DNA of 64,000 nt, taken from assembly GCA_963813065.1 (NCBI GenBank), contig CAWEXP010000006.1:55779-119778 (forward strand). The letters are read 5' to 3'. The notes beneath the pieces were generated by a model. It saw only the letters and a program-made list of their open reading frames with translations, ran no database searches and was not told the origin of the DNA. Each line of letters starts with the position of its first letter. Position 1 is the first letter of the stretch. This document shows, piece after piece, positions 1 to 64,000 of this stretch. This stretch comes from Candidatus Kaiserbacteria bacterium (GTDB lineage Bacteria > Patescibacteriota > Minisyncoccia > Phycocordibacterales > Phycocordibacteraceae). Both the position numbers and the translations under genes were made by a program.

Positions 1-24
1 CATCGCTCTCGAACGGCGGCTAAC

Positions 25-282
25 ATGACTTTTGCAAATTGGGTCAATAGCATCATCGGCGCGCTCAACACGATCGTCGTGCCGATCATCTTCGCGCTCG
101 CCTTTATCTCCTTCCTCTGGGGCGTCGTGAATTATTTCTTCCTCCATCCGGGCGACGAGTCCAAGCGCGCCGAGGGTCGCCAGTTCGTCTTGTGGGGCAT
201 TCTCGGGATGGTCGTCCTCTTCTCGGTCTGGGGAGTCGTCAATATATTGTTATCCACGCTCGGCATCGCGCCCTCGGCGTAG
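25..282 (+). CDS. TrbC/VirB2-like T4SS pilin family small membrane protein (paralog 1)
   Basis: 85 aa with two hydrophobic helices; conserved core VVPIIFALAFISFLWGV...LWGILGMVVLFSVWGVVNIL shared with the next four ORFs; resembles the CPR-type T4SS pilin family. Confidence 0.55.
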   Translation: MTFANWVNSIIGALNTIVVPIIFALAFISFLWGVVNYFFLHPGDESKRAEGRQFVLWGILGMVVLFSVWGVVNILLSTLGIAPSA

Positions 283-300
283 TATGCGATACTTACCTCT

Positions 301-639
301 ATGAACTTCTCGCTTATCATTTCTTCGGGTAGTACGTGCACGGGAGCTATCTGTAATCTCGCGAACACCATCCTCTATCTTATTAACTATGTCGCGGTGC
401 CGGTGCTCTTCGCGCTCGCCTTTATCGTCTTCCTTTGGGGCATTGCGAGCGCCTACATTTTCTCGCACGGTGATCCAGACAAGGTGGCAGAGGGCCATAA
501 GCTGGTGCTCTGGGGCATCATCGGCTTCGTCGTGATGATCTCGCTCTGGGGCCTGGTCAATGTCGTCTCCTCGACCTTCGGCCTCTCGGGCTATGGCGCG
601 CCGCCGCTCCCGACCAGTAATCACTCGGTGGTCCTATGA
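301..639 (+). CDS. TrbC/VirB2-like pilin family protein (paralog 2)
   Basis: Same two-helix core (VPVLFALAFIVFLWGI ... LVLWGIIGFVVMISLWGLVNV) as paralog 1, in tandem. Confidence 0.55.
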   Translation: MNFSLIISSGSTCTGAICNLANTILYLINYVAVPVLFALAFIVFLWGIASAYIFSHGDPDKVAEGHKLVLWGIIGFVVMISLWGLVNVVSSTFGLSGYGAPPLPTSNHSVVL

Positions 640-1754
640 GCGGCATCAACACCTCGTATCTCCAGGGTTACGAATCGAGCATCGTCGGCATCATCAACGG
701 TATCCTCGTCCCGCTCCTGATCGCGGTTGCCTTTATCGTCTTCCTCTGGGGCGTCTACAACTACTTCATCGCGGGCGCTGCTAATCCCGATAAGCGACAA
801 GAGGGAACGCAGTTTGTCTTGTATGGCGTTATCGGTCTCGTGATTATCTTCTCGGTCTGGGGCCTGGTGCAAATATTCCAAGGTACGCTCGGACTCTCGG
901 CCGGTACCATGCCCGCATATCCGACTCTAGGCACGCCGAGTTCAAACGCGGTCAATGCCGCGACGGGCGCCGTCACAGGCGCGGCGGCTACGGTCCCGGC
1001 CGGTGCGACAGTCACCGGCTACACGGCGACCGGTCAGCCAATTTATTCTGCTCCCGCGGGCACGACGATTCCGGGTTACGTCATTACCGGTACTACCGCG
1101 ACCGGTCAGCCGATCTATTCGCCCGCATCAGCGACCGGCTCCGGCTCGGGTGGCAATGATGGAACTGTCGGACAAGGAGGCAACTGCGAAAACAACGCAC
1201 AGGCTTGTTCTTCAGGATACATATGTCAAGTTAACAACAATGGTAATGACACTTGTGTTTCAGCAACGAGTGCAACAGGGCAAATCGCCTGCGACACGGG
1301 CTCCGTTCCCGCTGGAACCCAGTGCGCAAAGTGTTCAAATGGAGAAACTGCCGATACAGGAACTGATTGTCCAACCGGCAGCTCTGTAGTGGTGCCACAG
1401 GACAATTCCCTTGCAGCAGGAGGAGATTGCGAGGAGAATATAAATGCCTGCCAGTCCGGGCTTATCTGTCAGCAGATCGCAAACGGCGATGACACGTGTG
1501 TATCACCAAATAGCAGTCCAGGAGATGGAACGCTTGGAGCAGGAGGGGATTGTGAACAAAATGCTAATGCTTGTTCTTCAGGTTATTCGTGCCAGCAAAA
1601 CGCAAATGGCGACGACACGTGTGTAGCGTCTGGCGGCGCAACAGGACAGATTGCGTGTGACGCAGGCTCGGTTCCAGCTGGTCAGAGTTGTGTCTCATGT
1701 TGGGATGGCAGTACAGCCGATACTGCAGGTGATTGTCCCGCAAATCCTAATTAA
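636..1754 (+). CDS. TrbC/VirB2-like pilin family protein with long Gly/Thr/Cys-rich repeated C-terminal extension (paralog 3)
   Basis: N-terminal 110 aa carry the same pilin core. C-terminal ~260 aa contain three ~30-aa repeats GG(N/D)CExNxxAC(S/Q)SGxxCQ..NG(N/D)DTCV and two repeats ATGQIACDxGSVPAG..C..C..G.TADT..DCP. DNA from ~1140-1750 is visibly AT-richer than the flanks. Start codon overlaps the paralog-2 stop. Confidence 0.55.
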   Translation: MSGINTSYLQGYESSIVGIINGILVPLLIAVAFIVFLWGVYNYFIAGAANPDKRQEGTQFVLYGVIGLVIIFSVWGLVQIFQGTLGLSAGTMPAYPTLGTPSSNAVNAATGAVTGAAATVPAGATVTGYTATGQPIYSAPAGTTIPGYVITGTTATGQPIYSPASATGSGSGGNDGTVGQGGNCENNAQACSSGYICQVNNNGNDTCVSATSATGQIACDTGSVPAGTQCAKCSNGETADTGTDCPTGSSVVVPQDNSLAAGGDCEENINACQSGLICQQIANGDDTCVSPNSSPGDGTLGAGGDCEQNANACSSGYSCQQNANGDDTCVASGGATGQIACDAGSVPAGQSCVSCWDGSTADTAGDCPANPN

Positions 1755-1853
1755 AAACTGTGCGGTTTATTGATTATCCCCACATGCGCGAGAAATGCAT
1801 TGACCAGGCGCACGGGAGCGTTACACTACTAGAGTTATTCACTTACCCATACT

Positions 1854-2231
1854 ATGAAAAAAGCCCTCGTACCCGTTCTCGGAACTCTCGCGGCATTCGC
1901 TCTGCCGCTCGTTTCTTTCGCCGCTATCAACAACATCGCGGATGCCGGTTCCTTCTTTATCAACACGGTCAACAATATCGTCGTTCCGGTGCTCTTCGCG
2001 CTCGCCTTCATCGTCTTCCTCTTCGGCGTGTTCGAGACTTTCATTTGGGGTGCCAATAGCGAAGAGGTCAGAGAGAAGGGCAAGAACCTCATGCTCTGGG
2101 GCCTCATCGGATTCTTCGTCATGGTCTCGGTCTGGGGCTTGGTGAACATCCTCACGGGCACGATCTCCTTCGGTAACAACTCCGGTCCGACCGGCGGCAC
2201 GCCGACGGCAGGTGTCCAGGTCGGCGGCTAA
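1854..2231 (+). CDS. TrbC/VirB2-like pilin family protein (paralog 4) with cleavable signal peptide
   Basis: MKKALVPVLGTLAAFALPLVSFA signal-like N-terminus followed by the same core (VVPVLFALAFIVFLFGV...LMLWGLIGFFVMVSVWGLVNIL). Confidence 0.55.
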   Translation: MKKALVPVLGTLAAFALPLVSFAAINNIADAGSFFINTVNNIVVPVLFALAFIVFLFGVFETFIWGANSEEVREKGKNLMLWGLIGFFVMVSVWGLVNILTGTISFGNNSGPTGGTPTAGVQVGG

Positions 2232-2529
2232 CTCTATGTTGAACGCGGCCGCCGCCGCTTCTGCGGGGAATCCAGTGCTCACTGGATTCCTTCAGCGCGT
2301 CGTAGTGCAAATCATCAATCCGATTATTCTCCTCCTCGCGGCGGGCGCGTTCGTGGTTTTCCTCTGGGGCGTGTTCGAGTTCATCCGCAACGCGGGCGAC
2401 GAGAAGGCGCGCCTCGAGGGCCGGAGCGCCATCCTTTGGGGCTTCGTTGGACTCGTGATTATCTTCGGCGCGTATGGACTCATCAACGTCGTGCTCACGA
2501 CCTTCAATATTCCAAACATCACCCATTAG
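2212..2529 (+). CDS. TrbC/VirB2-like pilin family protein (paralog 5)
   Basis: Core IILLLAAGAFVVFLWGV...AILWGFVGLVIIFGAYGLINVV. The true start may be the internal Met at ~2236. Confidence 0.5.
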   Translation: MSRSAANSMLNAAAAASAGNPVLTGFLQRVVVQIINPIILLLAAGAFVVFLWGVFEFIRNAGDEKARLEGRSAILWGFVGLVIIFGAYGLINVVLTTFNIPNITH

Positions 2530-2611
2530 TGCTGGGGGAGAGACTTGAACTCTCAACCCTTACGGGACATGGTCCTAAGCCATGCGCGTATACCAATTCC
2601 GCCACCCCAGC
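2530..2611 (-). tRNA. tRNA-Leu (anticodon TAG)
   Basis: Reverse complement folds as a type II tRNA: acceptor GCTGGGG/CCCCAGC, anticodon loop CTTAGGA, long variable arm, T-loop GAGAGTTCAAGTCTCTC. Confidence 0.8.
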
Positions 2612-2700
2612 GTTCCAATCAGATTAACATAGCATAAGTCTTGAAACCTAGGAGAATGCTATGGTTTTATGGGTTGTCATATGGTAACCTATAGAATACT

Positions 2701-2976
2701 ATGCCAACCAATAAAAATGTCGGCTACCAGACGTTTATTTCAACCTCTGAACTGGCGAGGCTTATGGGTGTTAGTCGGCAAGCAATTCTGAAAAAAATAA
2801 AAACCGGCAATATACATGCCCAAAAAGTCGGAAGGAATTACATCATACCGGCTGAAGAATTTGCTTCCGCGGTCGGAGAGTTTGTTTCTCAGAAGAAAAA
2901 AGAAGAAATTGAACGTGTGGTGAAAAAAGCGGTTAAAGAATACCGAGAGACGCTTCGTCTACTCGGGCGTGAATAA
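2701..2976 (+). CDS. HTH DNA-binding protein (excisionase/HTH_17-like); candidate antitoxin partner of the downstream Doc
   Basis: 91 aa with helix-turn-helix signature SELARLMGVSRQAILKKIK. Ends 4 nt before the Doc gene. Local AT-rich patch. Confidence 0.45.
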   Translation: MPTNKNVGYQTFISTSELARLMGVSRQAILKKIKTGNIHAQKVGRNYIIPAEEFASAVGEFVSQKKKEEIERVVKKAVKEYRETLRLLGRE

Positions 2977-2979
2977 GGT

Positions 2980-3444
2980 ATGGCGAGAAGGCCGATCAAG
3001 TCGCTATCGGTTGTTGAGGTTGAATATGTTGCGCACCGTCTTGCGCAAGAGTTGATGGATTATGGCGAGCCCATACCGCCGTTCAATACTCGTTTTCCAG
3101 ATCGTCTTGAAAGTTGCTTGAAAACTCCTTTCCAGAAGTTCGACAATAAAAGTCTTTATGCGGGCCTTGTGCTTAAGGCGGCAATGTTGTTCTACTTGAT
3201 GGTAAAAAATCATCCTTTTCAAAACGGCAACAAGAGAGTTGCGGTATTAACGTTGCTTGTTTTCCTCAGCGAGAATGGGCGTTGGTTGAAAGTAGCCAAT
3301 ATTACGCTCTACACATTTGCCAGAGAGATAGCAGAGAGTGACTCTGCGAAAAGCAGAGAAACAATAAGACACATCGTGGATTTCATAGAAAATTATGCCA
3401 TCCACTCTTCTGAAGATGAAATTGTGGAGGATGAAACGTTCTAA
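2980..3444 (+). CDS. Fic/Doc family toxin (death-on-curing-like)
   Basis: 154 aa with the Doc-type Fic motif HPFQNGNKRVAV (HxFx(N/D)GNKR). Confidence 0.6.
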   Translation: MARRPIKSLSVVEVEYVAHRLAQELMDYGEPIPPFNTRFPDRLESCLKTPFQKFDNKSLYAGLVLKAAMLFYLMVKNHPFQNGNKRVAVLTLLVFLSENGRWLKVANITLYTFAREIAESDSAKSRETIRHIVDFIENYAIHSSEDEIVEDETF

Positions 3445-3451
3445 TTTTATT

Positions 3452-5014
3452 TTACGCCTTCGGCAAGGTGAACCAGAAGGTACTGCCGAGGTCGGTGCCG
3501 GGGGAGTCGAAGCCAACCGTGCCACCCTGGCGCTCGGCGAGATTCTTCAAGAGCGAGAGGCCGAGGCCGGTGCCTTCGGTGTCGGCAATGCGCGCCGAGT
3601 CGGCGCGGAAGAAGCCGGAGAAAATGCTTTTACGATTCTCGGGCGCGATACCGATGCCGGTATCGGTAACTGAAAAACGGACGTTGCCGCGATCATCGGG
3701 CGCGATATATACCGCAATCGAGCCTATCGTTGTGTAGTGAACGGCATTCTCGACGAGCACATCAATCATCGAGGCAACGGCGCGCTCTGCGGCAAGCGCA
3801 CGCACGGCCTTGGAGAAGTCGGTCGTGACCACGATCTTTTTTCGTTCGGTCTCGGTTTTGAAACGCTCCAGCGCGGCTTGGGTAAGCGGCACGAGATCGA
3901 CCGGTGCCTTCTGGAGCGCCGTCGCTTCGCCCGAGTGCGAGACTTCAATCAGCGCGTTCGTCAGCTCGACGAGACGGTTCGCCGCTTCGTCGATGTGCGC
4001 GAGGCCGGTACGTGTCGCGTCATCGACATTCGGGTGCTCAAGCATCTCGGCGATACTCCAGCGGATTTCGGTCAGCGGCGTGCGGAGCTTGTGCGTCGCG
4101 ACCGTGATGAACTCGTACTTGAGCCGCTCGCTTTCATTCAACTGCCAGAGCACTAAGCGACCGACGGCGAGTGCGATCAATGCCACAATGAGTGGAAGCA
4201 TCCAGAATTGGAGTTCGGGAATCACTCGCGCCAAGACCGAGTTCAAAAGAAGTAGGACCACGAGGAAGGCCGTGACCGCGGCAATCGCCAGCGCGTAGTA
4301 GAAGGTGCGTCGCACCGCAATGCGGATGTCGAGGAGATCGTTCGCGAAGATACCGTACGCAATCGGGAGCATGCAGAAGCCGGTCAACAGGCCCAGAATT
4401 GGATCAATGGGCACATCGAAGACGGGCAGGAAATTGATCGAGCCGAAGAGATAGGCAATCACGAACATGAGGATGAAATATTCGAACCGTTTGCGCTCGA
4501 CCCCGGTCGAGGATCGGTAGACCAGGGTGAGATTCACTATCGGCACCAGCGGGAAGCCCAGGAAATAGGCAAGCATGACGCCATAGAGCCAGCCACCCTC
4601 GAGATAATAGAAGAAGTATGCCTTGGGGAGCACGGTGGGCAAGAACCATGAGGGCTCAAGGCGCGCGGCAAGCAGGATGGCGATGCCGACGCCATAGCTC
4701 AAGATAATATACCAGCGCAATACCTTGTCTTTACCCGCGACGCGGAGGACGAAGTGCACCACGAACATCACAATAAAAACGTCGACGATATTGAGCGACC
4801 ACCAGAAGTAGGCGGGTGCGTAGGAGGTCTGCAGAGCGGCAATGATAAAGAAGACCTCGTACAAGAACACGCCGATGATCATGAAAAAGAAGAGCTGGTT
4901 CTCCAGCTTGCGCCATTTCTGTGTCGCGACGAAGGCGGAGACGCCGAGCAGAAGCGCTCCCGAGAGGGCGTGCCCCGCGATGGCAACCAAGAGCTCTGGC
5001 GGAAAGGTGTTCAT
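3452..5014 (-). CDS. Membrane sensor histidine kinase
   Basis: Multi-TM N-terminal domain; HisKA H-box ATHKLRTPLTEIRWSIAEM; HATPase_c G-boxes (DTGIGI, GTGLGLSL). Confidence 0.8.
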   Translation of the reverse strand: MNTFPPELLVAIAGHALSGALLLGVSAFVATQKWRKLENQLFFFMIIGVFLYEVFFIIAALQTSYAPAYFWWSLNIVDVFIVMFVVHFVLRVAGKDKVLRWYIILSYGVGIAILLAARLEPSWFLPTVLPKAYFFYYLEGGWLYGVMLAYFLGFPLVPIVNLTLVYRSSTGVERKRFEYFILMFVIAYLFGSINFLPVFDVPIDPILGLLTGFCMLPIAYGIFANDLLDIRIAVRRTFYYALAIAAVTAFLVVLLLLNSVLARVIPELQFWMLPLIVALIALAVGRLVLWQLNESERLKYEFITVATHKLRTPLTEIRWSIAEMLEHPNVDDATRTGLAHIDEAANRLVELTNALIEVSHSGEATALQKAPVDLVPLTQAALERFKTETERKKIVVTTDFSKAVRALAAERAVASMIDVLVENAVHYTTIGSIAVYIAPDDRGNVRFSVTDTGIGIAPENRKSIFSGFFRADSARIADTEGTGLGLSLLKNLAERQGGTVGFDSPGTDLGSTFWFTLPKA

Positions 5015-5022
5015 CGCCGGAT

Positions 5023-5415
5023 CTACGGCGTCTTGAGGCGCGCTTTCACCCTATCGACTATTTCGTTGGGGAGCGTCATCGCCTTAACCATGAAGTCTTC
5101 GGCACCGAGCGCACGCAGTTCTTTCTGTTCTGTTTCCGCGCTGAGGTTGGAGAGAACGATGATGGGAATATTTTTGGTCGCGGGGTCAGCCTTCAATTGT
5201 TTCAAGACCTCTTTGCCGTCAATCTTCGGCAAGACCAGATCGAGCAAGACGAGATCCGGTTTCTCTCGGCGAATGAGCTCGAGGCCCGATTCACCATCCC
5301 CTGCGGTAGCGGTCGAATATCCCGCTTCGGTCAACATCCTGCTCACGGTACCAGAAAAGAACGGCTCGTCTTCGACGTACACCACAACGATTCGGGCATG
5401 ATGATCATCAGACAT
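5023..5415 (-). CDS. Response regulator, receiver domain only (CheY-like)
   Basis: Receiver-domain pattern (VVYVEDE...LLDLVLPKIDG...K). Start taken at internal MSDDHH. Adjacent to the histidine kinase. Confidence 0.75.
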   Translation of the reverse strand: MSDDHHARIVVVYVEDEPFFSGTVSRMLTEAGYSTATAGDGESGLELIRREKPDLVLLDLVLPKIDGKEVLKQLKADPATKNIPIIVLSNLSAETEQKELRALGAEDFMVKAMTLPNEIVDRVKARLKTP

Positions 5416-5478
5416 AGATAGTCCAAGTATACCCCGGGCCACGCGTGGCAAAAGGGGGACTGTGAGTAACGTAACGGG

Positions 5479-5551
5479 TGCGCCCACCAGGGCTCGAACC
5501 TGGGACCCACTGCTTAAGAGGCAGTTGCTCTACCAACTGAGCTATGGGCGC
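5479..5551 (-). tRNA. tRNA-Lys (anticodon CTT)
   Basis: Cloverleaf on minus strand: GCGCCCA acceptor, anticodon loop CTCTTAA, T-arm CCAGGTTCGAGCCCTGG. Confidence 0.8.
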
Positions 5552-5575
5552 AATATTTCCCTTATACCATATTTG

Positions 5576-5664
5576 TACCGAGGGTGAGACTCGAACTCAC
5601 ATGAAGGTTTTTAGGCCCTCTCAGGATTTTAAGTCCTGTGCGTCTACCATTCCGCCACCTCGGC
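5576..5664 (-). tRNA. tRNA-Leu (anticodon TAA)
   Basis: Type II tRNA on minus strand: acceptor GCCGAGG, anticodon loop CTTAAAA, long variable arm, T-arm GAGTTCGAGTCTC. Confidence 0.8.
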
Positions 5665-5668
5665 GAGC

Positions 5669-5938
5669 CTATACTGGCAACTTTATTTTCGTGTGCTGTG
5701 CAAGCGTTGCAATCTGCCGGTCGTGCCGTGCTAAGTGCACCGCGCCGGCACCGTTTTCTATATCGAGCCGGTGTATGGCACCGGCGATTCCATCGAGAGT
5801 ATTTTCTATACGTGCCGCCGTACCCGCAACAGTATCCAGCTTGTCATGGATTTCTCCCAATTCAACTTTGACGTCAGCGAGCTCCTCTTTGGTCGCGAAG
5901 ACCCCTTTCAATTTCGTGATGTCCGCGTTGGTAATCAT
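5669..5938 (-). CDS. Hypothetical small protein (coiled-coil-like)
   Basis: 89-aa ORF lying between tRNA genes; no recognisable domain. Confidence 0.3.
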   Translation of the reverse strand: MITNADITKLKGVFATKEELADVKVELGEIHDKLDTVAGTAARIENTLDGIAGAIHRLDIENGAGAVHLARHDRQIATLAQHTKIKLPV

Positions 5939-5965
5939 GTGAACAATATACTACCATGCAGAGAC

Positions 5966-6040
5966 GGCCCGGTGGCGAAGTGGTAACGCGACGGTCTGCA
6001 AAACCGTTATGCGCGGGTTCAATTCCCGCCCGGGCCTCCA
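5966..6040 (+). tRNA. tRNA-Cys (anticodon GCA), CCA encoded
   Basis: GGCCCGG acceptor, anticodon loop CTGCAAA, T-arm GCGGGTTCAATTCCCGC, 3' CCA. Confidence 0.8.
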
Positions 6041-6387
6041 GTGGTAGAGCGGTCGTCGAGCATGAAGTCGACGCGCGGGAGCGGGCGTAAGCGGGTGTGC
6101 TTTTTTAAATGTTCGGAAAAACTCGTGCGTTGGCGCTCGAGAAAAGAAATCGCGGCGCGACCGCGGTCCTCGGGGAAGACGGAGACGAAGACTGTCATGC
6201 GCCCGCCCGACCGGACGAGTCCGCTCGTTCGGGCAGGCTCGCCGTGCGAGAGCGGAAGTGCGCGGACGACCGTGATCAGGGAGCCAGGGCCCGCCTCCTG
6301 CGCGATGAAGTTCGCGGCTTCGTGCGCGATCAACTCGGCGGCGCGATCGTTGTGATGGCTCTTCGACCGGGGGCGTTCGGGATTCAT
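6019..6387 (-). CDS. rbfA: Ribosome-binding factor A
   Basis: ~120 aa with RbfA-like pattern (LITVVRA...SGLVRSGGRMTVFVSV...LRPLPRVDFMLD). Lies immediately downstream of infB, the classical gene order. 3' end overlaps tRNA-Cys on the opposite strand. Confidence 0.6.
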   Translation of the reverse strand: MNPERPRSKSHHNDRAAELIAHEAANFIAQEAGPGSLITVVRALPLSHGEPARTSGLVRSGGRMTVFVSVFPEDRGRAAISFLERQRTSFSEHLKKHTRLRPLPRVDFMLDDRSTTGGPGGN

Positions 6388-7853
6388 GATTCAGAAATAG
6401 TGAACGCGACGAGCTCGTCGCCGGGCGCGGCGTCCTCCTTGGCCTCAATCTCGGTGCCGAATTCGCCTTCGGTGTGGATCTCTTTCACATCAGCGCGCGC
6501 GACTTGGAGATTCAAAATCTTGCCACGGGCGATCTCCTCGCCGCGGCGTTCGAGCTTGACCAGTGCGCCGAGTGCGAAGGCGCCGGAGAGATGGCGCACG
6601 CCGAGCACCTGCCGCTTCGCGCCCGAGGAAAATGTTTTCAACACTTTCCCGCGGCCGAGCTCGACCTCGCGCGCGATGTGCGGTGCGCGCTCGGCGAGGA
6701 GCTCGGTAACTTTCTCTGACAATTCATAAATAATCGTGAACGATGCGATGGGGACGCCATCGCGCTCGGCGAGTTCGCGCGCGGCCGAGTCGACGCTGGT
6801 GTTGAAGGTGATAATCGTGGCACTCGCCGCCGAGGCAGACTTCACATCGCCCTCGGCCACCGAGCCGACGCCTGCAGAAATGATGGAAATCACCACACCT
6901 TCGTGCGAGAGCTTCAAGAGCTCGTGTTGGATCGCGTCGATGGAGCCCTGCACGTCAGCTTTGATGACGAGCGGGAGCTCAACGACGCCTTCGGCGAGGG
7001 TGTCGCGGGCGACCGCGGCTTTCGCGGCGTTCATCGTGGCATGAGTGAGCACCTCGGCTTCTTTTTTGGTCTTCGCGAGCGTGAAAGGCGTGCCGGCATC
7101 GGGCAATTTCGAGAATCCAGAAATGCGCACGGGCTCCGCGGGCCCAGCCGATTCGATCCGCTTACCGAGATAGTTCTCGATGAAGCGCACGGGCGCGAAA
7201 GCGTCACCCGCGACAACGAACGTCCCCGTATTGAGGGTGCCGTCGCGGATGATGAGTGTGGCAGAGGCGCCGCGCTTGGCGTCTTGAGTCGATTCGAGGA
7301 CGAAGCCCTCGGCCGGAGCCGCGACATCGGCAGTCAGCTCGAGGAGGTCGGCCGCGAGGAGCACGAGGTCGAGGAGCTCGGGGATGCCCGCGCCACTTTT
7401 ATTAGAAACGAGCGCGTACGGGATGTCGCCGCCGAGGCCCTCGATATAGACGCCGTGTTCGAGCAGGGAATTCTTTGCGTGTTCGACGTCGGCATTATTT
7501 TTATCAATTTTTGTAATCGCGACGACGAAAGGAATTTTCGCTTCTTGGATTGCGGCGAGTGCATCGAGCGTTTGCGGCATCACGCCCTCGTCCGCCGCGA
7601 CGACGAGGATGGCGATGTCGGCCGACTGTGCGCCGCGTGCCCGCAGAGTTTTAAAAGCTTCGTGCCCGGGCGTATCGAGAAAGGTAACCTTGCGCCCCTG
7701 ATGTTCGGCAACATACGCCGAGACGTGTTGGGTAATCCCGCCCGCTTCGCCGGCCACCGTATTGGCGGTCCGGATATAATCGAGGAGGGAAGACTTGCCG
7801 TGGTCTATGTGACCCATCACCGCGATGATGGGCGCTCGCGCGGTTCTCGCCAT
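6384..7853 (-). CDS. infB: Translation initiation factor IF-2 (short form)
   Basis: G-domain motifs [27 protein letters not shown]; IF2 domain order; 489 aa. Confidence 0.85.
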
Positions 7854-7910
7854 ATAGAGCCTATTTCATCATAAAAATGGCTTTACTGCAATGTGCGGTA
7901 GAATGAAGAA

Positions 7911-9116
7911 ATGTTTTTCAAGAAGCGAACATATCTCGATTATGCCGCGGGGGCTAAAGGGAATCCGAGCTCAGCGCATGAGGAAGGCCGCAGGTCCCGA
8001 GAGCAACTCGAGGGAGCCCGCAAAGACATTGCAACTCTGACGGAGGTGAAACCAGACGACATCATTTTCACCAGCGGCGCGACGGAGGCGAATGCCATCG
8101 CCATCCTTGGGATAGGTAACTGTGAAGGTCAGACCTTCACAAAAAAACATGCGCTGTATTTGCCGAGTGCCCACGCGTCGATAGTCGAAAATATGAAATT
8201 GCTCGAGGAACGGGGAGTCGTGGTCGAGCCGTTGCCGATTAAAAATGGACAAGTTGATTGCCCAGCACTCGAAAAAATGATTCGACCGGAAACGGTGCTT
8301 GTTGCGATGGACGCGGTCTGTGGTGAGACGGGGACAATCTGGAATACGCGTGAGGTTGCAAATGTTCTGCGCGTGGCGGAGAAACGTTTTCTAGCTCCCT
8401 CGGGCCTCATCGGAATGAGTCAGCCAGTCGCGTCGAAAAGCTTTTTCCCCTCACGGGCTCTTCTGCACGTGGACGCGAGTCAGGCGCCGATGACCGAAAA
8501 GATTTCGCGCGCACATTTCTCGGCCGACACTTTGGTTTTTGATTCGGTGAAAGTCGGTGGGCCGCGTGGCGTCGGGTGCCTCATCGCGCACCGTACCATT
8601 CCCATCGCTCCCTTATATAGAGGCGGCGGCCAGGAGCGCGGCCTGCGACCAGGCACCGAGAATCCCGAGGCGGCGAGAGATTTTGCGCGGGCATTACGGA
8701 CTGCGAATGAAAACCATGATGCATTTCGTGCACACTCAACTTCGCTTAGGGCGCTTCTGCTCAAGGATTTAGCAAGGTTAAACCTTAAGAATAATGCATC
8801 AAGGTTTAACCTTGCTATAAATGCCGGCAAGGAAGTCGCTCCACACATTTTGAATATCTCTCTGCCCGGCAAGGATACCGATTATCTCGTCGCGCTCCTC
8901 GATGAGGCCGGGTTCGCCGTCTCGACGCGGAGCGCGTGCGAGACCGATTCAGAAGAGGGTTCGCGCGCGGTCTTTGCATTGACCAATGATCTCGAACGCG
9001 CGAAATCAACCCTCCGCATCTCGTGGGGACCTGCCACCTCCGACCGCGATCTTGCGCGTTTTGCCGCCGAACTCGTGCGTCAGGTCGCCTTCATTGACAG
9101 CACGGCTTCGCGGTAG
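7911..9116 (+). CDS. Class V aminotransferase / cysteine desulfurase family protein
   Basis: NifS/IscS-like layout (TSGATEANAIAI..., HVDASQA..., SACETD near the C-terminus). Confidence 0.7.
   Translation: MFFKKRTYLDYAAGAKGNPSSAHEEGRRSREQLEGARKDIATLTEVKPDDIIFTSGATEANAIAILGIGNCEGQTFTKKHALYLPSAHASIVENMKLLEERGVVVEPLPIKNGQVDCPALEKMIRPETVLVAMDAVCGETGTIWNTREVANVLRVAEKRFLAPSGLIGMSQPVASKSFFPSRALLHVDASQAPMTEKISRAHFSADTLVFDSVKVGGPRGVGCLIAHRTIPIAPLYRGGGQERGLRPGTENPEAARDFARALRTANENHDAFRAHSTSLRALLLKDLARLNLKNNASRFNLAINAGKEVAPHILNISLPGKDTDYLVALLDEAGFAVSTRSACETDSEEGSRAVFALTNDLERAKSTLRISWGPATSDRDLARFAAELVRQVAFIDSTASR
8770..8817. repeat. REP-like palindromic element inside the cysteine desulfurase CDS (17-bp inverted arms TAGCAAGGTTAAACCTT, 14-nt spacer)
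   Basis: Perfect 17-bp inverted repeat. Core AGGTT(T)AAACCT is shared with the REPs flanking the RAYT at 56974 and 57668. Reads through in frame (LARLNLKNNASRFNLAI). Confidence 0.6.
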
Positions 9117-9128
9117 CATCATAGGCCT

Positions 9129-9911
9129 ATGAATATCGAGGAACTCTCAAAGTCTCAACTGATATTGCTCACGATTCTTGTGAATTTCGTTACCTCGGTC
9201 GCGACCGGTATTTTGACGGTGTCCTTGCTCGACCACGTTCCGGCGGTGGTGACCCAGACGGTCAATCGTGTGGTCGACCACACGATCGAGACCGTCACGA
9301 CGGCTCCGGCGGCAGTGATAGCCGCGACACCCATCGCTACTCCTGCGCCCTCGAATCAGGATCTCGTGACGAGCGCACTCTCGGCGTCTGACGCACGTTT
9401 CGTTGCTATTTATCCTGCCGACATCGGTACCTCGACGCCTGCCATCGCTATCGGTACCTACCTGCCCAAGACGCGTGCGATTGTGACCGCCGCACAGAGC
9501 GCCCTGCCGAAGGAGGTGCTCGTCGGGTTCACCGATGGCTCGTATGTCGGCGCCTCGCTCTCGCACGAAGGTCGCGGCATCGCAATCTACGGCTTCGCGG
9601 ACAAGGCACCACTCTTCCAGACCTCAGCGCCGGAGCTCGTCTCTGCGAACAATTTGAAGCTTGGTGAGACGGCACTCGCCATCGCCGCCGACGGAAGCGC
9701 GACCACGGGCATCGTCGCGCGCGTCGGCACGGATGGCATCCACACGACCTTACCGGACATCGGTGCGGGTAGTGCGACCGTCGATCTCTCGGGCAACCTC
9801 ATCGGCATTGCCGCGGGCGGCACCGCCGGGCTCTTGATCCCGACCGACGCCATTCTCGCACTCCTCACCGCCACCTCCACGACGGCGACCTCCACGCCGG
9901 TAACGCACTAG
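9129..9911 (+). CDS. Membrane-anchored Ala/Thr-rich hypothetical protein
   Basis: N-terminal TM helix. C-terminal segment [17 protein letters not shown] faintly recalls a trypsin-like fold, but no catalytic Ser motif. Confidence 0.4.
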
Positions 9912-9915
9912 TCTC

Positions 9916-12601
9916 ATGCCTCCATTCAACCACTTCACTACCAAAGCCAAAGAAGCCGTTCGTCGCGCGCACGAGCTCGCTATTGAGCGTGGGCAGAATC
10001 ACGTGTCCTCGCTCCACCTCCTCGCCGCCTTAGTGCTCCAAGAGGAGTCACTCGTCTTCTCGATGCTCGACCGGATGGAAGTTGACCCCATCATGCTTGC
10101 CGATTCGGTACTCGAAAATCTCGAAGCGCCGGAGTCCGCCTCAGTGCTCTCGCCCTCCTATCAGATTTATCTCACGCCCGATCTCGCCAAGGCGCTCGAG
10201 GCGGCAGGGAAGGTCGCGGCGCGGATGAACGAAAATTTCGTTGGTACCGAACATCTTTTTATCGCGCTCATCGAAGAGCCGGGTCCGGCGATGGAGATTC
10301 TCGCGCGTTTCCGCATCGACAAGGATTCTGCACTCGCGGTTTTGAAAGAATTGAAGAATAGTAAGGACGGCCAGATTACGGAGCCGAAGCGTTTCCGCGC
10401 GCTCTCCAAATATGCGCGTAATCTCACCAAGATGGCCGCCGACAATAAGCTCGACCCGGTCATCGGTCGCGACCAGGAGATTAATCGCGTCATCCAGATT
10501 CTCGCGCGCCGTACTAAGAATAATCCGGTCCTCATCGGCGAGCCGGGCACGGGCAAGACTTCTATTGCAGAAGGATTGGCGCTGCGCATGGCGACCAACG
10601 ACGTGCCGGAATCGATTCGCGGCAAGGAACTCCTCTCGCTCGATCTCGGTCTGCTTATCGCGGGCACCAAGTATCGCGGCGAATTTGAAGAGCGATTGAA
10701 AAATGTGATGAAGGAAGTCGAGCGCGCAGAAGGGAAGGTTATCCTTTTCGTCGACGAGCTCCACACCATTGTCGGCGCGGGTGGGGCAGAGGGCTCGCTC
10801 GATGCCTCGAACATGCTTAAGCCGGCGCTCAGCCGCGGCGAGCTCCGCATGATTGGTGCAACAACGTTGAAGGAGTATCAGAAATATGTCGAGAAGGATG
10901 CGGCGCTCACGCGGCGATTCCAGCCGGTCTTTGTCGCGGAGCCGACCGTCGAAGATGGTATCGCGATTCTGCGTGGCCTGCGCGACAAGTACGAGCTTTT
11001 CCACGGCGTGCGGATTACCGATGGCGCCATTGTCGCCGCGGTGGATCTCTCCGCGCGCTATATCAGCGATCGCTATTTGCCCGACAAGGCGATCGACCTG
11101 ATTGATGAAGCCGCCTCTGGCCTGCGTATCGCGCTCGAGAACAAGCCGCCGCTCCTCGAAGAAACCGACCGCAAAATTCGCCGCCTCGAGATTGAACGCC
11201 AAGCACTCTCGAAGGATGCCGAGACCGAGCAGAGCAAAGAGATTACCGAGCGCCTGAAGGCAATTGAGAAAGAAATTGCTGACCTGAAAGAGAAGACGAG
11301 CGAGCTCGAGCTGAAGTGGAAAAATGAAAAAGAAGTGCTTGAGGGTATCCGCGCCGAATAAGACTGAGCTGGAAAAATTGAAGACAGCAGGCCGACCTCG
11401 CCGATGTCGCCGCAGACCTCGGCACCGTCGCCGAGATTCGCTACGGCAAGATCCCGCAATTGCAAAAAGACTTGGAAGTGAAACTGAAGCGCTTGAAAAC
11501 GCTCCAGAAGTCGCGCCGCGTGTTGAATGAAGAAGTGACCGAGCACGAGATTGCGGCGGTTGTCGGTCGCTGGACCGGCATTCCCGTTTCCAGGATGCTC
11601 GAAGAAGAGGCGACGAAGCTCTCGCGCATGGAGGAGACGTTGAAGAAGACCATCATCGGCCAGGACGCGGCGATCCAGAAGGTCGCGGATGCGGTGAAGC
11701 GCTCGCGCGTCGGCATCAGCGACCCGAATCGGCCCATCGGCTCGTTCCTCTTCCTCGGGCCCACCGGCGTCGGCAAGACCGAGCTCTCGCGCCAGCTGGC
11801 GGAATTTATGTTCAACGATCCCGAGGCTCTGGTGCGCGTCGACATGAGCGAATTTATGGAGAAACACTCAGTGGCGAAACTCATTGGCGCACCGCCGGGC
11901 TATGTCGGCCACGAAGAAGCGGGCTCGCTGACCGAGCGCATGCGTCACCGCCCGTATGCCGTCATTCTCTTCGACGAAATCGAGAAGGCGCATCCGGAAG
12001 TCTTTAATATCCTCCTCCAAGTGCTCGACTCGGGGCACCTCACCGACTCAAGGGTCGCAAGGTCAATTTCAAGAACACGATTATCATTCTCACGAGCAAC
12101 ATCGGCGGGGAATACGTCGATCGCCTCGCGCATATCGGATTCGGCGCTACGGATGCCACCGACGCGACGCGCTACGAGGAGACGAAAGAAAAGGTGATGA
12201 ACGCTCTGAAGGATCACTTCCGTCCCGAGTTCCTCAATCGCCTCGACGACATCATCATCTTCGATGTGCTCTCGCGGGAGGCGCTCGCCGGTATCGTCGA
12301 GAAACAGGTCGCCGAAGTGGTCGGCCGACTCGCCGAGAAAAAGATTTCGCTCGCTATCACGCCCGAGGTGCGTGCCTGGCTCGCGGAGAAGGGGTACAGC
12401 CTGCAGTACGGCGCGCGCCCTCTGCGCCGCACCATCCAGGACAAGATCCTCACGCCGCTCGCGTCGCTGATGATCTCGCATGGCGTCAGCGAGGGTGGCA
12501 CGGTCACGGTCTCGTTGAAAAATGGCGAACCGAATTTTGAAGTCCAGAAACGCGCCCCGCGTGCGGTCAAAGCCTCGCGCGCGACTGCCGCGGTTGCCTA
12601 A
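9916..12601 (+). CDS. clpB: ClpB/ClpC-like AAA+ chaperone ATPase, interrupted by three apparent 1-nt frameshifts
   Basis: Clp_N repeats; AAA-1 Walker [10 protein letters not shown]; middle-domain coiled coil; AAA-2 Walker [10 protein letters not shown]; ClpB_D2-small in the third ORF. Frame breaks at ~11362, ~11400 and ~12050 (the last in the A run of tcaaggg). Confidence 0.8.
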
Positions 12602-12630
12602 GAGGCGTTCGTCTGCTAGATTCTCCCTAT

Positions 12631-12786
12631 ATGTCCCAAGACCGCATTTTGAAGCTGAAGTCCACCAAGTCGAAGCACGTCATCTGGACGCGCAAGAACA
12701 AGAAGCAGGTGGAGCGCAAGATTGAGCTCATGAAGTTCGATCCGACTTTGCGCAAGCGTGTCCTCTTCAAAGAGGCAAAGAAATAA
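12631..12786 (+). CDS. rpmG: 50S ribosomal protein L33
   Basis: 51-aa ORF MSQDRILKLKSTKSKHVIWTRKNKKQVERKIELMKFDPTLRKRVLFKEAKK matching the L33 pattern (..KLELKKFDP..R.HV.YKEAK). Not in the supplied ORF track because <60 aa. Confidence 0.8.
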   Translation: MSQDRILKLKSTKSKHVIWTRKNKKQVERKIELMKFDPTLRKRVLFKEAKK

Positions 12787-12845
12787 TTGCTTTTTCCTGC
12801 CACTGGCGGTAGGCTCTCGCCAGAGTTGTAACACAGGAGTTCGTC

Positions 12846-13424
12846 GTGAAGACAGCGAAACTGCAACCAGGCGAGTGGGGTGTGCGTGGGCCAATCGAGT
12901 TCGAGGTGCCCTACGGCATCCCGGCCGATGTCGAATATGCTTTCAAAGAGGACGAGCGCGCCTGTTTCAAAGATGCGAAGAACTCAGTCGGGCGTTTCAA
13001 TCAATGCCGAACCAATTCACGCGAACGGAAAATTGTTCGTCCAATGCTCGGCGCTATTGCGATTCTCCCATACGCTGGCGTACTCTCAGATCAGCTGGAG
13101 AAGATTGTCGAAAATTTGACGGCGCTTGCCGGCTACACCGCGGCCGATGCCTACGAGCTCGCCGCGTGGGTCAAAAGGGTAGAGCGACGCAAGCTCTCGC
13201 CCGACATTCTCTTCGCGCCCTGTACCTTCACTCGCACGGCGCGGGACAACATCGATCTGCTCTGCTACGTTAAAACATTGCGCCGTTGTGAATTTCTCAA
13301 CGTCTCGCAAGGCTCGCTTACGAGCGAGTACGGTCCGGCGATGGTGCGCGGGGATAACTCGCACTGGCTCTTCAAGTCGCACATGACCGCCGGCGTGCTG
13401 TGCACCAAACCATTCAATCAATAA
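12846..13424 (+). CDS. Hypothetical protein
   Basis: 192-aa ORF with coding-like composition; no recognisable domain. Confidence 0.45.
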   Translation: MKTAKLQPGEWGVRGPIEFEVPYGIPADVEYAFKEDERACFKDAKNSVGRFNQCRTNSRERKIVRPMLGAIAILPYAGVLSDQLEKIVENLTALAGYTAADAYELAAWVKRVERRKLSPDILFAPCTFTRTARDNIDLLCYVKTLRRCEFLNVSQGSLTSEYGPAMVRGDNSHWLFKSHMTAGVLCTKPFNQ

Positions 13425-13429
13425 TAAAA

Positions 13430-13459
13430 ACGGCCCCAAATCGGGGCCGTCATTTTTTC
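13430..13459 (+). terminator. Rho-independent terminator (bidirectional position)
   Basis: ACGGCCCCaaatCGGGGCCGT hairpin followed by TTTTTT, immediately after the 12846-13424 stop. Confidence 0.7.
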
Positions 13460-13760
13460 AGATTGTCATCGGATCGACGGTAAGGGATGTGTCCTCGCGC
13501 CAGATCTCGTTGCCGTCATCGTCTTTGAGCACGACATTCCGCACGCGAACCGGTTCGCCGCGCGGGCCGATATTCGGTATGGGTAAGCGGCTGATGAAAT
13601 TTTGCGCAATAAAGATGGCCGCTCTATTACTCTCATCGCTTGACGTACCGCTCGGCACATCGACGGGCGCTGATTTGGGTTCCCAGACAATGGGGCCGCT
13701 ATGCGGCGAATCGCCAGGCCCGCGAGTGGGCTGTTCGAAGGTCAATTCGTACGTTTTCAT
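13458..13760 (-). CDS. Hypothetical protein
   Basis: Start placed at internal MKTYELTFEQ because the longer ORF would overlap tRNA-Trp. Confidence 0.4.
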   Translation of the reverse strand: MKTYELTFEQPTRGPGDSPHSGPIVWEPKSAPVDVPSGTSSDESNRAAIFIAQNFISRLPIPNIGPRGEPVRVRNVVLKDDDGNEIWREDTSLTVDPMTI

Positions 13761-13838
13761 CGCACGCTCCTTTTCGGGTGCTGATCTTCCTCCATCATCG
13801 CCCCCTGCGACCCGAGCGTCAAGTATTAAAAATAAAGG

Positions 13839-13909
13839 CGGGTCCACCAGGATTCGAACCTGGATTAACGGTTTTGGAGACCGTCGTTCTACCATTGAAC
13901 TATGAACCC
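13839..13909 (-). tRNA. tRNA-Trp (anticodon CCA)
   Basis: Minus-strand cloverleaf: GGGTTCA acceptor, anticodon loop CTCCAAA, T-arm CCAGGTTCGAATCCTGG. Confidence 0.8.
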
Positions 13910-14061
13910 GGAGTGAGGTCACGAGCGATACGTCTGCGTATTGCTCGTGCGCCGAACGCAGGGTTCACACGCTTACGTATGAACCCGTAGTGGAAGGGTA
14001 GCAGACTCGAGGCGGTGGGGAAAGCTGCTCTGGCGCCTTACAGAGGGAGTATGATGGCGGT

Positions 14062-15072
14062 ATGCGTTCTCGCTTGCCGCTTTTGGCACTGCTCGCCACC
14101 CTCGGGTCTTTTGCGCTCCCACTCTTTGCGCATGCCACGGGCATCCCGTACTTCGGCCCTGTGGTGCCGAGCAATGCCGCCACCTGCGCCGCTGGCTGGC
14201 AGAGCCTCATCCAACTCATCAACAACGCCGTCGCGGTGGGCATCACCATCGTCCTGCTCTTCATCGCGCCCATCATGATCGCCTACGCCGGTTTTCTCTA
14301 TGTGGTGAATCCGGTTAATCCGAGCGGAAGGAGCCAGGCGAATAAGATGATGCTCAATGTGGTCACGGGCATCGTTATCTCGCTCGCGGCCTGGCTCATT
14401 GTGGATGCGGTTCTCACGACGCTTACCAATCAGGGCGGCCTAAATGTTTGGACCGCCGGCATGTTTGGCGACGGCACCACGCCCTGCCTCATTACCGATG
14501 CCAGTTTGAATACTTTTAATCAGAGCACGGGACAGACGGTCACGAGCGCGAGCGCGAACAGCGCGGCGCTCTCGGGTACCGGTGTCGGCTCCTGCGATCC
14601 CATCGAGGTCGGTGTCGGCGCGTCGAATGGCGGGTATGCCACAACTGCGGCAGAGGACCAGGCGCTTGCCTGCATCGCGCGCTACGAGAGTTCCTGTGGC
14701 ACCAAGAATCCGCCCTACAATCTCAACTCGAGCTGGAACACTCCAATAGCTAGCGCGGGTGGCAAAGCATCAACTGCGGCCGGTGCATTCCAGGTGCTTC
14801 TTGCTTCGAATCATACCTGCTACGACAATAACGCCTGTGATGCGGCGGTAAACTTGCCTCCCGGCACGCCGCTCAATTGCAACAAGGCGTTTACCTCGCT
14901 CGGCCTTCCGATTGATGGTCCCGCTCTGCAACAATGCGAACAAGCGGCGGGAAATGTCGCGTGCAGTTCGGCGGCCGCAGCCTGTCTGCTCACCCAGCAA
15001 ACTTTTCTCAAAGCCTATGCGGCCGATTCCTATGCGCAGAGTTGCGCGAGCCAGGCCGGCTACAGTGGCTAA
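14062..15072 (+). CDS. Fusion protein: signal peptide + pilin-like two-helix membrane domain + C-terminal lytic transglycosylase (SLT/VirB1-like) domain
   Basis: N-terminus MRSRLPLLALLATLGSFALPLFAHA. Hydrophobic core AVGITIVLLFIAPIMIAYAGFLYVV, pilin-paralog-like. C-terminal SLT-type signature ARYESSCGTKNPPYNLNSS...AGAFQVL (ES...NP...S..GA.G.xQ). Confidence 0.5.
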   Translation: MRSRLPLLALLATLGSFALPLFAHATGIPYFGPVVPSNAATCAAGWQSLIQLINNAVAVGITIVLLFIAPIMIAYAGFLYVVNPVNPSGRSQANKMMLNVVTGIVISLAAWLIVDAVLTTLTNQGGLNVWTAGMFGDGTTPCLITDASLNTFNQSTGQTVTSASANSAALSGTGVGSCDPIEVGVGASNGGYATTAAEDQALACIARYESSCGTKNPPYNLNSSWNTPIASAGGKASTAAGAFQVLLASNHTCYDNNACDAAVNLPPGTPLNCNKAFTSLGLPIDGPALQQCEQAAGNVACSSAAAACLLTQQTFLKAYAADSYAQSCASQAGYSG

Positions 15073-15089
15073 TGCGCTATGATGCAACT

Positions 15090-15629
15090 ATGAAAAAAGT
15101 ACTTATCATCCTCGCAATTCTCCTCATTATTCTCGGCGCAGTGTATTTCTTTTTCTTCACTGCGAAGATGCCAAACACACTCATCACCGGTACGCCCGGC
15201 TTACCAGTTGCCGGTTCGCAGTTGACGCCCGTTGGCTCGGAGGCGTCGACCACGACGAGCGCAGCGGAAGTCACGGTCGCTGCGCGTGGCACGGACCAGC
15301 CGATCGTCGTCAATGATTTTGTGCACAACGGCACCACGGCGCCTGACCCTTCGAATACGGGTAATTATTATCTCGCGGGTATGAACGGGAGCGATTTCGC
15401 TATCAGCTACAACGCGACGAGCCAATTTTTCACCATCGCGCTCAACAAAGAGCCCATCGGCACTGCGCGGCTTGAGGCAGAGCAATTCCTCCTGAAGGCA
15501 CTTGGGATACCTGAGGCACAACTCTGTAATATTAATTATTATCTCGGCACCGACGTATACACCAACTCGCTCTATGCCGGCAAGAACCTCGGCTTCAGCT
15601 TCTGCCCGGGCGCAACCGCATTACCCTAG
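15090..15629 (+). CDS. Membrane-anchored hypothetical protein
   Basis: MKKVLIILAILLIILGAVYFFFF N-terminal TM helix followed by a soluble domain. Confidence 0.45.
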   Translation: MKKVLIILAILLIILGAVYFFFFTAKMPNTLITGTPGLPVAGSQLTPVGSEASTTTSAAEVTVAARGTDQPIVVNDFVHNGTTAPDPSNTGNYYLAGMNGSDFAISYNATSQFFTIALNKEPIGTARLEAEQFLLKALGIPEAQLCNINYYLGTDVYTNSLYAGKNLGFSFCPGATALP

Positions 15630-15682
15630 TCACGAGTGCTCACCAAGCAAACAAAACAGAGCGCTCGGGCCGCTAGGCCAAT

Positions 15683-16654
15683 TCAACTCTGTTTTGTTCG
15701 CTTGCCTCGCACTCGTTTGCCAGCTTGCGGAGCCACGGCTTTTTGGCGACGGGCGTACTGCCACAGTTTAGCCGAAAGGGTAGGGAGAAGTGATTCTTTT
15801 GTGCGTTCATCACGCAAAAATTCGCCGACGATTTTGTACTCGAGACCGAGTTCGTTGAGGCGTAGTGCCTGCCCGGCTCGCTCGCGAGACGGGTCGCCAA
15901 CTTCTGCGCGCACGCGGGCGACCTCTTCGATAAGTCCGCGCTCCAGAGCGCTCGCGAGTCGCGCATCAATGTGTGCGCGCAATTCTTCGCGTGGTGGATC
16001 GATCATGATCCACTCGATTTGGTATTTGGGAAGGTCCTGTTTGTTCAGGTCAGACCTAAACAGTTGCTGTTTAGGTCTGACCTGAACAGGTCGCAGAGGG
16101 ACAGAGCCGCGAGCGGCAATAATCTCGAGCGCGCGGACGAGTCGGCGACGATTCTGCGGATCGAGCTCGGCCGCGCGGCGCGGGTCGGCTGTTTGTACTC
16201 TCGCAAACAGTTCTTCGGTCGAGAGCGTTCGAGCTCGGCGCGCAGTTCTGGATTCATGGCCACACTGCCGGGCAAACCTTTCAGCAATGCATCAAAATAA
16301 AAATGCGTCCCGCCGGCGAGGATCGGCAATTTCCCACGCGCGTTATCTCTGCGATCAGTCGCTCCGGCGTCGTGGACAAAATCTCCTGCCGAATAACTTT
16401 CGATTGCGTTGCGAATATCGATAAGGTGGTGAGATATGCCACGCATTTCCTCGCTCGTGTATTTTCTCCGTGCCAATGTCGAGGCCGCGGTAGACTTGGC
16501 GTGAGTCGACCGAAATCGACCTCGCCCCCCGCGCGAGCGCTTCTTGCACGGCCCGCGCGGATTTCCCCGAGGCGGTCGGCCCGGCGATGATAAGGATTTG
16601 CTCTGCCATCAGCCGCGATGGTATCCATAAATGTATGAAAGAAATGAAAAGCAA
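15683..16654 (-). CDS. miaA: tRNA dimethylallyltransferase MiaA, split into three ORFs by two apparent 1-nt frameshifts and carrying an in-frame palindromic insert
   Basis: P-loop GPTASGKS; motifs GISHHLIDI and ILAGGTHFY; C-terminal RALEIIAARG and WQYARRQ. Frame breaks at ~16448 (AAAA run) and ~16205. Confidence 0.65.
16037..16093. repeat. Palindromic element inserted in frame in miaA (CAGGTCAGACCTAAACAG-ttg-CTGTTTAGGTCTGACCTG plus imperfect flanks)
   Basis: 18-bp perfect inverted arms with 3-nt loop, extended by imperfect pairing. Translates without a stop in the miaA frame as RPVQVRPKQQLFRSDLNKQ. Confidence 0.7.
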
Positions 16655-17296
16655 TTATTGCGAGCATTGCGGCGAGTTCCACGATCATCCGGCCACGACT
16701 ATGTGAGCCAGGTGCGTGTTGGCGAGAGCGTGCCGGACTTCGAGTTCGAGGTCTACCAGAAGGAGAATATTAAAAAGATGTCGCTGTCCTCTCTGCGCGG
16801 CAAGTGGGCCGTGCTGGTCTTCTATCCGGCTGACTTCACGTTCGTCTGTCCGACCGAGCTCGAAGAATATGCGCATCTCTATTCGAAGTTCCAAGAATTG
16901 AATGCCGAAGTGATTTCGGTTTCCTCAGACACGGTCTTCACGCACAAGGCCTGGCACGACACGAGCGAGGCAATCAGCAGAATCAACTATCCGATGGCGG
17001 CTGACCCTTCGGGCAAATTGGCGTACGCCTTTGGCGTGCTCATTGAGGGTGGCGAGGCGGAGCTGACGCCGGACGAGGGTCTCGCTCTGCGCGGTACCTT
17101 CCTCATCGACCCGGCGGGCATCCTCCGCGCGATGGAGATCAACGACAATTCGATGGGCCGCAAGGCCGCCGAGACGCTCCGCAAGCTCCAGATGGCGCAG
17201 TACGTCGAGACGCACAAGGGTCAGGTCTGTCCGGCTTCGTGGGAGCCGGGTGACGACACGCTCGAGCCGGGGCTTGATCTGGTAGGGAAGATATAA
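16631..17296 (+). CDS. Peroxiredoxin (AhpC/Prx1 family, 2-Cys)
   Basis: FYPADFTFVCPTEL peroxidatic-Cys motif and resolving Cys near the C-terminus (VCPASW). True start probably downstream, e.g. GTG ~16703. Confidence 0.75.
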   Translation: MYERNEKQLLRALRRVPRSSGHDYVSQVRVGESVPDFEFEVYQKENIKKMSLSSLRGKWAVLVFYPADFTFVCPTELEEYAHLYSKFQELNAEVISVSSDTVFTHKAWHDTSEAISRINYPMAADPSGKLAYAFGVLIEGGEAELTPDEGLALRGTFLIDPAGILRAMEINDNSMGRKAAETLRKLQMAQYVETHKGQVCPASWEPGDDTLEPGLDLVGKI

Positions 17297-17297
17297 C

Positions 17298-17906
17298 GTG
17301 CCATCTTCGCGCGAACTCTTCGACTCGTCGGGCGCGCTCACGCACGGGCATTTCATTTTCACCAACGGTCGCCACAGCGATCGCTATGTTGACAAGGACC
17401 GCGCGCTTGCGCCGAGCGTTGCGGCGCGCGTGCACGCCTGGAATATCGCGCACGCATTTGCAGGGCGGGGCATCGAGGTGGTGATTTCGCCCGCTGAAGG
17501 TGCCATCGCGCTCGGCGCGCGGGTCGCCGATGCCCTCACCGATCTCGATGGTCACGAAGTCTTTTTCGCCATATTGAAAAAAGACGCCGAGTCTCCGCAC
17601 GGATTCAGCTTTCGCTCAACGGGTGCTGATTGGGTGGCGGGCAAACGTGCACTCATTGTCGAGGATGTGCTCACAACGGGCGGGAGCGCGCGTAAAGCGG
17701 TCGGTGCCACGCGCGCAGTAGGTGCCGAGGTTGTTGCGCTCGCGGCCTTTGCCAATCGCGAGAGCGTCACGGCGGGCGACCTCGGCGTGCCCGAGCTCTT
17801 CACCCTCCTCCACATCCCCACACTCTCGTGGCCGCCCGAACGGTGCCCGCTCTGCCAGGCTGGCGTCCCCATCACCGAAACCCTCGGGCACGGAAAGCAG
17901 AAATAA
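17298..17906 (+). CDS. Type I phosphoribosyltransferase (orotate PRTase-like)
   Basis: PRPP-binding motif ALIVEDVLTTGGS. Confidence 0.6.
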   Translation: MPSSRELFDSSGALTHGHFIFTNGRHSDRYVDKDRALAPSVAARVHAWNIAHAFAGRGIEVVISPAEGAIALGARVADALTDLDGHEVFFAILKKDAESPHGFSFRSTGADWVAGKRALIVEDVLTTGGSARKAVGATRAVGAEVVALAAFANRESVTAGDLGVPELFTLLHIPTLSWPPERCPLCQAGVPITETLGHGKQK

Positions 17907-17917
17907 AATTACGTTGT

Positions 17918-17998
17918 GCCGGGAGAGAGACTCGAACTCTCATGACTCGCGTCGAGGGGTTTTGAATCCCTTGCGTCTACCAATTCCGCCATCCCGGC
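17918..17998 (-). tRNA. tRNA-Leu (anticodon CAA)
   Basis: Type II tRNA on minus strand: acceptor GCCGGGA, anticodon loop TTCAAAA, T-arm GAGAGTTCGAGTCTCTC. A31-C39 mismatch in the anticodon stem. Confidence 0.7.
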
Positions 17999-18055
17999 TG
18001 TGCATTCAACACTAGCATTTTCTCTCTTTATTTTCATCGTGGTAGAATTGCACCA

Positions 18056-19030
18056 ATGCCCGACGATGCGAAGTACGTCCCGACCAAATACGACTCGATT
18101 TTCTTGATTGATGTCGAGAAGATACACCCAAACCCTTTCCAACCGCGGCGGGAGTTCGACATGGAGAAACTGAAGTCGCTCGCCGAGTCGATCCGCCAGT
18201 ACGGCCTCCTCCAGCCCCTGACCGTGACACGCAACGATGTGGAGCGGCCGGAGGGCGGCCTCGTGAGCGAGTACGAGCTCATCGCGGGCGAGCGGCGCCT
18301 CCGTGCAAGCAAGCTTATCGGGCTCAAGCAGGTGCCGGTGGTTATCCGCACCGGCGAGACCAACCTCACCAAGCTCGAGCTCGCCATCATCGAGAATCTC
18401 CAGCGCGAAGACCTTAACGCCATCGATCGCGCGAAAGCGCTCGCCCAGCTCATCGAACAATTTAAAATTTCACACGCGGAGACGGCCGCCAAGATCGGCA
18501 AGAGCCGCGAATACGTTACTAACTCCCTGCGCCTCCTCACGCTCCCCGAGGAGATGCAGAATGCGATTGTGAATAAAGAAATTAGCGAGGGTCACGCGCG
18601 CACTCTGCTCGCGCTCAACGAGCGCCCTGAAGAGCGCGAGACGCTGTTCAAAGAAATTACGCTCAAGAAGCTCTCGGTGCGCGCGGCCGAGCGCATTGCG
18701 CGCTCCATCGCGCAGGAGCGCGTGCGTGCGCATCACAAGAAGACGCCCGAGATGATGGAAATCGAGAAGTCGCTGACTGAGAGTCTCGGCACGCGCGTCA
18801 TCATCGAGGCGAGCGCCGAGGGCGGTCGGCTGACCATCGACTTCTTCTCGCCCGAGGATCTTGCGGCAATTGTTTCGTCCTTCGCGTTCGAGCAGAAGAG
18901 TGCGTCTGCGCCTTCGGTTTCGCCCATCCTCTATCCCAACACGACACAACTCTCCTCCGACCCCGTCGCTCCGCCGGCGCCCGAGGAGAGCGAGGAGGAT
19001 TCTTATTCCGTCAGCACTTTTAGTCTTTGA
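18056..19030 (+). CDS. parB: ParB/Spo0J family chromosome partitioning protein
   Basis: ParB N-terminal box GERRLRASKLIG; HTH; C-terminal dimerisation region. No parA in the window. Confidence 0.75.
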   Translation: MPDDAKYVPTKYDSIFLIDVEKIHPNPFQPRREFDMEKLKSLAESIRQYGLLQPLTVTRNDVERPEGGLVSEYELIAGERRLRASKLIGLKQVPVVIRTGETNLTKLELAIIENLQREDLNAIDRAKALAQLIEQFKISHAETAAKIGKSREYVTNSLRLLTLPEEMQNAIVNKEISEGHARTLLALNERPEERETLFKEITLKKLSVRAAERIARSIAQERVRAHHKKTPEMMEIEKSLTESLGTRVIIEASAEGGRLTIDFFSPEDLAAIVSSFAFEQKSASAPSVSPILYPNTTQLSSDPVAPPAPEESEEDSYSVSTFSL

Positions 19031-20400
19031 CTATGGCAGGGAAATGGCTCGAGCGATTTTTCGAGGCACCGGCCCGCGCGCTCGAGAGCGGCATCGAGTC
19101 GACCGAGCGAGCAGGAAAGGCCGTCATCAATAAAAAGCCTTTTAAGTTGGCAGAAGAATATTGGCACACGCTCGGCCCTGGCCTCACCACCGGCGCTGCC
19201 GACGACGACCCCTCGGGCATCGCGACGTACTCGCAGACCGGCGCCGGCTACGGCTTTTCGCTCCTCTGGCTCGCCGCATGGACCTTCCCGCTCATGGCGA
19301 TCGTGCAGGAAATGTGTGCGCGGATCGGTTTCGTCACCGGCCACGGTCTCGCGGCAAATATTAAAGAGCATTATTCGCGACCAGTGCTCTATGGCATCAC
19401 CGCGCTCCTCTTCGCGGCCAACACCTTCAACATTGGTGCCGACCTCGGCGCGATGGCGCAGGGCGTCCAACTCCTTGTACCGCGAGTCAATGTGCCATTC
19501 CTCATCATCTCGCTCGCCGGTTTCAGCCTTCTCTTACAGATTTTCACCACCTACGCGCGCTATGCGAAATATTTGAAATATCTCGCGCTCGTCCTCTTCG
19601 CGTACGTTTTTTCGGCATTCCTCTCGCATCTCGACTGGTCGACCGTGCTCCTGCACGCATTCATCCCTTCGTTCCACTTCACGCGCGATCAAATCTATCT
19701 CATCTGCGGTATCTTGGGTACGACCATTTCGCCCTATCTCTTCTTCTGGCAGACGTCGCAAGAAGTTGAGGAGCAGAACCTGCATGCGCCTGAAGAGACC
19801 GGTTGGCACCAGCATCCGACGCACAAGGAAATGCGGCACTTGAAGACCGACATCTGGAGCGGCATGTTCTTCTCGAACGCGGCAATGTTCTTCATCATCG
19901 CGGCCTGTGCCGGCACGCTCTATGCGCACGGCATCACCAATATCGCGACTGCCGCCGACGCCGCCGCGGCCCTGCGACCTTTGGCTGGCAACGCCGCCTT
20001 CTTCCTCTTCGCGGTCGGCATCATCGGCGTCGGCCTCCTCGCTATCCCCGTGCTCGCCGGCTCGACCTCCTATGCGCTCTCCGAGAGTTTCGGCTGGCCG
20101 CACGGTCTCTATCGCAAATTGAAGGAGGCATACGCGTTCTACGGCATCATCATCATCTCGATGGCGCTCGGTATCGCAATGAACTTCATCGGGCTAAATC
20201 CAATCAAGGCTCTTATTTATTCTGCCGTCGCAAACGGTATTGTCGCACCCTTCGTGCTTGTGCTCATTGTGCAGATGAGTAGCAATACACACATCATGCA
20301 GGAACACGTGAACGGTCGTTCGGCGAAAATCTTTGGTTGGCTCACGGTACTTATCATGGCGGTCGCGGGCATCGCCACGATTGGCTCATTCTTTATATAA
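19027..20400 (+). CDS. mntH: NRAMP family divalent metal (Mn2+/Fe2+) transporter
   Basis: NRAMP signature (GPGLTTGAADDDPSGIATYSQTGAGYGFSLLW); ~11 TM segments. Confidence 0.8.
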   Translation: MTMAGKWLERFFEAPARALESGIESTERAGKAVINKKPFKLAEEYWHTLGPGLTTGAADDDPSGIATYSQTGAGYGFSLLWLAAWTFPLMAIVQEMCARIGFVTGHGLAANIKEHYSRPVLYGITALLFAANTFNIGADLGAMAQGVQLLVPRVNVPFLIISLAGFSLLLQIFTTYARYAKYLKYLALVLFAYVFSAFLSHLDWSTVLLHAFIPSFHFTRDQIYLICGILGTTISPYLFFWQTSQEVEEQNLHAPEETGWHQHPTHKEMRHLKTDIWSGMFFSNAAMFFIIAACAGTLYAHGITNIATAADAAAALRPLAGNAAFFLFAVGIIGVGLLAIPVLAGSTSYALSESFGWPHGLYRKLKEAYAFYGIIIISMALGIAMNFIGLNPIKALIYSAVANGIVAPFVLVLIVQMSSNTHIMQEHVNGRSAKIFGWLTVLIMAVAGIATIGSFFI

Positions 20401-20401
20401 A

Positions 20402-20425
20402 AAAGCCGCCTCATGCGAGGCGGTC
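20402..20425 (-). terminator. Intrinsic terminator hairpin for the 20440-20808 gene
   Basis: GCCGCCTCatgcGAGGCGG hairpin with U-run on the minus strand (AAAAA on plus). Confidence 0.5.
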
Positions 20426-20439
20426 ATGCTGGCGAATGT

Positions 20440-20808
20440 TTAGTCGGATCCGGTGGTCCTTTCGATGGCGGCCTGAAACTCGTCGGTCGTACAGATTTTG
20501 TACTGTTCGAAAGCCACCCGATAGTTCCACCACCCATCAAAACGATCTCCCCAGATAAACTTGAGCGCTTTCTTGTAATCGGCCTCGTTATCGAAGCCTG
20601 GTTTCCCCTCGCTGACACCAATGCGGAGTCCGCGAGAAATTAAGAAAGCCTTCTGCTCGGCCATCTGGAGGACATCGCCATCCAGAAAGTGCCTGAGCGT
20701 TTTATCGACCTTACGCGTTTGGTCGAGGAGATCCAAGGCGATCAGTGTTGCATGAGAACTTTTATTCATCTCGAATACTCCCAGTAGCGGATGCTCCCAA
20801 TGCGGCAT
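20440..20808 (-). CDS. Hypothetical protein
   Basis: 122-aa ORF; no domain recognised. Confidence 0.4.
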   Translation of the reverse strand: MPHWEHPLLGVFEMNKSSHATLIALDLLDQTRKVDKTLRHFLDGDVLQMAEQKAFLISRGLRIGVSEGKPGFDNEADYKKALKFIWGDRFDGWWNYRVAFEQYKICTTDEFQAAIERTTGSD

Positions 20809-20814
20809 CTGTCA

Positions 20815-21069
20815 TTAGAATACGCCGATAATATTCGGTGTCAAGCCGCGCGGCTCCGGAGCCAATCCATCACTTTCTTGCGGTGAATATCGAGACGACC
20901 AGGCTTTCGGCGACTTGAAGAGGGCGCTGTGTGCATGGCGGAACTCCTCGAGGAGTTCTGCCGAGGCACGAGGGAAGGCGGCCGGAAGATGCTCGTTGTA
21001 TTCCTGGAGGAATTCAGCAAGTGAGCGGGTTTTCTCGCTCCGCGCACGATCGAGGTCCGGCGTTCTCAT
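20815..21069 (-). CDS. Hypothetical protein
   Basis: 84-aa ORF. Confidence 0.3.
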   Translation of the reverse strand: MRTPDLDRARSEKTRSLAEFLQEYNEHLPAAFPRASAELLEEFRHAHSALFKSPKAWSSRYSPQESDGLAPEPRGLTPNIIGVF

Positions 21070-21112
21070 CTCTTGAATATACCATAAACTCGAAAAAATG
21101 TCATCTGTTGCG

Positions 21113-22342
21113 TTATTGATTCAACACTGCGCGGGTTGCGGGCCCGACGCTACCAACCTGGGCAATGCCATGCGCCGCTTGGAACTTCTTCACGCCCACA
21201 GCGGTCAGGGCGCCGAAGTAGCCGGTCAGGGGGCCATTGTAGAAACCGAGCGCAGTGAGGCGTTTTTGCAATTCGAGCACGGCCGCAGTGCGCGAGCCGA
21301 TCCCGAGCGCTGTAGTGAAGTGGTAGGCGAGCGCGGTGGTTGTTGGAGGAGTTGCGGTTGTCGTGGCGGTCGTCACTGCGGTTGGTGCGATTGCTGGAGC
21401 AACGACGGTTGTGGTGGGAGTCGCGGGTGCGGCCACAACCCAGATGCTCGCGGTGCTCGACGCAGAATTCCCATACGTGTCGGCGGCTGTAATGGTGATG
21501 AGGTGTGATCCGAGGTCGGCGACTGAGGGTGTCCAGTTGAACATGCCCGAGGAATTGAGTGTGCGTGCCGAGATGGTTGTAGTGCCGGCGAAGGAATCCG
21601 CAATGCTATACGTTGAACTCGCCAATCCGGAGACGCGAGTGATGAAGGAGATTGGGGAGCCAGTGGGCGCGCTCGGCGCGAGAGGCGGGATAGAAACCTG
21701 CGGATGAATAACGGTCACCTGTACGAAGGTTTGTGCGCTGTGCCCGTACGCGTCCGTAGCGCGGACGGTGAGCGAGTGCGCGCCGAGGTCGTCGATGCTT
21801 GGTTTCCATGAGAAGGCGCCAGAGGAATTTATGTTGCCCGGTGTGAGCGTTGTTGCGGCCGAAGAATCATAGACACTGAAGTAGGGAGTGGTGAATCCGG
21901 GTGCCGTGACCGTGAAGGTGAATGGATGCATGGTAGAGACAAACGGTCCGGGCGCGATATTGGTCACGAGTACATTGTTGCTCGCGACGAGAATGTTGAC
22001 GGTCGTCGAGGCCATATCCTTCGCCACGTCGTTGACCGATACCATAATGGTATGCAGGCCAGCATCGTAGATGCCCGGTGTCCAGCTATAATTGCCTGCC
22101 TTATCGATGTTCCCCGTCGTCGCGCCAGAGGCACTGAAGGCATCGCTGAGGGTATAGACCGGATCGCTAAAGCCGCTCGCCGATGCGATGAAGCTAACGG
22201 TTGCGCCTGGAGTAATGGCTCCGGTGGGCCAGAGTCCTTCTATTTGGACTGATGCCGCCAGCGCCGTTGAGGCACCAACCATCAACAGAGCGCCAGTAAT
22301 GCACGAACCACATATGATACGAAAAGAAAGTTTTGGATTCAT
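21113..22342 (-). CDS. Secreted repeat-domain (Ig-like) protein with C-terminal peptidoglycan-binding domain
   Basis: Signal peptide MNPKLSFRIICGSCITGALLMVGASTALA. Four ~70-aa beta-rich repeats. C-terminal PG_binding_1 motif LQKRLTALGFYNGPLTGYFGALTAVGVKKFQ. Confidence 0.65.
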   Translation of the reverse strand: MNPKLSFRIICGSCITGALLMVGASTALAASVQIEGLWPTGAITPGATVSFIASASGFSDPVYTLSDAFSASGATTGNIDKAGNYSWTPGIYDAGLHTIMVSVNDVAKDMASTTVNILVASNNVLVTNIAPGPFVSTMHPFTFTVTAPGFTTPYFSVYDSSAATTLTPGNINSSGAFSWKPSIDDLGAHSLTVRATDAYGHSAQTFVQVTVIHPQVSIPPLAPSAPTGSPISFITRVSGLASSTYSIADSFAGTTTISARTLNSSGMFNWTPSVADLGSHLITITAADTYGNSASSTASIWVVAAPATPTTTVVAPAIAPTAVTTATTTATPPTTTALAYHFTTALGIGSRTAAVLELQKRLTALGFYNGPLTGYFGALTAVGVKKFQAAHGIAQVGSVGPATRAVLNQ

Positions 22343-22410
22343 AGTTTTACTATATCATTTGCTGAAGTTGTGCTATAAGGACGCCGGAATAGATTCGGGA
22401 GGAATCAGCC

Positions 22411-23082
22411 ATGCGCCTCACCAGCGTCGTTCTGTGTCTTCTACTAGCCGTGCCCGCATCGGCAGGTTCTGCGCCGATTAATGCCGTACATACCAGCACG
22501 CCCTGCGTCGCACTCACGTTCGACGATGGACCCGACAGAGTACAGACGCCGCGATTACTCGCCATTCTCGAGCAGAGGCATATCTCGGCGACGTTCTTCG
22601 TCATCGGGACACGCGTGACTGCGCACCCAGAAATTGTGCGACGAGCGCATGACGACGGTGATGAAGTCGGGAACCATTCGTGGAACCATCCGTTCTTCAC
22701 GCTTATCGCGAGTCGAGATGTGCGTTGGCAAATTCATCGCACCGATACGGCAATCAACTCTGCGACGGGCAGTATGCCGGTGCTTCTCCGTGCGCCGTAC
22801 GGCTCGTTGAGTCACCGTGTGCTCGGTCTCGAGAAGCGTTCGTTTATCGGATGGAACGTTGATACGCTCGACTGGCATCACCACGATACGGCGTGGATTG
22901 TGCAGTCGCTAGATGCGGTGCACGATGGTTCGATTATCATCATGCACGACACGCATGCCACAACCATCGATGCAGTGCCCGAGGTCATCGATCGTTTGAT
23001 TGCCCGTGGATTTTTCTTCGGGACGGTGTCAGAGCTCAGAGCGGGTACGTGCCCCATGCCCGATATCATTCCGGGAACATAG
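22411..23082 (+). CDS. Polysaccharide deacetylase (NodB homology domain), secreted
   Basis: Signal peptide; NodB motifs CVALTFDDGP, HSWNHP, metal-binding His. Confidence 0.75.
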   Translation: MRLTSVVLCLLLAVPASAGSAPINAVHTSTPCVALTFDDGPDRVQTPRLLAILEQRHISATFFVIGTRVTAHPEIVRRAHDDGDEVGNHSWNHPFFTLIASRDVRWQIHRTDTAINSATGSMPVLLRAPYGSLSHRVLGLEKRSFIGWNVDTLDWHHHDTAWIVQSLDAVHDGSIIIMHDTHATTIDAVPEVIDRLIARGFFFGTVSELRAGTCPMPDIIPGT

Positions 23083-23112
23083 TTCCGCCGCGGCTCCTGC
23101 CGCGGCGGTTTT

Positions 23113-24135
23113 TCATTTTTGCAATACGCTATAGACACTCGGGAGCTCGAGGCCGAGCGCCCATGCGGAGAAGCCGTAGAGCCCCTCTTTTTTAATTAAT
23201 GCCATTTTATCTGCCAAGCTTCGCGCGTTTTCGTACCATATCGAAAATTCTTGGGCATGGCTCCAATAGACGAGGTACGGTTCGTGTTCGGTCGCACTGT
23301 AGTAGTAGCTCACTTTGTGTTTCTTGATGACATTCTCGATGCCTTGATTACCGCCAATGCCAACGCGTTTGCCCGCCGCATTGTTCCATTGCCAGTAGTA
23401 GAGCCCGATGCCGAGTGATATTTTCTGCGCAGGGATATGGGCGAGGCTGTAGGCGAGGACTTTCTGATACCAATCATATTCTGCAACGGGACCCTTCGAC
23501 TCGGGGTCGTCATAGGCCATGACGCTGACAAAATCGGTGCTCGAAGCGAGCGCGCCGTAGTCGTACACACCCGCAAGGTCTTGCCAGAGCGTGCCCTGAT
23601 ACTCAATCGGCATGTCCGAGATCTTGGCGACGACCGCCACACTGAGAACGAGACCATTCGCTCGCAGTACCGTGTCCAGATTCTGGACGAATGTGGAAAA
23701 TTTGTCTCGATAGGACGCATCCATCTGCTCGAAGTCGATCTGCCAGCCCCAGTAGCCTTGTTTCTTTGCTTCCTGCACGAGCGAGCTGATGGCCGCCGCT
23801 TGCGTGGTCGATGAATCGAGCAGGTTCTGGTACGCGGTCTGCCCAAAGTCGTCGTTGGTCACCAGGGGCATGACCTTGATGTGGTGTTTCGCCGCGAAGG
23901 TGAGGAGGGCAGGATCAACACTCCCAACCAGCGCACCGGTCCCCTGGAGTGCATACGATTGTGGCGCGAAAATATCAATGGAACTCGGATGCGCGAAGAA
24001 AGACTTCCGCGCCAGCGTTCCTTCGCGATAATAAAAGAGACGCACCGGAGCCGCCGCATGTGCTGAGTATGCTCCCATACCGAGCGAGATGCCGATACCG
24101 AGAGAAAGGAGTAGTGTGCGAGCGGCAGGAGACAT
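23113..24135 (-). CDS. Glycoside hydrolase family 18 protein, secreted
   Basis: Signal peptide. GH18 catalytic motif GWQIDFE (DxxDxDxE-like). Resembles YaaH/YdhD-type peptidoglycan/chitin hydrolases. Confidence 0.65.
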   Translation of the reverse strand: MSPAARTLLLSLGIGISLGMGAYSAHAAAPVRLFYYREGTLARKSFFAHPSSIDIFAPQSYALQGTGALVGSVDPALLTFAAKHHIKVMPLVTNDDFGQTAYQNLLDSSTTQAAAISSLVQEAKKQGYWGWQIDFEQMDASYRDKFSTFVQNLDTVLRANGLVLSVAVVAKISDMPIEYQGTLWQDLAGVYDYGALASSTDFVSVMAYDDPESKGPVAEYDWYQKVLAYSLAHIPAQKISLGIGLYYWQWNNAAGKRVGIGGNQGIENVIKKHKVSYYYSATEHEPYLVYWSHAQEFSIWYENARSLADKMALIKKEGLYGFSAWALGLELPSVYSVLQK

Positions 24136-24137
24136 GG

Positions 24138-24884
24138 TCAGCGTTTAATTTTTTCTAAGAGCATTTCGTAATCTCTCGTGGTGACATGCCAGTCGCCCGG
24201 CTCGAGCGGATTGTCGAGATCGGTCAGGACGAGGAAGATGGAGAACGCGAGGCCCGCGATGCTGGCGGTGAAGAGGAAGGCGAGTCCGGGATCGCGAATC
24301 CCAATGAACATCGAGAGTCCGATGAGCAGGAATGCCGAAAACTGGAGTGTGTTCTTCAAGAGGTGCGGCATGCGTTGGCGACTGTACTCGAGCCGTGAGG
24401 AGCGGTGGTCGAGAATATCAGAGAGGAGGGCGAAGGAGGTCGGCATGAGTTGTGGTGCCTCGTCGAAGATGTCGTAAATGCTCGTATTCAAGTCGGCGAT
24501 GACCTCCTCGAGCTTGGTACTGCGCTCGCCTTTCTTGCTGTGGGTCCAGCCCTCGTGAATGATGAGTTCGAGATAGCGTGTGATCTGCGCATGAATCCGG
24601 TCGCGAATCTTCTCGGGGAAGTGGCTCGACCAGAGATAGAGCTTGTCGAGACCGTCGACTTCGCCGCGCACCGCTTCGGTCAAAGAGTCCCACTTGCCCC
24701 ATTCCTTCTGAATCGCGAATGCCGCGAGGATGGAGAAGATGGTGCCCACCGTTGCGTAGAGCCAGGGCACGCCGTCGATGTTCGCCAGCAAGACGCGCAG
24801 GTCATACTCCGAGCTTGAGCGGACGAGATAGAACACGCCGGAGAAGACGACGAGGAAGGGGATGAGTTTCTTGATGAGTCCCAT
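24138..24884 (-). CDS. Integral membrane hypothetical protein
   Basis: 2 N-terminal + 2 C-terminal TM helices around a soluble core. Confidence 0.4.
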   Translation of the reverse strand: MGLIKKLIPFLVVFSGVFYLVRSSSEYDLRVLLANIDGVPWLYATVGTIFSILAAFAIQKEWGKWDSLTEAVRGEVDGLDKLYLWSSHFPEKIRDRIHAQITRYLELIIHEGWTHSKKGERSTKLEEVIADLNTSIYDIFDEAPQLMPTSFALLSDILDHRSSRLEYSRQRMPHLLKNTLQFSAFLLIGLSMFIGIRDPGLAFLFTASIAGLAFSIFLVLTDLDNPLEPGDWHVTTRDYEMLLEKIKR

Positions 24885-24940
24885 ACTTTGATTATACGCT
24901 GAACGTAACCATATATTCTCGAGCCTCGTTATCACTGGGT

Positions 24941-25753
24941 ATGAAAACTATTGCCATCATCGGTCGGGGATATGTCGGGCGCGCACTCGAAGAATTTTTC
25001 AAAGATAAGTTTAACGTCGTCATTTACGACCCACCGCAGGGTTTTAAAGATAAAAAAGCGGTGAACAAGGCTGACCTCGCCGTCGTCTCGGTCCCGACCG
25101 TGATGCGGAAAGAGGGGACGGCTGATCTCTCGGTCGTCGAAGAGACCTTCTCCTGGCTCACCACGCCGCTCGTCGTGCTCAAGAGCACGGTGCTCCCGGG
25201 AACGACCGCTCTCTTGGTGAAGAAATATAAGATGGCGGATCGACTCGTCTTCTCGCCCGAGTTCATCGGCGAGGGCGGATATCCGGTCCCGCACTGGGAG
25301 GGTGTCCCGCATGCGACCGACATGAAGCTCCACAAAGCGTTCATCTTCGGCGGCACGCGGAGCGCGGTGGAGCGTGTCATCCCATTCTTCGCGCGCGTGC
25401 GTGGGCCATTTGGCGAGTATCACATCACCGACAGCACCACTGCGGAGTTGATGAAATATATGGAGAATGCATGGATCGCCGCGAAGGTCACCTTCTGCAA
25501 TGAGTTCTACAATATTGCCGAGGCGTATGGCGTGTCCTACGACGAACTCCGCGAACTCTGGCTCACCGACGGCCGCGTCGGTCGTTCACACACGCTCGTG
25601 TATCCGGATAAGCGCGGCTTTGATGGCAAGTGCATTCCCAAAGATACAACCGCCATTTACCTCGCCACGAAGAAACAGGGCTACAACGCGACCTTCCTTG
25701 ACGCCATCTTGCGGAAGAACGCCACATTGCGCAAAGAAAAAATCCCGTATTAA
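24941..25753 (+). CDS. UDP-glucose/GDP-mannose dehydrogenase family protein (short form)
   Basis: Rossmann IAIIGRGYVG; catalytic-Cys motif GFDGKCIPKD. Only 270 aa, shorter than canonical UGDH. Confidence 0.55.
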   Translation: MKTIAIIGRGYVGRALEEFFKDKFNVVIYDPPQGFKDKKAVNKADLAVVSVPTVMRKEGTADLSVVEETFSWLTTPLVVLKSTVLPGTTALLVKKYKMADRLVFSPEFIGEGGYPVPHWEGVPHATDMKLHKAFIFGGTRSAVERVIPFFARVRGPFGEYHITDSTTAELMKYMENAWIAAKVTFCNEFYNIAEAYGVSYDELRELWLTDGRVGRSHTLVYPDKRGFDGKCIPKDTTAIYLATKKQGYNATFLDAILRKNATLRKEKIPY

Positions 25754-25820
25754 CGGCACACCAGCCCGTGCTATCATAGGCTCGTACGTGCGGTGCGTTT
25801 AAAAAATAATATATCGAGTT

Positions 25821-26048
25821 ATGAAGACGATGACCTGCGCACAGATGGGCGGCCCCTGCGACACTGCGATCACCGCCGAGACCGAAGACGAAATGATGGC
25901 GAAGGGCATGGCACACCTCGAGAGCGCGCATCCCGAGATGGCCGCCAAAGTGAAGGCGACGCCAAAGGATGATCCGATGATGGTCGCGTGGGGCGAAAAG
26001 TTCCATGCGGACTGGGCCGCGGCTCCGGAAGTGCCGGCTGCGGTTTAG
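25821..26048 (+). CDS. DUF1059-like small metal-binding protein
   Basis: [40 protein letters not shown] matches the DUF1059 pattern. Confidence 0.6.
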
Positions 26049-26130
26049 ACATCTCACGAGAGGAGGAAAACGCCCGTTCGGGCGTTTTCGCGTTTACAGA
26101 AACGGTTGGCACCGTGATACCATAAGCCCC

Positions 26131-26469
26131 ATGAATGAATCCATTTTGGTGGTCACCACCAACGACGTGCCGGGCTACGAGGTGGTGAAGGTCTACGGCG
26201 AGGTTTTCGGCTTGCTGGTGCGGAGTCGCAATCTCGTGAGCAATATCGGCGCGGGCTTGAAGGCGATTATTGGTGGCGAGATAGGCGGCTATACCAAGCT
26301 CCTGAGCGACAGTCGCATCGAGGCAATCGAGCGGATGAAGCAGGCGGCGGCCGAGAAGGGCGCGAACGCAGTCCTGATGATGCGCTTCGACACGGGCGAC
26401 ATCGGCGCGTCGATGAACGAAGTTGCCGCGTACGGCACCGCGGTCACCATCCGCCCCCTCGCACACTAA
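26131..26469 (+). CDS. YbjQ/UPF0145 family protein
   Basis: 112 aa with [20 protein letters not shown]...AVLMMRFD... pattern. Confidence 0.65.
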
Positions 26470-26591
26470 TGGCTGACCACGACGATTTCAAAACGCATAT
26501 CAAAGAGCCGCGTTGGCAACAGGTGGTGAGCATCCTCATTGTCCTCGTCGTTTTCGCCGTGTGGCTCTGGCTCGCTGTGCATCGGGGATAA
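26469..26591 (+). CDS. Small single-TM protein (40 aa)
   Basis: [40 protein letters not shown]. Start overlaps the previous stop. Confidence 0.3.
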   Translation: MADHDDFKTHIKEPRWQQVVSILIVLVVFAVWLWLAVHRG

Positions 26592-26907
26592 TTTTTCAAA
26601 GAAGCAAGAGCTTCTGGAGTAGGAAAAAGAAAAAAGCCGCTCACGTTCGCCAGCCGGCGGACTACAACCAACTCCTTACATTTATTCCTAGTTTTCCAAA
26701 CTCTGCTCCCGGAACATCACCTCCATATACCGTCTCTTTTCAATAGGGAATACATGGAAAATATGGCTCACCAATTGAGGGTTATTCGATTGATGGAAAG
26801 AACGGATGGTGAAGTTAAATGCGTTTAAATACCTTGAGTTCGGCGACTCCTTCATTCCGTGAGACTAATATAACTTGCTGGCGAATGGGTGTTAGAATAG
26901 GCCAATC

Positions 26908-29418
26908 ATGGGCCAAATATCGAAAAAACGGGACAATAAAGACATTTCTCTCGAGCAGTACCAACATACAACTGTGAAGCGGGCCAATAATCCGCAAGTC
27001 GGACTCGTTAGCGGTACCTTGGATTCAAAGCCGAAAAAGAAAACATACCAACATGACCCGTATATTGATCCAACATTGTCTTGGGCGGGTAAGGCCGAAG
27101 GTGCTTCGTTTGGTGTTGATACTGTCTCGCTTCATATCCACGAACGGATAGATCCAAAAAGAATAATAAAACAAGTCCTAAAAAAGACTGAAGAAACAGT
27201 TAAATTGCAGCCATCACTTTTTGAACAACCGAGCGAAAATTTGAATACAGAAAAAGAGTTTGATTTTTATGGCCACACCAAAAACTGGTCAAATCGTCTT
27301 ATCGCCGGAGACAGCTTGCTCGTCATGAACTCTCTTCTGGAAAAAGAGAAAATGGCTGGGAAAGTACAGATGATTTATATAGATCCCCCGTATGGGATTA
27401 AATACAACTCAAACTTTCAACCTTTCACAAATAAGAGAGACGTGAAAGACAGGGACGACGACAGCATTCCTGCTGAACCAGAGATGATTAAAGCGTTTCG
27501 AGACACGTGGGAGCTTGGCATCCACAGCTACCTCACATATTTGCGAGATCGTTTACAGCTTTCGCACGACTTGCTGCATGAAAGCGGTAGTATTTTCTTG
27601 CAGATCTCCGACGAGAACGTACACCACATTAGAGAGTTGCTAGATGAGATTTTCGGGATGGAAAACTTTGTGGCGCAGATCAACTTCCGTAGCATGTCCC
27701 CGCTCGGTCAGTCTGGGATGGCGAGGGTCTACGATTACATACTCTGGTACGCCCGCGACAAGAAGAAAATGAAATACCGATCTATTTTTATAAACAGAGA
27801 AATCGAGGAGGAGCCCGAATTTTGCTATCTCGATACTGGCGATGGTTTGTATAAGAAGTTGAACCGCGAGGAAATAGCGGCTTTGCCTGCCGATCAAAGA
27901 AAAAAGATCTTCAAGAGGTCAACCCTCACGTCTTCTGGCTACACGCCCTCTTGCACCTATCCTTTCGAGTTGGGTGGGAAGGAATATCGTCCGCTTAGTG
28001 GGAAAAGTTGGCGAACTCATCCGGAGGGAATGAAGAAACTGATTGCCAAGCACCGCATCTTTGTACTCGGCCAGAATCCGTACTTCAAGCAGTACCACTC
28101 TGATTTTCCGTTCGTGCAACTCGAAAACGGATGGAAGGATACGGCCGCAGGATTTAGTGATCAGAAAATATATGTTGTGCAGACAAACAATAAAGTGATC
28201 GAGCGATGTGTTCTGATGGTCACGGATCCAGGAGATTTGGTCCTGGACCCGACTTGTGGCTCTGGCACGACAGCGTATGTAGCAGAACAGTGGGGTCGTC
28301 GTTGGATCATGTGCGATACTTCCCGTGTGGCAATCCAACTTGCAAAACAACGGTTGATGACCAGTCAATTTGATTATTACGAAATGGCACAACAAGAAGA
28401 AGGTGTCTCGTCTGGATTTAAATATAAAACCGTTCCACACACCACACTTGGAAGTGTTGCGAACAACGAACTAACCAAAGAAGAGACTCTCTATAATCAG
28501 CCATTTGTCATAAGAGATAAAGTTCGGGTGACTGGACCATTCACAGTAGAGGCCGTTCCGGGCATCCGCACCAAGCCAATTGAAGGAAATCTCCCGGATG
28601 TATCTGACAAAACAAATCCAACGAATCCGATTTCCGAGAAATTGAACGACTACCTCGATAGCATTCGTGCTTCAGGCATTCGCTCATACCACAATGAAGG
28701 AATTACATTCAACAGCGTAGAAGTTTCCGAAGGATTTAATGAAATTCATGCATTTGGAAATATTGATAGCAATGGGGAATATAAAAAGTGTGCAATAGTC
28801 TTTGGCCCTGATTATGCTCCCATGGAACAGACCCAAATTGAGCGAACAATGGACGAAATTAGAAATATGGCTGAGAAACCAAACATGGTCATCTTTTGTT
28901 CGTATGCTTTTGACCCCGAAGCATCAAAGGATGTTGATAACATAAAAATATCCGGTCTCCAGATTTTGAAAGCTCAAATGAATACGGACTTGCTCACTAA
29001 AGATTTAAAGAAAAAAGCAAACGCAGACAGACCATTTTGGCTCATTGGGGAACCAGATATTGAAATCAATAAAACCAAAGAAGGGAAATTCCAAGTGGAG
29101 GTGAAGGGATTCGATTACTATGATCCTCGTACCCAGGAGCTCAAGGGTGGCAGTACAGACAAAATTGCTGTCTGGATGATTGATACAGATTACGACAATA
29201 GATCCCTATTCCCCTCACAGATATTTTTCCCAATGCAAGATCAGAAAAGAGATTGGACTAAACTTGCAAAAGCGTTAAATGGGAGTGTAGACGAAGAGTT
29301 ATTGGAGCAATATACTGGCACAACATCAATACCTTTCGCATCAGGCGATAAACGAACCATAGCGGTAAAAATAGTCGATGACCGCGGTGTTGAGATGTTA
29401 GTGGTCAAGAAAATATAG
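26908..29418 (+). CDS. mod: Type III restriction-modification Mod subunit (N6-adenine/N4-cytosine beta-class DNA methyltransferase) with long C-terminal extension
   Basis: Motif IV IYIDPPY precedes motif I DPTCGSGTT (beta-class order). 836 aa, with ~350 aa after the MTase core. 4-nt gap to res. Confidence 0.75.
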   Translation: MGQISKKRDNKDISLEQYQHTTVKRANNPQVGLVSGTLDSKPKKKTYQHDPYIDPTLSWAGKAEGASFGVDTVSLHIHERIDPKRIIKQVLKKTEETVKLQPSLFEQPSENLNTEKEFDFYGHTKNWSNRLIAGDSLLVMNSLLEKEKMAGKVQMIYIDPPYGIKYNSNFQPFTNKRDVKDRDDDSIPAEPEMIKAFRDTWELGIHSYLTYLRDRLQLSHDLLHESGSIFLQISDENVHHIRELLDEIFGMENFVAQINFRSMSPLGQSGMARVYDYILWYARDKKKMKYRSIFINREIEEEPEFCYLDTGDGLYKKLNREEIAALPADQRKKIFKRSTLTSSGYTPSCTYPFELGGKEYRPLSGKSWRTHPEGMKKLIAKHRIFVLGQNPYFKQYHSDFPFVQLENGWKDTAAGFSDQKIYVVQTNNKVIERCVLMVTDPGDLVLDPTCGSGTTAYVAEQWGRRWIMCDTSRVAIQLAKQRLMTSQFDYYEMAQQEEGVSSGFKYKTVPHTTLGSVANNELTKEETLYNQPFVIRDKVRVTGPFTVEAVPGIRTKPIEGNLPDVSDKTNPTNPISEKLNDYLDSIRASGIRSYHNEGITFNSVEVSEGFNEIHAFGNIDSNGEYKKCAIVFGPDYAPMEQTQIERTMDEIRNMAEKPNMVIFCSYAFDPEASKDVDNIKISGLQILKAQMNTDLLTKDLKKKANADRPFWLIGEPDIEINKTKEGKFQVEVKGFDYYDPRTQELKGGSTDKIAVWMIDTDYDNRSLFPSQIFFPMQDQKRDWTKLAKALNGSVDEELLEQYTGTTSIPFASGDKRTIAVKIVDDRGVEMLVVKKI

Positions 29419-29422
29419 GTGT

Positions 29423-32152
29423 ATGGAATCTGTAGACAAAAAACAAGGATTCGTAATCAACTCACCATACTTCGAACCGAAGTATCATTTTGAATACGAC
29501 GAAAATAGCGAGAGTTATCACAGAGAGGATGGCCGCAGAAAGGCCGGGTACTATGCAACTGTAGGTAAACAAGAAGTGGGGAAAGGGGCGACGCAATTCC
29601 TAGAGTTAGAGCTGGCTAGCATGATACGGCCACGAGTTAAAGAGTGGAAAGAAAAAGGATATCCAAATGTGACTTCAACTACAAAAAAGCTCCTGGAGCA
29701 CTGGAACAGATTTGATCAAGAGGGATTTGAGCAGGATGGTCAGAGGTACTTCTGGTGTCAGATAGAGGCGATTGAAACTATCATCTGGCTTGTTGAGGCT
29801 CCGGATGCCGTAAAAGTAGGAATAAATCTAAAAGACAGGAGCGATAGTGATTGGATGCGGGCCTGTACAAAGCTGGCGACGGGTACGGGAAAAACGGTTG
29901 TGATGGCGATGATTATTGCATGGCAGGTGCTCAATAAAGTTGCTAACCCAAAAGATACGAGATTTACGAAAAATATACTCGTGATGGCACCTGGCATTAC
30001 CGTGCGACATCGTCTCGAAGTGCTAATTCCAAGTAACGAGTCAAATTACTATGACGTCTTCAATATCGTACCCGCTTCACTTAAAGAATATCTATATCAA
30101 TCAAAAATAGCGATACTCAACTGGCAGTCAGTTGCTCCTAAGAAGAAGGAGTCCTTACCGAAAGTAATGCGAGATATGATGGGAGAGGAGAGCGATGGGG
30201 CATTTACGAGAAGAGTTCTATCTGAACTTCCGGGAGACGCACCGATATTGGTAATAAACGACGAGGCGCATCACTGCCATAGGCATACTGCTGAGATAGG
30301 AAAATCAAAAGAGGATAAAGAACAAGAAAAGAAAGAAAATGAAGAAGCGACAGTTTGGGTACAAGGTTTAGATAAAATACATAAAGCACGGGGAATTATT
30401 ACCGCTTATGACATGTCCGCAACTCCTTTTGTTCCGAAAGGTCGTAGCTCCAATACGGGATTCGAACTGTTTAACTGGATTATATCTGATTTTGGTCTGC
30501 ATGATGCCATCGAATCCGGTTTGGTAAAAACACCAACAATTGCAGTAAGGGACAGTTCGTATTCGTCAGAAAAAGTGGCCGGAGACAAGTCAAAGTTGTT
30601 CCACATCTATTATGAAGAAGGTATTCGGGAAGATCTCAATAAAAAATGTGAACCGAATGTAGATTTACCTGACCTTGTGCGAAGTGCGTTCAAGATCCTC
30701 TCAACAGATTGGTTGGCAACTAAAAACGAATGGAGTAAAGGAGTACCACCATCGATGATAGTGATTTGTAATAATACCTTTACATCTCAGCGAATTGAAT
30801 ACTCCATTTTAAATAGTCATTTAGGCGTATCAGAGATGGCAGATAAGAGTAAGGTATTGAGAGTCGATAGCACGGCTGAAGACATAGAAGATGAATCTCT
30901 TCGAGAAAAGTTCAATACCGTTGGTAAACAGGGGAAGCCAGGTGCAGATGTCGAATGTGTGATTGGTGTGAATATGCTCTCAGAAGGATGGGATGCAAAT
31001 AACGTTAAACAGATACTCGGCTTGCGCGCCTTTACATCACAATTGCTTTGTGAGCAGGTTGTAGGCAGAGGGCTCCGTAGAATGAGCTACGATATTGATG
31101 AAAGTACAGGGTTATTGAAACCAGAGTATGTAACAGTTTTCGGTATTCCCTTCAGCTTCTTACCAATAGAGGGTAAGGAGGGACCAGATCCTGGCCCAGA
31201 AAAGCCAAAAACTTTCGTACAGGTGCTACCACAGAAAAGACAATATCAAATTCTATTTCCCAACATCTTGAGGGTGCAAAAAGAGACAGAGCACTTTGTC
31301 GATATTGATTGGAAGAAAACAGAAAAATTGGCCTTGTCTCCAACAGAGAACCCTGTGTGGGTTCAGGTTGCTCCCACCATTGATCGCCCCGACTTGTCTC
31401 AGTCTCAAAAGATGAGTTCGATTCAAGAATATCTCGGTAAAGACTATCGCTTAAAACAAAGCGTTTTTGCGATTACTTCGAGTATCAAAAACGGTTTGGA
31501 CGACACTTGGAAGAATATAGATGATGGTAATAAATTCCAACAAATATTTAAAATTGTTTCTGATTTTATCGAGAAGAATGTAACTATAGATGCTGACAAA
31601 AGTAATCACGACGTGTATAAAAATATTCTTATTGGTTTAAACACCACCAAAATAACAGCAATGGTTAGACAGGCGATAAACTTGAGTCAAGACACGAAGT
31701 CTTATCCAATACCCGATCCAATCAACAAATTCAAAACAACATCAGTAATGACGCCGTGGTACACAACCCGGGATACCTACTCTTCGCCTGAAATGAAATG
31801 CCACATTAGTCATCTCGTACAAGATAGTAGATGGGAAAATATAGGGAAGATTCTCGATAATGAAATCGATGATGTTACGGCTTGGGTCAAGAATGACCAT
31901 TTGGCTTTCACCATTCCCTACATACACAAAGGGTTGATGCGATCTTTTTTCCCCGATTTCGTTATTCAATATAAAGGGAACCGACATCTACTTCTGGAAA
32001 TAAAAGGAAAGGAGAGAGAACAAGACCAAACTAAATGGGATTCGGCGAAGCTGTGGTGTGAAGCCTTAAATTCCGACAAAGATTCTTGGGGAGAGTGGCA
32101 GTTTAGAGTTGTGAAAAATAAGCCAAATATTTCCGACCTAAAATGGAAATAA
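29423..32152 (+). CDS. res: Type III restriction enzyme Res subunit (SF2 helicase + PD-(D/E)xK nuclease)
   Basis: Walker A LATGTGKT; DEAH box INDEAHHC; helicase motif VI QVVGRGLRR; C-terminal PDF...LEIKGKE nuclease motif. Confidence 0.75.
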   Translation: MESVDKKQGFVINSPYFEPKYHFEYDENSESYHREDGRRKAGYYATVGKQEVGKGATQFLELELASMIRPRVKEWKEKGYPNVTSTTKKLLEHWNRFDQEGFEQDGQRYFWCQIEAIETIIWLVEAPDAVKVGINLKDRSDSDWMRACTKLATGTGKTVVMAMIIAWQVLNKVANPKDTRFTKNILVMAPGITVRHRLEVLIPSNESNYYDVFNIVPASLKEYLYQSKIAILNWQSVAPKKKESLPKVMRDMMGEESDGAFTRRVLSELPGDAPILVINDEAHHCHRHTAEIGKSKEDKEQEKKENEEATVWVQGLDKIHKARGIITAYDMSATPFVPKGRSSNTGFELFNWIISDFGLHDAIESGLVKTPTIAVRDSSYSSEKVAGDKSKLFHIYYEEGIREDLNKKCEPNVDLPDLVRSAFKILSTDWLATKNEWSKGVPPSMIVICNNTFTSQRIEYSILNSHLGVSEMADKSKVLRVDSTAEDIEDESLREKFNTVGKQGKPGADVECVIGVNMLSEGWDANNVKQILGLRAFTSQLLCEQVVGRGLRRMSYDIDESTGLLKPEYVTVFGIPFSFLPIEGKEGPDPGPEKPKTFVQVLPQKRQYQILFPNILRVQKETEHFVDIDWKKTEKLALSPTENPVWVQVAPTIDRPDLSQSQKMSSIQEYLGKDYRLKQSVFAITSSIKNGLDDTWKNIDDGNKFQQIFKIVSDFIEKNVTIDADKSNHDVYKNILIGLNTTKITAMVRQAINLSQDTKSYPIPDPINKFKTTSVMTPWYTTRDTYSSPEMKCHISHLVQDSRWENIGKILDNEIDDVTAWVKNDHLAFTIPYIHKGLMRSFFPDFVIQYKGNRHLLLEIKGKEREQDQTKWDSAKLWCEALNSDKDSWGEWQFRVVKNKPNISDLKWK

Positions 32153-32156
32153 TCTT

Positions 32157-32288
32157 ATGGACGAGGAACTCTTCGAACTTGCAAAAGATAACGACCTAAC
32201 TCTAGACGAGGCGCAGGAGGTTCAAGATCTTGCCGACGAAACGGGACTAGACCTGGAAGAGGCGTTAGAGATTTGGCAGGCGCAATAA
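32157..32288 (+). CDS. Small acidic protein (43 aa) immediately after res
   Basis: MDEELFELAKDNDLTLDEAQEVQDLADETGLDLEEALEIWQAQ starts 5 nt after the res stop. ~35% Asp/Glu. Confidence 0.35.
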   Translation: MDEELFELAKDNDLTLDEAQEVQDLADETGLDLEEALEIWQAQ

Positions 32289-32290
32289 CC

Positions 32291-32743
32291 CTAATCGCCC
32301 CGTTCTAGTTGCGCAACGAGTTCAACAATCCCAATCCCTCCTTGGTGCTGGATCGTCTCCTTGGGCTTGCCGATTGTATGTTCGAGCAGTAGCCGTGCGG
32401 CGTTGGTGTCGGGTGCCAATTCAGATACAGATTGTCTCCCCTTAAAGTCGGTACGAGTGATGCGAAGATTCCCGATAGCGGCTTGGATTTGAGCATCGAG
32501 AATGGGGTCAAGTTTCTCAACTATCTTCTGTACCATGCGCTCTCGAATCATTTGAGTAATGAGTGTCTTGCTTGCTACTGGCCGCCCCCCTTTTATTTTT
32601 TCCGGAAACATCGAGTTAATTATATAATTCGTTTTCAACTCCTCTGTAGATATAGTCGGTACTTCGCGTCTACGCCGTTTGTTCGCCTCGCAGCGAGGAG
32701 TCATTACTTGGTTGGGTATAGGATGCCTTTGCCCGGTAAACAA
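32291..32743 (-). CDS. Hypothetical protein (island operon gene 4)
   Basis: 150-aa ORF; basic N-terminus; no domain recognised. Confidence 0.4.
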   Translation of the reverse strand: MFTGQRHPIPNQVMTPRCEANKRRRREVPTISTEELKTNYIINSMFPEKIKGGRPVASKTLITQMIRERMVQKIVEKLDPILDAQIQAAIGNLRITRTDFKGRQSVSELAPDTNAARLLLEHTIGKPKETIQHQGGIGIVELVAQLERGD

Positions 32744-33393
32744 CTGTCAGACGCGGAGATAAGTATGGGATTGTCGTGCTTATCGAAGGTGTAGGTATTC
32801 GTCGTCCCGCACTCCGATGACATATGCCAATAAACATCGACTTCTCCGGTTTTGGGGAAAGATAAGAAACCAAATACCGAGCCATCGGTGTCCCGCTCCA
32901 TTGAGATAGTGGTCGTTGAGCCAGCGTCAGAATAGAAGTCAAATCCAATTACGTGACGAACTAATCCTTTCTTTTCTTCAAGTAGGGCAAAGTATGGGCA
33001 TCCACCACTGCCGCAAAAACCGACAACGAGAGGATCAACGAAGTAGAGAACCTTTCCGTCGGAAAGAGTAGTCGAGGCTACATCAGACTGATTTCCGCAT
33101 AAAAAGTCAGAAAGGGGGTAAGGCTTCACAAAGTCGGATAGTTCGTTGTCGATAGGATCGTTGCCGCTGCCACTGTTCTCATAGTACGGAACACAGTTCG
33201 GATTAATTGCTCCAAGCTCTTCAATATAATTCGGGTCGAAAGTATTAGGCGAGAAATCATCTTTAGATAAAGTATCCAAGACGGCTTTCCCAGCAGCTTG
33301 CTGGTACACGATAGGATAGGCAATAAAGAGTCCAGCGAAGACAATTGCGACGAGGCCGCATAGAAGTAAGAGTCTGGTGCCCAGATTTTTCAT
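32704..33393 (-). CDS. Membrane-anchored extracytoplasmic Cys-containing hypothetical protein (island operon gene 3)
   Basis: N-terminal MKNLGTRLLLLCGLVAIVFAGLFIAYPIV TM helix. Start overlaps the upstream gene. Confidence 0.45.
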   Translation of the reverse strand: MKNLGTRLLLLCGLVAIVFAGLFIAYPIVYQQAAGKAVLDTLSKDDFSPNTFDPNYIEELGAINPNCVPYYENSGSGNDPIDNELSDFVKPYPLSDFLCGNQSDVASTTLSDGKVLYFVDPLVVGFCGSGGCPYFALLEEKKGLVRHVIGFDFYSDAGSTTTISMERDTDGSVFGFLSFPKTGEVDVYWHMSSECGTTNTYTFDKHDNPILISASDSCLPGKGILYPTK

Positions 33394-33632
33394 ACCATCC
33401 ATTCGTACCACTCTTTTTCTCTTGCCACCGGTCGATTGTTTTCCCCTCTTTCTCGCAACCCTCTAGTCTCTGATTCAAGGCTAAATATTTTTTGTTGTAG
33501 AGCATTTATTACGCTCGCTGCGTTATGGCTTTTGTCCTCGAAGTACCAAATAACAAGAAAGGCGAGAAAACCAGCGCCGCCGCTATTACTCGCTCCTCCT
33601 ATTATGAATCCCCATAAAATTGCCCATACCAT
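33390..33632 (-). CDS. Small membrane protein with C-terminal coiled coil (island operon gene 2)
   Basis: 80 aa; MVWAILWGFIIGG... TM helix; overlapping start/stop with neighbours. Confidence 0.4.
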   Translation of the reverse strand: MVWAILWGFIIGGASNSGGAGFLAFLVIWYFEDKSHNAASVINALQQKIFSLESETRGLRERGENNRPVAREKEWYEWMV

Positions 33633-33634
33633 AG

Positions 33635-34234
33635 TTATATTTGTTTTAAATACTTTTCCGAATTTCTCAAACCGGAGTTATTCACACTACCTATAAAATC
33701 TTGCATATCTTCGTACCAAGATTCTCCCCACAATGTTCTATCGCAATCACGCAAAGAGAGTGCGGGGTAGGTTCCTCGAACAAGTGATACATACTTCCAA
33801 TACAGTCTCTTTTTCTCTTTCCGGTTAACAACGGTACTAAGATTTCTGATTTTCTCGCTACCGTCTCCAATTCTTTTATTTACTTGTTCTCGTACCCGAT
33901 AGTCGTACACAGTGAAGGTCTCGGGGTAAAGTGTCGTGAGGACTGCTGACGCCATTGCGATATCGAACCCATCTTTATCCAGAAGGATGTCTAGTTTTGT
34001 ATCCAGATCTTTTTCATTAGCAATTGTTTCGGTTAAATTCTTTATCGCCTCATCAGACAAACTTGCTCGGATTCTTTTTGCTGGGCGCTTTGATTTCCAA
34101 AAAATGATTGCAAAAAACTCTTCTGCGGTAAGGAAATGATTTTTAACAAAAGCTGGCCGCACCTCTTTTTCAAGGTAATTATCCAACCAGTAATATTTGA
34201 GATAGTTTTTTGTAGACATGCAAAAACCCACCAC
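33635..34234 (-). CDS. Hypothetical protein (island operon gene 1)
   Basis: 199-aa AT-rich ORF; no recognisable domain, not integrase-like. Confidence 0.4.
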   Translation of the reverse strand: MVGFCMSTKNYLKYYWLDNYLEKEVRPAFVKNHFLTAEEFFAIIFWKSKRPAKRIRASLSDEAIKNLTETIANEKDLDTKLDILLDKDGFDIAMASAVLTTLYPETFTVYDYRVREQVNKRIGDGSEKIRNLSTVVNRKEKKRLYWKYVSLVRGTYPALSLRDCDRTLWGESWYEDMQDFIGSVNNSGLRNSEKYLKQI

Positions 34235-34494
34235 GTGGGTAGAGGCTTGCGCCTCTCATACGAGTTTCCCCGTATGGCCGGTAAAGACGACCCCACATGA
34301 TGGGTTTCCGCGTCTTTACCGGACTTCTCCAGCCATGCCCAGCCCGGAGGCTGAGTTTAGGCCATATCGCACCCTTGTATCGTACTCGGTCTGGAGCTTA
34401 TGTGAAGGCGGAACGTGCTTTCTACAAAAAACCAGAAACAGAAAAAACCATAGATTCTATGGCTTCTTCTGAGGTTATATTAACTGGCCTTCGG

Positions 34495-34566
34495 CTCCGC
34501 GGGTAGGACTCGAACCTACAACCAACTCCTTAACAGGGAGCTGCTCTACCATTGAGCTACCGCGGA
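34495..34566 (-). tRNA. tRNA-Asn (anticodon GTT)
   Basis: Minus-strand cloverleaf: acceptor TCCGCGG/CCGCGGA, anticodon loop CTGTTAA, T-arm GTAGGTTCGAGTCCTAC. Confidence 0.8.
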
Positions 34567-34705
34567 ATGTTGTCGTACCCCTGACTTTTTTGAACATACC
34601 GGAGGTACCGCGGAATGTCTATGATGTCTGCACCGCTATCGGTGCCACGGCATTCTAGCTGAAACTGCACAGAATTGCCACCCGCTCGTTTGGTATACTT
34701 GTGTA

Positions 34706-34933
34706 ATGATGACGCTCTACATTCGCCCAACGTGCCCCTATTGCCACAAGGTGCTCAAGCGCGCCGAGGAGCTCGGCATCGAGTTCGACTTGAAAGATAT
34801 TACCGATCCCGCCATTGCCACCGAGCTCGTGGCGAAAGGCGGGAAACAGCAAGTGCCATACCTCGTCGACGCCGAGCACAGCGTCGCGATGTACGAGTCG
34901 GGAGATATTATTTCCTATATTGAGCGACCGTGA
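34706..34933 (+). CDS. Glutaredoxin/NrdH-like small redoxin
   Basis: 75 aa with CPYC active site and thioredoxin fold (PYLVD...G). Confidence 0.7.
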   Translation: MMTLYIRPTCPYCHKVLKRAEELGIEFDLKDITDPAIATELVAKGGKQQVPYLVDAEHSVAMYESGDIISYIERP

Positions 34934-35148
34934 GCTATCTTAAAGTATTCGTCACGCCCTCGGCGCGCCGCGAGCGCGTCGAGGAGAAAGGTGACACGCT
35001 CCTGATAGCGGTCAAAGAGCCTGCGCAGGGGAATCAGGCGAACCTACGCGTGCGTACTATAGTTGCGGAGCGGCTTGGCCTGCCCGTGAGTGCGGTACGA
35101 TTACTAACAGGGCATCGTTCGCGTTCAAAAATGTTAACCATCGGCTAA
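34930..35148 (+). CDS. DUF167/YggU family protein
   Basis: 72 aa; overlapping stop/start with the glutaredoxin gene. Confidence 0.5.
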   Translation: MSYLKVFVTPSARRERVEEKGDTLLIAVKEPAQGNQANLRVRTIVAERLGLPVSAVRLLTGHRSRSKMLTIG

Positions 35149-35158
35149 TTCTTTCACC

Positions 35159-35515
35159 ATGCGCACCACCATCAAGGCGAACAAGTATCCGCTCAGTCCT
35201 GAGAGCGAAGCGATTCTGGAAGAAAAGTTGGCGGCGCCCCTGCGACTCCTCGGCGAGGAGGGCGACGGCGCACTGCTCGAGATAGAAATAGAAGAGGCGC
35301 CGGCCGAGGGGCGCTCGGCCGAACCGGTGCGGGTCGTGGCGAACGTCATCATCGGCGGGAAAGTCTTCCATTCTGAAGCAGTGAAGCCCTCTCCCTTAAG
35401 CGCGGCTGATCGGGTGCGGAGCCAGCTCGAAGCGGAGATACGGAAGTTCCGCGGGCGCGAGCGGAGCTACCTGCGCCGCGGGCGCGCGAGGATCAAGAAG
35501 TTTTTTGGACGCTAA
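35159..35515 (+). CDS. hpf: Ribosome hibernation promoting factor / RaiA-like
   Basis: ~118 aa with beta-alpha-beta-beta-beta-alpha-like pattern typical of the sigma-54 modulation protein family. Confidence 0.5.
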   Translation: MRTTIKANKYPLSPESEAILEEKLAAPLRLLGEEGDGALLEIEIEEAPAEGRSAEPVRVVANVIIGGKVFHSEAVKPSPLSAADRVRSQLEAEIRKFRGRERSYLRRGRARIKKFFGR

Positions 35516-36326
35516 TCTCGCGCCCGCCCTCGGGGATGACGCGCTCGATGGTGAACTGATTGTGTGCAAATGAGGCACGCGTAATCTTCACGCGTTTGCC
35601 GTCTCGGAAAAAATACACGCCGGGCCAACCTTCGTAGGCGAGATATTTCAGATACGCGGAGCGCGAGCGATCATCGCTCTGGATTTCGCCATCTTCTTTT
35701 TTTATTTTCTTCGTCACCGTCGCGAGCGATTCGTCTTGTACCGCGCCTTTCAGGTCGCCCGTGAGCCAGCTCGGGAGGATGGTGGCGAGCAGTGCACCAC
35801 CGCGACTCCAGAGGAGCGTGTTGAGATCGTTCCGGCGCGGGAGCTCGGGCAGAGCGACTTCTTCTTGGGCGACGAGTGGCCCGTGGTCCATCTTTTCATC
35901 CATCTCGATAATCGAAACGCCGATGTGTTGCTCGTCGGCAAGAATCTGGCTCTCGACCGGCGACGTGCCGCGATAGCGGGGCAGGAGCGAGGGGTGGACA
36001 TTGAGCGCGCCGTGCGAGGGGATAGCGAGGAGTGCGGCAGGAAGAATTTTCCCATACGCCGCGACGATAAAAAGGTCGGCATGCGTCGCGCGCAGAGCCA
36101 CGAGTGTCGGCTCATCAAATTTCTCGGGCTGGAGCACGGGTATCTCGCGCGCGAGGGCCCACTGCTTGACCGGCGACATGGTCAGCTCAAGTCCGCGACC
36201 AGCGGGGCGGTCGGGCGTGGTCACCACAAGCGCAGGCAAGTATCCGGCATTAGCCAAAGGATCGAGCACGAGAGTCGAGAATGAGGGCGTACCGAAATAG
36301 ACGAAATTAGGAGGCTGGTTCTTCAT
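35493..36326 (-). CDS. fmt: Methionyl-tRNA formyltransferase
   Basis: Formyl transferase motifs (VVTTPDRPAGRG, NVHPSLLPRYRG). Start placed at MKNQPPNFVYFGTP. Confidence 0.8.
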   Translation of the reverse strand: MKNQPPNFVYFGTPSFSTLVLDPLANAGYLPALVVTTPDRPAGRGLELTMSPVKQWALAREIPVLQPEKFDEPTLVALRATHADLFIVAAYGKILPAALLAIPSHGALNVHPSLLPRYRGTSPVESQILADEQHIGVSIIEMDEKMDHGPLVAQEEVALPELPRRNDLNTLLWSRGGALLATILPSWLTGDLKGAVQDESLATVTKKIKKEDGEIQSDDRSRSAYLKYLAYEGWPGVYFFRDGKRVKITRASFAHNQFTIERVIPEGGREISVQKTS

Positions 36327-36839
36327 GGGCGGGATGCTTGAGCTCGATGAGGTGTTCAGCATGGTCGGTGAAGAGGATGCCATTTAAATGGTCCACTTCA
36401 TGTTCAAAAATTTGCGCGAGGAGCCCGGAGGCGCCACGCTCGAACCGCTTGCCGTCGACCGTGCGTGCGCGGAGCGTGACGCGTTCGTGCCGACTCGTGG
36501 TGCCGTAGACGCCGCGCACCGAGAGACAACCCTCATCCTCTTTCTGCCGCTTGCGTGAGGTCTTCACGATTTCGGGATTTATGAAAACGTCGACTTGCGG
36601 CTTCGCCTTCGGTTCGCCCTCGGGAGGGAGGGGAAGGGTTCGGTCAATGCGTACGACGAAGAGGCGATACGGGACCGCAATCTGGGCGCGGCGAGTGCTA
36701 CGCCGTCGAGCTCAGCATCGAGCGCGGTGCTCATGTCGGCGACGATGCGCGCAAGCTTGGCACTACCGAAGAGCTCCTCGGGTACTGGAGGAGCCACGTT
36801 CCGCAAGATTGGTGCGCCTTCTTGGACGATGGTCTTCAT
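36307..36839 (-). CDS. def: Peptide deformylase, split by one apparent 1-nt frameshift
   Basis: Motif 1 GVALAAP(Q) region, EGCLS, HEVDHLNG. Frameshift at ~36680 within a CCC run (GVALAAP | QIAVPYRLFVV). Confidence 0.75.
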
Positions 36840-37031
36840 GCTGTAGAGCCTACTATATAACAAAAAGCGCCCGAAGGCGCTTGGAAAGATCGGCGGCACG
36901 GGCTACCAGGGGGGCTGAGCGCCCGTGCCGCACGGACGTGCAAGATCACTCGGGATCGTTCGGAGGGGGTCGACCCCGCGCGACGCGTTCGCACGCCACT
37001 GTCCTTAAGTTACACCAATCGGCTCTGGAAG

Positions 37032-37331
37032 TCAATACTCCGGCTCCTGATGCTTCTTGGGGTCAACTTCCCACCAGAATTTCTTCGAGAAGTGTTTGGC
37101 GCGACTGCAGACGCTCTTCAAATAATATAAGTCGTTGGTGGGGATGCCTTCGAGGATGAGGCCAAGACGCGACATGGTGAGCGGCACGAGCCCGTCCTTC
37201 TTGCGCGAATAATTAAGATGTTTCTGGAAGAATTGCAGGAGCTCGCCGCGCTCCGTCTTCCGCTGACGCCCGCCCGGCGCTGACGCCATCTTCTTCTCGA
37301 TGTCGGGCAAAATCTCCTTGATGGACTTCAT
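37032..37331 (-). CDS. Hypothetical protein
   Basis: 99-aa basic ORF overlapping the murA start. Confidence 0.35.
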   Translation of the reverse strand: MKSIKEILPDIEKKMASAPGGRQRKTERGELLQFFQKHLNYSRKKDGLVPLTMSRLGLILEGIPTNDLYYLKSVCSRAKHFSKKFWWEVDPKKHQEPEY

Positions 37332-38632
37332 GACGTTTCAATTTCAGCACCGAGAGACTTGAGGCGCGTGACGATATCCTCATAGCCGCGGGAGATCGAG
37401 TAGACGTTGCGGAGGGTTGAGCGACCGGCGCTGCCGAGCATGGCGACGAGGATGATGGTCGCGGGGCGCAGTGCGGGCGGGCAGACGACCTCGGCCGCCT
37501 TGAGCCGCACGGGGCCGGGGATCGAGATGCGATGCGGATCGTGGAGCACGGTCTGCGCGCCGAGTCGATCGAGCTCGGTGTAATAGATCGCGCGCTTCTC
37601 GTAGACCCAGTCGTGGATAAGGGTTGTGCCCTTGGCCACGAGCGCAATGGCGGCGAAGAAGGGGAGATTGTCGATGTTGAGACCCGGATAGGGGCGGGCA
37701 TGAATTTTTTCGGGGAAGGCAGTCAGGCTCGACGGCTTCAGGTGCAGGTCGATGATCTTGGTAATGCCATTCTCTGAGACGCGTGGATTCTTGAGCGAGT
37801 ATTTCAATCCCATTTTCTCGAGAATAAAAAGTTCGGTCTCGAGGAACTCGATGGGCGCACTGCGAATGACGAGCGCTGACTTCGTCACGATGGCCGCAGA
37901 GATGAAGAACATCGCGTCGGTCGGATCTTCGGCGACGGTGTATGAAATATCTTTTTTAATCTCTCGAATGCCGCGCACCGTGAGTGTCGTCGAGCCGGTG
38001 CCCTCAATCTCGACGCCGAGCGCTTGCAAGAATCCGCAGACTTCCTGCACCTGATAATTCGCCGAGGCGTACTTGATGATGCTCGTGCCGGGAATCTTCG
38101 CGGCGGCGAAGAGGGCATTAATGGTCGCGGTGTCGCTCGATTCGTAGAGAGTCACTTCGGCCGGGTGCAGAGTCGTATGCGTAATACGGTAGCGGTCACG
38201 GAGTGCGCTGATGGCAATGCCGAACTTCTCGAGCGCGTAGAGATGCGGCCGCGCCGAACGGAGGCCCAAGGTACAACCGCCCGATTGCGGCAACTCGAAT
38301 TTTTTGAAACGGTGCACCAAGGGGCCGATGAACATCAAAATACTGCGCGTCTTGGTCGCGGCGACCTTATCAATTTTATCGAGGTTTAACCTCGATGAGG
38401 GGGCAACGATGAGGCTCGAACCGTTCCATTCCACCGAGACACCAATCGACCGCAGGACTTCGACGAGTCGGTGCACCTCCTCGATCTTCGGCACGCGCTC
38501 GAGGGTCGTGACACCATCGTTCAGTAGCGAAGCGGCGAGGAGTGCGACCGCGCCGTTCTTCGAGCGCGAGGTGATGACTTCGCCTCTCAGTTTCTTGCCG
38601 CCCTCAATCACGAAATTCATGCCGTCGGCCAT
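37328..38632 (-). CDS. murA: UDP-N-acetylglucosamine 1-carboxyvinyltransferase
   Basis: EPSP-synthase fold pattern: KLRGEVITSRSKNGAVALLAASLL..., active-site region RSARPHLYALEKFG (catalytic Cys replaced). Confidence 0.8.
   Translation of the reverse strand: MADGMNFVIEGGKKLRGEVITSRSKNGAVALLAASLLNDGVTTLERVPKIEEVHRLVEVLRSIGVSVEWNGSSLIVAPSSRLNLDKIDKVAATKTRSILMFIGPLVHRFKKFELPQSGGCTLGLRSARPHLYALEKFGIAISALRDRYRITHTTLHPAEVTLYESSDTATINALFAAAKIPGTSIIKYASANYQVQEVCGFLQALGVEIEGTGSTTLTVRGIREIKKDISYTVAEDPTDAMFFISAAIVTKSALVIRSAPIEFLETELFILEKMGLKYSLKNPRVSENGITKIIDLHLKPSSLTAFPEKIHARPYPGLNIDNLPFFAAIALVAKGTTLIHDWVYEKRAIYYTELDRLGAQTVLHDPHRISIPGPVRLKAAEVVCPPALRPATIILVAMLGSAGRSTLRNVYSISRGYEDIVTRLKSLGAEIETS
38378..38396. 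repeat. REP palindrome ATCGAGGTTTAACCTCGAT within the murA coding sequence
   Basis: 19-bp perfect palindrome identical to the core of the RAYT-flanking REPs; encodes SSRLNLDKI in frame. Confidence 0.6.
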
Positions 38633-38634
38633 AG

Positions 38635-39255
38635 TCAGGGGAGGAGATCGAAGAGGCGCTCGAGGAAGGTGCGACGCAGAGCCATCACCGTCGGCTGATC
38701 ATGCGCGTAGGTGGCGATCATGTCCTGGTGCTGTTGGGCGCGGAATGCGCGCAGAGATTCGACCGTGAACGTGCCATGCTCGGTCTCGGCCTGGCCATTG
38801 AGGAGGCGGGTGATGTGCGGCATCGACTTGTCGAGCGTTTTGATAAATCGTGCTTCTGGTGTCGTTAACGATTCGTAGGCCGCAATGGTCTCGGGTATCC
38901 AGGGCAGAGTCGCACCGAACTCGTCGCGGATGCGCACGAAGGCCGCGTGCTCGCGCCGCATTTTCTCCTCTTTGTCTTCGACCGACATCGGCTTGAGCGT
39001 ATTCGTGTCGCCCGCGTAGACCTCGACCAAGTCGTGCACGAGGGCAAATTGCGCGACTTTCCCCAGATCCAGCTCGGGCGCCTCGCGCGCGGCGAAGGCG
39101 CAGGCGATGAGTGCGAGCATGACGGTGTGATCGGTGTCGGATTCGAAGGTCTCGCCGTCTTCGTGGTAGGTGGCGCGATTCGTCCGCCCGAATTGGAGCG
39201 CCAATCGCCCGAGTCGTACGACCGCATCCGCAACTTCCTCCATTCGTTCCTGCAT
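38635..39255 (-). CDS. HD-domain phosphohydrolase (YfbR-like)
   Basis: HD motif ...SDTDHT...VHDLVEVYAGD... Confidence 0.65.
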   Translation of the reverse strand: MQERMEEVADAVVRLGRLALQFGRTNRATYHEDGETFESDTDHTVMLALIACAFAAREAPELDLGKVAQFALVHDLVEVYAGDTNTLKPMSVEDKEEKMRREHAAFVRIRDEFGATLPWIPETIAAYESLTTPEARFIKTLDKSMPHITRLLNGQAETEHGTFTVESLRAFRAQQHQDMIATYAHDQPTVMALRRTFLERLFDLLP

Positions 39256-39330
39256 AGGCGTATTGTATGCCGGTCCGCGAACTTCTCCAACGGGTATAAA
39301 AAAGCCGGCCTCGTGAAGAGGCCGGTTCTG

Positions 39331-39630
39331 TTAGAAGGTGTTGCACTGGGGAATGAGATGGCAAGTCTGGTGTGCCCAGCCCGCCAGCTGACACAGCCAG
39401 TAGTAGAGCAATTCATAGCTCATGATCGCGAGGACAGAGCCCAGCAAGGCGAAACCGAGCCATCGCGGAGTTTTCTTGTCCGAGGTGTCGTTGGGTGCGA
39501 TGTTGCAGACGAACGTGATGATCAACACCACGCAGGGTGCGAGCGCGACAAAGAAATTGTACACAACACCCAGAGTCGCGGTGGCCGCGTAGGCGATGAG
39601 TGCGAGTAGCACATAGGAAAAAGTGCGCAT
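39331..39630 (-). CDS. Small integral membrane protein
   Basis: Three predicted TM helices; no domain recognised. Confidence 0.35.
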   Translation of the reverse strand: MRTFSYVLLALIAYAATATLGVVYNFFVALAPCVVLIITFVCNIAPNDTSDKKTPRWLGFALLGSVLAIMSYELLYYWLCQLAGWAHQTCHLIPQCNTF

Positions 39631-39725
39631 GCGAGTCTCCTTCAGATCGCAGATTGTTCCGGAAATATCATACCGCATATTTAATTATTTTGCAAGTGCC
39701 ACGGGAAGCGGTATGATACGGGCAA

Positions 39726-40757
39726 ATGTCATTCTTTTCTCCCAAACTCGGTATCGATCTCGGGACGACCAACGTGCTGGTCTTCGTGCCGGGCAAGGGC
39801 GTCATCATCAATGAGCCCTCGGTCGTCGCGGTGGGGAAGAACGAGGGCCCGCGCGGCGGGAAGAATAAGATTCTGGCGATTGGCATCGAGGCCAAGAAGA
39901 TGATTGGTCGCACGCCCGACGACATCATCGCCTATCAGCCGATGAAGGACGGCGTCATCGCTGACTACCGAATCACGGAGGTGATGTTGCGCTATTTCAT
40001 CCGCAAGGCGCTCGGCCGCTGGAACCCGTTCAAGCCGACGGTGCTGGTGTCGGTGCCCGCAGGCGTCACCTCGACCGAGAAGCGCGCGGTCATCGAGGCG
40101 GCGATGAAGGCGGGCGCGAAAAACGCGTTCGTGGTCAAGGAGCCGATTCTCGCCGCGATTGGTGCGGGCATCCCCATTCACGAGCCGATGGGCCGAATGG
40201 TCGCCGATATTGGTGGCGGTACCATCGACGTCGCCGTGATCTCGCTCGGCGGCATCGTCGCCTCGACCTCGGTCAAGTGCGCAGGTAATCGCCTCGACCG
40301 CGCGATTGTCGATTATATTAAGAAACAGCACAACCTCTCGATTGGCGACAAGACCGCCGAAGAAGTGAAAATAAAAATTGGCGCCGCAGTGCCGATTAAC
40401 GAAGAGCTCGCTCTGCCGATCAAAGGCCGCGACCTGGTCTCTGGCCTGCCGCGCACCATCGAACTCTCGACCAATGAAGTCGCGGGCGCGATGGCGCGTG
40501 AGCTCCGCGAGATGACGCAAGCAATCCGTAAGGTCTTGCAGGAGACGCCGCCCGAGCTCGCTTCGGACATTATCGACAATGGCATCATCCTCACCGGCGG
40601 CTCGAGCCAGCTCCGCCAGATGACCGAGCTCGTGTATCGCCGCACGGGCGTCGTCGCCAAGCTCGCGACCGATCCCTACTACTGCGTCGCGCGCGGCACT
40701 GGCATCGCGCTGAAACATTTGCATACGTATCAGAAAAGTATTTTAGCGAAGCAATAA
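39726..40757 (+). CDS. mreB: Rod shape-determining protein MreB (actin-like), copy 1
   Basis: LGIDLGTTNVLVFV phosphate-1 motif and MreB-wide similarity. Confidence 0.85.
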   Translation: MSFFSPKLGIDLGTTNVLVFVPGKGVIINEPSVVAVGKNEGPRGGKNKILAIGIEAKKMIGRTPDDIIAYQPMKDGVIADYRITEVMLRYFIRKALGRWNPFKPTVLVSVPAGVTSTEKRAVIEAAMKAGAKNAFVVKEPILAAIGAGIPIHEPMGRMVADIGGGTIDVAVISLGGIVASTSVKCAGNRLDRAIVDYIKKQHNLSIGDKTAEEVKIKIGAAVPINEELALPIKGRDLVSGLPRTIELSTNEVAGAMARELREMTQAIRKVLQETPPELASDIIDNGIILTGGSSQLRQMTELVYRRTGVVAKLATDPYYCVARGTGIALKHLHTYQKSILAKQ

Positions 40758-40801
40758 CGCATCGTTACAAAAGAAAACCCGCGGCGAGTACGCCGCGGGG
40801 A

Positions 40802-41227
40802 CTAGAAAGGAATCTTGATACCAATCACGAGTGCGCTCGTGTGGCCCAGCTTGTTCTCGCCGATGAGTGGCTCGAATTGCACACCACTCACGACCCAGCG
40901 ATACGTCAGCGCATCGTAGAAGGCGTGGAACCGGCCGCTCTCAAAAGAAAGTAGAAGGTCGCGTTCGATCGGCATGCCACTCAAGTACGCATACTTTTTC
41001 TCGAGCGTACCGATGCGCCACGGCTTCTTCGCATCATAGGCCGGTGTTGACGGTTCTTGCCACGGACGATCGCGGAATTCCTTCCACGAGGGCGGCGGAA
41101 TCACGAGGTTTATCTTGTTTAAGTCAGACTTGAACAGAGTAGCGCTATGCGCACACTCGGTCGACATCGCCAGTGCGGCAATCAAGATTACAAAAAACAA
41201 AAGAGCGAGACTCAACCAGCGCTTCAT
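40802..41227 (-). CDS. Secreted hypothetical protein
   Basis: Signal-like MKRWLSLALLFFVILIAALA. Confidence 0.4.
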   Translation of the reverse strand: MKRWLSLALLFFVILIAALAMSTECAHSATLFKSDLNKINLVIPPPSWKEFRDRPWQEPSTPAYDAKKPWRIGTLEKKYAYLSGMPIERDLLLSFESGRFHAFYDALTYRWVVSGVQFEPLIGENKLGHTSALVIGIKIPF

Positions 41228-41319
41228 CGGCGCCTCCTGGAACGTTTCTGCGCGAAAGTGTAGCACGGTATAAAAAGGGCGCCCGGTGAGGGGCGCCCAA
41301 GATTTTCGCACCAACTGTT

Positions 41320-42162
41320 TTAGCCGAAGATGTGCCCAAGAGCATACGAGAACTTGAGCATCCACACATCATCGAGATGATGTTTGAAGTACAGAGCCTG
41401 TCCGGTAACGTTTATCGTGAACCAATCCGTCGGATGATAGGTGAGTCCGCCCATGCCGATGGTCGAGTTCGAGCTGTTGCCCGTGAGGCTCACCGCCTGT
41501 GCCACTAAGAGATTGGCATCGACGCTGTCGGACCTGCCGAAAAGGCGATTGAGTGCCTTGAAGTCTGCCGACACGCCGAGACTGCTGGTGACGTAGGTAT
41601 CGTATTCGTTGATGCCTTCGAAGGCCTCAACTTTACCGGTGATACCGAAGGTCACCTTCCCATCCTTGAACGGACGTGTCGCGGCGAAGGACTGATAGAG
41701 TCCATCGTCTTTCAACGTCGCAAGGAAGTCTCGATCGTGGAAAGAAAGAAACCAATACGAGGCGGTTGCTTCGTAGTCGATCGGCCCGACGAAGGTCGAT
41801 GTTGAGCCGTCGCCGCCGATCGTCACGTCTGCTTCCTTGGCAGTTTCGAGATCGTTGCGGTGGTTACGGAACGAGTTCCACCAATCGCCCCAGACGTTAT
41901 CGAACAAGGGAGCGAACCAGGACGGATGGTCCCAATTCAGTGTGAACCCAGCGTTCGTTGTCGGTCCACGGGACGCCTGCATGCCGAAGTACGCGGCGAT
42001 GTATTTCGTCCGCTCACCGCCGTAGACGCTTACATCGGGCCCAGAGTCGACGGTAGTTACCATTGGATCTGTGCCGAGGCCCGCAATCGCAAACGACGGG
42101 GTCGTCGCCAATGCCAGCGCGAAGCCAGCAAGCATAATGGAAGTGAAAAGACCGTTGCGCAT
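41320..42162 (-). CDS. Secreted hypothetical protein (beta-rich; ends ...GHIFG)
   Basis: Signal peptide MRNGLFTSIMLAGFALALATTPSFA; alternating hydrophobic pattern. Confidence 0.4.
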   Translation of the reverse strand: MRNGLFTSIMLAGFALALATTPSFAIAGLGTDPMVTTVDSGPDVSVYGGERTKYIAAYFGMQASRGPTTNAGFTLNWDHPSWFAPLFDNVWGDWWNSFRNHRNDLETAKEADVTIGGDGSTSTFVGPIDYEATASYWFLSFHDRDFLATLKDDGLYQSFAATRPFKDGKVTFGITGKVEAFEGINEYDTYVTSSLGVSADFKALNRLFGRSDSVDANLLVAQAVSLTGNSSNSTIGMGGLTYHPTDWFTINVTGQALYFKHHLDDVWMLKFSYALGHIFG

Positions 42163-42289
42163 GTGAATCCTCCAGATTCTGCCGGCAGAGTGCCAGCGTG
42201 AGCGCAATTCAACTGCACATATTATATACACAATTGACAACGTTTGTCAATCTCCGTAAAACAGCGTAGCTAGGCGCTATACTCACTCA

Positions 42290-43030
42290 ATGCACCACGC
42301 TTTTTTCATCGAGGCGGAAGCGGAAGCGGGAACGGCACTCGCGCTCGAGAGTATCGAGCGCGAGTTGGGGATGAAGGCGGCGGGGAATCCAGACGTCGTC
42401 GTTTTGAAATATGGATTGCTCTCGGTTGAGGATACGCGACGAATTATTGAAATAGCTTCAACGAAAGCATTTGGGAAGGCTAAAACTTCCTCTGAAGGAC
42501 GTTCGCCCGACGCTTCGGGAGAAGCGTCTAGGGCGATTGTTATCGCGGCGAGTCGCGCGTATCACGAGGCGCAGAACGCACTCCTGAAAATATTCGAGGA
42601 GCCCGCGCCCGGCACACACCTATTTCTCATTCTCCCCTCAGCGGGGATGCTCTTGCCGACGCTGAAATCTCGAATGCAAATTGTGGACACGCCGTGTCCT
42701 AAATCAGATTTAGGACACGCCGTGTCCAACTTGCCGGAAGCGGCGCAAAAGTTCCTCGCGGCGACGAGCGAGAAGCGCACGGCAATTGCGAAGAAGCTCG
42801 CAACGGGCGATGACGAAGACGATCGACGTGCCAATCGTGACGAGGCGCTCGCGATTGTGAATGGCATTGAGCTCGCGGCATACCGCGCATCGAAGAAACA
42901 GCCGGACCCAGCACTCTTCGCGCTCCTCTCCGACCTCGCAATCCTGCGCACGTATCTCCACGAACGCTCGGCGCCGGTCCGTATGATTCTCGAGCACGTC
43001 GCGCTCGTGATTCCAAAAAGCTTGAAATGA
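42290..43030 (+). CDS. holB: DNA polymerase III delta' subunit
   Basis: AAA+ clamp-loader pattern ALLKIFEEPAPGTHLFLI...LPTLKSRMQ. Confidence 0.65.
   Translation: MHHAFFIEAEAEAGTALALESIERELGMKAAGNPDVVVLKYGLLSVEDTRRIIEIASTKAFGKAKTSSEGRSPDASGEASRAIVIAASRAYHEAQNALLKIFEEPAPGTHLFLILPSAGMLLPTLKSRMQIVDTPCPKSDLGHAVSNLPEAAQKFLAATSEKRTAIAKKLATGDDEDDRRANRDEALAIVNGIELAAYRASKKQPDPALFALLSDLAILRTYLHERSAPVRMILEHVALVIPKSLK
42685..42727. repeat. 43-bp perfect palindrome inside holB (GGACACGCCGTGTCC-TAAATCAGATTTA-GGACACGCCGTGTCC)
   Basis: Two copies of a 15-bp self-palindrome flank a 13-bp palindromic spacer; read in frame as DTPCPKSDLGHAVSN. Shares the CCTAAA(T)CAG core with the miaA element. Confidence 0.65.
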
Positions 43031-43042
43031 TATACTGGGCGC

Positions 43043-43594
43043 ATGGCATACGATTTTTCACCACTGAAGACACAGATTAAAGAGACCGAAGAGTGGCTCG
43101 GGCGCGAGCTCTCGGGCATCCGTACGGGCCGCGCAACGCCCCTGCTTCTCGACGGCGTGAAGCCCGAGGCCTATGGCGCCCGTACACCGTTGAACCAGCT
43201 CGCGGCCGTCTCGGTCGAGGATGCGCGCACGCTTCGCATCGTCCCGTGGGATTCCTCGCTGACGAAAGCAATCGAGAAGGCGATTATCGAGGCCGATCTC
43301 GGCATCTCGCCCTCGGTCGACGACCAGGGCCTGCGCATCTCCTTCCCCGAGCTCACCAGCGATCGTCGCACACAATTGAAAAAACTCGCGGGAGAAAAAG
43401 CCGAGCACGCGAAAGTGACGCTCCGTTCACATCGCACCGACGCCATCCACGCGCTCGAAGAAGTCGAGAGCGAGGGCGGCATGGGCGAGGATGAGGCGAA
43501 GCGGCTCAAAGTCGAAATCCAAAAACTCATCGACGCATCCACCGCCAACCTCGCGAAGCTCGTCGAGAAAAAAGAAGTAGAGATTTCGCAATAA
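43043..43594 (+). CDS. frr: Ribosome recycling factor
   Basis: RRF-wide similarity (LDGV...RIVPWDSS...KAIIEADLGISP...). Confidence 0.85.
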   Translation: MAYDFSPLKTQIKETEEWLGRELSGIRTGRATPLLLDGVKPEAYGARTPLNQLAAVSVEDARTLRIVPWDSSLTKAIEKAIIEADLGISPSVDDQGLRISFPELTSDRRTQLKKLAGEKAEHAKVTLRSHRTDAIHALEEVESEGGMGEDEAKRLKVEIQKLIDASTANLAKLVEKKEVEISQ

Positions 43595-43643
43595 CAATGA
43601 CGGATAACTTGCATTTAAAACCTAACTGGTATACTCCCTATAT

Positions 43644-43907
43644 ATGGCCACAGAAGAATCTACCAAAGTAGTTAGAGCCGCATACGAGTATCTCCTGCAA
43701 GTTCTTGTAGCGGGCGGCACATCTCTTGACAAAGTTTCTGACTTTCGTGTGGAAGAATTGACGCAAAATAAAAGTACGAAGGCCTATCAAGTCACTTTGA
43801 GTTACGAAGTGACCGGTCAATTCCAATTTGACAAAAAAAGAGAGCTTAAAGATTTTGATGTTACCCCAGCTGGCAAGGTGCTAGCTATGCGCATACGTAA
43901 GCAGTAA
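43644..43907 (+). CDS. Hypothetical small protein (possible partner of the PIN-like protein)
   Basis: 87-aa ORF in an AT-rich patch; stop 3 nt before the next start. Confidence 0.35.
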   Translation: MATEESTKVVRAAYEYLLQVLVAGGTSLDKVSDFRVEELTQNKSTKAYQVTLSYEVTGQFQFDKKRELKDFDVTPAGKVLAMRIRKQ

Positions 43908-43909
43908 AT

Positions 43910-44452
43910 GTGGCAAGTGGCTTAAACAGTTTGGAAGCGATAGAAACATATCGTCTCGCCAGAAGACCCGATGGGATAATTGTAGACACGGACGTTTTGC
44001 ATCTTCTGCTGGTCGGTCTTTTCGATCCAAAGGAAATAGAATCATGTAGCCTGCTGCAGGACGGCGGGAAAAACTTCAAGGAAGAAGATTTCAAACTAGC
44101 GTTAGATATAGTATCTCGATTTAAGAAGGTTGTTATAACCCCTCACATTTTGGCTGAGTTATCGAACCAATCTAAGCAAGCATTTCATGGAGCAAAATTT
44201 GAATTATATTTTCAATCACTGATTGGCTATCTCAAAAATACTGAGGAAGATCACGTGACCTTAGATTCTTTGCTGCAAATTGATTTGAAAATAATCGAGA
44301 GATATGGGTTTACCGATTCGGCCATATTTGAACTAGCAAGAACAACAGGAATGCCCATATTTACTGATGATACGAAGCTACATATTTTCCTTGAAAATCA
44401 TGTGCCGATAATTAAATTCGGACATCTACGATATTTGGGTCTTTTAAAATAA
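43910..44452 (+). CDS. PIN-domain-like protein (VapC-like candidate)
   Basis: Acidic residues arranged as in PIN (IVDTDVL..., ...HILAELS..., ...FTDSAIFE..., ...IFTDD). AT-rich. Confidence 0.4.
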   Translation: MASGLNSLEAIETYRLARRPDGIIVDTDVLHLLLVGLFDPKEIESCSLLQDGGKNFKEEDFKLALDIVSRFKKVVITPHILAELSNQSKQAFHGAKFELYFQSLIGYLKNTEEDHVTLDSLLQIDLKIIERYGFTDSAIFELARTTGMPIFTDDTKLHIFLENHVPIIKFGHLRYLGLLK

Positions 44453-44454
44453 AA

Positions 44455-44497
44455 GGGCTTTGAATTTTTAAGAAAAGCCCCTCGCGAGAGGGGGCTT
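44455..44497. terminator. Bidirectional intrinsic terminator between convergent genes
   Basis: Overlapping hairpins GGGCTTT...AAAGCCC and AAGCCCCTCgcgaGAGGGGGCTT with flanking A/T runs. Confidence 0.6.
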
Positions 44498-44501
44498 GGT
44501 G

Positions 44502-44900
44502 TTAGAGGGCATTCACTTTCTTGAGTTCGGCAGCGATGCGGTGGAATTTCTTGGAAAATTCTCGAGCGACGAGTTTGTCGCCGTGCCCGATGTCGCTCTT
44601 GCGACTGGCAAGTTTGTCGAATGCCTCTGCCTGCTTTTCGAGTGTGGCGATGAAATCCGATAGCTTCACGACCGGTGGTTTGGGCGGGGCGATTTGGTCC
44701 TTCGGGATTTTTTCCCAATCCTGATAAGAATCGGATATACCGAAACCCTTTTCCTTCCTTGCGCACGTGCCGCAGAAAGGGTGGTCGCCGGAGAATTGTG
44801 TGTGGCGAATCCATCGTGCAGGCTTGTCGCAGTGATATCCTCCGCCGCAACAATACAAAGGTTCAGTTGGCTTCGCACGCATTACTTTCTTCTTCGACAT
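44502..44900 (-). CDS. Zn-ribbon-containing hypothetical protein
   Basis: CCGGGYHC...CGTC cysteine pairs; start placed at MSKKKVMRAK. Confidence 0.4.
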   Translation of the reverse strand: MSKKKVMRAKPTEPLYCCGGGYHCDKPARWIRHTQFSGDHPFCGTCARKEKGFGISDSYQDWEKIPKDQIAPPKPPVVKLSDFIATLEKQAEAFDKLASRKSDIGHGDKLVAREFSKKFHRIAAELKKVNAL

Positions 44901-44968
44901 GAGTGGCTCCTTTCGCCAGTTCCGCGGTGAATCTAGCATATCGAGCGATTTTGTAAAAGCATAGTAGA

Positions 44969-46072
44969 ATGGCGACAATGGAAGTCGTCATTTTTATTCT
45001 CGTTATCGTCGCGCTGATTGTGGTCCACGAGTTTGGACATTTCGTCGTGGCGAAGATTTGCGGCATGCGCGTCGACGAGTTCGGTCTCGGGTATCCACCG
45101 CGCGCACTCACCATTGCGAAAGTGGGCGAGACCGAGTACACGCTCAATTGGTTGCCCTTCGGCGGTTTCGTGAAGATTTATGGAGAAGAAATAGATGCGA
45201 AAGAAATGGATGCGCGCGCGTTCAATAAGAAAAACAGATTCTTGCAAGCGCTGGTGCTCGTCGCGGGCATCGCGATGAATCTTATTTTTGCGTACGTTCT
45301 TATTACTAGTGCGCTTATCACCGGCACGCCGCGCGCCCTCACCGCGCCCGAGATCGCGCACGCGACCGGTCTCCAGCTCGCCATCGCGGATGTCGTGCCG
45401 AGCTCGCCTGCCGCGCGTGCGGGTATCTTGCCCGGCGATTCCATCCTCTCGGCCAAGGATACGGTTGGGGAGTGGCGCGCAAGTGACCCCGAGAGCTTCA
45501 CCGCGTTTATTGCGGCAAGTGGTGGGAGCGCCGTCAGTCTCACGCTCCTTCATAATGGCGCCGACGAAACAGTCACCGCAGAGCCGCAAGCGGGTGTCGT
45601 CCCGGGTGATCCCGCGCGCTACGCGCTCGGCGTCGAGGTCGCGACGATTGGCGTCGTGCCTGTCTCCTTTGTCAGCGCGCTCGGGCAGGGCGCCGAGCTG
45701 ACGTGGGAAATTACCAAGATGACCGCGCTCGGGCTCCTACACTTCTTCGCGAGCCTCTTCACCTTCTCGGCCGATCTCTCGCAGGTCGCGGGGCCCATCG
45801 GCATCGCGGGCGCGGTTGGCGGCGCGGCGGCGAGCGGGCTCGGCAATCTCCTCTCGCTTATCGCGGTCATTTCTATCAATCTCGCGCTCATCAATTTGAT
45901 TCCCATTCCTGCGCTCGACGGCGGCCGCCTCTTCTTTGTGATTATCGAATCAATTATCCGTCGGCCTATCCCCGCGCGTGCGGCGCAGGCGGTGAACACC
46001 GTCGGCTTCGCGCTCCTGGTCCTCCTCATGGTCGTGGTTTCGCTTCACGATATTTATAAAATCGTCGGTTGA
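44969..46072 (+). CDS. rseP: RIP metalloprotease RseP (site-2 protease)
   Basis: HEFGHFVVA zinc motif, PDZ domain, LDGG motif near the C-terminus. Confidence 0.8.
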   Translation: MATMEVVIFILVIVALIVVHEFGHFVVAKICGMRVDEFGLGYPPRALTIAKVGETEYTLNWLPFGGFVKIYGEEIDAKEMDARAFNKKNRFLQALVLVAGIAMNLIFAYVLITSALITGTPRALTAPEIAHATGLQLAIADVVPSSPAARAGILPGDSILSAKDTVGEWRASDPESFTAFIAASGGSAVSLTLLHNGADETVTAEPQAGVVPGDPARYALGVEVATIGVVPVSFVSALGQGAELTWEITKMTALGLLHFFASLFTFSADLSQVAGPIGIAGAVGGAAASGLGNLLSLIAVISINLALINLIPIPALDGGRLFFVIIESIIRRPIPARAAQAVNTVGFALLVLLMVVVSLHDIYKIVG

Positions 46073-46144
46073 GTCATCAATGTCAAGATGTTATCTTGAC
46101 ATGGCCCATTGCATTTTTCCAAAACAAGCGTATTGTAATCGTAG

Positions 46145-46600
46145 TTGCAGATCTTGCAGGAGAGCAAGCAGATGAATAAGCGTGAGACCACCAATCACTA
46201 CTTCAAGGACGACCACGACCGCATCATCAGCGTAATCGTCGACGACTTCAATGATGGTAGGCCGCCGCGCGTCGACGCCATGTTGCTCGGTATGCCAGAC
46301 GCAGGCGGGAAGTGGCGATTCTTCAAACTGCCACCCGTCGAACGACCGCAACAGGTTGCGTGGAATGAAGGGCGACTCGAAGATCTTGAGCAGAAAGCGA
46401 AGTATTGCCCGCTCAATGCTGAGTGGGGCGACGCGACAACGTCTTCGACGGTCGAAGTTGAAGCTGAAGTCGGCAATCTGTATAAGATTTTCGGCCAACG
46501 AAACGAAAGCGCGGGTGGTCATATGTACTGGGAATTCTTGATGGACCGCATTCGCAAATTACACCGCATGCTCACCAACGTTCTCGTTTCCGGCTCATAG
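46145..46600 (+). CDS. Hypothetical protein
   Basis: 151-aa ORF. Confidence 0.35.
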   Translation: MQILQESKQMNKRETTNHYFKDDHDRIISVIVDDFNDGRPPRVDAMLLGMPDAGGKWRFFKLPPVERPQQVAWNEGRLEDLEQKAKYCPLNAEWGDATTSSTVEVEAEVGNLYKIFGQRNESAGGHMYWEFLMDRIRKLHRMLTNVLVSGS

Positions 46601-46670
46601 CCGACACGGCCCCTCGGGGCCGTTTTCTTTACACTTTGCCCTTTGTTCGCTCCAGCTCTATACTAGCGAC

Positions 46671-47909
46671 ATGAGGCAATCACAACTCTTCACCAAAGCG
46701 CGACGCGAAGCGCCGGCCGACGAGGTCGCGAAGAACGCCCAGCTCCTCGTCCGCGCGGGGTATCTGCATAAGGAGATGGCCGGCGTCTACGATTATCTGC
46801 CGCTCGGCCTGCGTGTGTTCAAGAAGATTGAGCAAATTATTCGCGAAGAGATGGACGCCATCGGCGGACAAGAACTCTTCATGACCACGCTCCAGGATCC
46901 CGAGCTCTGGAAGAAAACGAATCGTTGGGACGACGCGGTCGTCGACAACTGGTTCAAGAGCGAACTCGCGGCGGGCGGCGAGATTGGCATTGCGAATACG
47001 CACGAGGAAGTCATCACGCGCATTCTCACCAACTACGTCAGCTCGTACAAAGACTTGCCGCTCTACGCCTATCAGTTCCAAAATAAATTTAGAAACGAAT
47101 TGCGCGCCAAGAGCGGCATCATGCGCGTGCGCGAGTTCGTGATGAAAGATTTGTATTCCTTCAGCCGCTCTGAAGAAGAGTTTAGACTGTTTTATGAAAA
47201 GGCTGCGGAGGCCTATACCAAGATATTCGAGCGTGTGGGCCTCGGCGCGATGACGTATCGCACCATCGCCGCGGGTGGCTCATTCACCACGGGGCTCACC
47301 GACGAGTTCCAGACCATCTCTTCGGCGGGCGAAGACACTATTTATGTTGACGAGAAGAAAAAAATTGCAGTGAATAAAGAAGTGCTGAATGATGAAGTCC
47401 TGCAGAAATATAATCTTGATCGGGCCGATCTCGTTGAACACAAATCCATCGAAGTCGGCAACATTTTCCCGCTCGGGACGAAATATTCTTCTGCACTCGG
47501 CCTTCTCTATACCGACGCAGAAGGGAAGAAGCACCCGGCGATTATGGGCTCCTATGGCATTGGGCTCGGCCGCTTGCTGGGCACGATTGTTGAAGTCTTT
47601 GCCGACGAAAAGGGTATTGTCTGGCCGGAGGCAGTTGCACCATTCTCGTATCATTTGGTCTCGCTCGGCAAGCCAGGCGACGAACTCTCGAAGATTGCCG
47701 ACACTCTATATGAGCAGGCGCAGAAGAAGGGTGCGAGCGTGCTCTACGACGACCGCGACGCCAGTGCCGGGGCCAAATTCGCCGAGAGCGACTTGCTCGG
47801 CATTCCGACGCGGATTGTCGTCGGGCGCGATGCCGCGAGTGGCGTGGTCGAAGTGGTCGACCGTGCGAGTGGGAAGGTAGAGAAGAAAAAGTATGCCGAA
47901 ATTTTCTAA
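46671..47909 (+). CDS. proS: Prolyl-tRNA synthetase (short form without INS domain)
   Basis: N-terminus MRQSQLFTKARREAPADEVAKNAQLLVRAGYL...YDYLPLGLRV matches ProRS; class II motifs; C-terminal anticodon-binding domain. Confidence 0.75.
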   Translation: MRQSQLFTKARREAPADEVAKNAQLLVRAGYLHKEMAGVYDYLPLGLRVFKKIEQIIREEMDAIGGQELFMTTLQDPELWKKTNRWDDAVVDNWFKSELAAGGEIGIANTHEEVITRILTNYVSSYKDLPLYAYQFQNKFRNELRAKSGIMRVREFVMKDLYSFSRSEEEFRLFYEKAAEAYTKIFERVGLGAMTYRTIAAGGSFTTGLTDEFQTISSAGEDTIYVDEKKKIAVNKEVLNDEVLQKYNLDRADLVEHKSIEVGNIFPLGTKYSSALGLLYTDAEGKKHPAIMGSYGIGLGRLLGTIVEVFADEKGIVWPEAVAPFSYHLVSLGKPGDELSKIADTLYEQAQKKGASVLYDDRDASAGAKFAESDLLGIPTRIVVGRDAASGVVEVVDRASGKVEKKKYAEIF

Positions 47910-48945
47910 AAATTCTTTTTTCTCAAGCGACATTGGCATTGATCTCGGAACGGCGAATTCGCTGGTCTATGTGCGCGGGCGCGGAATTATTCTGAACGAA
48001 CCCTCGGTTGTTGCGGTCAATGACAAGACCGGCCAGGTGGTCGCCATCGGTGCCGACGCGCGTCGCATGCTCGGTAAGACGCCGCCCCACATCCGCACGG
48101 TTCGGCCGCTCTCGCACGGCGTCCTCTCTGATTTCGAAGTGACGGAAGAATTGCTCACGCACCTCATCAACAAAGCGCAGAACGGTCGTGCGCGCCTCTT
48201 CGGTCCGCGCGTGGTGGTGGGCGTGCCGACGGGCGTGACGAACGTGCAGAGCCGCGCGGTGCGTGACGTCACCGAGAACGCCGGTGCACGGCAAGTATTC
48301 ATTCTCGAAGAACCGGTCGCGGGTGCTATCGGCGCCAAGCTCCCGACCGGCGAAGCCATCGGTACGATGGTGCTCGACATCGGTGCGGGCACGACCGACA
48401 TCGCCGTCATCTCGCTCTCGGGCACCGTCGCATCGAGGAGTTCGCAGATCGCGGGAGATCGTTTCAATGAAAATATTATCGATTTTGTTCGGAGTGAATT
48501 TAAGCTGGGCATCGGTGAGCGAACCGCCGAGGAAGTGAAGGTCGCCATCGGCGCCGTTCTTCCACTTTCTGAAACGCTTTCGCGGAGCGTGCGCGGTCGC
48601 GACCTCGCGACGGGTCTGCCGCGCGAGATTGTCCTCACCGATGCACACATTCGCGAAGCGCTCGCGCCCTCGCTCGATGGGTTGATGGACGCGATGAAGG
48701 ACGTCATCGAGCGCACGCCGTCAGAACTTTTGTCAGACGTACTCGAACGCGGCGTGACCGTCTTCGGCGGCGGCGCACTGCTCCGTGGCCTGCCGCCGGT
48801 GCTCGCCAAGATGCTCGGTGTGCCGGTCAAGGTCGCGCCGGAGCCTCTGACCGCCGTCGTGCGCGGTACCGGTATGGCGACCGAGGACCCCGAGCTCTAC
48901 GCCGATTTTTTCATCGATGAAGAAGACATTCTTAGCGAAGCGTAA
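47893..48945 (+). CDS. mreB: MreB-like actin homolog, copy 2
   Basis: IGIDLGTANSLVYV...; full-length similarity to copy 1. Confidence 0.8.
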   Translation: MPKFSKNSFFSSDIGIDLGTANSLVYVRGRGIILNEPSVVAVNDKTGQVVAIGADARRMLGKTPPHIRTVRPLSHGVLSDFEVTEELLTHLINKAQNGRARLFGPRVVVGVPTGVTNVQSRAVRDVTENAGARQVFILEEPVAGAIGAKLPTGEAIGTMVLDIGAGTTDIAVISLSGTVASRSSQIAGDRFNENIIDFVRSEFKLGIGERTAEEVKVAIGAVLPLSETLSRSVRGRDLATGLPREIVLTDAHIREALAPSLDGLMDAMKDVIERTPSELLSDVLERGVTVFGGGALLRGLPPVLAKMLGVPVKVAPEPLTAVVRGTGMATEDPELYADFFIDEEDILSEA

Positions 48946-49705
48946 CGCCTGGCTCTCGCCCTCGGGTGTCTCGTGGGGCGCGGGAGCGCTCCTCTTTGTG
49001 CTCGCACTACTCCTCGTGCGTATCCTATTTCCGGGATTCGTTCTGGAAATCACTGCGCCCGTATTCGGCGTGGGTGATTGGATAGCGGGCGAAGTACAAA
49101 ATCTCTCCTCCGGGTTCGATTCGAATGCAGGGCTCGCACGCGCGAATGCAGAATTGCTCGCGCAAAATGAGGCGCTCTCGCTCGAGAATCGTACTCTTGT
49201 CGAGCAGGGTGCCGACACTGCCAAACTCATGGCACCCATGAATTCGGCACACGATGTTATCGCAGGCGTCATCCTGCGCCCGCCCGAATCGCCCTATGAC
49301 ACACTCGTGATTGGCGCCGGGAGTGCAGAGGGCATTGCGCAGGGGAGGGAAGTCTTCGGCCCCGGTGGCGTACCGCTCGGCACTATCTCGAGTGTCTCCA
49401 CTGATGATTCGCGTGTCACGCTTTTCTCTGCGACAGGCGTTCAGACTCCGGCATGGGTCGGCAGTACACGGATTCCACTCAATCTCATTGGTAGTGGCGG
49501 CGGCACCTTTGTCGCGACCGTGCCACGCACTGCGCCCATCGCGGTCGGCGATCTCGTACTCGTGGGAGCTCCAGGCGCAATTCCTATCGGTAGCGTCACG
49601 CGCATCGATACCGACTCGAGTTCGCCGACACTGTCGCTCCGTATCGTTCCGGCAATTAATCTCTTCTCGCTCACGTGGATGCGGGTTGGTTCGATAGTTC
49701 CATGA
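48917..49705 (+). CDS. mreC: Rod shape-determining protein MreC
   Basis: N-terminal TM, coiled coil (ANAELLAQNEALSLENRTL), beta-domain; position between mreB and the mreD-like gene. Confidence 0.7.
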   Translation: MKKTFLAKRNAWLSPSGVSWGAGALLFVLALLLVRILFPGFVLEITAPVFGVGDWIAGEVQNLSSGFDSNAGLARANAELLAQNEALSLENRTLVEQGADTAKLMAPMNSAHDVIAGVILRPPESPYDTLVIGAGSAEGIAQGREVFGPGGVPLGTISSVSTDDSRVTLFSATGVQTPAWVGSTRIPLNLIGSGGGTFVATVPRTAPIAVGDLVLVGAPGAIPIGSVTRIDTDSSSPTLSLRIVPAINLFSLTWMRVGSIVP

Positions 49706-49947
49706 TTCGCCCGGCGCTCATCGTCCTCGCGCTCGTCGCCGTCATCTGTACGCCCTGGCCTTTCGCATTCGTGCTAGCCATTGTTGCGGCATTCGCGTCA
49801 CCTCTGGCACCGCTCGCGGTCGGCATCTTTGCTGATACGCTCTATTATGCACACGGCGTGCCTTGGGCAACCGTGCTCGGCCTCTTCGTGACACTCGCGG
49901 CTTTCGGCGTGCACGCGCTCCTCGAGACGCGTATCATGCGTGCATGA
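49702..49947 (+). CDS. mreD: MreD-like small membrane protein
   Basis: Hydrophobic 80-90 aa ORF between mreC and pbp2; overlapping stops/starts. Confidence 0.45.
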   Translation: MIRPALIVLALVAVICTPWPFAFVLAIVAAFASPLAPLAVGIFADTLYYAHGVPWATVLGLFVTLAAFGVHALLETRIMRA

Positions 49948-51614
49948 AGTTTCGTCGCCGTCATACTCCCGATCCCGAGATTGCGCCTGATGAGATTTTT
50001 CTCGACGCAGTCAATTCGCCCGACTTCGATCGCTCCCGTTTCGAAGGACGCATCGAGCGACCACTCGGCTCCTCAACCTTCGCCTTTATCGGCGGTGTAC
50101 TGATATTGTTTTTTCTTATTCTCCTTGCGGGCGCCTACCGACTCCAAGTGACCGATGGCGTGGTCTATGCACTCCAGAGCGCTCACAATTCGCTCGACTC
50201 GACAACCATTTTCGCCGAGCGCGGCGTCATCAGTGATTCGCGCGGCGTGCCGCTGGTGACCAATGCTTCGACGCCCGAAGGTTTCGTCAAGCGCGTCTAC
50301 ACGACCTTGCCCGGCTTCGGCGCCTTGCTCGGCTACGTTTCGTATCCAAAAAAAGATTCAAGTGGAAATTATTACGATACCGATCTAAAAGGACTTGCGG
50401 GCCTCGAGTCTTCTGAAAATGACACGCTCTCCGGTACCGACGGCACCATGCTCGTCGAGAAGAATGTGCTCGGCACGGTCGTCTCTTCGGGCACGGTTAT
50501 TCCGGCGAAGGATGGCACCTCGCTCACCCTCTCGATCGATTCGCGCGCGCAGGTGGCACTCTATGATGCGATTTCCCAGCTCTCCGATCGCGTGCCTTTT
50601 TCCGGTGGCGCGGGTGTCTTGATGGATGTGCACACCGGCGAACTCCGCGCGCTCGTTTCCTATCCCTCGTACGATTCAACGGTGATGTCCTCGGGCGGTC
50701 CAAGCGATGTCATTCTTGGCTACGCGAACGATCCGCGTCGCGTCTATCTCGATCGCGCGGTACAGGGACTCTATACGCCCGGCTCGGTGGTGAAACCGAT
50801 CGAAGCGTCGGGAGCGCTCACCGATGGCACCATCGATCCCAACTACACGATTAACGATACCGGTTCGATTTCAGTCCCGAATCCGTACGACGCATCGCAC
50901 CCCAATATTTTCGTTGACTGGAAGGCGATTGGTACCGAGGATTTGCGGCGCGCCATCGCGTTTTCCTCGGACGTCTATTTCTACATCGTCGGCGGCGGGT
51001 ATGGTTCGCAGAAAGGTCTCGGCATTGATCGTTTGAAATATTGGTATGACACGTTCGGCTTCGAGAGTCCGACCAATATCCAATTGCCTGGCGAACGTAC
51101 CGGCTTCGTGCCGACACCCGCGTGGAAGCTCGCGACCTATGGCCAAGCCTGGAACATTGGCGATACCTACCACACCGCCATCGGTCAGTATGCCGTGCAG
51201 ATTACGCCGCTTGAAGAAGCGCGCGCCATCTCGGCAATCGCAAACGGCGGCACGCTCGTTCAACCAACGCTCCTCGAAGGTAGTGGAATCAAGTCATCGC
51301 CACTCCCTGTTAATCCTGCCGATCTCGAGATTGTGCGCGAGGGCATGCGCGAGGGCGTGCTCGAGGGCACATCGATTGGTCTCTCTGACATGTCGTTCGC
51401 CCAGTTGGCGGGGAAGACGGGCACCGCGCAGACCGGTTCGCACAATCAGTTCTACAATGGTTGGGCCGTCGGCTTCTGGCCCTACACCAATCCGAAATAC
51501 GTGTACGTCGTGGTGATGGAACATGGGCCGTCGGGCAATTCGCTCGGCGGCATCTACGCCGTGCATCAATTTCTTGAAGAGCTCCATTCAGCGGCACCCG
51601 ATTACTTCCAATAA
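49944..51614 (+). CDS. mrdA: Penicillin-binding protein 2 (elongasome transpeptidase)
   Basis: N-terminal TM, SxxK (GSVVKP), SSD, KTGTAQ; operon mreBCD-pbp2. Confidence 0.8.
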   Translation: MKFRRRHTPDPEIAPDEIFLDAVNSPDFDRSRFEGRIERPLGSSTFAFIGGVLILFFLILLAGAYRLQVTDGVVYALQSAHNSLDSTTIFAERGVISDSRGVPLVTNASTPEGFVKRVYTTLPGFGALLGYVSYPKKDSSGNYYDTDLKGLAGLESSENDTLSGTDGTMLVEKNVLGTVVSSGTVIPAKDGTSLTLSIDSRAQVALYDAISQLSDRVPFSGGAGVLMDVHTGELRALVSYPSYDSTVMSSGGPSDVILGYANDPRRVYLDRAVQGLYTPGSVVKPIEASGALTDGTIDPNYTINDTGSISVPNPYDASHPNIFVDWKAIGTEDLRRAIAFSSDVYFYIVGGGYGSQKGLGIDRLKYWYDTFGFESPTNIQLPGERTGFVPTPAWKLATYGQAWNIGDTYHTAIGQYAVQITPLEEARAISAIANGGTLVQPTLLEGSGIKSSPLPVNPADLEIVREGMREGVLEGTSIGLSDMSFAQLAGKTGTAQTGSHNQFYNGWAVGFWPYTNPKYVYVVVMEHGPSGNSLGGIYAVHQFLEELHSAAPDYFQ

Positions 51615-51671
51615 AAGCGAGTAGTGTATAACCCGCACGCACATCCCATAGGCTTTGCTATAGTAGTACGT

Positions 51672-53342
51672 ATGCGTATCCGTGCGTTGTCCGCGACCTC
51701 GTTCGCCCTTGGCGTTCTCCTTTTCCTTCCACTCGCGGCTCACGCGTATGTAACGCCGGGTACAACACTCGACCCGGGTTGTGCGCCAAGCGACCCTGCC
51801 TGCGCCGTCGCGACGAGCACCATCGCCGCTGGTACCGCGGGACAGGTCGCCTACTACTCGGTCAACGGACAGGCACTCTCGGGCATCGCTCTCTCATCAT
51901 TAAATGTTTCTAGTTTCAATAATGATGCCGGCTATGTGAATGCCGCTGGCGCCCGCTCAGCGCTGAGTGGGCAAAACATTTCGATGTTCAACAACGACGC
52001 CAACTACATCACCGCCAGTGTTAGCTCGCTCACGAGTCTTGGTACTATCTCGAGTTCACTCTCGGGCGTCTTGAGTGCAACGGCCGGCGCGCTCTCGGCG
52101 GGGCTCGTCAACCTCGCGTCGCAAGTGAGCGGCATCCTGCCAGTCGGCAATGGTGGCACCGGCGTTTCCGCCATCGCCGCTGGCGCGATTCCTTTTGGCA
52201 ACGGTTCGGGCGCGATTGCGACCAGCACCGCACTTTTCTTCGACAGTACCAACGGGCGTCTCGGTATCGGCACGACTTCACCGACGGCACCCCTCGAGAT
52301 TTATGGTTCCAACTCATCGACCAATTTGGCCACAGGCGGCGGCGTCTTCGCAGCTCTCACCAACGCCGACCAGACCGATGGAAATTTTGATTCGATTTCC
52401 TATCGCGAGATAAATAGTGCGGGTGCCGAGGTGACCGGCACCCGCATTTCTGGCGTGTTCAATTCTCACACCGCCGGAACCGAGTCCGCAGATCTCGCCC
52501 TGCTCACGCGCAACAACGGCTCTCTGAGCGAGAAGGTGCGCATCACGGGCGCGGGCACGGTCGGCGTCGGCAGTTCGACCCCTTTCGCCAAGCTCTCGGT
52601 GCAGGCGAATAGCACCGACACCAATGCCTATCTTTTTGCCATCGGCTCTTCGACCGCCAGTGCGACCACCACACTTTTCGCTGTTTCCAATAGCGGTGTC
52701 GCCACCTTCAGCGGTCCGGGTGGCACGTGTGTTATCGATGGTTCGGGCAATTGCACCTCTGACCAGAGGTTGAAGACCAATATCGCGCCGATCAGCGGCA
52801 CCGACGCACTCGCGAAACTCTCTTTGATACAGGGCGTCACCTACAACTGGCTCGACCCCTCACTGACCCAGAGTCAGCAAGTCGGTGTCATCGCACAGAA
52901 TGTATTGAAAGCGTTTCCACAGCTCGTGGGCACGGTGCAGACCTCGCTCGATGGGGTCGCCGGTACCTACTACACGGTCAATTACGCGGGCCTCGTCGCG
53001 CCGCTTATCTCGGCGGTAAATAGTTTTGCACAATCGATTACAACCGCGGTATTGAACGCCACCACCATCCACACCGATACGCTCTGCGTCGGCACCACGT
53101 GTGTCAATCAATCCCAGCTCCAGCAACTTTTGCAAGCCAACGGTGTGTCGGCGATACAGCAGGATGTGATTGCACCATCCGTGGATAGTGGGGCGGGGGA
53201 TTCGGTCGCGACCAGCACCGACAACTCAGACTCGTCGCAATCCGCCGCAACCACAACGCCGACCGACGACTCTACTGTCTCTGCCACAGATTCGAGTACT
53301 GCATCGCAAACTGACGACAGCGCGACCACCACCCCCGAATAG
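51672..53342 (+). CDS. Secreted tail-fibre-like protein with C-terminal S74-type intramolecular chaperone motif and Ser/Thr/Asp-rich tail
   Basis: Signal peptide MRIRALSATSFALGVLLFLPLAAHA. Gly-rich repeat region. GNCTSDQRLKTNIAPISGTDALAKLSLIQGVTYNW matches the SD.R.K.NI...V.Y.W motif of phage tail-spike chaperone domains. Confidence 0.5.
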   Translation: MRIRALSATSFALGVLLFLPLAAHAYVTPGTTLDPGCAPSDPACAVATSTIAAGTAGQVAYYSVNGQALSGIALSSLNVSSFNNDAGYVNAAGARSALSGQNISMFNNDANYITASVSSLTSLGTISSSLSGVLSATAGALSAGLVNLASQVSGILPVGNGGTGVSAIAAGAIPFGNGSGAIATSTALFFDSTNGRLGIGTTSPTAPLEIYGSNSSTNLATGGGVFAALTNADQTDGNFDSISYREINSAGAEVTGTRISGVFNSHTAGTESADLALLTRNNGSLSEKVRITGAGTVGVGSSTPFAKLSVQANSTDTNAYLFAIGSSTASATTTLFAVSNSGVATFSGPGGTCVIDGSGNCTSDQRLKTNIAPISGTDALAKLSLIQGVTYNWLDPSLTQSQQVGVIAQNVLKAFPQLVGTVQTSLDGVAGTYYTVNYAGLVAPLISAVNSFAQSITTAVLNATTIHTDTLCVGTTCVNQSQLQQLLQANGVSAIQQDVIAPSVDSGAGDSVATSTDNSDSSQSAATTTPTDDSTVSATDSSTASQTDDSATTTPE

Positions 53343-53343
53343 T

Positions 53344-53736
53344 ATGAGCGTTGTATTTTCATTCACCCGCCGATTCTTCTGGCCGATTCTGATTTTCGTC
53401 GTGCTGATTTTGTTATGCATCGCCTACGGGGCTGGGCGTGCGAGCGTGTATCAGGCGAACCCAGGTCTCGCGCAGGCTGAACAGGCGAACTCAATCCTCG
53501 CGCACGTCGGCAAGTTTATGCAATTGCCCTCTGAGACGCCAACAATGGCGACCATTAAGGACGCCGCGAGTGCGAAGGCGGCGCAACCATTCCTCGTGAA
53601 TGCCGAAAATGGCGACGTGCTCATTGTGTTCCAGCAGGCGGCCGAAGCCATTCTTTATCGCCCCTCAACTGATAAAATAATCTCGGTCGGCCCCGTGAGC
53701 CCCATCAATGTCCAAAATGCAGGAACAAATAAATAG
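53344..53736 (+). CDS. Membrane-anchored hypothetical protein
   Basis: N-terminal TM FWPILIFVVLILLCIAYGAG; start directly after the previous stop. Confidence 0.4.
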   Translation: MSVVFSFTRRFFWPILIFVVLILLCIAYGAGRASVYQANPGLAQAEQANSILAHVGKFMQLPSETPTMATIKDAASAKAAQPFLVNAENGDVLIVFQQAAEAILYRPSTDKIISVGPVSPINVQNAGTNK

Positions 53737-54655
53737 CAGTCGCCCACCTAGGCCAAGTCTTACTAACTTTTTCTGGCCCGTCGCTCTGGGACTTTTCGTT
53801 CTCGCACCACTTGTGGCGTATGCAGGCACTATCTCGAGCTCGCACCAGTACGCATGGAGCAACGACGCGGGCTGGGTCAACTTCGCGCCGTCACAGTCGA
53901 CGGTGACCGTTTCCGACTCTGGATTGAGCGGCTACGCATGGAGCCAGAATGATGGCTGGATCAACCTCTCGCCCTCGCAGAGTGGCGTGACGAATAGTAA
54001 TGGCACACTTGGTGGCTTCGCGTGGGATCCGCTCGCAGGCTGGGTCAATTTCTCGGGCGTGACGATAGACTCAAGCGGCAAGTTCCATGGCGAGGCAAAC
54101 GGTAGTAACAGTTACGCAATCAACTTCGACTGTGCGAATTGCGATGTCGAGACTGATTGGCGCTTGACCACCACAAACACCAATACCAACACGACCTCCT
54201 CGTCTCCCGGTTCGATTTCGCCCATCTTCATCTCTGCACCGCTCGCGGCGGTCACGCAGGCCGTGAGTTGGGTGAGTTCACTTTTCAATACTCTGCCCAT
54301 TGGCGATTTGCCGCCAGGTGACCAGCCGCCCGTGACCCATACCAAAACTCCTGCGGCTGTTGTGCTCGCGCAACCCACTCCTCCAACACCAACGCCCGTT
54401 GTAACGCCGGCTCCGCCAGTCACTCCGCCGAGCGCCAATGTCGCCACGACTTCGGTGCCAACTATTTTCCAGCCCATCGCCACCTCAACCTCTGCGACGA
54501 CCACGCCGGAAGTCACGGTCGCAACCGCAACACCGGTCGCCCTCGTTCCGTCGGCGCCAACAACCTCTTTCTTTTCAATACTTGCGCCCTACGCAATCCC
54601 GATCGGCGCTGGCGCTGGTGCGCTGATTCTGCTCGGCATCGCGCTCCTTCTCTAG
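53708..54655 (+). CDS. Secreted repeat protein with Pro/Thr-rich linker and C-terminal TM anchor
   Basis: Three GYAWSxNDGW(I/V)NF-type repeats; PT-rich region; C-terminal LAPYAIPIGAGAGALILLGIALLL. Confidence 0.45.
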   Translation: MSKMQEQINSSRPPRPSLTNFFWPVALGLFVLAPLVAYAGTISSSHQYAWSNDAGWVNFAPSQSTVTVSDSGLSGYAWSQNDGWINLSPSQSGVTNSNGTLGGFAWDPLAGWVNFSGVTIDSSGKFHGEANGSNSYAINFDCANCDVETDWRLTTTNTNTNTTSSSPGSISPIFISAPLAAVTQAVSWVSSLFNTLPIGDLPPGDQPPVTHTKTPAAVVLAQPTPPTPTPVVTPAPPVTPPSANVATTSVPTIFQPIATSTSATTTPEVTVATATPVALVPSAPTTSFFSILAPYAIPIGAGAGALILLGIALLL

Positions 54656-54712
54656 ACTCTCCCCAGTTGCGCTCCTGGCGTACTCGCGTACAATTGCGAG
54701 ACTCACATCTAT

Positions 54713-55189
54713 ATGGCTGATAACGAAAAAGAGACATTATTGTCCCAAGAAAAATTCGATGAGGTCGTGAAAGAACTTCACGAGCTGAAGACCGTGCGTC
54801 GCACCGAGATCGCCAAGAATCTCGAGTACGCGCGTTCGCTCGGCGACCTCTCAGAGAATGCCGAATATCAGGAAGCGCGCGACCTCCAGGCGGCCACCGA
54901 GGAGCGCATCCGCAAACTCGAAGACCTCGTCCGCCACGCCAAGATTCTCACCGACGGCAAGAAGAAAGATATCGTCGGATTCAATTCGAAAGTGTCAATC
55001 AAACGCGCTGGGGCAGAGGAGGCGCACGAATACACCATCGTCGGGAGCGAGGAAGCCGACATGCGCGTGAAGAAGCTCTCGCACGTTTCTCCGCTCGGCG
55101 CGGCCCTCATGGGCAAGAAGAAGGGCGATACCTTCACCTTCGAGACGCCCTCGGGCAAGCAGACCTACACCATCGAGAAAGTTGCCTAA
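54713..55189 (+). CDS. greA: Transcription elongation factor GreA
   Basis: GreA N-terminal coiled coil and C-terminal FKBP-like domain (GDLSENAEYQEARD...). Confidence 0.85.
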   Translation: MADNEKETLLSQEKFDEVVKELHELKTVRRTEIAKNLEYARSLGDLSENAEYQEARDLQAATEERIRKLEDLVRHAKILTDGKKKDIVGFNSKVSIKRAGAEEAHEYTIVGSEEADMRVKKLSHVSPLGAALMGKKKGDTFTFETPSGKQTYTIEKVA

Positions 55190-55235
55190 GAGCGTGCCCC
55201 AGCACTAACCTGGTTAGTGCTGGGCGTGATAGGAT

Positions 55236-56699
55236 GTGCGCATGGCTCTCGAAACGTTACGGGCAGAGCGGCTCGCCAAGATTGAGAAACTGCAATTGGC
55301 TGGCATGGAGGCGTATCCCGCCTCGACGCGTCGTACCCACACGGTCGAAGAATTTCTGACCAATCACGACCGCCTCATGCAGGCGGGTGAGGTCGCGGTG
55401 CTCGCGGGCCGCGTGATGAGTATCCGCGAACACGGCGGCTCGCTCTTCGTCGACCTCTTCGATGGCTCCGGCAAGGCGCAGTGCTATTTGAAAAAGGATG
55501 CGCTCGGTGATGCCGTCTATGAACTCTTCGCGAGCACCGTCGACGTAAGCGATATTATCGAGGTCGCGGGGCAGGCCTTCGTCACCAAGCGGGGCATGCC
55601 CTCGCTTGAAGCCGAGTCCTGGCGCATGCTCGCCAAGAGTTTGCGTCAGGTACCGGACGAATGGTTCGGGATTAAAGATGAGGACGAGCGTTATCGCAAG
55701 CGCTATTTGGATATTTTATTGTCGAAGGAACTGGCCGGTCGCTTCGTGCGGCGTTCGCAATTCTGGAATACGATGCGCGATTTCCTCCGCGCGCGCGGAT
55801 TCATCGAGGTCGAGACGCCCGTGCTCGAGACCACCACCGGCGGCGCCGACGCGCGCCCCTTCGCGACGCACCACAACGCGCTCGATATCGACGTCTATCT
55901 CCGCATCTCGGCGGGCGAGCTCTGGCAGAAGCGCCTCATGGTCGCCGGATTGCCGAAAGTTTTTGAAATTGGTCGCATCTTCCGTAATGAGGGCATTAGC
56001 GCCGAGCACGCGCAGGACTATACGCAGATGGAGTTCTACGAGGCCTTCGCCGACTACGAGCACGGAATGGAGATGATCACCGAGCTGTATCGCGCAATCG
56101 CCGACACCGTGTACGACACACGCGTTTTCAAAATAAAAGAATTCGATGTCGACCTGGGCAAAGAGTGGGAGCGCATCGATTATTGCGAGGCGCTGAAAAA
56201 AGAATTTGGCATCGATCCACTCGAGACCTCCATTGCCGACGTCTGTCTGACGCTCGACCAGCACAAGATCAAGTATGATCGCGACGGCTTCAACATCGAG
56301 CGCGGCGTCGACCTGCTCTGGAAGCATATCCGCAAAAATATTGGCGGCCCGGCCTTCCTCACTGGCGTACCGGTCTATCTCGAGCCCTTGGCCAAGCGGA
56401 GTCGGAAGGATCCGCGCGTCGTCGAACGCTTCCAGATCATCCTGGGCGGCTCGGAGAATGGCAAGGGCTTCAGCGAGCTCAACGACCCCGTGGATCAGGC
56501 CGAGCGTTTCCGTGAGCAACAGGCACTGCGCGAGGCGGGCGACGAGGAGGCGCAGATGACAGATGAGAGCTATGTCGAGGCGCTCGAATACGGCATGCCG
56601 CCGACCTTCGGCTTCGGCGTCTCCGAACGCCTTTTCGCCTTTTTCGAAAACGTTTCCCTGCGCGAAGCGCAAATCTTCCCCCTGATGCGTCCGAAGTAG
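55236..56699 (+). CDS. lysS: Lysyl-tRNA synthetase (class II)
   Basis: OB-fold anticodon-binding domain, class II motifs 1-3 (FRNEG, GGSENGKGFSELNDP). Confidence 0.85.
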   Translation: MRMALETLRAERLAKIEKLQLAGMEAYPASTRRTHTVEEFLTNHDRLMQAGEVAVLAGRVMSIREHGGSLFVDLFDGSGKAQCYLKKDALGDAVYELFASTVDVSDIIEVAGQAFVTKRGMPSLEAESWRMLAKSLRQVPDEWFGIKDEDERYRKRYLDILLSKELAGRFVRRSQFWNTMRDFLRARGFIEVETPVLETTTGGADARPFATHHNALDIDVYLRISAGELWQKRLMVAGLPKVFEIGRIFRNEGISAEHAQDYTQMEFYEAFADYEHGMEMITELYRAIADTVYDTRVFKIKEFDVDLGKEWERIDYCEALKKEFGIDPLETSIADVCLTLDQHKIKYDRDGFNIERGVDLLWKHIRKNIGGPAFLTGVPVYLEPLAKRSRKDPRVVERFQIILGGSENGKGFSELNDPVDQAERFREQQALREAGDEEAQMTDESYVEALEYGMPPTFGFGVSERLFAFFENVSLREAQIFPLMRPK

Positions 56700-56755
56700 T
56701 TGACAGAGTTATTACAAACGTTATACTTTACTTAGCGCCACAGAGGAGAGTTGCT

Positions 56756-56929
56756 ATGTTATTGAACAACGAATTGGGTGATCGACGGTTGCAATTGCCA
56801 GACGAAAATATGTTTCGGTATCTGGCGCCAACTATCGCGGAAATGCCAACCGACGACTCGGTCACTCCAGTTATCTTCCGGACCGCTTTCGAAATCGAGA
56901 CGGAACGGAGAGCCAGCAAACAATCCTAA
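56756..56929 (+). CDS. Small hypothetical protein (57 aa)
   Basis: GAGGAG SD 10 nt upstream of the ATG; followed by an intrinsic terminator; not in the ORF track (<60 aa). Confidence 0.35.
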   Translation: MLLNNELGDRRLQLPDENMFRYLAPTIAEMPTDDSVTPVIFRTAFEIETERRASKQS

Positions 56930-56936
56930 ATTTCAA

Positions 56937-56961
56937 GGCCGGGAGCAATCCCGGCCTTTTT
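56937..56961 (+). terminator. Rho-independent terminator
   Basis: GGCCGGGAgcaaTCCCGGCC hairpin + TTTTT. Confidence 0.7.
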
Positions 56962-56973
56962 ATATAAAACAGT

Positions 56974-56994
56974 TATCGAGGTTTAACCTCGATA
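56974..56994. repeat. REP palindrome TATCGAGGTTTAACCTCGATA (RAYT 3' flank)
   Basis: 21-bp perfect palindrome overlapping the RAYT stop. Confidence 0.7.
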
Positions 56995-57657
56995 TTCTTG
57001 ATAGTATTCATGCGCGTCAGTAATCATTTCCTCAAGAGAGGGGAGTTCCTCGTAGAGTTCAAAAACCGTCATGCCAAGGAGATGTTTTTCTAGTCGTTGC
57101 AACTTCAGAAAGTCTGGAAGACTCGAGTATCGGTACCGGATGAGTTCGTTTTTAATCTGCGATACGTTTCCGTCGCCATTTTTCCATGCAGAATCAAAGA
57201 GTTTTGCAGGATTCAGATGGACATAGGCAACCAACCGCTTAAGATACAGATCATCGTCGACAATCTTCGATTTAAACGTTCCCGCAAACAATGCGCCCGT
57301 TCGTTCATATTTAGTATTAAAGTACATCGTGTAGCCCGTACAAAGTTTTTGCATGAAGCGCGCAATGCCTCCCTTGTCTATCTCTTTAAGTACCAGATGA
57401 AAGTGGTTTGGCATCAAACAATATGCACCGATTTCTACAATGGCGTTTCCACGGTCAAAACTCGAATCAAGAATTACATCCGCCAATCTTTTGTTTTTAA
57501 GATTAGAGGTCTGTACTGGTTTTTCGCCACCGCTCGTAAAGAGGGCGAGCAGAAAACGTTCATAATCTGCAGAATCTTGATACACCAGCCGTTTATCTAC
57601 CCCACGGTTGTAGCAGTGATACCACTCATCAATTCCAAATGCCGGTCGCGTAGGCAT
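56983..57657 (-). CDS. REP-associated tyrosine transposase (IS200/IS605-like HUH Y1 transposase)
   Basis: HUH motif HFHLVL, conserved Tyr region (AYVHLNPAK), ~220 aa; flanked on both sides by the same REP palindrome. Confidence 0.7.
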   Translation of the reverse strand: MPTRPAFGIDEWYHCYNRGVDKRLVYQDSADYERFLLALFTSGGEKPVQTSNLKNKRLADVILDSSFDRGNAIVEIGAYCLMPNHFHLVLKEIDKGGIARFMQKLCTGYTMYFNTKYERTGALFAGTFKSKIVDDDLYLKRLVAYVHLNPAKLFDSAWKNGDGNVSQIKNELIRYRYSSLPDFLKLQRLEKHLLGMTVFELYEELPSLEEMITDAHEYYQEYRG

Positions 57658-57667
57658 GACCGCATCT

Positions 57668-57688
57668 TATCGAGGTTAAACCTCGATA
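57668..57688. repeat. REP palindrome TATCGAGGTTAAACCTCGATA (RAYT 5' flank)
   Basis: 21-bp palindrome, variant of the 56974 copy. Confidence 0.7.
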
Positions 57689-57786
57689 TTTAGGAGAATT
57701 ATACGAGGTGTGGATAACAGTGTTTGGGCTGGTGGGGCAAAGTGGGATATACTGCGTAGCAGTGGGAAATCGTCCCGCTCCCGTCT

Positions 57787-58215
57787 ATGTTCCTCGGCGA
57801 ATACCTTCACACTTTTGATTCAAAAAATAGAGTTTCTCTCCCCTCGAAGTTCCGAAAGGAACTCGGTCGTGTGGTGGTGGTGACGCGCGGGCTTGATCAC
57901 TGCCTCAATGTGTACTCCAAAAAGGCGTGGGAGAAGGAGGCGAAGAAATATGCCGCACAGACGAGCGGGAGCTCTGCCGAGCGCGGGCTCGCACGCCTCT
58001 TCCTCGCCGGGAGCGCCGAGGGCGAGGTCGATAGTGCTGGTCGCGTGCTGATTCCAGAAAATTTGAAGTCGTTTGCGGCCATCCGCGAGAAGGCGATTGT
58101 GGCGGGTGTCGCAGATCGGGTCGAGATCTGGGAGGAGACAGCATGGAAGAAGTACACCGCCGCTATCGAGCGCGACGCCGAGAGCTACGCCGAGAAAGTC
58201 GGCGAGCGTCACTAA
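57787..58215 (+). CDS. mraZ: Transcriptional regulator MraZ
   Basis: Duplicated DxxxR-like MraZ half-domains (LDSKNRVSLP..., DSAGRVLIPE). Confidence 0.8.
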   Translation: MFLGEYLHTFDSKNRVSLPSKFRKELGRVVVVTRGLDHCLNVYSKKAWEKEAKKYAAQTSGSSAERGLARLFLAGSAEGEVDSAGRVLIPENLKSFAAIREKAIVAGVADRVEIWEETAWKKYTAAIERDAESYAEKVGERH

Positions 58216-58216
58216 T

Positions 58217-59176
58217 ATGCCCGGTATGGAAGAAAATCTCCACACACCAGTCCTGATGCAAGAAGTCCTCGATGCACTCGCGGTTGCGCCGAGCGATGTG
58301 GTCGTAGATGCAACCTTGGGTGGGGCAGGGCACTTCGCTGAGCTACTCGCGCGACTCGGTGCTGATGGCGTTATCGTCGGCTTTGACGCCGATGCCGAGG
58401 CGGTCGAGCGTGCTCGCACCGCGTATGCCGCCGATCGCCGGATTGATCGCCCGACGACGCACGTGGTCAATGACAATTTCCGCAATCTCGCGCGCACGCT
58501 CGATCGACTCGAGATTGCACACGTTAATAAATTTCTCTTCGACCTCGGTTGGAGCGGCTATCAGATTGCCTCGTCGCGCGGATTTTCTTTCCAGAGTGAT
58601 GCGCCACTCCTGATGAATTATGGTGAGGGGAGCGAGACGGCGGCCGACATTGTGAACAGCGCTTCCGAGACCGAGCTCGCCGACATTATTTTCACCTACG
58701 GCGAGGAACGCTTCGCACGCAAGATTGCGCGTGCCATTGTCGATGCACGGAAGAAGAAGCACATTCTTACCACTCAGCAACTTGTTTCGATAATCGAATC
58801 CGCGGTGCCTCGCGCGTACCGCGAGGGGAAATTGCATCCGGCAACCAAGACATTCCAAGCGCTCCGTATCGCCGCCAACGACGAGCTCGGTGCGCTGAAG
58901 GAGGGTCTCGCCGCGGCCCTCGCGCGTCTCGCGCCTGAGGGCAGGATTGCGGTCATCACGTTCCATAGTCTCGAGGATCGCATGGTGAAGAATGTGTTCC
59001 GCACAGCCGCACTCGCGGGGCAGGGTAGTGTGACAACCAAGAAACCGATTGGGCCGAGTCGTGCCGAGGTGGTCGCGAATCGTCGCGCGCGAAGCGCGAA
59101 GCTCCGCGTCTTCGAGCGCTCGGCCGCAGGCACCTTTATTGATGAAGAAGCTCTTGCCATTCCTGCGTATGCATAA
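58217..59176 (+). CDS. rsmH: 16S rRNA (cytosine1402-N4)-methyltransferase RsmH
   Basis: HTPVLMQEVL..., SAM motif DATLGGAGH, FHSLEDR. Confidence 0.85.
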   Translation: MPGMEENLHTPVLMQEVLDALAVAPSDVVVDATLGGAGHFAELLARLGADGVIVGFDADAEAVERARTAYAADRRIDRPTTHVVNDNFRNLARTLDRLEIAHVNKFLFDLGWSGYQIASSRGFSFQSDAPLLMNYGEGSETAADIVNSASETELADIIFTYGEERFARKIARAIVDARKKKHILTTQQLVSIIESAVPRAYREGKLHPATKTFQALRIAANDELGALKEGLAAALARLAPEGRIAVITFHSLEDRMVKNVFRTAALAGQGSVTTKKPIGPSRAEVVANRRARSAKLRVFERSAAGTFIDEEALAIPAYA

Positions 59177-59456
59177 TTTCCATTGTTCGTTCTCCCCAAC
59201 CTCCTATCTCGCGACATTGGCGGGAGCATTGCTCGTCACGTATTTCGCGCTCGTGGCGGTGGTGATGAGTTACGCGGCGCTGACAGTCGAGTTTTCGCAA
59301 CAGGAGCGCAACGATGAGGCGGCAGTCGCGACGCTCGAATCGCAGTATCTCGCGCAGATTGCATCGGTAACCACCGCAGACTACACCGCGCTCGGCTATG
59401 CCAAGCCCACGGCACAACTGTTCGTATCGGGTACGCCTGCCACGGCATTGCGGTAG
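59168..59456 (+). CDS. FtsL-like single-TM division protein
   Basis: Short ORF with one TM helix, between rsmH and ftsI (dcw order); start uncertain (59142 or 59168). Confidence 0.4.
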
Positions 59457-59465
59457 AGTGAGACA

Positions 59466-61200
59466 ATGAGAGGGCAATTCCGTTTCCGCATCCGCATCGT
59501 ACTCTTTGCGGTTGTATTCATCGCACTGCTGATTGTCGTGCGACTCTACTTCGTCCAAGTGGTCGATGGCGCGAACTACTCTTTGAAGGCCGATCACCAA
59601 TTCGCCTCGGGCGGGAGCGGACTCTTCGATCGCGGTTCGATTTATTTCACCACTAAGAACGGTACACTGGTCTCCGCCGCGACTCTGGAGACCGGTTTCC
59701 TCGTCGCGCTCAATCCACAGACCATACAAGACCCTGAGGCGGCCTATGCGGCAGTTTCGGCGTCTGCGTCGACGTCGATCTCGCATGATGCCTTTATCGC
59801 GGCCGCCGCGAAGAAGAACCAAGTGTATATCGAGGTCGCGCATCACCTCTCGGACGCCGCAGGCAAGGCGCTCGTCGCGCGGAACATCCCGGGCCTCGAT
59901 GTCTTGCGGGAGCGCTGGCGCGTCTATCCGGGTGGTGACTTGGCCGCGAACGCCGTCGGCATCGTCTCGTACGGCTCGGGCGATGACCTCACCGGTCAGA
60001 CCGGTCTCGAGTCGGAGTACGACACCGCGCTCGCACGTTCGGGTGATGCGCTCTACAAGAATTTCTTTGCTCAGCTCTTCTCGAATGTGGGCGACGTACT
60101 CATTGATGCACGGAGTGCGCGCGAGGGCGATGTGGTGACTACCGTCGAGCCCGAGGTTGAGACACGACTCGCGCAGGATCTCGCGCAAGTGAATCAAAAA
60201 TATTCGAGCAAGGAGTCCGGCGGTATCATCATGGATCCAGCCACGGGCGCCCTCATCGCGCTCGCGACCTATCCGACCTATGATCCAAATGATTTGACGA
60301 GCGTACCGCCCGCACTCCTCGGCGATCCGCTCGTCGAGCATGTGTACGAGTTTGGTTCGATTATGAAATCGCTCACGATGGCCTCCGGGCTCGATGCAGG
60401 CGTCATCACGCCCGCGACGACCTATAACGATACGGGCTGTATCCACGTCGACTCGGCGACGATTTGTAACTACGACTTGAAGGCGCGCGGCGTGATCCCC
60501 ATGCAACAAATTCTCTCGCAGTCCTTAAATGTCGGTGCATCGTGGATCGCGACGCAACTCGGGCAGAGCGCATTCCGTTCGTACTTCACGGCACTCTTCG
60601 GGCAGAAGACGGGCATCGATCTGCCTTCAGAAACCAGCGCCCTGCTCGGCAACCTTTCCAAGCCGCAACAAGTCGCCTTCGACACGGCCTCCTTCGGCCA
60701 GGGGATTGCGGTCTCGCCCGTGCAGATGATCCGTGCGCTCGGCGCCTTGGCGAATAATGGCTCGATGGTCCGGCCACATGTAGTGAGCGCCATCCAGCTC
60801 GACAATGGCGTGACGCGCACGCTCGACTGGAGCGGCGAGACACCCGTCTTCTCGCCCACCGCCGTGCGCGAGGACACCACCATGCTCACCAGCGTGGCTG
60901 ACGTATTCTCTCGCCAATGGCAAAGACCGCATTCCGACCACCAGCTTCGCGGCCAAGACCGGCACCGCCCAATTGACCAATGGCCAGGGTGGCTATTACA
61001 AGGATCGCTACTTCCACTCCTTCTTTGGGTACTTCCCCTCGTACGCGCCGAGGTTTATTATCCTGCTCTACACCAACGATCCGCAGGGTGTCGAATATGC
61101 TTCTGAAACGCTTACCTCGACCTTCATGGACTTGACCCACTTCCTCATCGACTATTATCAGATACCGCCTGACCGCTCGGCCACAACGACAACCCCATGA
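59466..61200 (+). CDS. ftsI: Penicillin-binding protein FtsI/PBP3-like transpeptidase, with one apparent frameshift near the C-terminus
   Basis: N-terminal TM, SxxK (GSIMKS), SxN, KTGTAQ found in the +1 frame (ORF 60973-61200). Frame break ~60895-60915. Confidence 0.75.
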
Positions 61201-62483
61201 AAAAACTCTTGAAAGTCCCCTTCACGCTTTTCCTCTCGTTTCTCGCGCGGGGCGTCGTGCGCCGGTATCACCCGCAGATCGTGATGGTGACGGGGAGCGT
61301 GGGGAAGACCTCGACCAAAGATGCGGTCGCGGCGGTACTCTCCGCTCGTTTTTTCCTTCGCCAGAGCGAGAAGAGTTTCAATAGTGAGTTCGGCGTACCA
61401 CTCACCATCTTCGGCGCGAAGAATCCATGGTTGAACCCCATCGGTTGGCTCGGTGTTTTCAAGACCGCGCTCGCACTTCTCATTCTGCCGAATCATTATC
61501 CCAACCTGCTCGTGCTCGAAGTCGGCGCCGACCGCCCGGGAGACCTCAAGCGCATTATGCGCATTGCCACTCCGAAGGCTGTGGTCGTGACGAAATTGCC
61601 CGAGATACCGGTACATGTCGAAGCGTATGCCTCACCCGAGGCTCTGCGCGAAGAAGAATTCTTGCCGGCACAATATTTGCCCGCTGGCGCGCCCTTGGTG
61701 TTCCTCGGCGACGACGAGCACGCGCTCAAGATGTCGGCCTGCGTGCCGGCGCAGGCGCTCACCTACGGTACCGGGAGCGACGCGAATCTCCGCATCAGCG
61801 CTATCGATTTTTATATTGAAGACGGCGTCGTGGCGGGTATGCAAGCGCACGTGGAATTAAATGGAGAGAAAGGTGTCGTCGTGGTGAAGGGTTCGGTAGG
61901 GAAGACACAAGTGCTCCCAGCCGCCGCGGCCATCACCCTCGCGAGCGCCTTCGGCATGACGCTCCAGGAATCCATCGTTGCGCTCGAGAGTTATGAGCCG
62001 CCGCCGGGGAGAGGGCGGCTTTTTGTGGGCAAAAATGAGTCGGTCATCATCGACGAGTCCTACAACTCATCGCCTGCGGCGCTCGAAGAGGCGCTCGAAA
62101 CACTCAAGAAGTTTCCTGCAAAAAGAAAAATCGCGGTGATGGGCGACATGCTTGAACTCGGTCGGTATTCAGTCATGGAGCACGAACGCATTGGTGCCCT
62201 CGCGGCCTCCTGTGCCGATATCGTCGTCAGTGTCGGTATCCGTGCGCGTCGCATACTCGATTCAGCGACCGCCGCCGGATTACCGGCGGCGCACTCCTAT
62301 GCCTATGACAACGCCCAGGACGCCGCCACCGCGCTCTCGTCACTCATCGAGCCCGGCGACGTGGTGATGATAAAAGGTTCGCAATCTATCCGCACCGAGC
62401 GTATCGTCGCCGCGCTCCTGGCTAACTCCGCCGACCTCTCCCGTCTCGTCCGGCAGGATACGGAGTGGACCCGTCGGGTGTAG
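61197..62483 (+). CDS. Mur ligase family protein (MurF/MurE-like)
   Basis: P-loop VTGSVGKTSTKD, Mur ligase central and C-terminal domains; dcw position after ftsI. N-terminal domain short. Confidence 0.55.
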   Translation: MKKLLKVPFTLFLSFLARGVVRRYHPQIVMVTGSVGKTSTKDAVAAVLSARFFLRQSEKSFNSEFGVPLTIFGAKNPWLNPIGWLGVFKTALALLILPNHYPNLLVLEVGADRPGDLKRIMRIATPKAVVVTKLPEIPVHVEAYASPEALREEEFLPAQYLPAGAPLVFLGDDEHALKMSACVPAQALTYGTGSDANLRISAIDFYIEDGVVAGMQAHVELNGEKGVVVVKGSVGKTQVLPAAAAITLASAFGMTLQESIVALESYEPPPGRGRLFVGKNESVIIDESYNSSPAALEEALETLKKFPAKRKIAVMGDMLELGRYSVMEHERIGALAASCADIVVSVGIRARRILDSATAAGLPAAHSYAYDNAQDAATALSSLIEPGDVVMIKGSQSIRTERIVAALLANSADLSRLVRQDTEWTRRV

Positions 62484-62486
62484 AAA

Positions 62487-63254
62487 TTAGTGCTTTTGAG
62501 CAAAACGGGCGGTAAGTCGAACCAGTTCCGGAAGCAGCATTTCATAACAACGAACTCGTTTTAAAAGTGGTGCATGCGAGGTTGTTTCGGTGCAGCATGT
62601 AAAAATGCAGCCGCGGTGCGCCATGTAATCTTCTGCGGTATGGTCGTGATTGTCGTAACACACTCCACTGAGGATAGTCTCGCTGCCGCTATCTCCATAG
62701 GAGTCGTCGGGCAGAATAGGGAAGAATTTCTTGCCGACAGCAAGTATCGGCTTTTCAAAACGACGGTCGCCGAATGAAAACAGATAGAAAGCATTCCACA
62801 CGTCATCATCCTCATGTAAACTCGCGAAGACGGTCGGGCGGTACTGCCGCATATCGTTCATAAGAGTTTTAACTTCCCCGGACTTCCGTCCGTGGTCGTG
62901 CACCCAATTTCTATTGCAATTCAATCCGTGGCGGTTGTAGCGGTAGTTTCGATCAAAACCCCACGGATTTACCAGCGGATACACGACGAGACTCACGCCG
63001 TACCTCCGAGCTGATTCCGCAAGCACTTTGTATCGTTTGAAGAGCGCTAAGACCGAGGCAGGTTCTTCTCCATGGCAGCCAGCCATAAGCATAAGGAGTG
63101 GGGCGTCGGCGTGCACGATGCTTTCCATTTTCAACAACTTGAAGCGCTCCCCTTTGACGGGAAGCAATGAAGTCAAAAAATATTTTTCTATTTGCGGTCG
63201 CGCACGTAGCAGTTCCCGATATTGAGGATGTAGTTTCGTGATACGGGGCGCCAT
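62487..63254 (-). CDS. M14 / succinylglutamate desuccinylase-aspartoacylase family zinc carboxypeptidase
   Basis: Zn-binding GCHGEEP (GxHGxE) and catalytic LHED motifs. Confidence 0.55.
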   Translation of the reverse strand: MAPRITKLHPQYRELLRARPQIEKYFLTSLLPVKGERFKLLKMESIVHADAPLLMLMAGCHGEEPASVLALFKRYKVLAESARRYGVSLVVYPLVNPWGFDRNYRYNRHGLNCNRNWVHDHGRKSGEVKTLMNDMRQYRPTVFASLHEDDDVWNAFYLFSFGDRRFEKPILAVGKKFFPILPDDSYGDSGSETILSGVCYDNHDHTAEDYMAHRGCIFTCCTETTSHAPLLKRVRCYEMLLPELVRLTARFAQKH

Positions 63255-63259
63255 GATTG

Positions 63260-63331
63260 TGACCTCACGGGGAATCGAACCCCGGTTCCGGGCTTGAGAA
63301 GCCCGTGTCCTAGCCGCTAGACGATGAGGCC
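63260..63331 (-). tRNA. tRNA-Glu (anticodon CTC)
   Basis: Acceptor GGCCTCA/TGAGGTC, anticodon loop TTCTCAA, T-arm CCGGGGTTCGATTCCCCG. Confidence 0.8.
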
Positions 63332-63392
63332 GTTTACAGACTCTACTATAGTTGCCTTAGTTTTTGAACCCCGGTAACTTTTCAAGTATTTT

Positions 63393-63578
63393 TCACGTTG
63401 GTGGGCGGCAACTCGTGTTGCGAATGATTCGGTATACAAAAGTTCGAACGGACGACGATTTTTTTGTTGAGCTGACGCGCCCGGCATTATGTATCGCGAG
63501 GCGTTGCTCGATATTTTGAGTCATGCCAACGTACAATCGGCCATCTTTGAGACTGCGAAGAATGTAGACGAAATGCAT
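63393..63578 (-). CDS. GIY-YIG nuclease family small protein (frameshifted at an A7 run)
   Basis: FVYILRSLKDGRLYVGMTQNIEQRLAIHNAG matches the GIY-YIG core. After the A7 run the -1 frame continues TKNRRPFELLYTESFATRVAAHQREKYLK, the expected C-terminal half. Confidence 0.6.
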   Translation of the reverse strand: MHFVYILRSLKDGRLYVGMTQNIEQRLAIHNAGRVSSTKKSSSVRTFVYRIIRNTSCRPPT

Positions 63579-63579
63579 A

Positions 63580-63645
63580 GAGAAGCCCGTGTCCTAGCCG
63601 CTAGCCTGCCCGCGGACGGGCCTCCCGGCCAGGGACGATGAGGCC
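63580..63645 (-). repeat. Degenerate partial copy of tRNA-Glu (nt 1-36) with a 30-nt hairpin insert in the D-arm
   Basis: 63580-63604 and 63635-63645 are identical to tRNA-Glu nt 13-36 and 1-11; 63605-63634 (CCTGCCCGCGGACGGGCCTCCCGGCCAGGG) is an imperfect palindrome. The copy ends exactly at the anticodon. Confidence 0.6.
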
Positions 63646-63729
63646 GCTATCCGGCCGCACCGGGCCGTTGGTTGTTTTATAACAAAAAACTGGGGATAGT
63701 GAAGTGCCCGCGACTGCTAGGATAGGGTC

Positions 63730-64000
63730 ATGACCTTACTTTTCATTTCGCTTATTGCGGGGATTCTCACCGTGCTCTCGCCGTGTGTACTGCCGCTCTT
63801 GCCGGTCATCGTCGGCGGATCGCTCGCGGGTCAGCGGAGTCTGCGTCGCACATTGACGGTCACGATTGCCCTCGGCCTCTCGGTATTCCTCTTCACGTTC
63901 CTCTTGAAGGTCTCGACGGCATTCATCATGGTGCCCGCAAGTGTCTGGAATTGGCTCTCGGGCGGGATTCTCTTCCTCGTCGGCATCTTCTTCCTCTTCC
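63730..64000 (+). CDS. ccdA: CcdA/DsbD-family thiol-disulfide transporter (partial, runs off the window)
   Basis: LSPCVLPLLPVI motif and TM helices. Confidence 0.65.
   Translation, partial: MTLLFISLIAGILTVLSPCVLPLLPVIVGGSLAGQRSLRRTLTVTIALGLSVFLFTFLLKVSTAFIMVPASVWNWLSGGILFLVGIFFLF

What the first reader, a model, noticed from the sequence alone, without database searches (positions are those of the whole stretch)
51672..53342. Secreted tail-fibre-like protein with an S74-type intramolecular chaperone motif
The C-terminal region GNCTSDQRLKTNIAPISGTDALAKLSLIQGVTYNW closely matches the conserved core of the self-cleaving chaperone domain found at the C-termini of phage tail spikes/fibres and endosialidases. 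Upstream are a signal peptide and Gly-rich repeats, and downstream a Ser/Thr/Asp-rich tail. It is encoded in a chromosomal context (after pbp2), not in a prophage, so it may be a domesticated fibre used for attachment to a host cell.
Basis: partly seen in the sequence, partly recalled or inferred. Interest (0 to 1): 0.55.

Follow-up and report, generated by a model that had tools for sequence, protein, structure and literature searches.

The report
Secreted S74 fibre with envelope-anchored partners
An ultrasmall (Patescibacteria) bacterium encodes a secreted, probably self-cleaving, phage-tail-fibre-like protein next to two conserved envelope-anchored partner genes, which makes the trio a testable candidate for how these bacteria bind other cells.

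Summary
ORF 51672-53342 (556 aa) has a Sec-type signal peptide and a Peptidase_S74 domain (E 6.7e-16). The SDxxxK Ser363/Lys368 dyad is intact. A Ser/Thr/Asp-rich tail follows. The gene lies between pbp2 and greA in a Patescibacteria chromosome, not in a prophage.

It is not an isolated domesticated phage gene. It belongs to a lineage-specific fibre family with this layout:
- signal peptide;
- a conserved N-terminal module (PGxTLDPxCxPxDxxC);
- a mosaic beta-rich stalk;
- S74;
- a conserved Cys-hairpin extension;
- an acidic Ser/Thr tail.

The stalk is homologous to the Bdellovibrio "mosaic adhesive trimer" (MAT) fibres (profile E 4e-16 to Bd2133). Phages share only the S74 core, at 30-40% identity.

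The two downstream genes recur beside N-module fibres in many loci with otherwise unrelated flanks. One is a small membrane protein. The other is a "GWxNF"-repeat protein with no fold match in the two structure libraries available.

A sibling fibre with the same N-module carries a tip hypermutated by a diversity-generating retroelement, next to the same partner pair.

Best reading: a surface adhesin fibre matured by S74 and docked through its N-module. Cleavage, trimerisation, docking and the ligand are inferred, not shown. I class it as a new variant of a known kind, interest about 0.6.

The parts
51657..51665 (+). Possible extended -10 element TGCTATAGT, 6 nt before the ATG. It would imply a leaderless or very short-leader transcript.
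   Evidence: Read directly from the sequence. The consensus promoter scan found no sigma-70 site in 51300-55000, so this is weak and unverified.
51672..53342 (+). Fibre gene, 556 aa, secreted S74 pro-fibre.
   Evidence: ORF. The exact protein is in public collections. PF13884 hit.
51672..51746 (+). Sec-type signal peptide, aa 1-25: MRIRALSATSFALGVLLFLPLAAHA|Y.
   Evidence: Hydrophobic 19-mers at aa 3-29. A-x-A followed by Y/F-x-P-G is conserved at the same place in family members. No signal-peptide predictor was available.
51747..51890 (+). N-module, aa 26-73: YVTPGTTLDPGCAPSDPACAV...QVAYYSVNG, with Cys37 and Cys44. Proposed cell-proximal docking module.
   Evidence: The regex P[GS]x[TN][LTV][DNST]PxCxPx[DGNS]xxC is found directly after the signal peptide in 37 family proteins. 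An exhaustive phmmer search finds about 27 cluster representatives with it at their N-terminus. It is absent from 80 viral S74 loci. AF2 confidence is below 50 here.
51891..52031 (+). Two copies of the N(V/I)SxFNNDA(G/N)Y stalk motif (region aa 74-120).
   Evidence: Sequence. The same motif occurs as a roughly 24-aa tandem repeat, up to 25 copies, in large unrelated proteins such as P0240.
52032..52316 (+). Collar, aa 121-215: LxATAGALSAGLVNLASQVSGILPVGNGGTG...FDSTNGRLGIGTTSP.
   Evidence: 50-73% identical blocks occur in many hits, with or without S74.
52317..52757 (+). Beta-rich distal body, aa 216-362, ending in the Cys353-x7-Cys361 loop. It includes the GTVGVGSSTPFAKLSV motif. Presumed fibre tip once S74 has been removed.
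   Evidence: AF2 gives strands at 258-356 with pLDDT about 75-89. Foldseek matches Bd3182, Bd1334 and Bd2133 fibres at E 1.7e-4 to 1e-3. The family profile hits Bd2133 at 3.9e-16 and Bd3182 at 8e-9.
52758..52775 (+). Catalytic motif SDQRLK (Ser363...Lys368). Predicted self-cleavage between Thr362 and Ser363.
   Evidence: Cleavage itself was not tested.
52758..53024 (+). S74 intramolecular chaperone / autoprotease domain, aa 363-451.
   Evidence: PF13884 at aa 363-419. pLDDT above 90 at aa 371-450. Foldseek to the MyRF ICA domain 7DC3 gives E 1.1e-5, rmsd 2.3 A over 114 columns, and also matches 3GW6.
53025..53144 (+). Conserved post-S74 extension, aa 452-491: FAQSITTAVLNATT..T..LC(472)VGTTC(477)VNQSQLQQLLQANG.
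   Evidence: C130, C135, Q140 and L141 are invariant in the 12-sequence alignment A2. AF2 predicts a hairpin at 470-479 plus a helix at 480-489, pLDDT 82-86. Classical S74 proteins end 90-135 aa after the Ser, whereas this family continues for 180-300 aa. The extension is absent from all 80 viral loci by motif.
53145..53339 (+). Ser/Thr/Asp-rich low-complexity tail, aa 492-556.
   Evidence: Composition. pLDDT below 50. Equivalent acidic or S/T/P-rich tails are seen in family members.
53344..53736 (+). Partner gene 1: 130-aa protein with an N-terminal membrane helix and a conserved domain of about 80 aa. It starts 1 nt after the fibre stop codon.
   Evidence: Hydrophobic segment at aa 3-36. 20 invariant columns across 7 loci. 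It recurs next to N-module fibres. No Pfam or NCBIfam hit.
53708..54655 (+). Partner gene 2: 315-aa GWxNF-repeat protein. It has a signal peptide, a beta domain at aa 40-150 with three GYAWSxNDGW(I/V)NF-type repeats and INFDCxxCDV, a Pro/Thr-rich stalk, and a C-terminal membrane helix at aa 289-315. It overlaps partner gene 1 by 29 nt.
   Evidence: AF2 pLDDT is 94-97 over aa 41-150. There is no significant match in PDB (best E 0.2) or BFVD (best E 0.6). No Pfam hit.

Best explanation
The gene encodes the pro-form of a secreted, trimeric, phage-tail-fibre-like surface fibre of a Patescibacterium. It is a lineage-specific relative of the Bdellovibrio MAT adhesin fibres.

Proposed mechanism:
1. 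The protein is exported by Sec and its signal peptide is removed after Ala25.
2. Outside the membrane, the C-terminal S74 domain drives trimerisation and folding of the beta-rich stalk.
3. The Ser363/Lys368 dyad cuts the chain between Thr362 and Ser363. This releases a 194-aa fragment (chaperone, Cys-hairpin extension and acidic tail) and leaves a mature fibre of about 337 aa (aa 26-362).
4. The conserved disulfide-looped N-module holds the fibre on the cell. It does so by binding the products of the two co-transcribed downstream genes: the small membrane protein and the GWxNF-repeat protein, which sits on a Pro/Thr-rich stalk.
5. The distal end exposed by S74 removal binds a ligand on another cell, either a host or prey.

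Shown here:
- the domain architecture;
- the intact dyad;
- fold and sequence homology to S74 domains and to MAT stalks;
- the chromosomal, non-phage context;
- the conserved gene linkage;
- a sibling fibre on the same scaffold with a DGR-diversified tip.

Inferred, not shown: trimerisation, cleavage, docking to the partners, surface location and the ligand.
For: S74 domain:
- PF13884 E 6.7e-16.
- Ser363 and Lys368 are at least 90% conserved.
- Ser363 aligns with residue 1 of the released 3GUD chaperone.
- AF2 pLDDT exceeds 90, and Foldseek matches MyRF ICA (E 1.1e-5, rmsd 2.3 A) and 3GW6.

Homology to MAT stalks:
- Foldseek hits Bd3182, Bd1334, Bd2133 and Bd2439.
- The family profile hits Bd2133 at 3.9e-16, Bd3182 at 8e-9, Bd1334 at 2e-7 and Bd2439 at 5e-6.
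- MAT fibres are surface-located adhesins. For Bd3182, S74 self-cleavage was shown experimentally and an S782A mutant blocks it (PMC10769870).

Not phage:
- Neighbours are housekeeping genes.
- Phage similarity is limited to aa 340-471 at 30-40% identity.
- None of 80 IMG/VR S74 loci has the N-module, the extension or the partner genes.

Coherent family:
- 24 of 27 N-module proteins longer than 500 aa combine S74, the Cys-hairpin extension and an acidic S/T tail.
- Middle domains vary: GDSL lipase, LVIVD, pectate-lyase-like, PG-binding.

Cassette:
- Gene spacing in the window is tight: a 1-nt gap and a 29-nt overlap.
- The GWxNF gene is adjacent and co-directional with a fibre gene in 8 further loci: L003/L004, L005, L007, L019, L020, L023, L048 and L080. 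The small membrane protein gene is also present in three of them, L003/L004, L005 and L080.
- Two further N-module fibres also have the pair adjacent.
- N-module versus GWxNF adjacency: 5 of 8 loci against 3 of 74, Fisher p = 1e-4.
- There is only one GWxNF gene in the 64-kb window.
- GWxNF proteins are envelope-anchored in two different ways: a C-terminal membrane helix here and PG_binding_1 domains in L169, P0194, P0205 and P0210.

Tip as ligand binder:
- The sibling P0036 has the same N-module and stalk but an FGE/C-lectin-like C-terminus in place of S74.
- That C-terminus is the variable region of a bona fide DGR: Avd and a reverse transcriptase are present, the template and variable repeats are 88% identical, and every mismatch falls at a template adenine.
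- The same partner pair lies downstream.
Against: - No experiment or multimer model was possible. Trimerisation, cleavage and docking are untested.
- AF2 gives no confident structure for aa 1-143, the region proposed to dock.
- The cassette linkage is not universal. Three N-module fibre loci (L002, L006, L013) have no GWxNF gene within the flank.
- Adjacency would equally fit assembly or secretion helpers rather than a dock.
- The protein has no recognisable ligand-binding or enzymatic domain.
- The conserved post-S74 extension and tail have no explained role in this model.
- The sample of loci is small and was selected through S74 sequence patterns.
Confidence: 0.6

Rival explanations
1. A released (not cell-bound) secreted fibre or enzyme scaffold. 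S74 matures a soluble trimer that diffuses away and acts on host envelopes or polymers. The neighbouring genes would be export or assembly helpers rather than a dock.
For: The mature fibre has no membrane or cell-wall anchor of its own. Family members carry GDSL lipase/esterase and pectate-lyase-like domains in the middle. Roux et al. note that CPR DGR targets lack recognisable membrane domains (PMC8144416).
Against: The window protein has no enzymatic domain. The most conserved part outside S74 is an N-terminal module whose presence correlates with adjacent envelope-anchored proteins. Homologous MAT fibres are located on the surface (PMC10769870).
Confidence: 0.17
2. A structural envelope fibre (S-layer or cell-wall associated) linked to cell shape and wall growth, not to binding other cells.
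For: The gene sits directly after mreB-mreC-mreD-pbp2 and among murA, a second PBP and a Mur ligase. Fibre genes also lie next to mreB in L166 and near hisS-mreB-mreC-pbp2 in L015. Some GWxNF partners carry peptidoglycan-binding domains.
Against: Flanking genes differ widely between loci: tyrS/trpS, ftsH/recG, LemA/GGDEF, integrase, relaxase. Mosaic tips and a DGR-hypermutated tip indicate variable ligand recognition, which a structural protein would not be expected to need.
Confidence: 0.13
3. A remnant phage or prophage tail fibre (or tailocin fibre) left in the chromosome with no cellular role.
For: S74 is best known from phage tailspikes and fibres. PHROG tail-fibre families hit aa 328-458.
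Against: No phage genes lie within about 10 kb on either side. Virion proteins are not expected to carry a Sec signal peptide (general knowledge, not tested here). Phage similarity is restricted to the S74 core at 30-40% identity. The intact ORF belongs to a conserved multi-copy cellular family with non-phage partner genes. None of 80 viral loci shares the family-specific modules.
Confidence: 0.03

Closest known systems
Bdellovibrio bacteriovorus MAT (mosaic adhesive trimer) fibres, S74 subgroup, e.g. Bd3182 (Caulton et al., Nat Microbiol 2024, PMC10769870; PDB 8ONC, 8OJN, 8OND, 8OML)
   Same: - A chromosomal, signal-peptide-bearing, phage-fibre-like protein of a bacterium that lives on other cells.
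- A conserved module directly after the signal peptide.
- A beta-helical stalk with GNVGIGTxxPxxKLxV-type loops. Sequence homology is supported at profile level (E 3.9e-16 to Bd2133) and the fold matches.
- A C-terminal S74 domain with SDxxxK.
- A family that splits into S74 and non-S74 tips, including an FGE-type tip.
   Different: - It is much shorter, 556 aa against about 1,000 aa.
- The host is presumed to have a single-membrane envelope, as is generally assumed for Patescibacteria; this was not tested here.
- I could not test whether the N-module is homologous to the MAT N-domain.
- S74 is followed by a conserved Cys-hairpin extension and an acidic S/T tail.
- It has conserved adjacent partner genes (the small membrane protein and the GWxNF protein), which the parts of the MAT paper I searched do not mention.
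- No Patescibacteria appear in that paper's survey table.
Phage S74 intramolecular chaperone domains: K1F endosialidase endoNF (3GW6), phi29 gp12 (3GUD), T5 pb1 (4UW8)
   Same: PF13884 match, the Ser-Lys dyad, the position of the scissile bond and the fold of the chaperone core.
   Different: The gene is not in a virion gene cluster. The protein is Sec-secreted. Identity is only 30-40% and confined to aa 340-471. About 100 extra residues follow the chaperone core.
Myelin regulatory factor (MyRF) ICA domain (7DC3)
   Same: It is the best structural match to the S74 part: E 1.1e-5, rmsd 2.3 A over 114 columns. It is a precedent for S74 use outside viruses, with sequence following the domain.
   Different: In MyRF the segment after the domain is a membrane anchor, and cleavage frees a transcription factor. 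Here the downstream segment is hydrophilic and the released product is extracellular.
DGR target proteins with C-type-lectin variable tips (Bordetella phage BPP-1 Mtd; CPR clade-2 DGR targets, Roux et al. 2021, PMC8144416)
   Same: The sibling fibre P0036 shares the N-module and stalk, and its tip is the DGR variable region.
   Different: The window protein has no DGR, no template repeat and no C-lectin tip. The link is by shared scaffold and shared partner genes only.

Membership tests
Peptidase_S74 / C-terminal intramolecular chaperone domain (CIMCD, ICA) | Significant match to the family profile PF13884 | tested here: met
   E 6.7e-16, 58.8 bits against a cut-off of 22, aa 363-419, profile positions 1-57 of 58.
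Peptidase_S74 / C-terminal intramolecular chaperone domain (CIMCD, ICA) | Catalytic Ser-Lys dyad in S-D-x-x-x-K at the start of the domain | tested here: met
   S363-D-Q-R-L-K368. Both residues are at least 90% conserved in 45 sequences. Ser363 aligns with residue 1 of the released 3GUD chain.
Peptidase_S74 / C-terminal intramolecular chaperone domain (CIMCD, ICA) | Chaperone-domain fold | tested here: met
   In the monomer AF2 model, pLDDT exceeds 90 for aa 371-450. Foldseek matches 7DC3 at E 1.1e-5 (rmsd 2.3 A over 114 columns) and 3GW6 at E 1.5e-3.
Peptidase_S74 / C-terminal intramolecular chaperone domain (CIMCD, ICA) | Domain lies at the extreme C-terminus, directly after a trimeric beta-helix or fibre | tested here: inconclusive
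   The upstream beta-rich body matches fibre beta-helices. However, about 105 further residues follow the chaperone core: a conserved extension and a tail. The trimeric state could not be modelled.
Peptidase_S74 / C-terminal intramolecular chaperone domain (CIMCD, ICA) | Trimerisation-dependent autoproteolysis | not testable with these tools
   This needs expression of the wild type against S363A/K368A mutants, or proteomics.
MAT (mosaic adhesive trimer) fibre superfamily | N-terminal signal peptide | tested here: met
   By inspection and hydropathy. It is conserved in homologues.
MAT (mosaic adhesive trimer) fibre superfamily | Conserved beta-rich domain of about 130 aa directly after the signal peptide, homologous among members | not tested
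   A conserved N-module exists in the Patescibacterial family. No Bdellovibrio N-terminal sequences or structures were available to compare. AF2 confidence is low in this region.
MAT (mosaic adhesive trimer) fibre superfamily | Beta-helical stalk with capping-loop motif, homologous to solved MAT stalks | tested here: met
   The family profile hits Bd2133 at 3.9e-16, Bd3182 at 8e-9, Bd1334 at 2e-7 and Bd2439 at 5e-6. GNVGIGATAPTAKLEV of Bd2133 lines up with the family's stalk-motif consensus GnVGIGtTSPaakLsv, the motif the window protein carries as GTVGVGSSTPFAKLSV. Foldseek gives E 1.7e-4 to 1e-3.
MAT (mosaic adhesive trimer) fibre superfamily | Interchangeable tips: S74 or non-S74 on a common scaffold | tested here: met
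   Of the N-module proteins, about 24 end in S74 and 3 end in an FGE/C-lectin-like tip. PF03781 on P0036 scores 19.9 bits, below its cut-off of 23.3.
MAT (mosaic adhesive trimer) fibre superfamily | Surface location and a role in handling another cell | not testable with these tools
   Inference only.
Prophage or phage tail fibre | Encoded among phage structural or lysis genes | tested here: not met
   The neighbours are hisS, mreBCD, pbp2, greA and lysS. The nearest mobile gene is an IS200-like transposase 3.6 kb downstream.
Prophage or phage tail fibre | Full-length similarity to phage fibre proteins | tested here: not met
   Only aa 340-471 match, at 30-40% identity, in 30 of 50,697 phage records. 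PHROG hits are confined to aa 237-470.

The most novel reading that the evidence does not exclude
Patescibacteria possess a dedicated three-component surface-fibre system.
- Secreted trimeric fibres carry interchangeable tips: S74-matured beta-helices, enzyme-bearing stalks or DGR-hypermutated lectin tips.
- All share one disulfide-looped N-module.
- That module plugs into a membrane- or peptidoglycan-anchored GWxNF-repeat protein that matches no fold in the structure libraries searched, together with a small membrane protein.

This would be a main host-recognition apparatus of these episymbionts. It would also explain why CPR DGR targets appear to lack any membrane anchor.
Probability: 0.35. 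Interest if true: 0.78.

Novelty: new variant of a known kind. Interest (0 to 1): 0.6.

Why it matters
How ultrasmall Patescibacteria find and hold their hosts is largely unknown. So far type IV pili and a few adhesins are implicated (abstract of PMC12206443; PMC10633639).

This locus provides a concrete candidate. It is a fibre family homologous to the prey-recognition fibres of Bdellovibrio, with a conserved anchoring module and two conserved envelope-anchored partner proteins. One of the partners has a confidently predicted fold with no match in the PDB or BFVD libraries.

The same scaffold and partner genes accompany a DGR-hypermutated fibre tip. This offers an answer to the open question of how the apparently anchorless DGR targets of CPR bacteria are displayed (PMC8144416).

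Homologues, with a GWxNF gene 1 kb upstream on the same strand, occur in Saccharibacteria (L020). Members of that group can be cultivated and genetically manipulated, so the idea can be tested.

Tried and rejected
- A single-sequence search against PDB sequences found nothing at E<=1. The C-terminal fragment alone gave only a marginal 3GUD hit at E 0.94. The profile search was needed.
- NCBIfam gave no hit for any of the three cassette proteins.
A 4-sequence alignment, A3, worked.
- The window's own genome is not among the species representatives scanned; the best match was 49% identical.
- Literature searches found nothing on S74 or intramolecular chaperones together with Patescibacteria or CPR.
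- In the exhaustive N-module search, the top hits P0239 and P0258 are compositional T/P/A-rich repeat artefacts. About 40 further hits match only the FNNDAGY motif. Neither group was counted as N-module proteins.
- The sigma-70 consensus scan found no promoter. The terminator-like hits inside the genes are not above background in any convincing way.
- The prophage reading was considered and rejected (see rivals).
- The idea that the post-S74 extension is unique to Patescibacteria was rejected. It also occurs in a few MAGs labelled Alphaproteobacteria or Proteobacteria: L009, L014 and L026.
Full report
**1. The observation.** The ORF runs from ATG 51672 to the stop at 53342 on the + strand and encodes 556 aa. 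The identical protein is on record in NCBI, ENA and Logan on a 124.7-kb contig.
- Pfam PF13884 (Peptidase_S74, "chaperone of endosialidase") matches aa 363-419 with E 6.7e-16 and 58.8 bits, against a cut-off of 22.
- The domain opens with S363-D-Q-R-L-K368, which is the S+5 Ser-Lys dyad spacing.
- In a 45-sequence family alignment, S363 and K368 are among only six columns conserved at 90% or more.
- Ser363 aligns with residue 1 of PDB 3GUD, whose chain begins SDERHKTDIAPIS.
- The N-terminus (MRIR, hydrophobic core, AHA|Y) looks like a Sec signal peptide.
- The last 55 residues are 65% Ser, Thr or Asp.
- The "Gly-rich repeats" are better described as two FNNDA(G/N)Y motifs and two G-x-x-G-(I/V)-G-(T/S)-(T/S)-x-P-x-A-x-L motifs.

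**2. Organism and context.** Upstream lie hisS, mreB, mreC, mreD and a PBP2-type transpeptidase. Downstream lie greA and lysS. Further out are murA, a second mreB, holB, another PBP and a Mur ligase. No phage genes are present. Named LysS homologues at 69-75% identity all come from Paceibacterota, Minisyncoccia, Parcubacteria or the Patescibacteria group, apart from two records titled only 'bacterium'. The organism is therefore a Patescibacterium.

**3. Structure and homology.** A monomer AF2 model has mean pLDDT 63.
- It is confident for the S74 core (aa 371-450, above 90).
- It is fair for a beta-rich body (aa 271-360, about 72-89) and for a hairpin plus helix after S74 (aa 470-489, 82-86).
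- It is unreliable for aa 1-143 and for the tail.

Foldseek against the PDB matches the S74 part to the MyRF ICA domain (7DC3, E 1.1e-5, rmsd 2.3 A) and to endoNF (3GW6). It matches the body to the Bdellovibrio fibres Bd3182, Bd1334, Bd2133 and Bd2439.

A profile built from the family hits several solved proteins by sequence:

| Target | E-value |
|---|---|
| Phage tail fibre 8JOV | 2.8e-16 |
| Bd2133 | 3.9e-16 |
| MyRF | 4e-12 |
| Bd3182 | 8e-9 |
| Bd1334 | 2e-7 |
| Bd2439 | 5e-6 |

These Bdellovibrio proteins are the MAT (mosaic adhesive trimer) fibres of Caulton et al. 2024. They carry a signal peptide, a conserved N-terminal domain, a trimeric beta-helix and either S74 or other tips. They sit on the predator surface, and S74 self-cleavage was shown experimentally for Bd3182. 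That paper's survey of MATs in other organisms lists predators and Omnitrophica but no Patescibacteria.

**4. Relation to phages.** tblastn against 50,697 phage records finds only aa 340-471, at 30-40% identity. In IMG/VR, 275 stretches encode S74 relatives. In the 80 best loci the match is nearly always confined to the chaperone core. None of those loci carries the family's N-module motif, the Cys-hairpin extension or either partner gene. "Domesticated phage fibre" is therefore true only in the remote sense in which all cellular S74 proteins share ancestry with phage ones.

**5. The family.** The closest homologues come from Kaiserbacteria, Adlerbacteria, Nomurabacteria, Saccharibacteria, Minisyncoccia and others, often with several copies per genome. 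They share one architecture:
- a signal peptide;
- an N-module, (Y/F)xPGxTL(D/N)PxCxPxDxxC;
- a mosaic stalk built from reusable blocks, sometimes with GDSL lipase, LVIVD, pectate-lyase-like or DUF5011 domains;
- S74;
- a conserved extension, FAQSxTT...LC(V/I)GxTC(V/I)xxxQL;
- an acidic or Ser/Thr/Pro-rich tail.

Classical S74 proteins stop 90-135 aa after the catalytic Ser. These continue for 180-300 aa. An exhaustive phmmer search with the N-module against 1.84 billion representatives finds about 27 clusters with it at the N-terminus, so the family is small. Of the N-module proteins longer than 500 aa, about 24 of 27 end in S74 plus the extension plus the tail. Three end instead in an FGE/C-lectin-like domain. 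The window protein is the shortest complete member seen.

**6. The conserved cassette.** In the window the fibre stop codon is followed after 1 nt by a 130-aa protein with an N-terminal membrane helix. That gene overlaps by 29 nt a 315-aa protein with this layout: a signal peptide, three GYAWSxNDGW(I/V)NF-type repeats, an INFDCxxCDV motif, a Pro/Thr-rich stalk and a C-terminal membrane helix.
- The GWxNF gene recurs directly beside, and co-directional with, a fibre gene in 8 further loci: L003/L004, L005, L007, L019, L020, L023, L048 and L080. Their other flanks differ. The small membrane protein gene accompanies it in L003/L004, L005 and L080.
All four have a PF13884 protein immediately upstream, and three of them have the small ORF in between.
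- Two more N-module fibres looked up afterwards (L169, L170) also have the pair adjacent.
- Among loci not chosen through GWxNF, adjacency tracks the N-module: 5 of 8 against 3 of 74, Fisher p = 1e-4. With L169 and L170 included it is 7 of 10.
- The window has a single GWxNF gene in 64 kb, so the linkage is not a density effect.
- GWxNF is a rare family, 116 clusters among 5.8 billion, with no Pfam model.
- Its repeat domain is predicted with pLDDT 94-97. It has no significant Foldseek match in the PDB (best E 0.2) or among viral models (best E 0.6).
- Some members replace the C-terminal membrane helix with peptidoglycan-binding domains. These are two different ways of fixing the same domain to the envelope.

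**7. The DGR sibling.** P0036 from a Kaiserbacterium has the N-module and stalk but no S74. Its gene is followed by bAvd and a reverse transcriptase. A 116-nt repeat links the 3' end of the fibre gene to the avd-RT spacer at 88% identity, and every mismatch sits at an adenine of the spacer copy. That is the signature of a diversity-generating retroelement. The same small membrane protein (E 2e-52) and GWxNF protein (E 2e-74) follow. Two things follow from this. The partner pair goes with the N-module scaffold, not with S74. The C-terminal end of the scaffold is where variable ligand binding takes place. Roux et al. 2021 noted that CPR DGR targets lack recognisable membrane domains and left open whether they are membrane-bound. 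A separate docking pair would explain that.

**8. Mechanism.** The steps I think most likely are:
1. Sec export and removal of the signal peptide.
2. S74-driven trimerisation of the stalk.
3. Ser363/Lys368 self-cleavage before Ser363, releasing a 194-aa fragment.
4. Retention of the mature fibre (aa 26-362) on the cell through its N-module, bound to the GWxNF protein and/or the small membrane protein.
5. Binding of a ligand on another cell by the distal beta-helix that cleavage exposes.

The architecture, homology and gene linkage are shown. Steps 2-5 are inferred from the biochemistry of S74 domains and MAT fibres and from gene neighbourhood. The conserved extension and the acidic tail on the released fragment remain unexplained.

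**9. Rivals.** Three alternatives were weighed:
- a diffusible secreted fibre or enzyme scaffold, with the neighbours acting as helpers (0.17);
- an envelope structural fibre tied to wall growth, suggested by the mreBCD-pbp2 neighbourhood but contradicted by the variable flanks and the hypermutated tips (0.13);
- a phage remnant (0.03).

**10. Verdict.** The S74 call is right, and on its own it is ordinary. NCBI already names such proteins "tail fiber domain-containing". The added value lies in four points: homology to MAT adhesin fibres, the lineage-specific N-module and post-S74 extension, a conserved partner pair that includes a protein matching no fold in the libraries available, and the link to DGR-diversified fibres. 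I class it as a new variant of a known kind, with interest about 0.6.

Noticed in passing
L169:1325-8836 (Kaiserbacteria GCA_026396715.1, contig JAPLWH010000026.1): A complete diversity-generating retroelement whose target is a fibre with the same N-module. The variable repeat is at 3940-4055, bAvd at 4220-4594, the template repeat at 4605-4720 and the RT at 4911-5945. All template/variable mismatches fall at template adenines. A small membrane protein and a GWxNF protein with two PG_binding_1 domains follow.
   Followed up: yes
window 34241-34363 (-): A LOOT RNA (Rfam RF03000) scores 84 bits against a gathering score of 46.4. It lies about 130 nt from tRNA-Asn (34493-34566, -) at the edge of the low-GC island.
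   Followed up: no
window 26000-34000: A low-GC island (0.41-0.49 against about 0.57 elsewhere) holds a type III restriction-modification pair: an N6_N4 methylase (26908-29418) and a ResIII helicase with a TnsA-like endonuclease end (29423-32152). It was probably acquired horizontally.
   Followed up: partly
window 37328-43030 compared with L166: murA(-), a second mreB (39726-40757) and holB (42290-43030) form a backbone also seen in L166. There the fibre-GWxNF pair sits directly after mreB. In the window the cassette sits about 10 kb away, after pbp2. The cassette seems to have moved within a conserved backbone.
   Followed up: partly
L168:2019-11944 (JGI 3300056821, 40.6-kb contig): A complete cassette (fibre, small protein, GWxNF) lies directly after a phage-type integrase, on a contig that also encodes a TonB-dependent receptor. 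That suggests a diderm genome. Possible explanations are horizontal transfer, a mobile element or a chimeric assembly.
   Followed up: no
L170:1-12000 (1.09-Mb contig, ENA ERZ25039551): Here the order is small protein, GWxNF, then fibre. The cassette is flanked by a TrwB-like coupling protein, a Replic_Relax relaxase and a signal peptidase, which suggests a conjugative-element neighbourhood.
   Followed up: no
L023:4212-6435, and L009, L016, L026 (MAGs labelled Alphaproteobacteria): A GWxNF protein sits directly upstream of a short S74 fibre in L023. The post-S74 Cys-hairpin extension also occurs in fibres of L009 and L026, while in L016 the match merely extends into that region. Neither feature is therefore strictly confined to Patescibacteria.
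   Followed up: partly
window 51891-52031; P0240 and about 40 other proteins: The short motif (N/D)VSAFNNDAGYIT is a tandem repeat of about 24 aa, up to 25 copies, in large proteins of 1,000-2,000 aa that are otherwise unrelated to this family. The window protein has two copies.
   Followed up: partly
window 56983-57657 (-): An IS200-like Y1 transposase (PF01797, E 4.6e-7) lies just after lysS, 2.3 kb downstream of the cassette.
   Followed up: no
window 49863-51614 and 59466-61106: Two PBP2-type transpeptidases and two mreB genes occur within 25 kb. This is unexpected for a reduced genome.
   Followed up: no

Follow-up and report, generated by a model that had tools for sequence, protein, structure and literature searches.

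The locus between lysS and mraZ in this 64-kb window (the whole stretch of DNA that was analysed) is best read as a REPtron-like unit that belongs to a Patescibacteria-wide family. In this unit, a Y1/HUH gene is tightly bracketed by its cognate 21-nt palindrome, further copies of which are scattered. We consider this reading probable, at roughly 70%, and we infer that the Y1 protein mobilises the repeats. Our confidence in any single account of how the copies spread is far lower than in the overall reading.

The nearest homologues of the Y1 protein, MurA and LysS all come from Paceibacterota, Minisyncoccia or Parcubacteria MAGs, which supports the guess of a CPR-like genome made in the initial annotation. 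A LOOT RNA is also present in the window.

Organisation of the locus

The two flanking palindromes, TATCGAGGTTTAACCTCGATA at 56974-56994 and TATCGAGGTTAAACCTCGATA at 57668-57688, are both perfect and 21 nt long, with 10-nt arms around a single central base, and this centre base is the only difference between the left and the right one. Enclosed by them is the Y1 gene, an ORF of 224 aa on the minus strand (56983-57657). The left palindrome, TATCGAGGTT-T-AACCTCGATA, lies on the 3' side of the gene and its centre forms the TAA stop codon (56983-56985), and the right palindrome, on the 5' side, is located 10 nt from the ATG, presumably in a 5'-UTR or operator position. With the stop inside one palindrome and the start 10 nt from the other, the gene is thus maximally tightly wrapped. 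Exactly this arrangement of 21-bp palindromes around a 224-aa gene, placed between lysS and mraZ, had been described in the initial annotation; direct reading bears out the palindromes, and the ORF map the location, as lysS (55236-56699) and mraZ (57787-58215) flank the palindrome-gene-palindrome unit on opposite sides. Between lysS and the left palindrome are a terminator (56935-56958) and an ORF of 57 aa, which has a promoter-like site of its own.

At 9 nt upstream of the 5' palindrome, a -10-like TATAAT hexamer can be read on the minus strand (57698-57703), which is a possible promoter of the Y1 gene. The promoter scan makes no call at this hexamer, because there is no good -35. As single-stranded DNA, the left 21-mer is predicted to form a hairpin of -7.8 kcal/mol (z about -6), in which a 9-bp stem closes a loop of 3 nt. 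The left palindrome is also scored as terminator-like, on both strands. A plain terminator role is ruled out, since the 21-mer brackets homologues and occurs within genes.

The Y1/HUH protein

The 224-aa protein is an enzyme of the HUH/Y1 superfamily and is TnpAY1 class-2-like. The assignment as an HUH Y1 transposase with an HFHLVL motif holds: NHFHLVL is present, and the suggested search with the Pfam Y1_Tnp model (PF01797) gives 30.4 bits, above the GA threshold of 23. We aligned 35 homologues with 51–67% identity to the window protein, and all 35 match this model as well. H85-F-H87 is the HUH motif, and the catalytic tyrosine, on which the initial annotation depended, has its candidate in Y145 of YVHLNP. 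No variation is seen in the alignment at H85 and H87 (NHFH), at Y145 and N149 (YVHLNP) or in an N-terminal HC..RG motif, and the SS pair in the tail (S178-S179) is kept in at least 90% of the 35 homologues. The invariance of all catalytic residues is a point in favour of an enzyme that is still active. The NCBIfam RAYT equivalog NF047646 scores 31.6 bits, below its cut-off of 80, and matches the 35 homologues weakly throughout (best E=2e-10).

Sequence-only searches against the PDB are uninformative, and a fold search was therefore required. The single-sequence search with the Y1 protein returns nothing relevant, and the profile search nothing significant, with only a weak match to ISDra2 TnpA (E=0.28) that pairs the two HUH motifs. 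For the AlphaFold2 model (pLDDT 91.2, pTM 0.88) the top Foldseek match in the PDB is 4ER8_A, the E. coli RAYT in complex with a REP hairpin (E=8e-6); next come the TnpA of IS608, ISDra2 and IS200 (2A6M, 2XM3, 2VJV, 2F4F and 2EC2). The C-terminal tail is helical in the predicted model, and in none of the 35 homologues does the tail match Bac_DnaA_C, HTH_23 or HTH_28 of Pfam at E<=1.

The combination of NHFH, YVHLNP, S178-S179 and a length of 224 aa is the signature of TnpAY1 subclass 2.1, when compared with Table 1 of PMC6006769. Judged by these motifs, and not by a tree, the protein appears to resemble subclass 2.1, i.e., the TIRYTs. It is encoded by the only Y1 gene in the 64-kb window.

Dispersed palindromes in the window

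When up to three mismatches are allowed, the palindrome pattern is matched 3 times in the window, where shuffles predict 0.01 matches. At 17/20 or better, 5 copies of this palindrome (family A) are found and none in the shuffles, which corresponds to a density of about 1 per 13 kb. Scanning the window with the consensus reveals no decayed copies beyond background at 13–15/20 and no internal copy in the window's own Y1 gene. Lone 10-nt half-sites are absent from the window. A half-site uptake-sequence model is ruled out, as the 10-mer never occurs alone there.

The initial annotation had asked whether the palindrome occurs elsewhere, and it does. All three dispersed family-A copies in the window are intragenic. 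A solo copy (20/21) at 38377-38397 is located inside the murA CDS (37328-38632, minus strand) and is read as SSRLNLDK. The two others form a degenerate pair (17/20 and 18/20, starting at 8770 and 8797, i.e., 27 nt apart, and covering 8770-8817) within a cysteine-desulfurase-like CDS (7911-9116), where they are read as ARLNLK and SRFNLA.

The same cysteine-desulfurase-like CDS contains a perfect 21-nt palindrome of a second family, TGTGAAGGTCAGACCTTCACA at 8121-8141. This family B, TGTNNAGGTCWGACCTNNACA, recurs as an inverted, REPIN-like doublet in frame in miaA (16042-16088) and as the variant palindrome TGTTTAAGTCAGACTTGAACA at 41116-41136, inside a 187-aa ORF where it is read as FKSDLNK, so that its window copies are intragenic too. 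The doublet consists of two imperfect 21-mers that are mutual reverse complements separated by a 5-nt spacer, and it folds as a 22-bp hairpin of -25 kcal/mol. AGGTNNNACCT occurs 8 times in the window, against 0.9 expected, and each occurrence is within a 21-nt palindrome. A chance origin of the palindrome matches is ruled out by this excess together with the shuffle counts. No second Y1 gene that would explain the family-B palindromes is found within the window. As there is one Y1 gene in the window, a family-B partner, if the genome has one, lies beyond it, and the family-B palindromes probably belong to a second Y1 paralogue located there.

Distribution of the repeat and its linkage to the gene

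Exact matches to TATCRAGGTTWAACCTYGATA were searched in one genome per GTDB species. The search yields 114 sites in 103 stretches, nearly all from Patescibacteria, and related MAGs hold 4–9 exact copies each. Together with the 5 copies per 64 kb in the window, these exact counts describe a dispersed repeat of low copy number. A Y1 gene adjoins the palindrome in about 13 of the 103 loci, and the remainder are solo copies or doublets. Inverted doublets, a minority of the copies, are found in L056, L080, L090, L091 and L104 as well as at 16042-16088 in the window, and in L056 and the window doublet the mismatches compensate each other.

Besides the window, the gene is flanked by its cognate palindrome in loci L001-L009, L030, L032, L064, L084, L086 and L093. 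Homologues with 39–67% identity are bracketed by the same palindrome in other gene contexts, and those at 64–67% show the same bracket both in the lysS-mraZ slot (L001-L003) and beside bipA (L004-L009). The geometry is also preserved. In L001-L009 the 5' copy is located about 10–22 nt upstream of the ATG and the ORF runs into the 3' copy, as is seen for the homologues of L001, L004 and L007, and a distance of about 10–30 nt between the 5' palindrome and the ATG is found in L004, L007, L030, L032, L097 and the family-B paralogue of L118.

Protein and repeat co-vary, as more distant paralogues have palindromes that share the 21-nt design but not the sequence. The L032 homologue (43% identity) is bracketed by TATCAAGGTCSGACCTTGATA and the L076 homologue (34% identity) by TGAAGGGTTT...AAACCCTTCA. 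In the metagenome scan, a more distant Y1 paralogue has a family-B palindrome 13 nt upstream, and each of the two tandem paralogues in the family-B loci (e.g., L118) has its own palindrome, present both upstream of the ATG and in frame within its own CDS. One protein with one repeat family is a hallmark of RAYT/REP (PMC6006769). Between palindromes the loop bases vary (TTAAA vs TCGGA) and the stems are kept. Within the family, stem positions 5 and 17 change jointly between genomes, from CGAGG/CCTCG to CAAGG/CCTTG; they are symmetric in 105 of the 114 sites, against about 71 expected if they were independent, a comparison between related sequences that is not to be read as a probability. The stems at the 114 sites are perfect and the flanks show only an A/T bias, with AA before and TT after the palindrome, that extends it; no guide motif (GT[AG]G foot) is present in these flanks.

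History of the locus

A comparison of the window with the syntenic locus L001 gives identities of 67% for the Y1 protein, 72% for LysS, 74% for MraZ and 85% for GreA, and the palindromes are unchanged. As the divergence of the Y1 protein is akin to that of its neighbours and the palindrome is unchanged, the gene should be old and the repeat constrained, and the data fit an old, constrained gene with mostly vertical descent. However, in L136, which is a closer relative (LysS 80%), the lysS-mraZ spacer contains neither gene nor palindrome, and inheritance is therefore not simply vertical. The Y1 gene is absent from this spacer in L137 as well, with an unrelated 274-aa ORF in its place, and in L004 and L007 it adjoins bipA. 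This other insertion context, bipA/typA, is not present in the window. The lysS-mraZ spacer is a variable slot, where loss or relocation has happened. Beside the 3' palindrome, a 15-nt half-site duplication differs between samples (L001 vs L002), which suggests local instability.

Copies inside genes

Among the 114 GTDB sites, 44 (39%) fall in stop-free frames of at least 120 aa and 29 (25%) are well within ORFs of at least 200 aa. All ten host ORFs that were checked are real genes, encoding UvrB, Mfd, UvrD, LigA (twice), ArgRS, PheRS-beta, LeuRS, a glycosyltransferase and an SLT transglycosylase. Of the four frames that are free of stops, one goes unused: SRLNLD is read 13 times, YRGLT[SL]I 9 times, SRFNLD 7 times and IEVKP never. 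REPs inside repair and tRNA-synthetase genes have already been reported for RAYT-type repeats (Di Nocera et al. 2013, PMC3733652), and the gene classes hit here are therefore not new.

The distinctive point is instead that several intragenic copies leave the length of the protein unchanged. In the window, MurA is neither longer nor shorter than its 120 orthologues, with PPEKISLD replaced by PSSRLNLD, and LeuRS (L095) likewise shows no change against 1H3N. ArgRS (L060) gains one residue relative to 2ZUE, which has KLNLPE at the equivalent spot, and the copy at 8121 in the window adds two residues to the desulfurase relative to 4R5F. Larger gains are seen in UvrD/PcrA (L026, +6 aa vs 2PJR) and at the UvrB doublet (L091, +19 aa vs 2FDC). 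A simple insertion of seven codons thus fits only some of the intragenic copies.

The nearest MurA orthologue (80% identity) reads PPEKFALDKID, so the murA copy is lineage-specific and about eight clustered base changes are needed to make it. The right end of the palindrome coincides with the native LDK codons of MurA, and ARLNLE in two other orthologues is a 14/21 match to the palindrome at the DNA level. Our best guess is that the murA copy arose by short-patch conversion or template switching from another copy, primed by microhomology. The alternative for the same-length copies is a selected site that evolved in place. It can further be speculated that palindromes of this kind, one per Patescibacteria Y1/HUH protein and nearly invariant across deep lineages, are both inserted and overwritten into coding sequences, with the length kept, in preferred frames and with the help of microhomology; we regard this general form as tentative and rather unlikely. 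If overwriting is real, it would mean either a new mode of spread, by conversion or template switching and not by transposition, or a host-level function of the sites. Such a function could, for instance, be the processing of single-stranded DNA or of replication forks in genomes almost without intergenic space.

Relationship to known systems

The initial annotation considered the locus a canonical RAYT/REP arrangement. One part of this stands, as an HUH/Y1 gene is indeed bracketed by its own dispersed palindrome. Classical REPs are extragenic and typically number more than 100 per genome. Canonical REPs are moreover defined by a GT[AG]G foot (PMC6006769). The system described here is not canonical RAYT/REP, because the RAYT model gives 31.6 bits instead of 80, there is no GT[AG]G foot, the copy number is low, the dispersed copies in the window are intragenic and the motifs are those of subclass 2.1.

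The E. coli TnpA-REP (RAYT, YafM; subclass 2.2; 4ER8) shares the HUH/Y1 fold, being the best structural match, and the Y-x-x-x-N-P motif. As here, a single-copy gene is flanked by its own dispersed palindrome, inverted doublets are found, and protein and repeat co-vary. However, the sequence identity between the two proteins is about 14%, and the motifs DHLH and YIHYNP of subclass 2.2 correspond to NHFH and YVHLNP in the window protein, which is also extended by a helical tail of 65 aa and, after helix A, by 30 inserted residues. The repeats differ as well: E. coli has hundreds of copies with a GT[AG]G foot and a bulged or imperfect stem, while here each genome has a few copies of a bare perfect 21-nt palindrome, at least a quarter of which are intragenic.

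Subclass 2.1 is equivalent to Bertels group 1 and, for the most part, to the TIRYTs of Di Nocera et al., and has been reported without REP-like hairpins (Quentin et al. 2018, PMC6006769). The window system has in common with it NH[YF]H, Y[IV]HLNP and the SS tail, a similar length (median 238 aa vs 224 aa), gene ends overlapped by the flanking repeats, and small repeat families. The TIRYTs differ in their GGGGWSAS TIR consensus and an HTH/DnaA-C-like tail, neither of which is detected here, and the host here is a CPR bacterium. In particular, GGGGWSAS is not found in the flanks of the window gene, where the 21-nt palindromes are located. The closest known parallel is found in S. maltophilia, whose TIRYT goes together with a self-complementary TIR family (PMC3733652).

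IS200/IS608 elements (subclass 1.1) are similarly compact units, some 700 bp in size, in which a Y1 gene lies between two hairpins, the 5' one by the start codon. Unlike the window unit, IS200 has Y-x-x-x-Q, is multi-copy and horizontally mobile, and possesses distinct imperfect left and right hairpins and guide-base cleavage sites. With YVHLNP, one copy in the window and identical perfect end palindromes, the unit does not qualify as an IS200/IS605 element. The intragenic copies have parallels in the Rickettsia palindromic elements and the intragenic REPs (PMC3733652), where palindromic repeats are also found in frame in housekeeping genes (UvrB, UvrD, Mfd, LigA and aminoacyl-tRNA synthetases). 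Those insertions lengthen the protein, while the copies in MurA, LeuRS and ArgRS add no or almost no residues. In subclass 2.4, a REP is located inside the tnpA-REP gene, and the L118 and L129 paralogues likewise carry their own palindrome in frame in a variable loop; the internal REP of subclass 2.4 is, however, between HUH and Y, and the copies in L118 and L129 follow helix A.

The survey of Quentin et al. (PMC6006769) covered complete genomes and does not mention CPR groups, and earlier surveys tied non-IS Y1 genes to larger genomes (PMC6006769). A non-exhaustive search of the literature on RAYT, IS200 and palindromes in CPR/Patescibacteria found no description of such a repeat system.

Proposed function and alternative explanations

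From what is seen in E. coli TnpA-REP and IS608 TnpA, a dimer of the Y1 protein would bind the palindrome when it is extruded as a 9-bp hairpin on single-stranded DNA, e.g., on the lagging-strand template. It would cut nearby and rejoin the DNA, with Y145 forming a 5'-phosphotyrosine link and H85 and H87 coordinating a metal ion, and this cut-and-rejoin activity could create or maintain the dispersed copies and doublets. The 5' copy may in addition limit the expression of the gene itself, whether by forming a 5'-UTR hairpin or by being bound by the protein; lying between the TATAAT box and the ATG, it plausibly throttles its own gene.

Several observations go against this main reading. TnpA-REP and IS608 TnpA owe their strand-specific recognition to a guide tetranucleotide and to stem irregularities, neither of which is seen in this repeat, and a dyad-symmetric duplex site fits a perfect palindrome equally well. 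The same-length replacement in MurA, LeuRS and ArgRS is not predicted by transpositional insertion. The copy number is far under that of classical REPs and the NCBIfam RAYT cut-off is missed.

An alternative is that the palindrome is a duplex site for a dimeric protein, a domesticated Y1 protein or another one, which serves in autoregulation and in a regulon or chromosome organisation without any cleavage or mobility. Its perfect dyad symmetry, with half-sites that change symmetrically, the near-fixed position between the -10-like box and the ATG, and the preservation of the palindrome across many Paceibacteria lineages while the protein falls to about 40% identity would all agree with this, as would the same-length copies, since they occur where the native peptide is already near xLNLx or LDK, as expected from evolution in place. 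We nevertheless consider such a site unlikely, as the catalytic residues are all invariant and many copies lie deep within unrelated housekeeping genes and not at promoters. The compensating mismatches of the inverted doublets point to hairpin-templated duplication, and the varying loop bases (TTAAA vs TCGGA) above conserved stems also speak against it. A further alternative is an autonomous IS200-like element, where the whole 715-bp palindrome-gene-palindrome unit is mobile and the solo palindromes are scars or miniature derivatives. The way in which the two repeats shrink-wrap the gene, overlapping the stop and reaching to 10 nt from the ATG, would suit such an element, and so would the different neighbourhoods of the unit (lysS-mraZ vs bipA) and its lack in the spacer of the closer relative L136, i.e., in a variable slot. 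This explanation is distinctly unlikely, since there is one copy in the window, nearly all homologue clusters are confined to one or a few contigs, and the syntenic orthologue in L001 is as diverged as the adjacent housekeeping genes. In addition, the motif is Y-x-x-x-N-P where IS200 has Y-x-x-x-Q, the ends do not consist of distinct imperfect subterminal hairpins but of identical perfect palindromes, and about 90% of the palindrome loci are without a Y1 gene.

Finally, the palindromes could have nothing to do with the gene and adjoin it by coincidence, as signals of another kind, e.g., terminators or sequences of the DNA-uptake type. The same bracketing is seen around homologues whose contexts are unrelated, and different paralogues have different palindromes, which makes a coincidence highly improbable. 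The terminator-like score of the left copy on both strands can be cited for it, and so can the preference of the intragenic copies for repair and aminoacyl-tRNA synthetase genes in fixed frames, which is similar to uptake sequences. However, no lone 10-nt half-sites exist in the window, the density is as low as about 1 per 13 kb, and there is precedent among RAYT-type repeats for REPs located in genes for repair proteins and tRNA synthetases (PMC3733652).

Implications

RAYT/REP is the main bacterial example of a long-lived, vertically inherited population of repeats, and it has been studied almost only in the large genomes of proteobacteria and cyanobacteria. The REPtron-like reading places a related system in a new setting, the ultra-small and gene-dense genomes of CPR bacteria, where the repeat is pared down to a bare 21-nt palindrome and kept across many Paceibacteria lineages, often within essential genes. 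It would thus offer a simple and defined protein-DNA pair for probing domesticated Y1 enzymes, as well as a natural case of repeats that shape protein sequence. For annotation, genes of this type in CPR MAGs should not be tallied as active transposases, and the 21-nt palindromes may seed assembly or alignment artefacts in such MAGs.

Variable cargo in the lysS-mraZ spacer

The cargo of the lysS-mraZ spacer differs among the related genomes compared: the window, the syntenic locus L001 and two related loci with no Y1 gene in this spacer (L136 and L137). Depending on the genome, it is the Y1 unit or an ORF of 62 aa or 274 aa, and the 274-aa ORF has no Pfam match. In the window, lysS is directly followed by a further small module, missing at L001, that spans 56700-56958. 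It comprises a promoter-like site that scores as strong (11/12, TTGACA-16-TATACT) and, downstream of it, a 57-aa ORF (56756-56929) ahead of a clean terminator at 56935-56958. The spacer is a variable slot adjoining the dcw cluster.

Variation is also seen at the repeat just 3' of the Y1 gene, where a palindrome half-site (AAACCTCGATATTTT) is duplicated in tandem over 15 nt in L001 and L003 but not in L002. The Y1 protein is identical in all three samples. The presence of the duplication in two of them and its absence from the third suggests ongoing local instability at this repeat.

At the other end of the spacer, mraZ is directly preceded by three boxes of the GTGGG type, located at about 57725, 57733 and 57743 (within 57720-57755), and TATACT follows these boxes. 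The layout GTGGGGC...GTGGGATA is also found upstream of mraZ in L136 and L137. By its sequence, this region looks like an MraZ operator that overlaps the dcw promoter.

Further palindromes and Y1 paralogues

A second family of 21-nt palindromes in the window, family B (TGTNNAGGTCWGACCTNNACA), has a design identical to that of the palindrome bracketing the Y1 gene. All its copies, at 8121-8141, 16042-16088 and 41116-41136, are within coding sequences, and no cognate Y1 paralogue is present within the window. In the metagenome locus L118, as well as in L115, L124, L129 and L133, two Y1 paralogues exist in tandem, each with its own 21-nt palindrome, TATCGCTGTCSGACAGCGATA and TGTTYAGGTCWGACCTRAACA. 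In these loci, each palindrome is found once directly upstream of the ATG and a second time about 200 nt downstream, in frame inside the paralogue's own gene.

The miaA gene (15683-16654, minus strand) also holds an inverted doublet of the family-B palindrome, in frame. As miaA can be read through only with two frame changes, it is either a pseudogene or affected by assembly errors.

One exact copy each of the palindrome bracketing the Y1 gene was found in a Nitrospiraceae chromosome, a Thermodesulfovibrionia MAG, 'Bacterium BMS3Bbin09' and a MAG labelled Gammaproteobacteria (L019, L068, L094 and L108). Chance alone would give about one match across the collection as a whole; some of these copies may therefore be genuine or may come from mis-binned contigs.

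Two long perfect palindromes, each with 13-bp arms and a 1-nt centre, belong to neither 21-nt family: CGTGTCCTAAATCAGATTTAGGACACG at 42693-42719 and CCCAGCACTAACCTGGTTAGTGCTGGG at 55198-55224, between greA and lysS.

The window also contains a LOOT RNA (Rfam RF03000; 34241-34363, minus strand) adjoining tRNA-Asn; its score of 84 bits exceeds the gathering score of 46.4.
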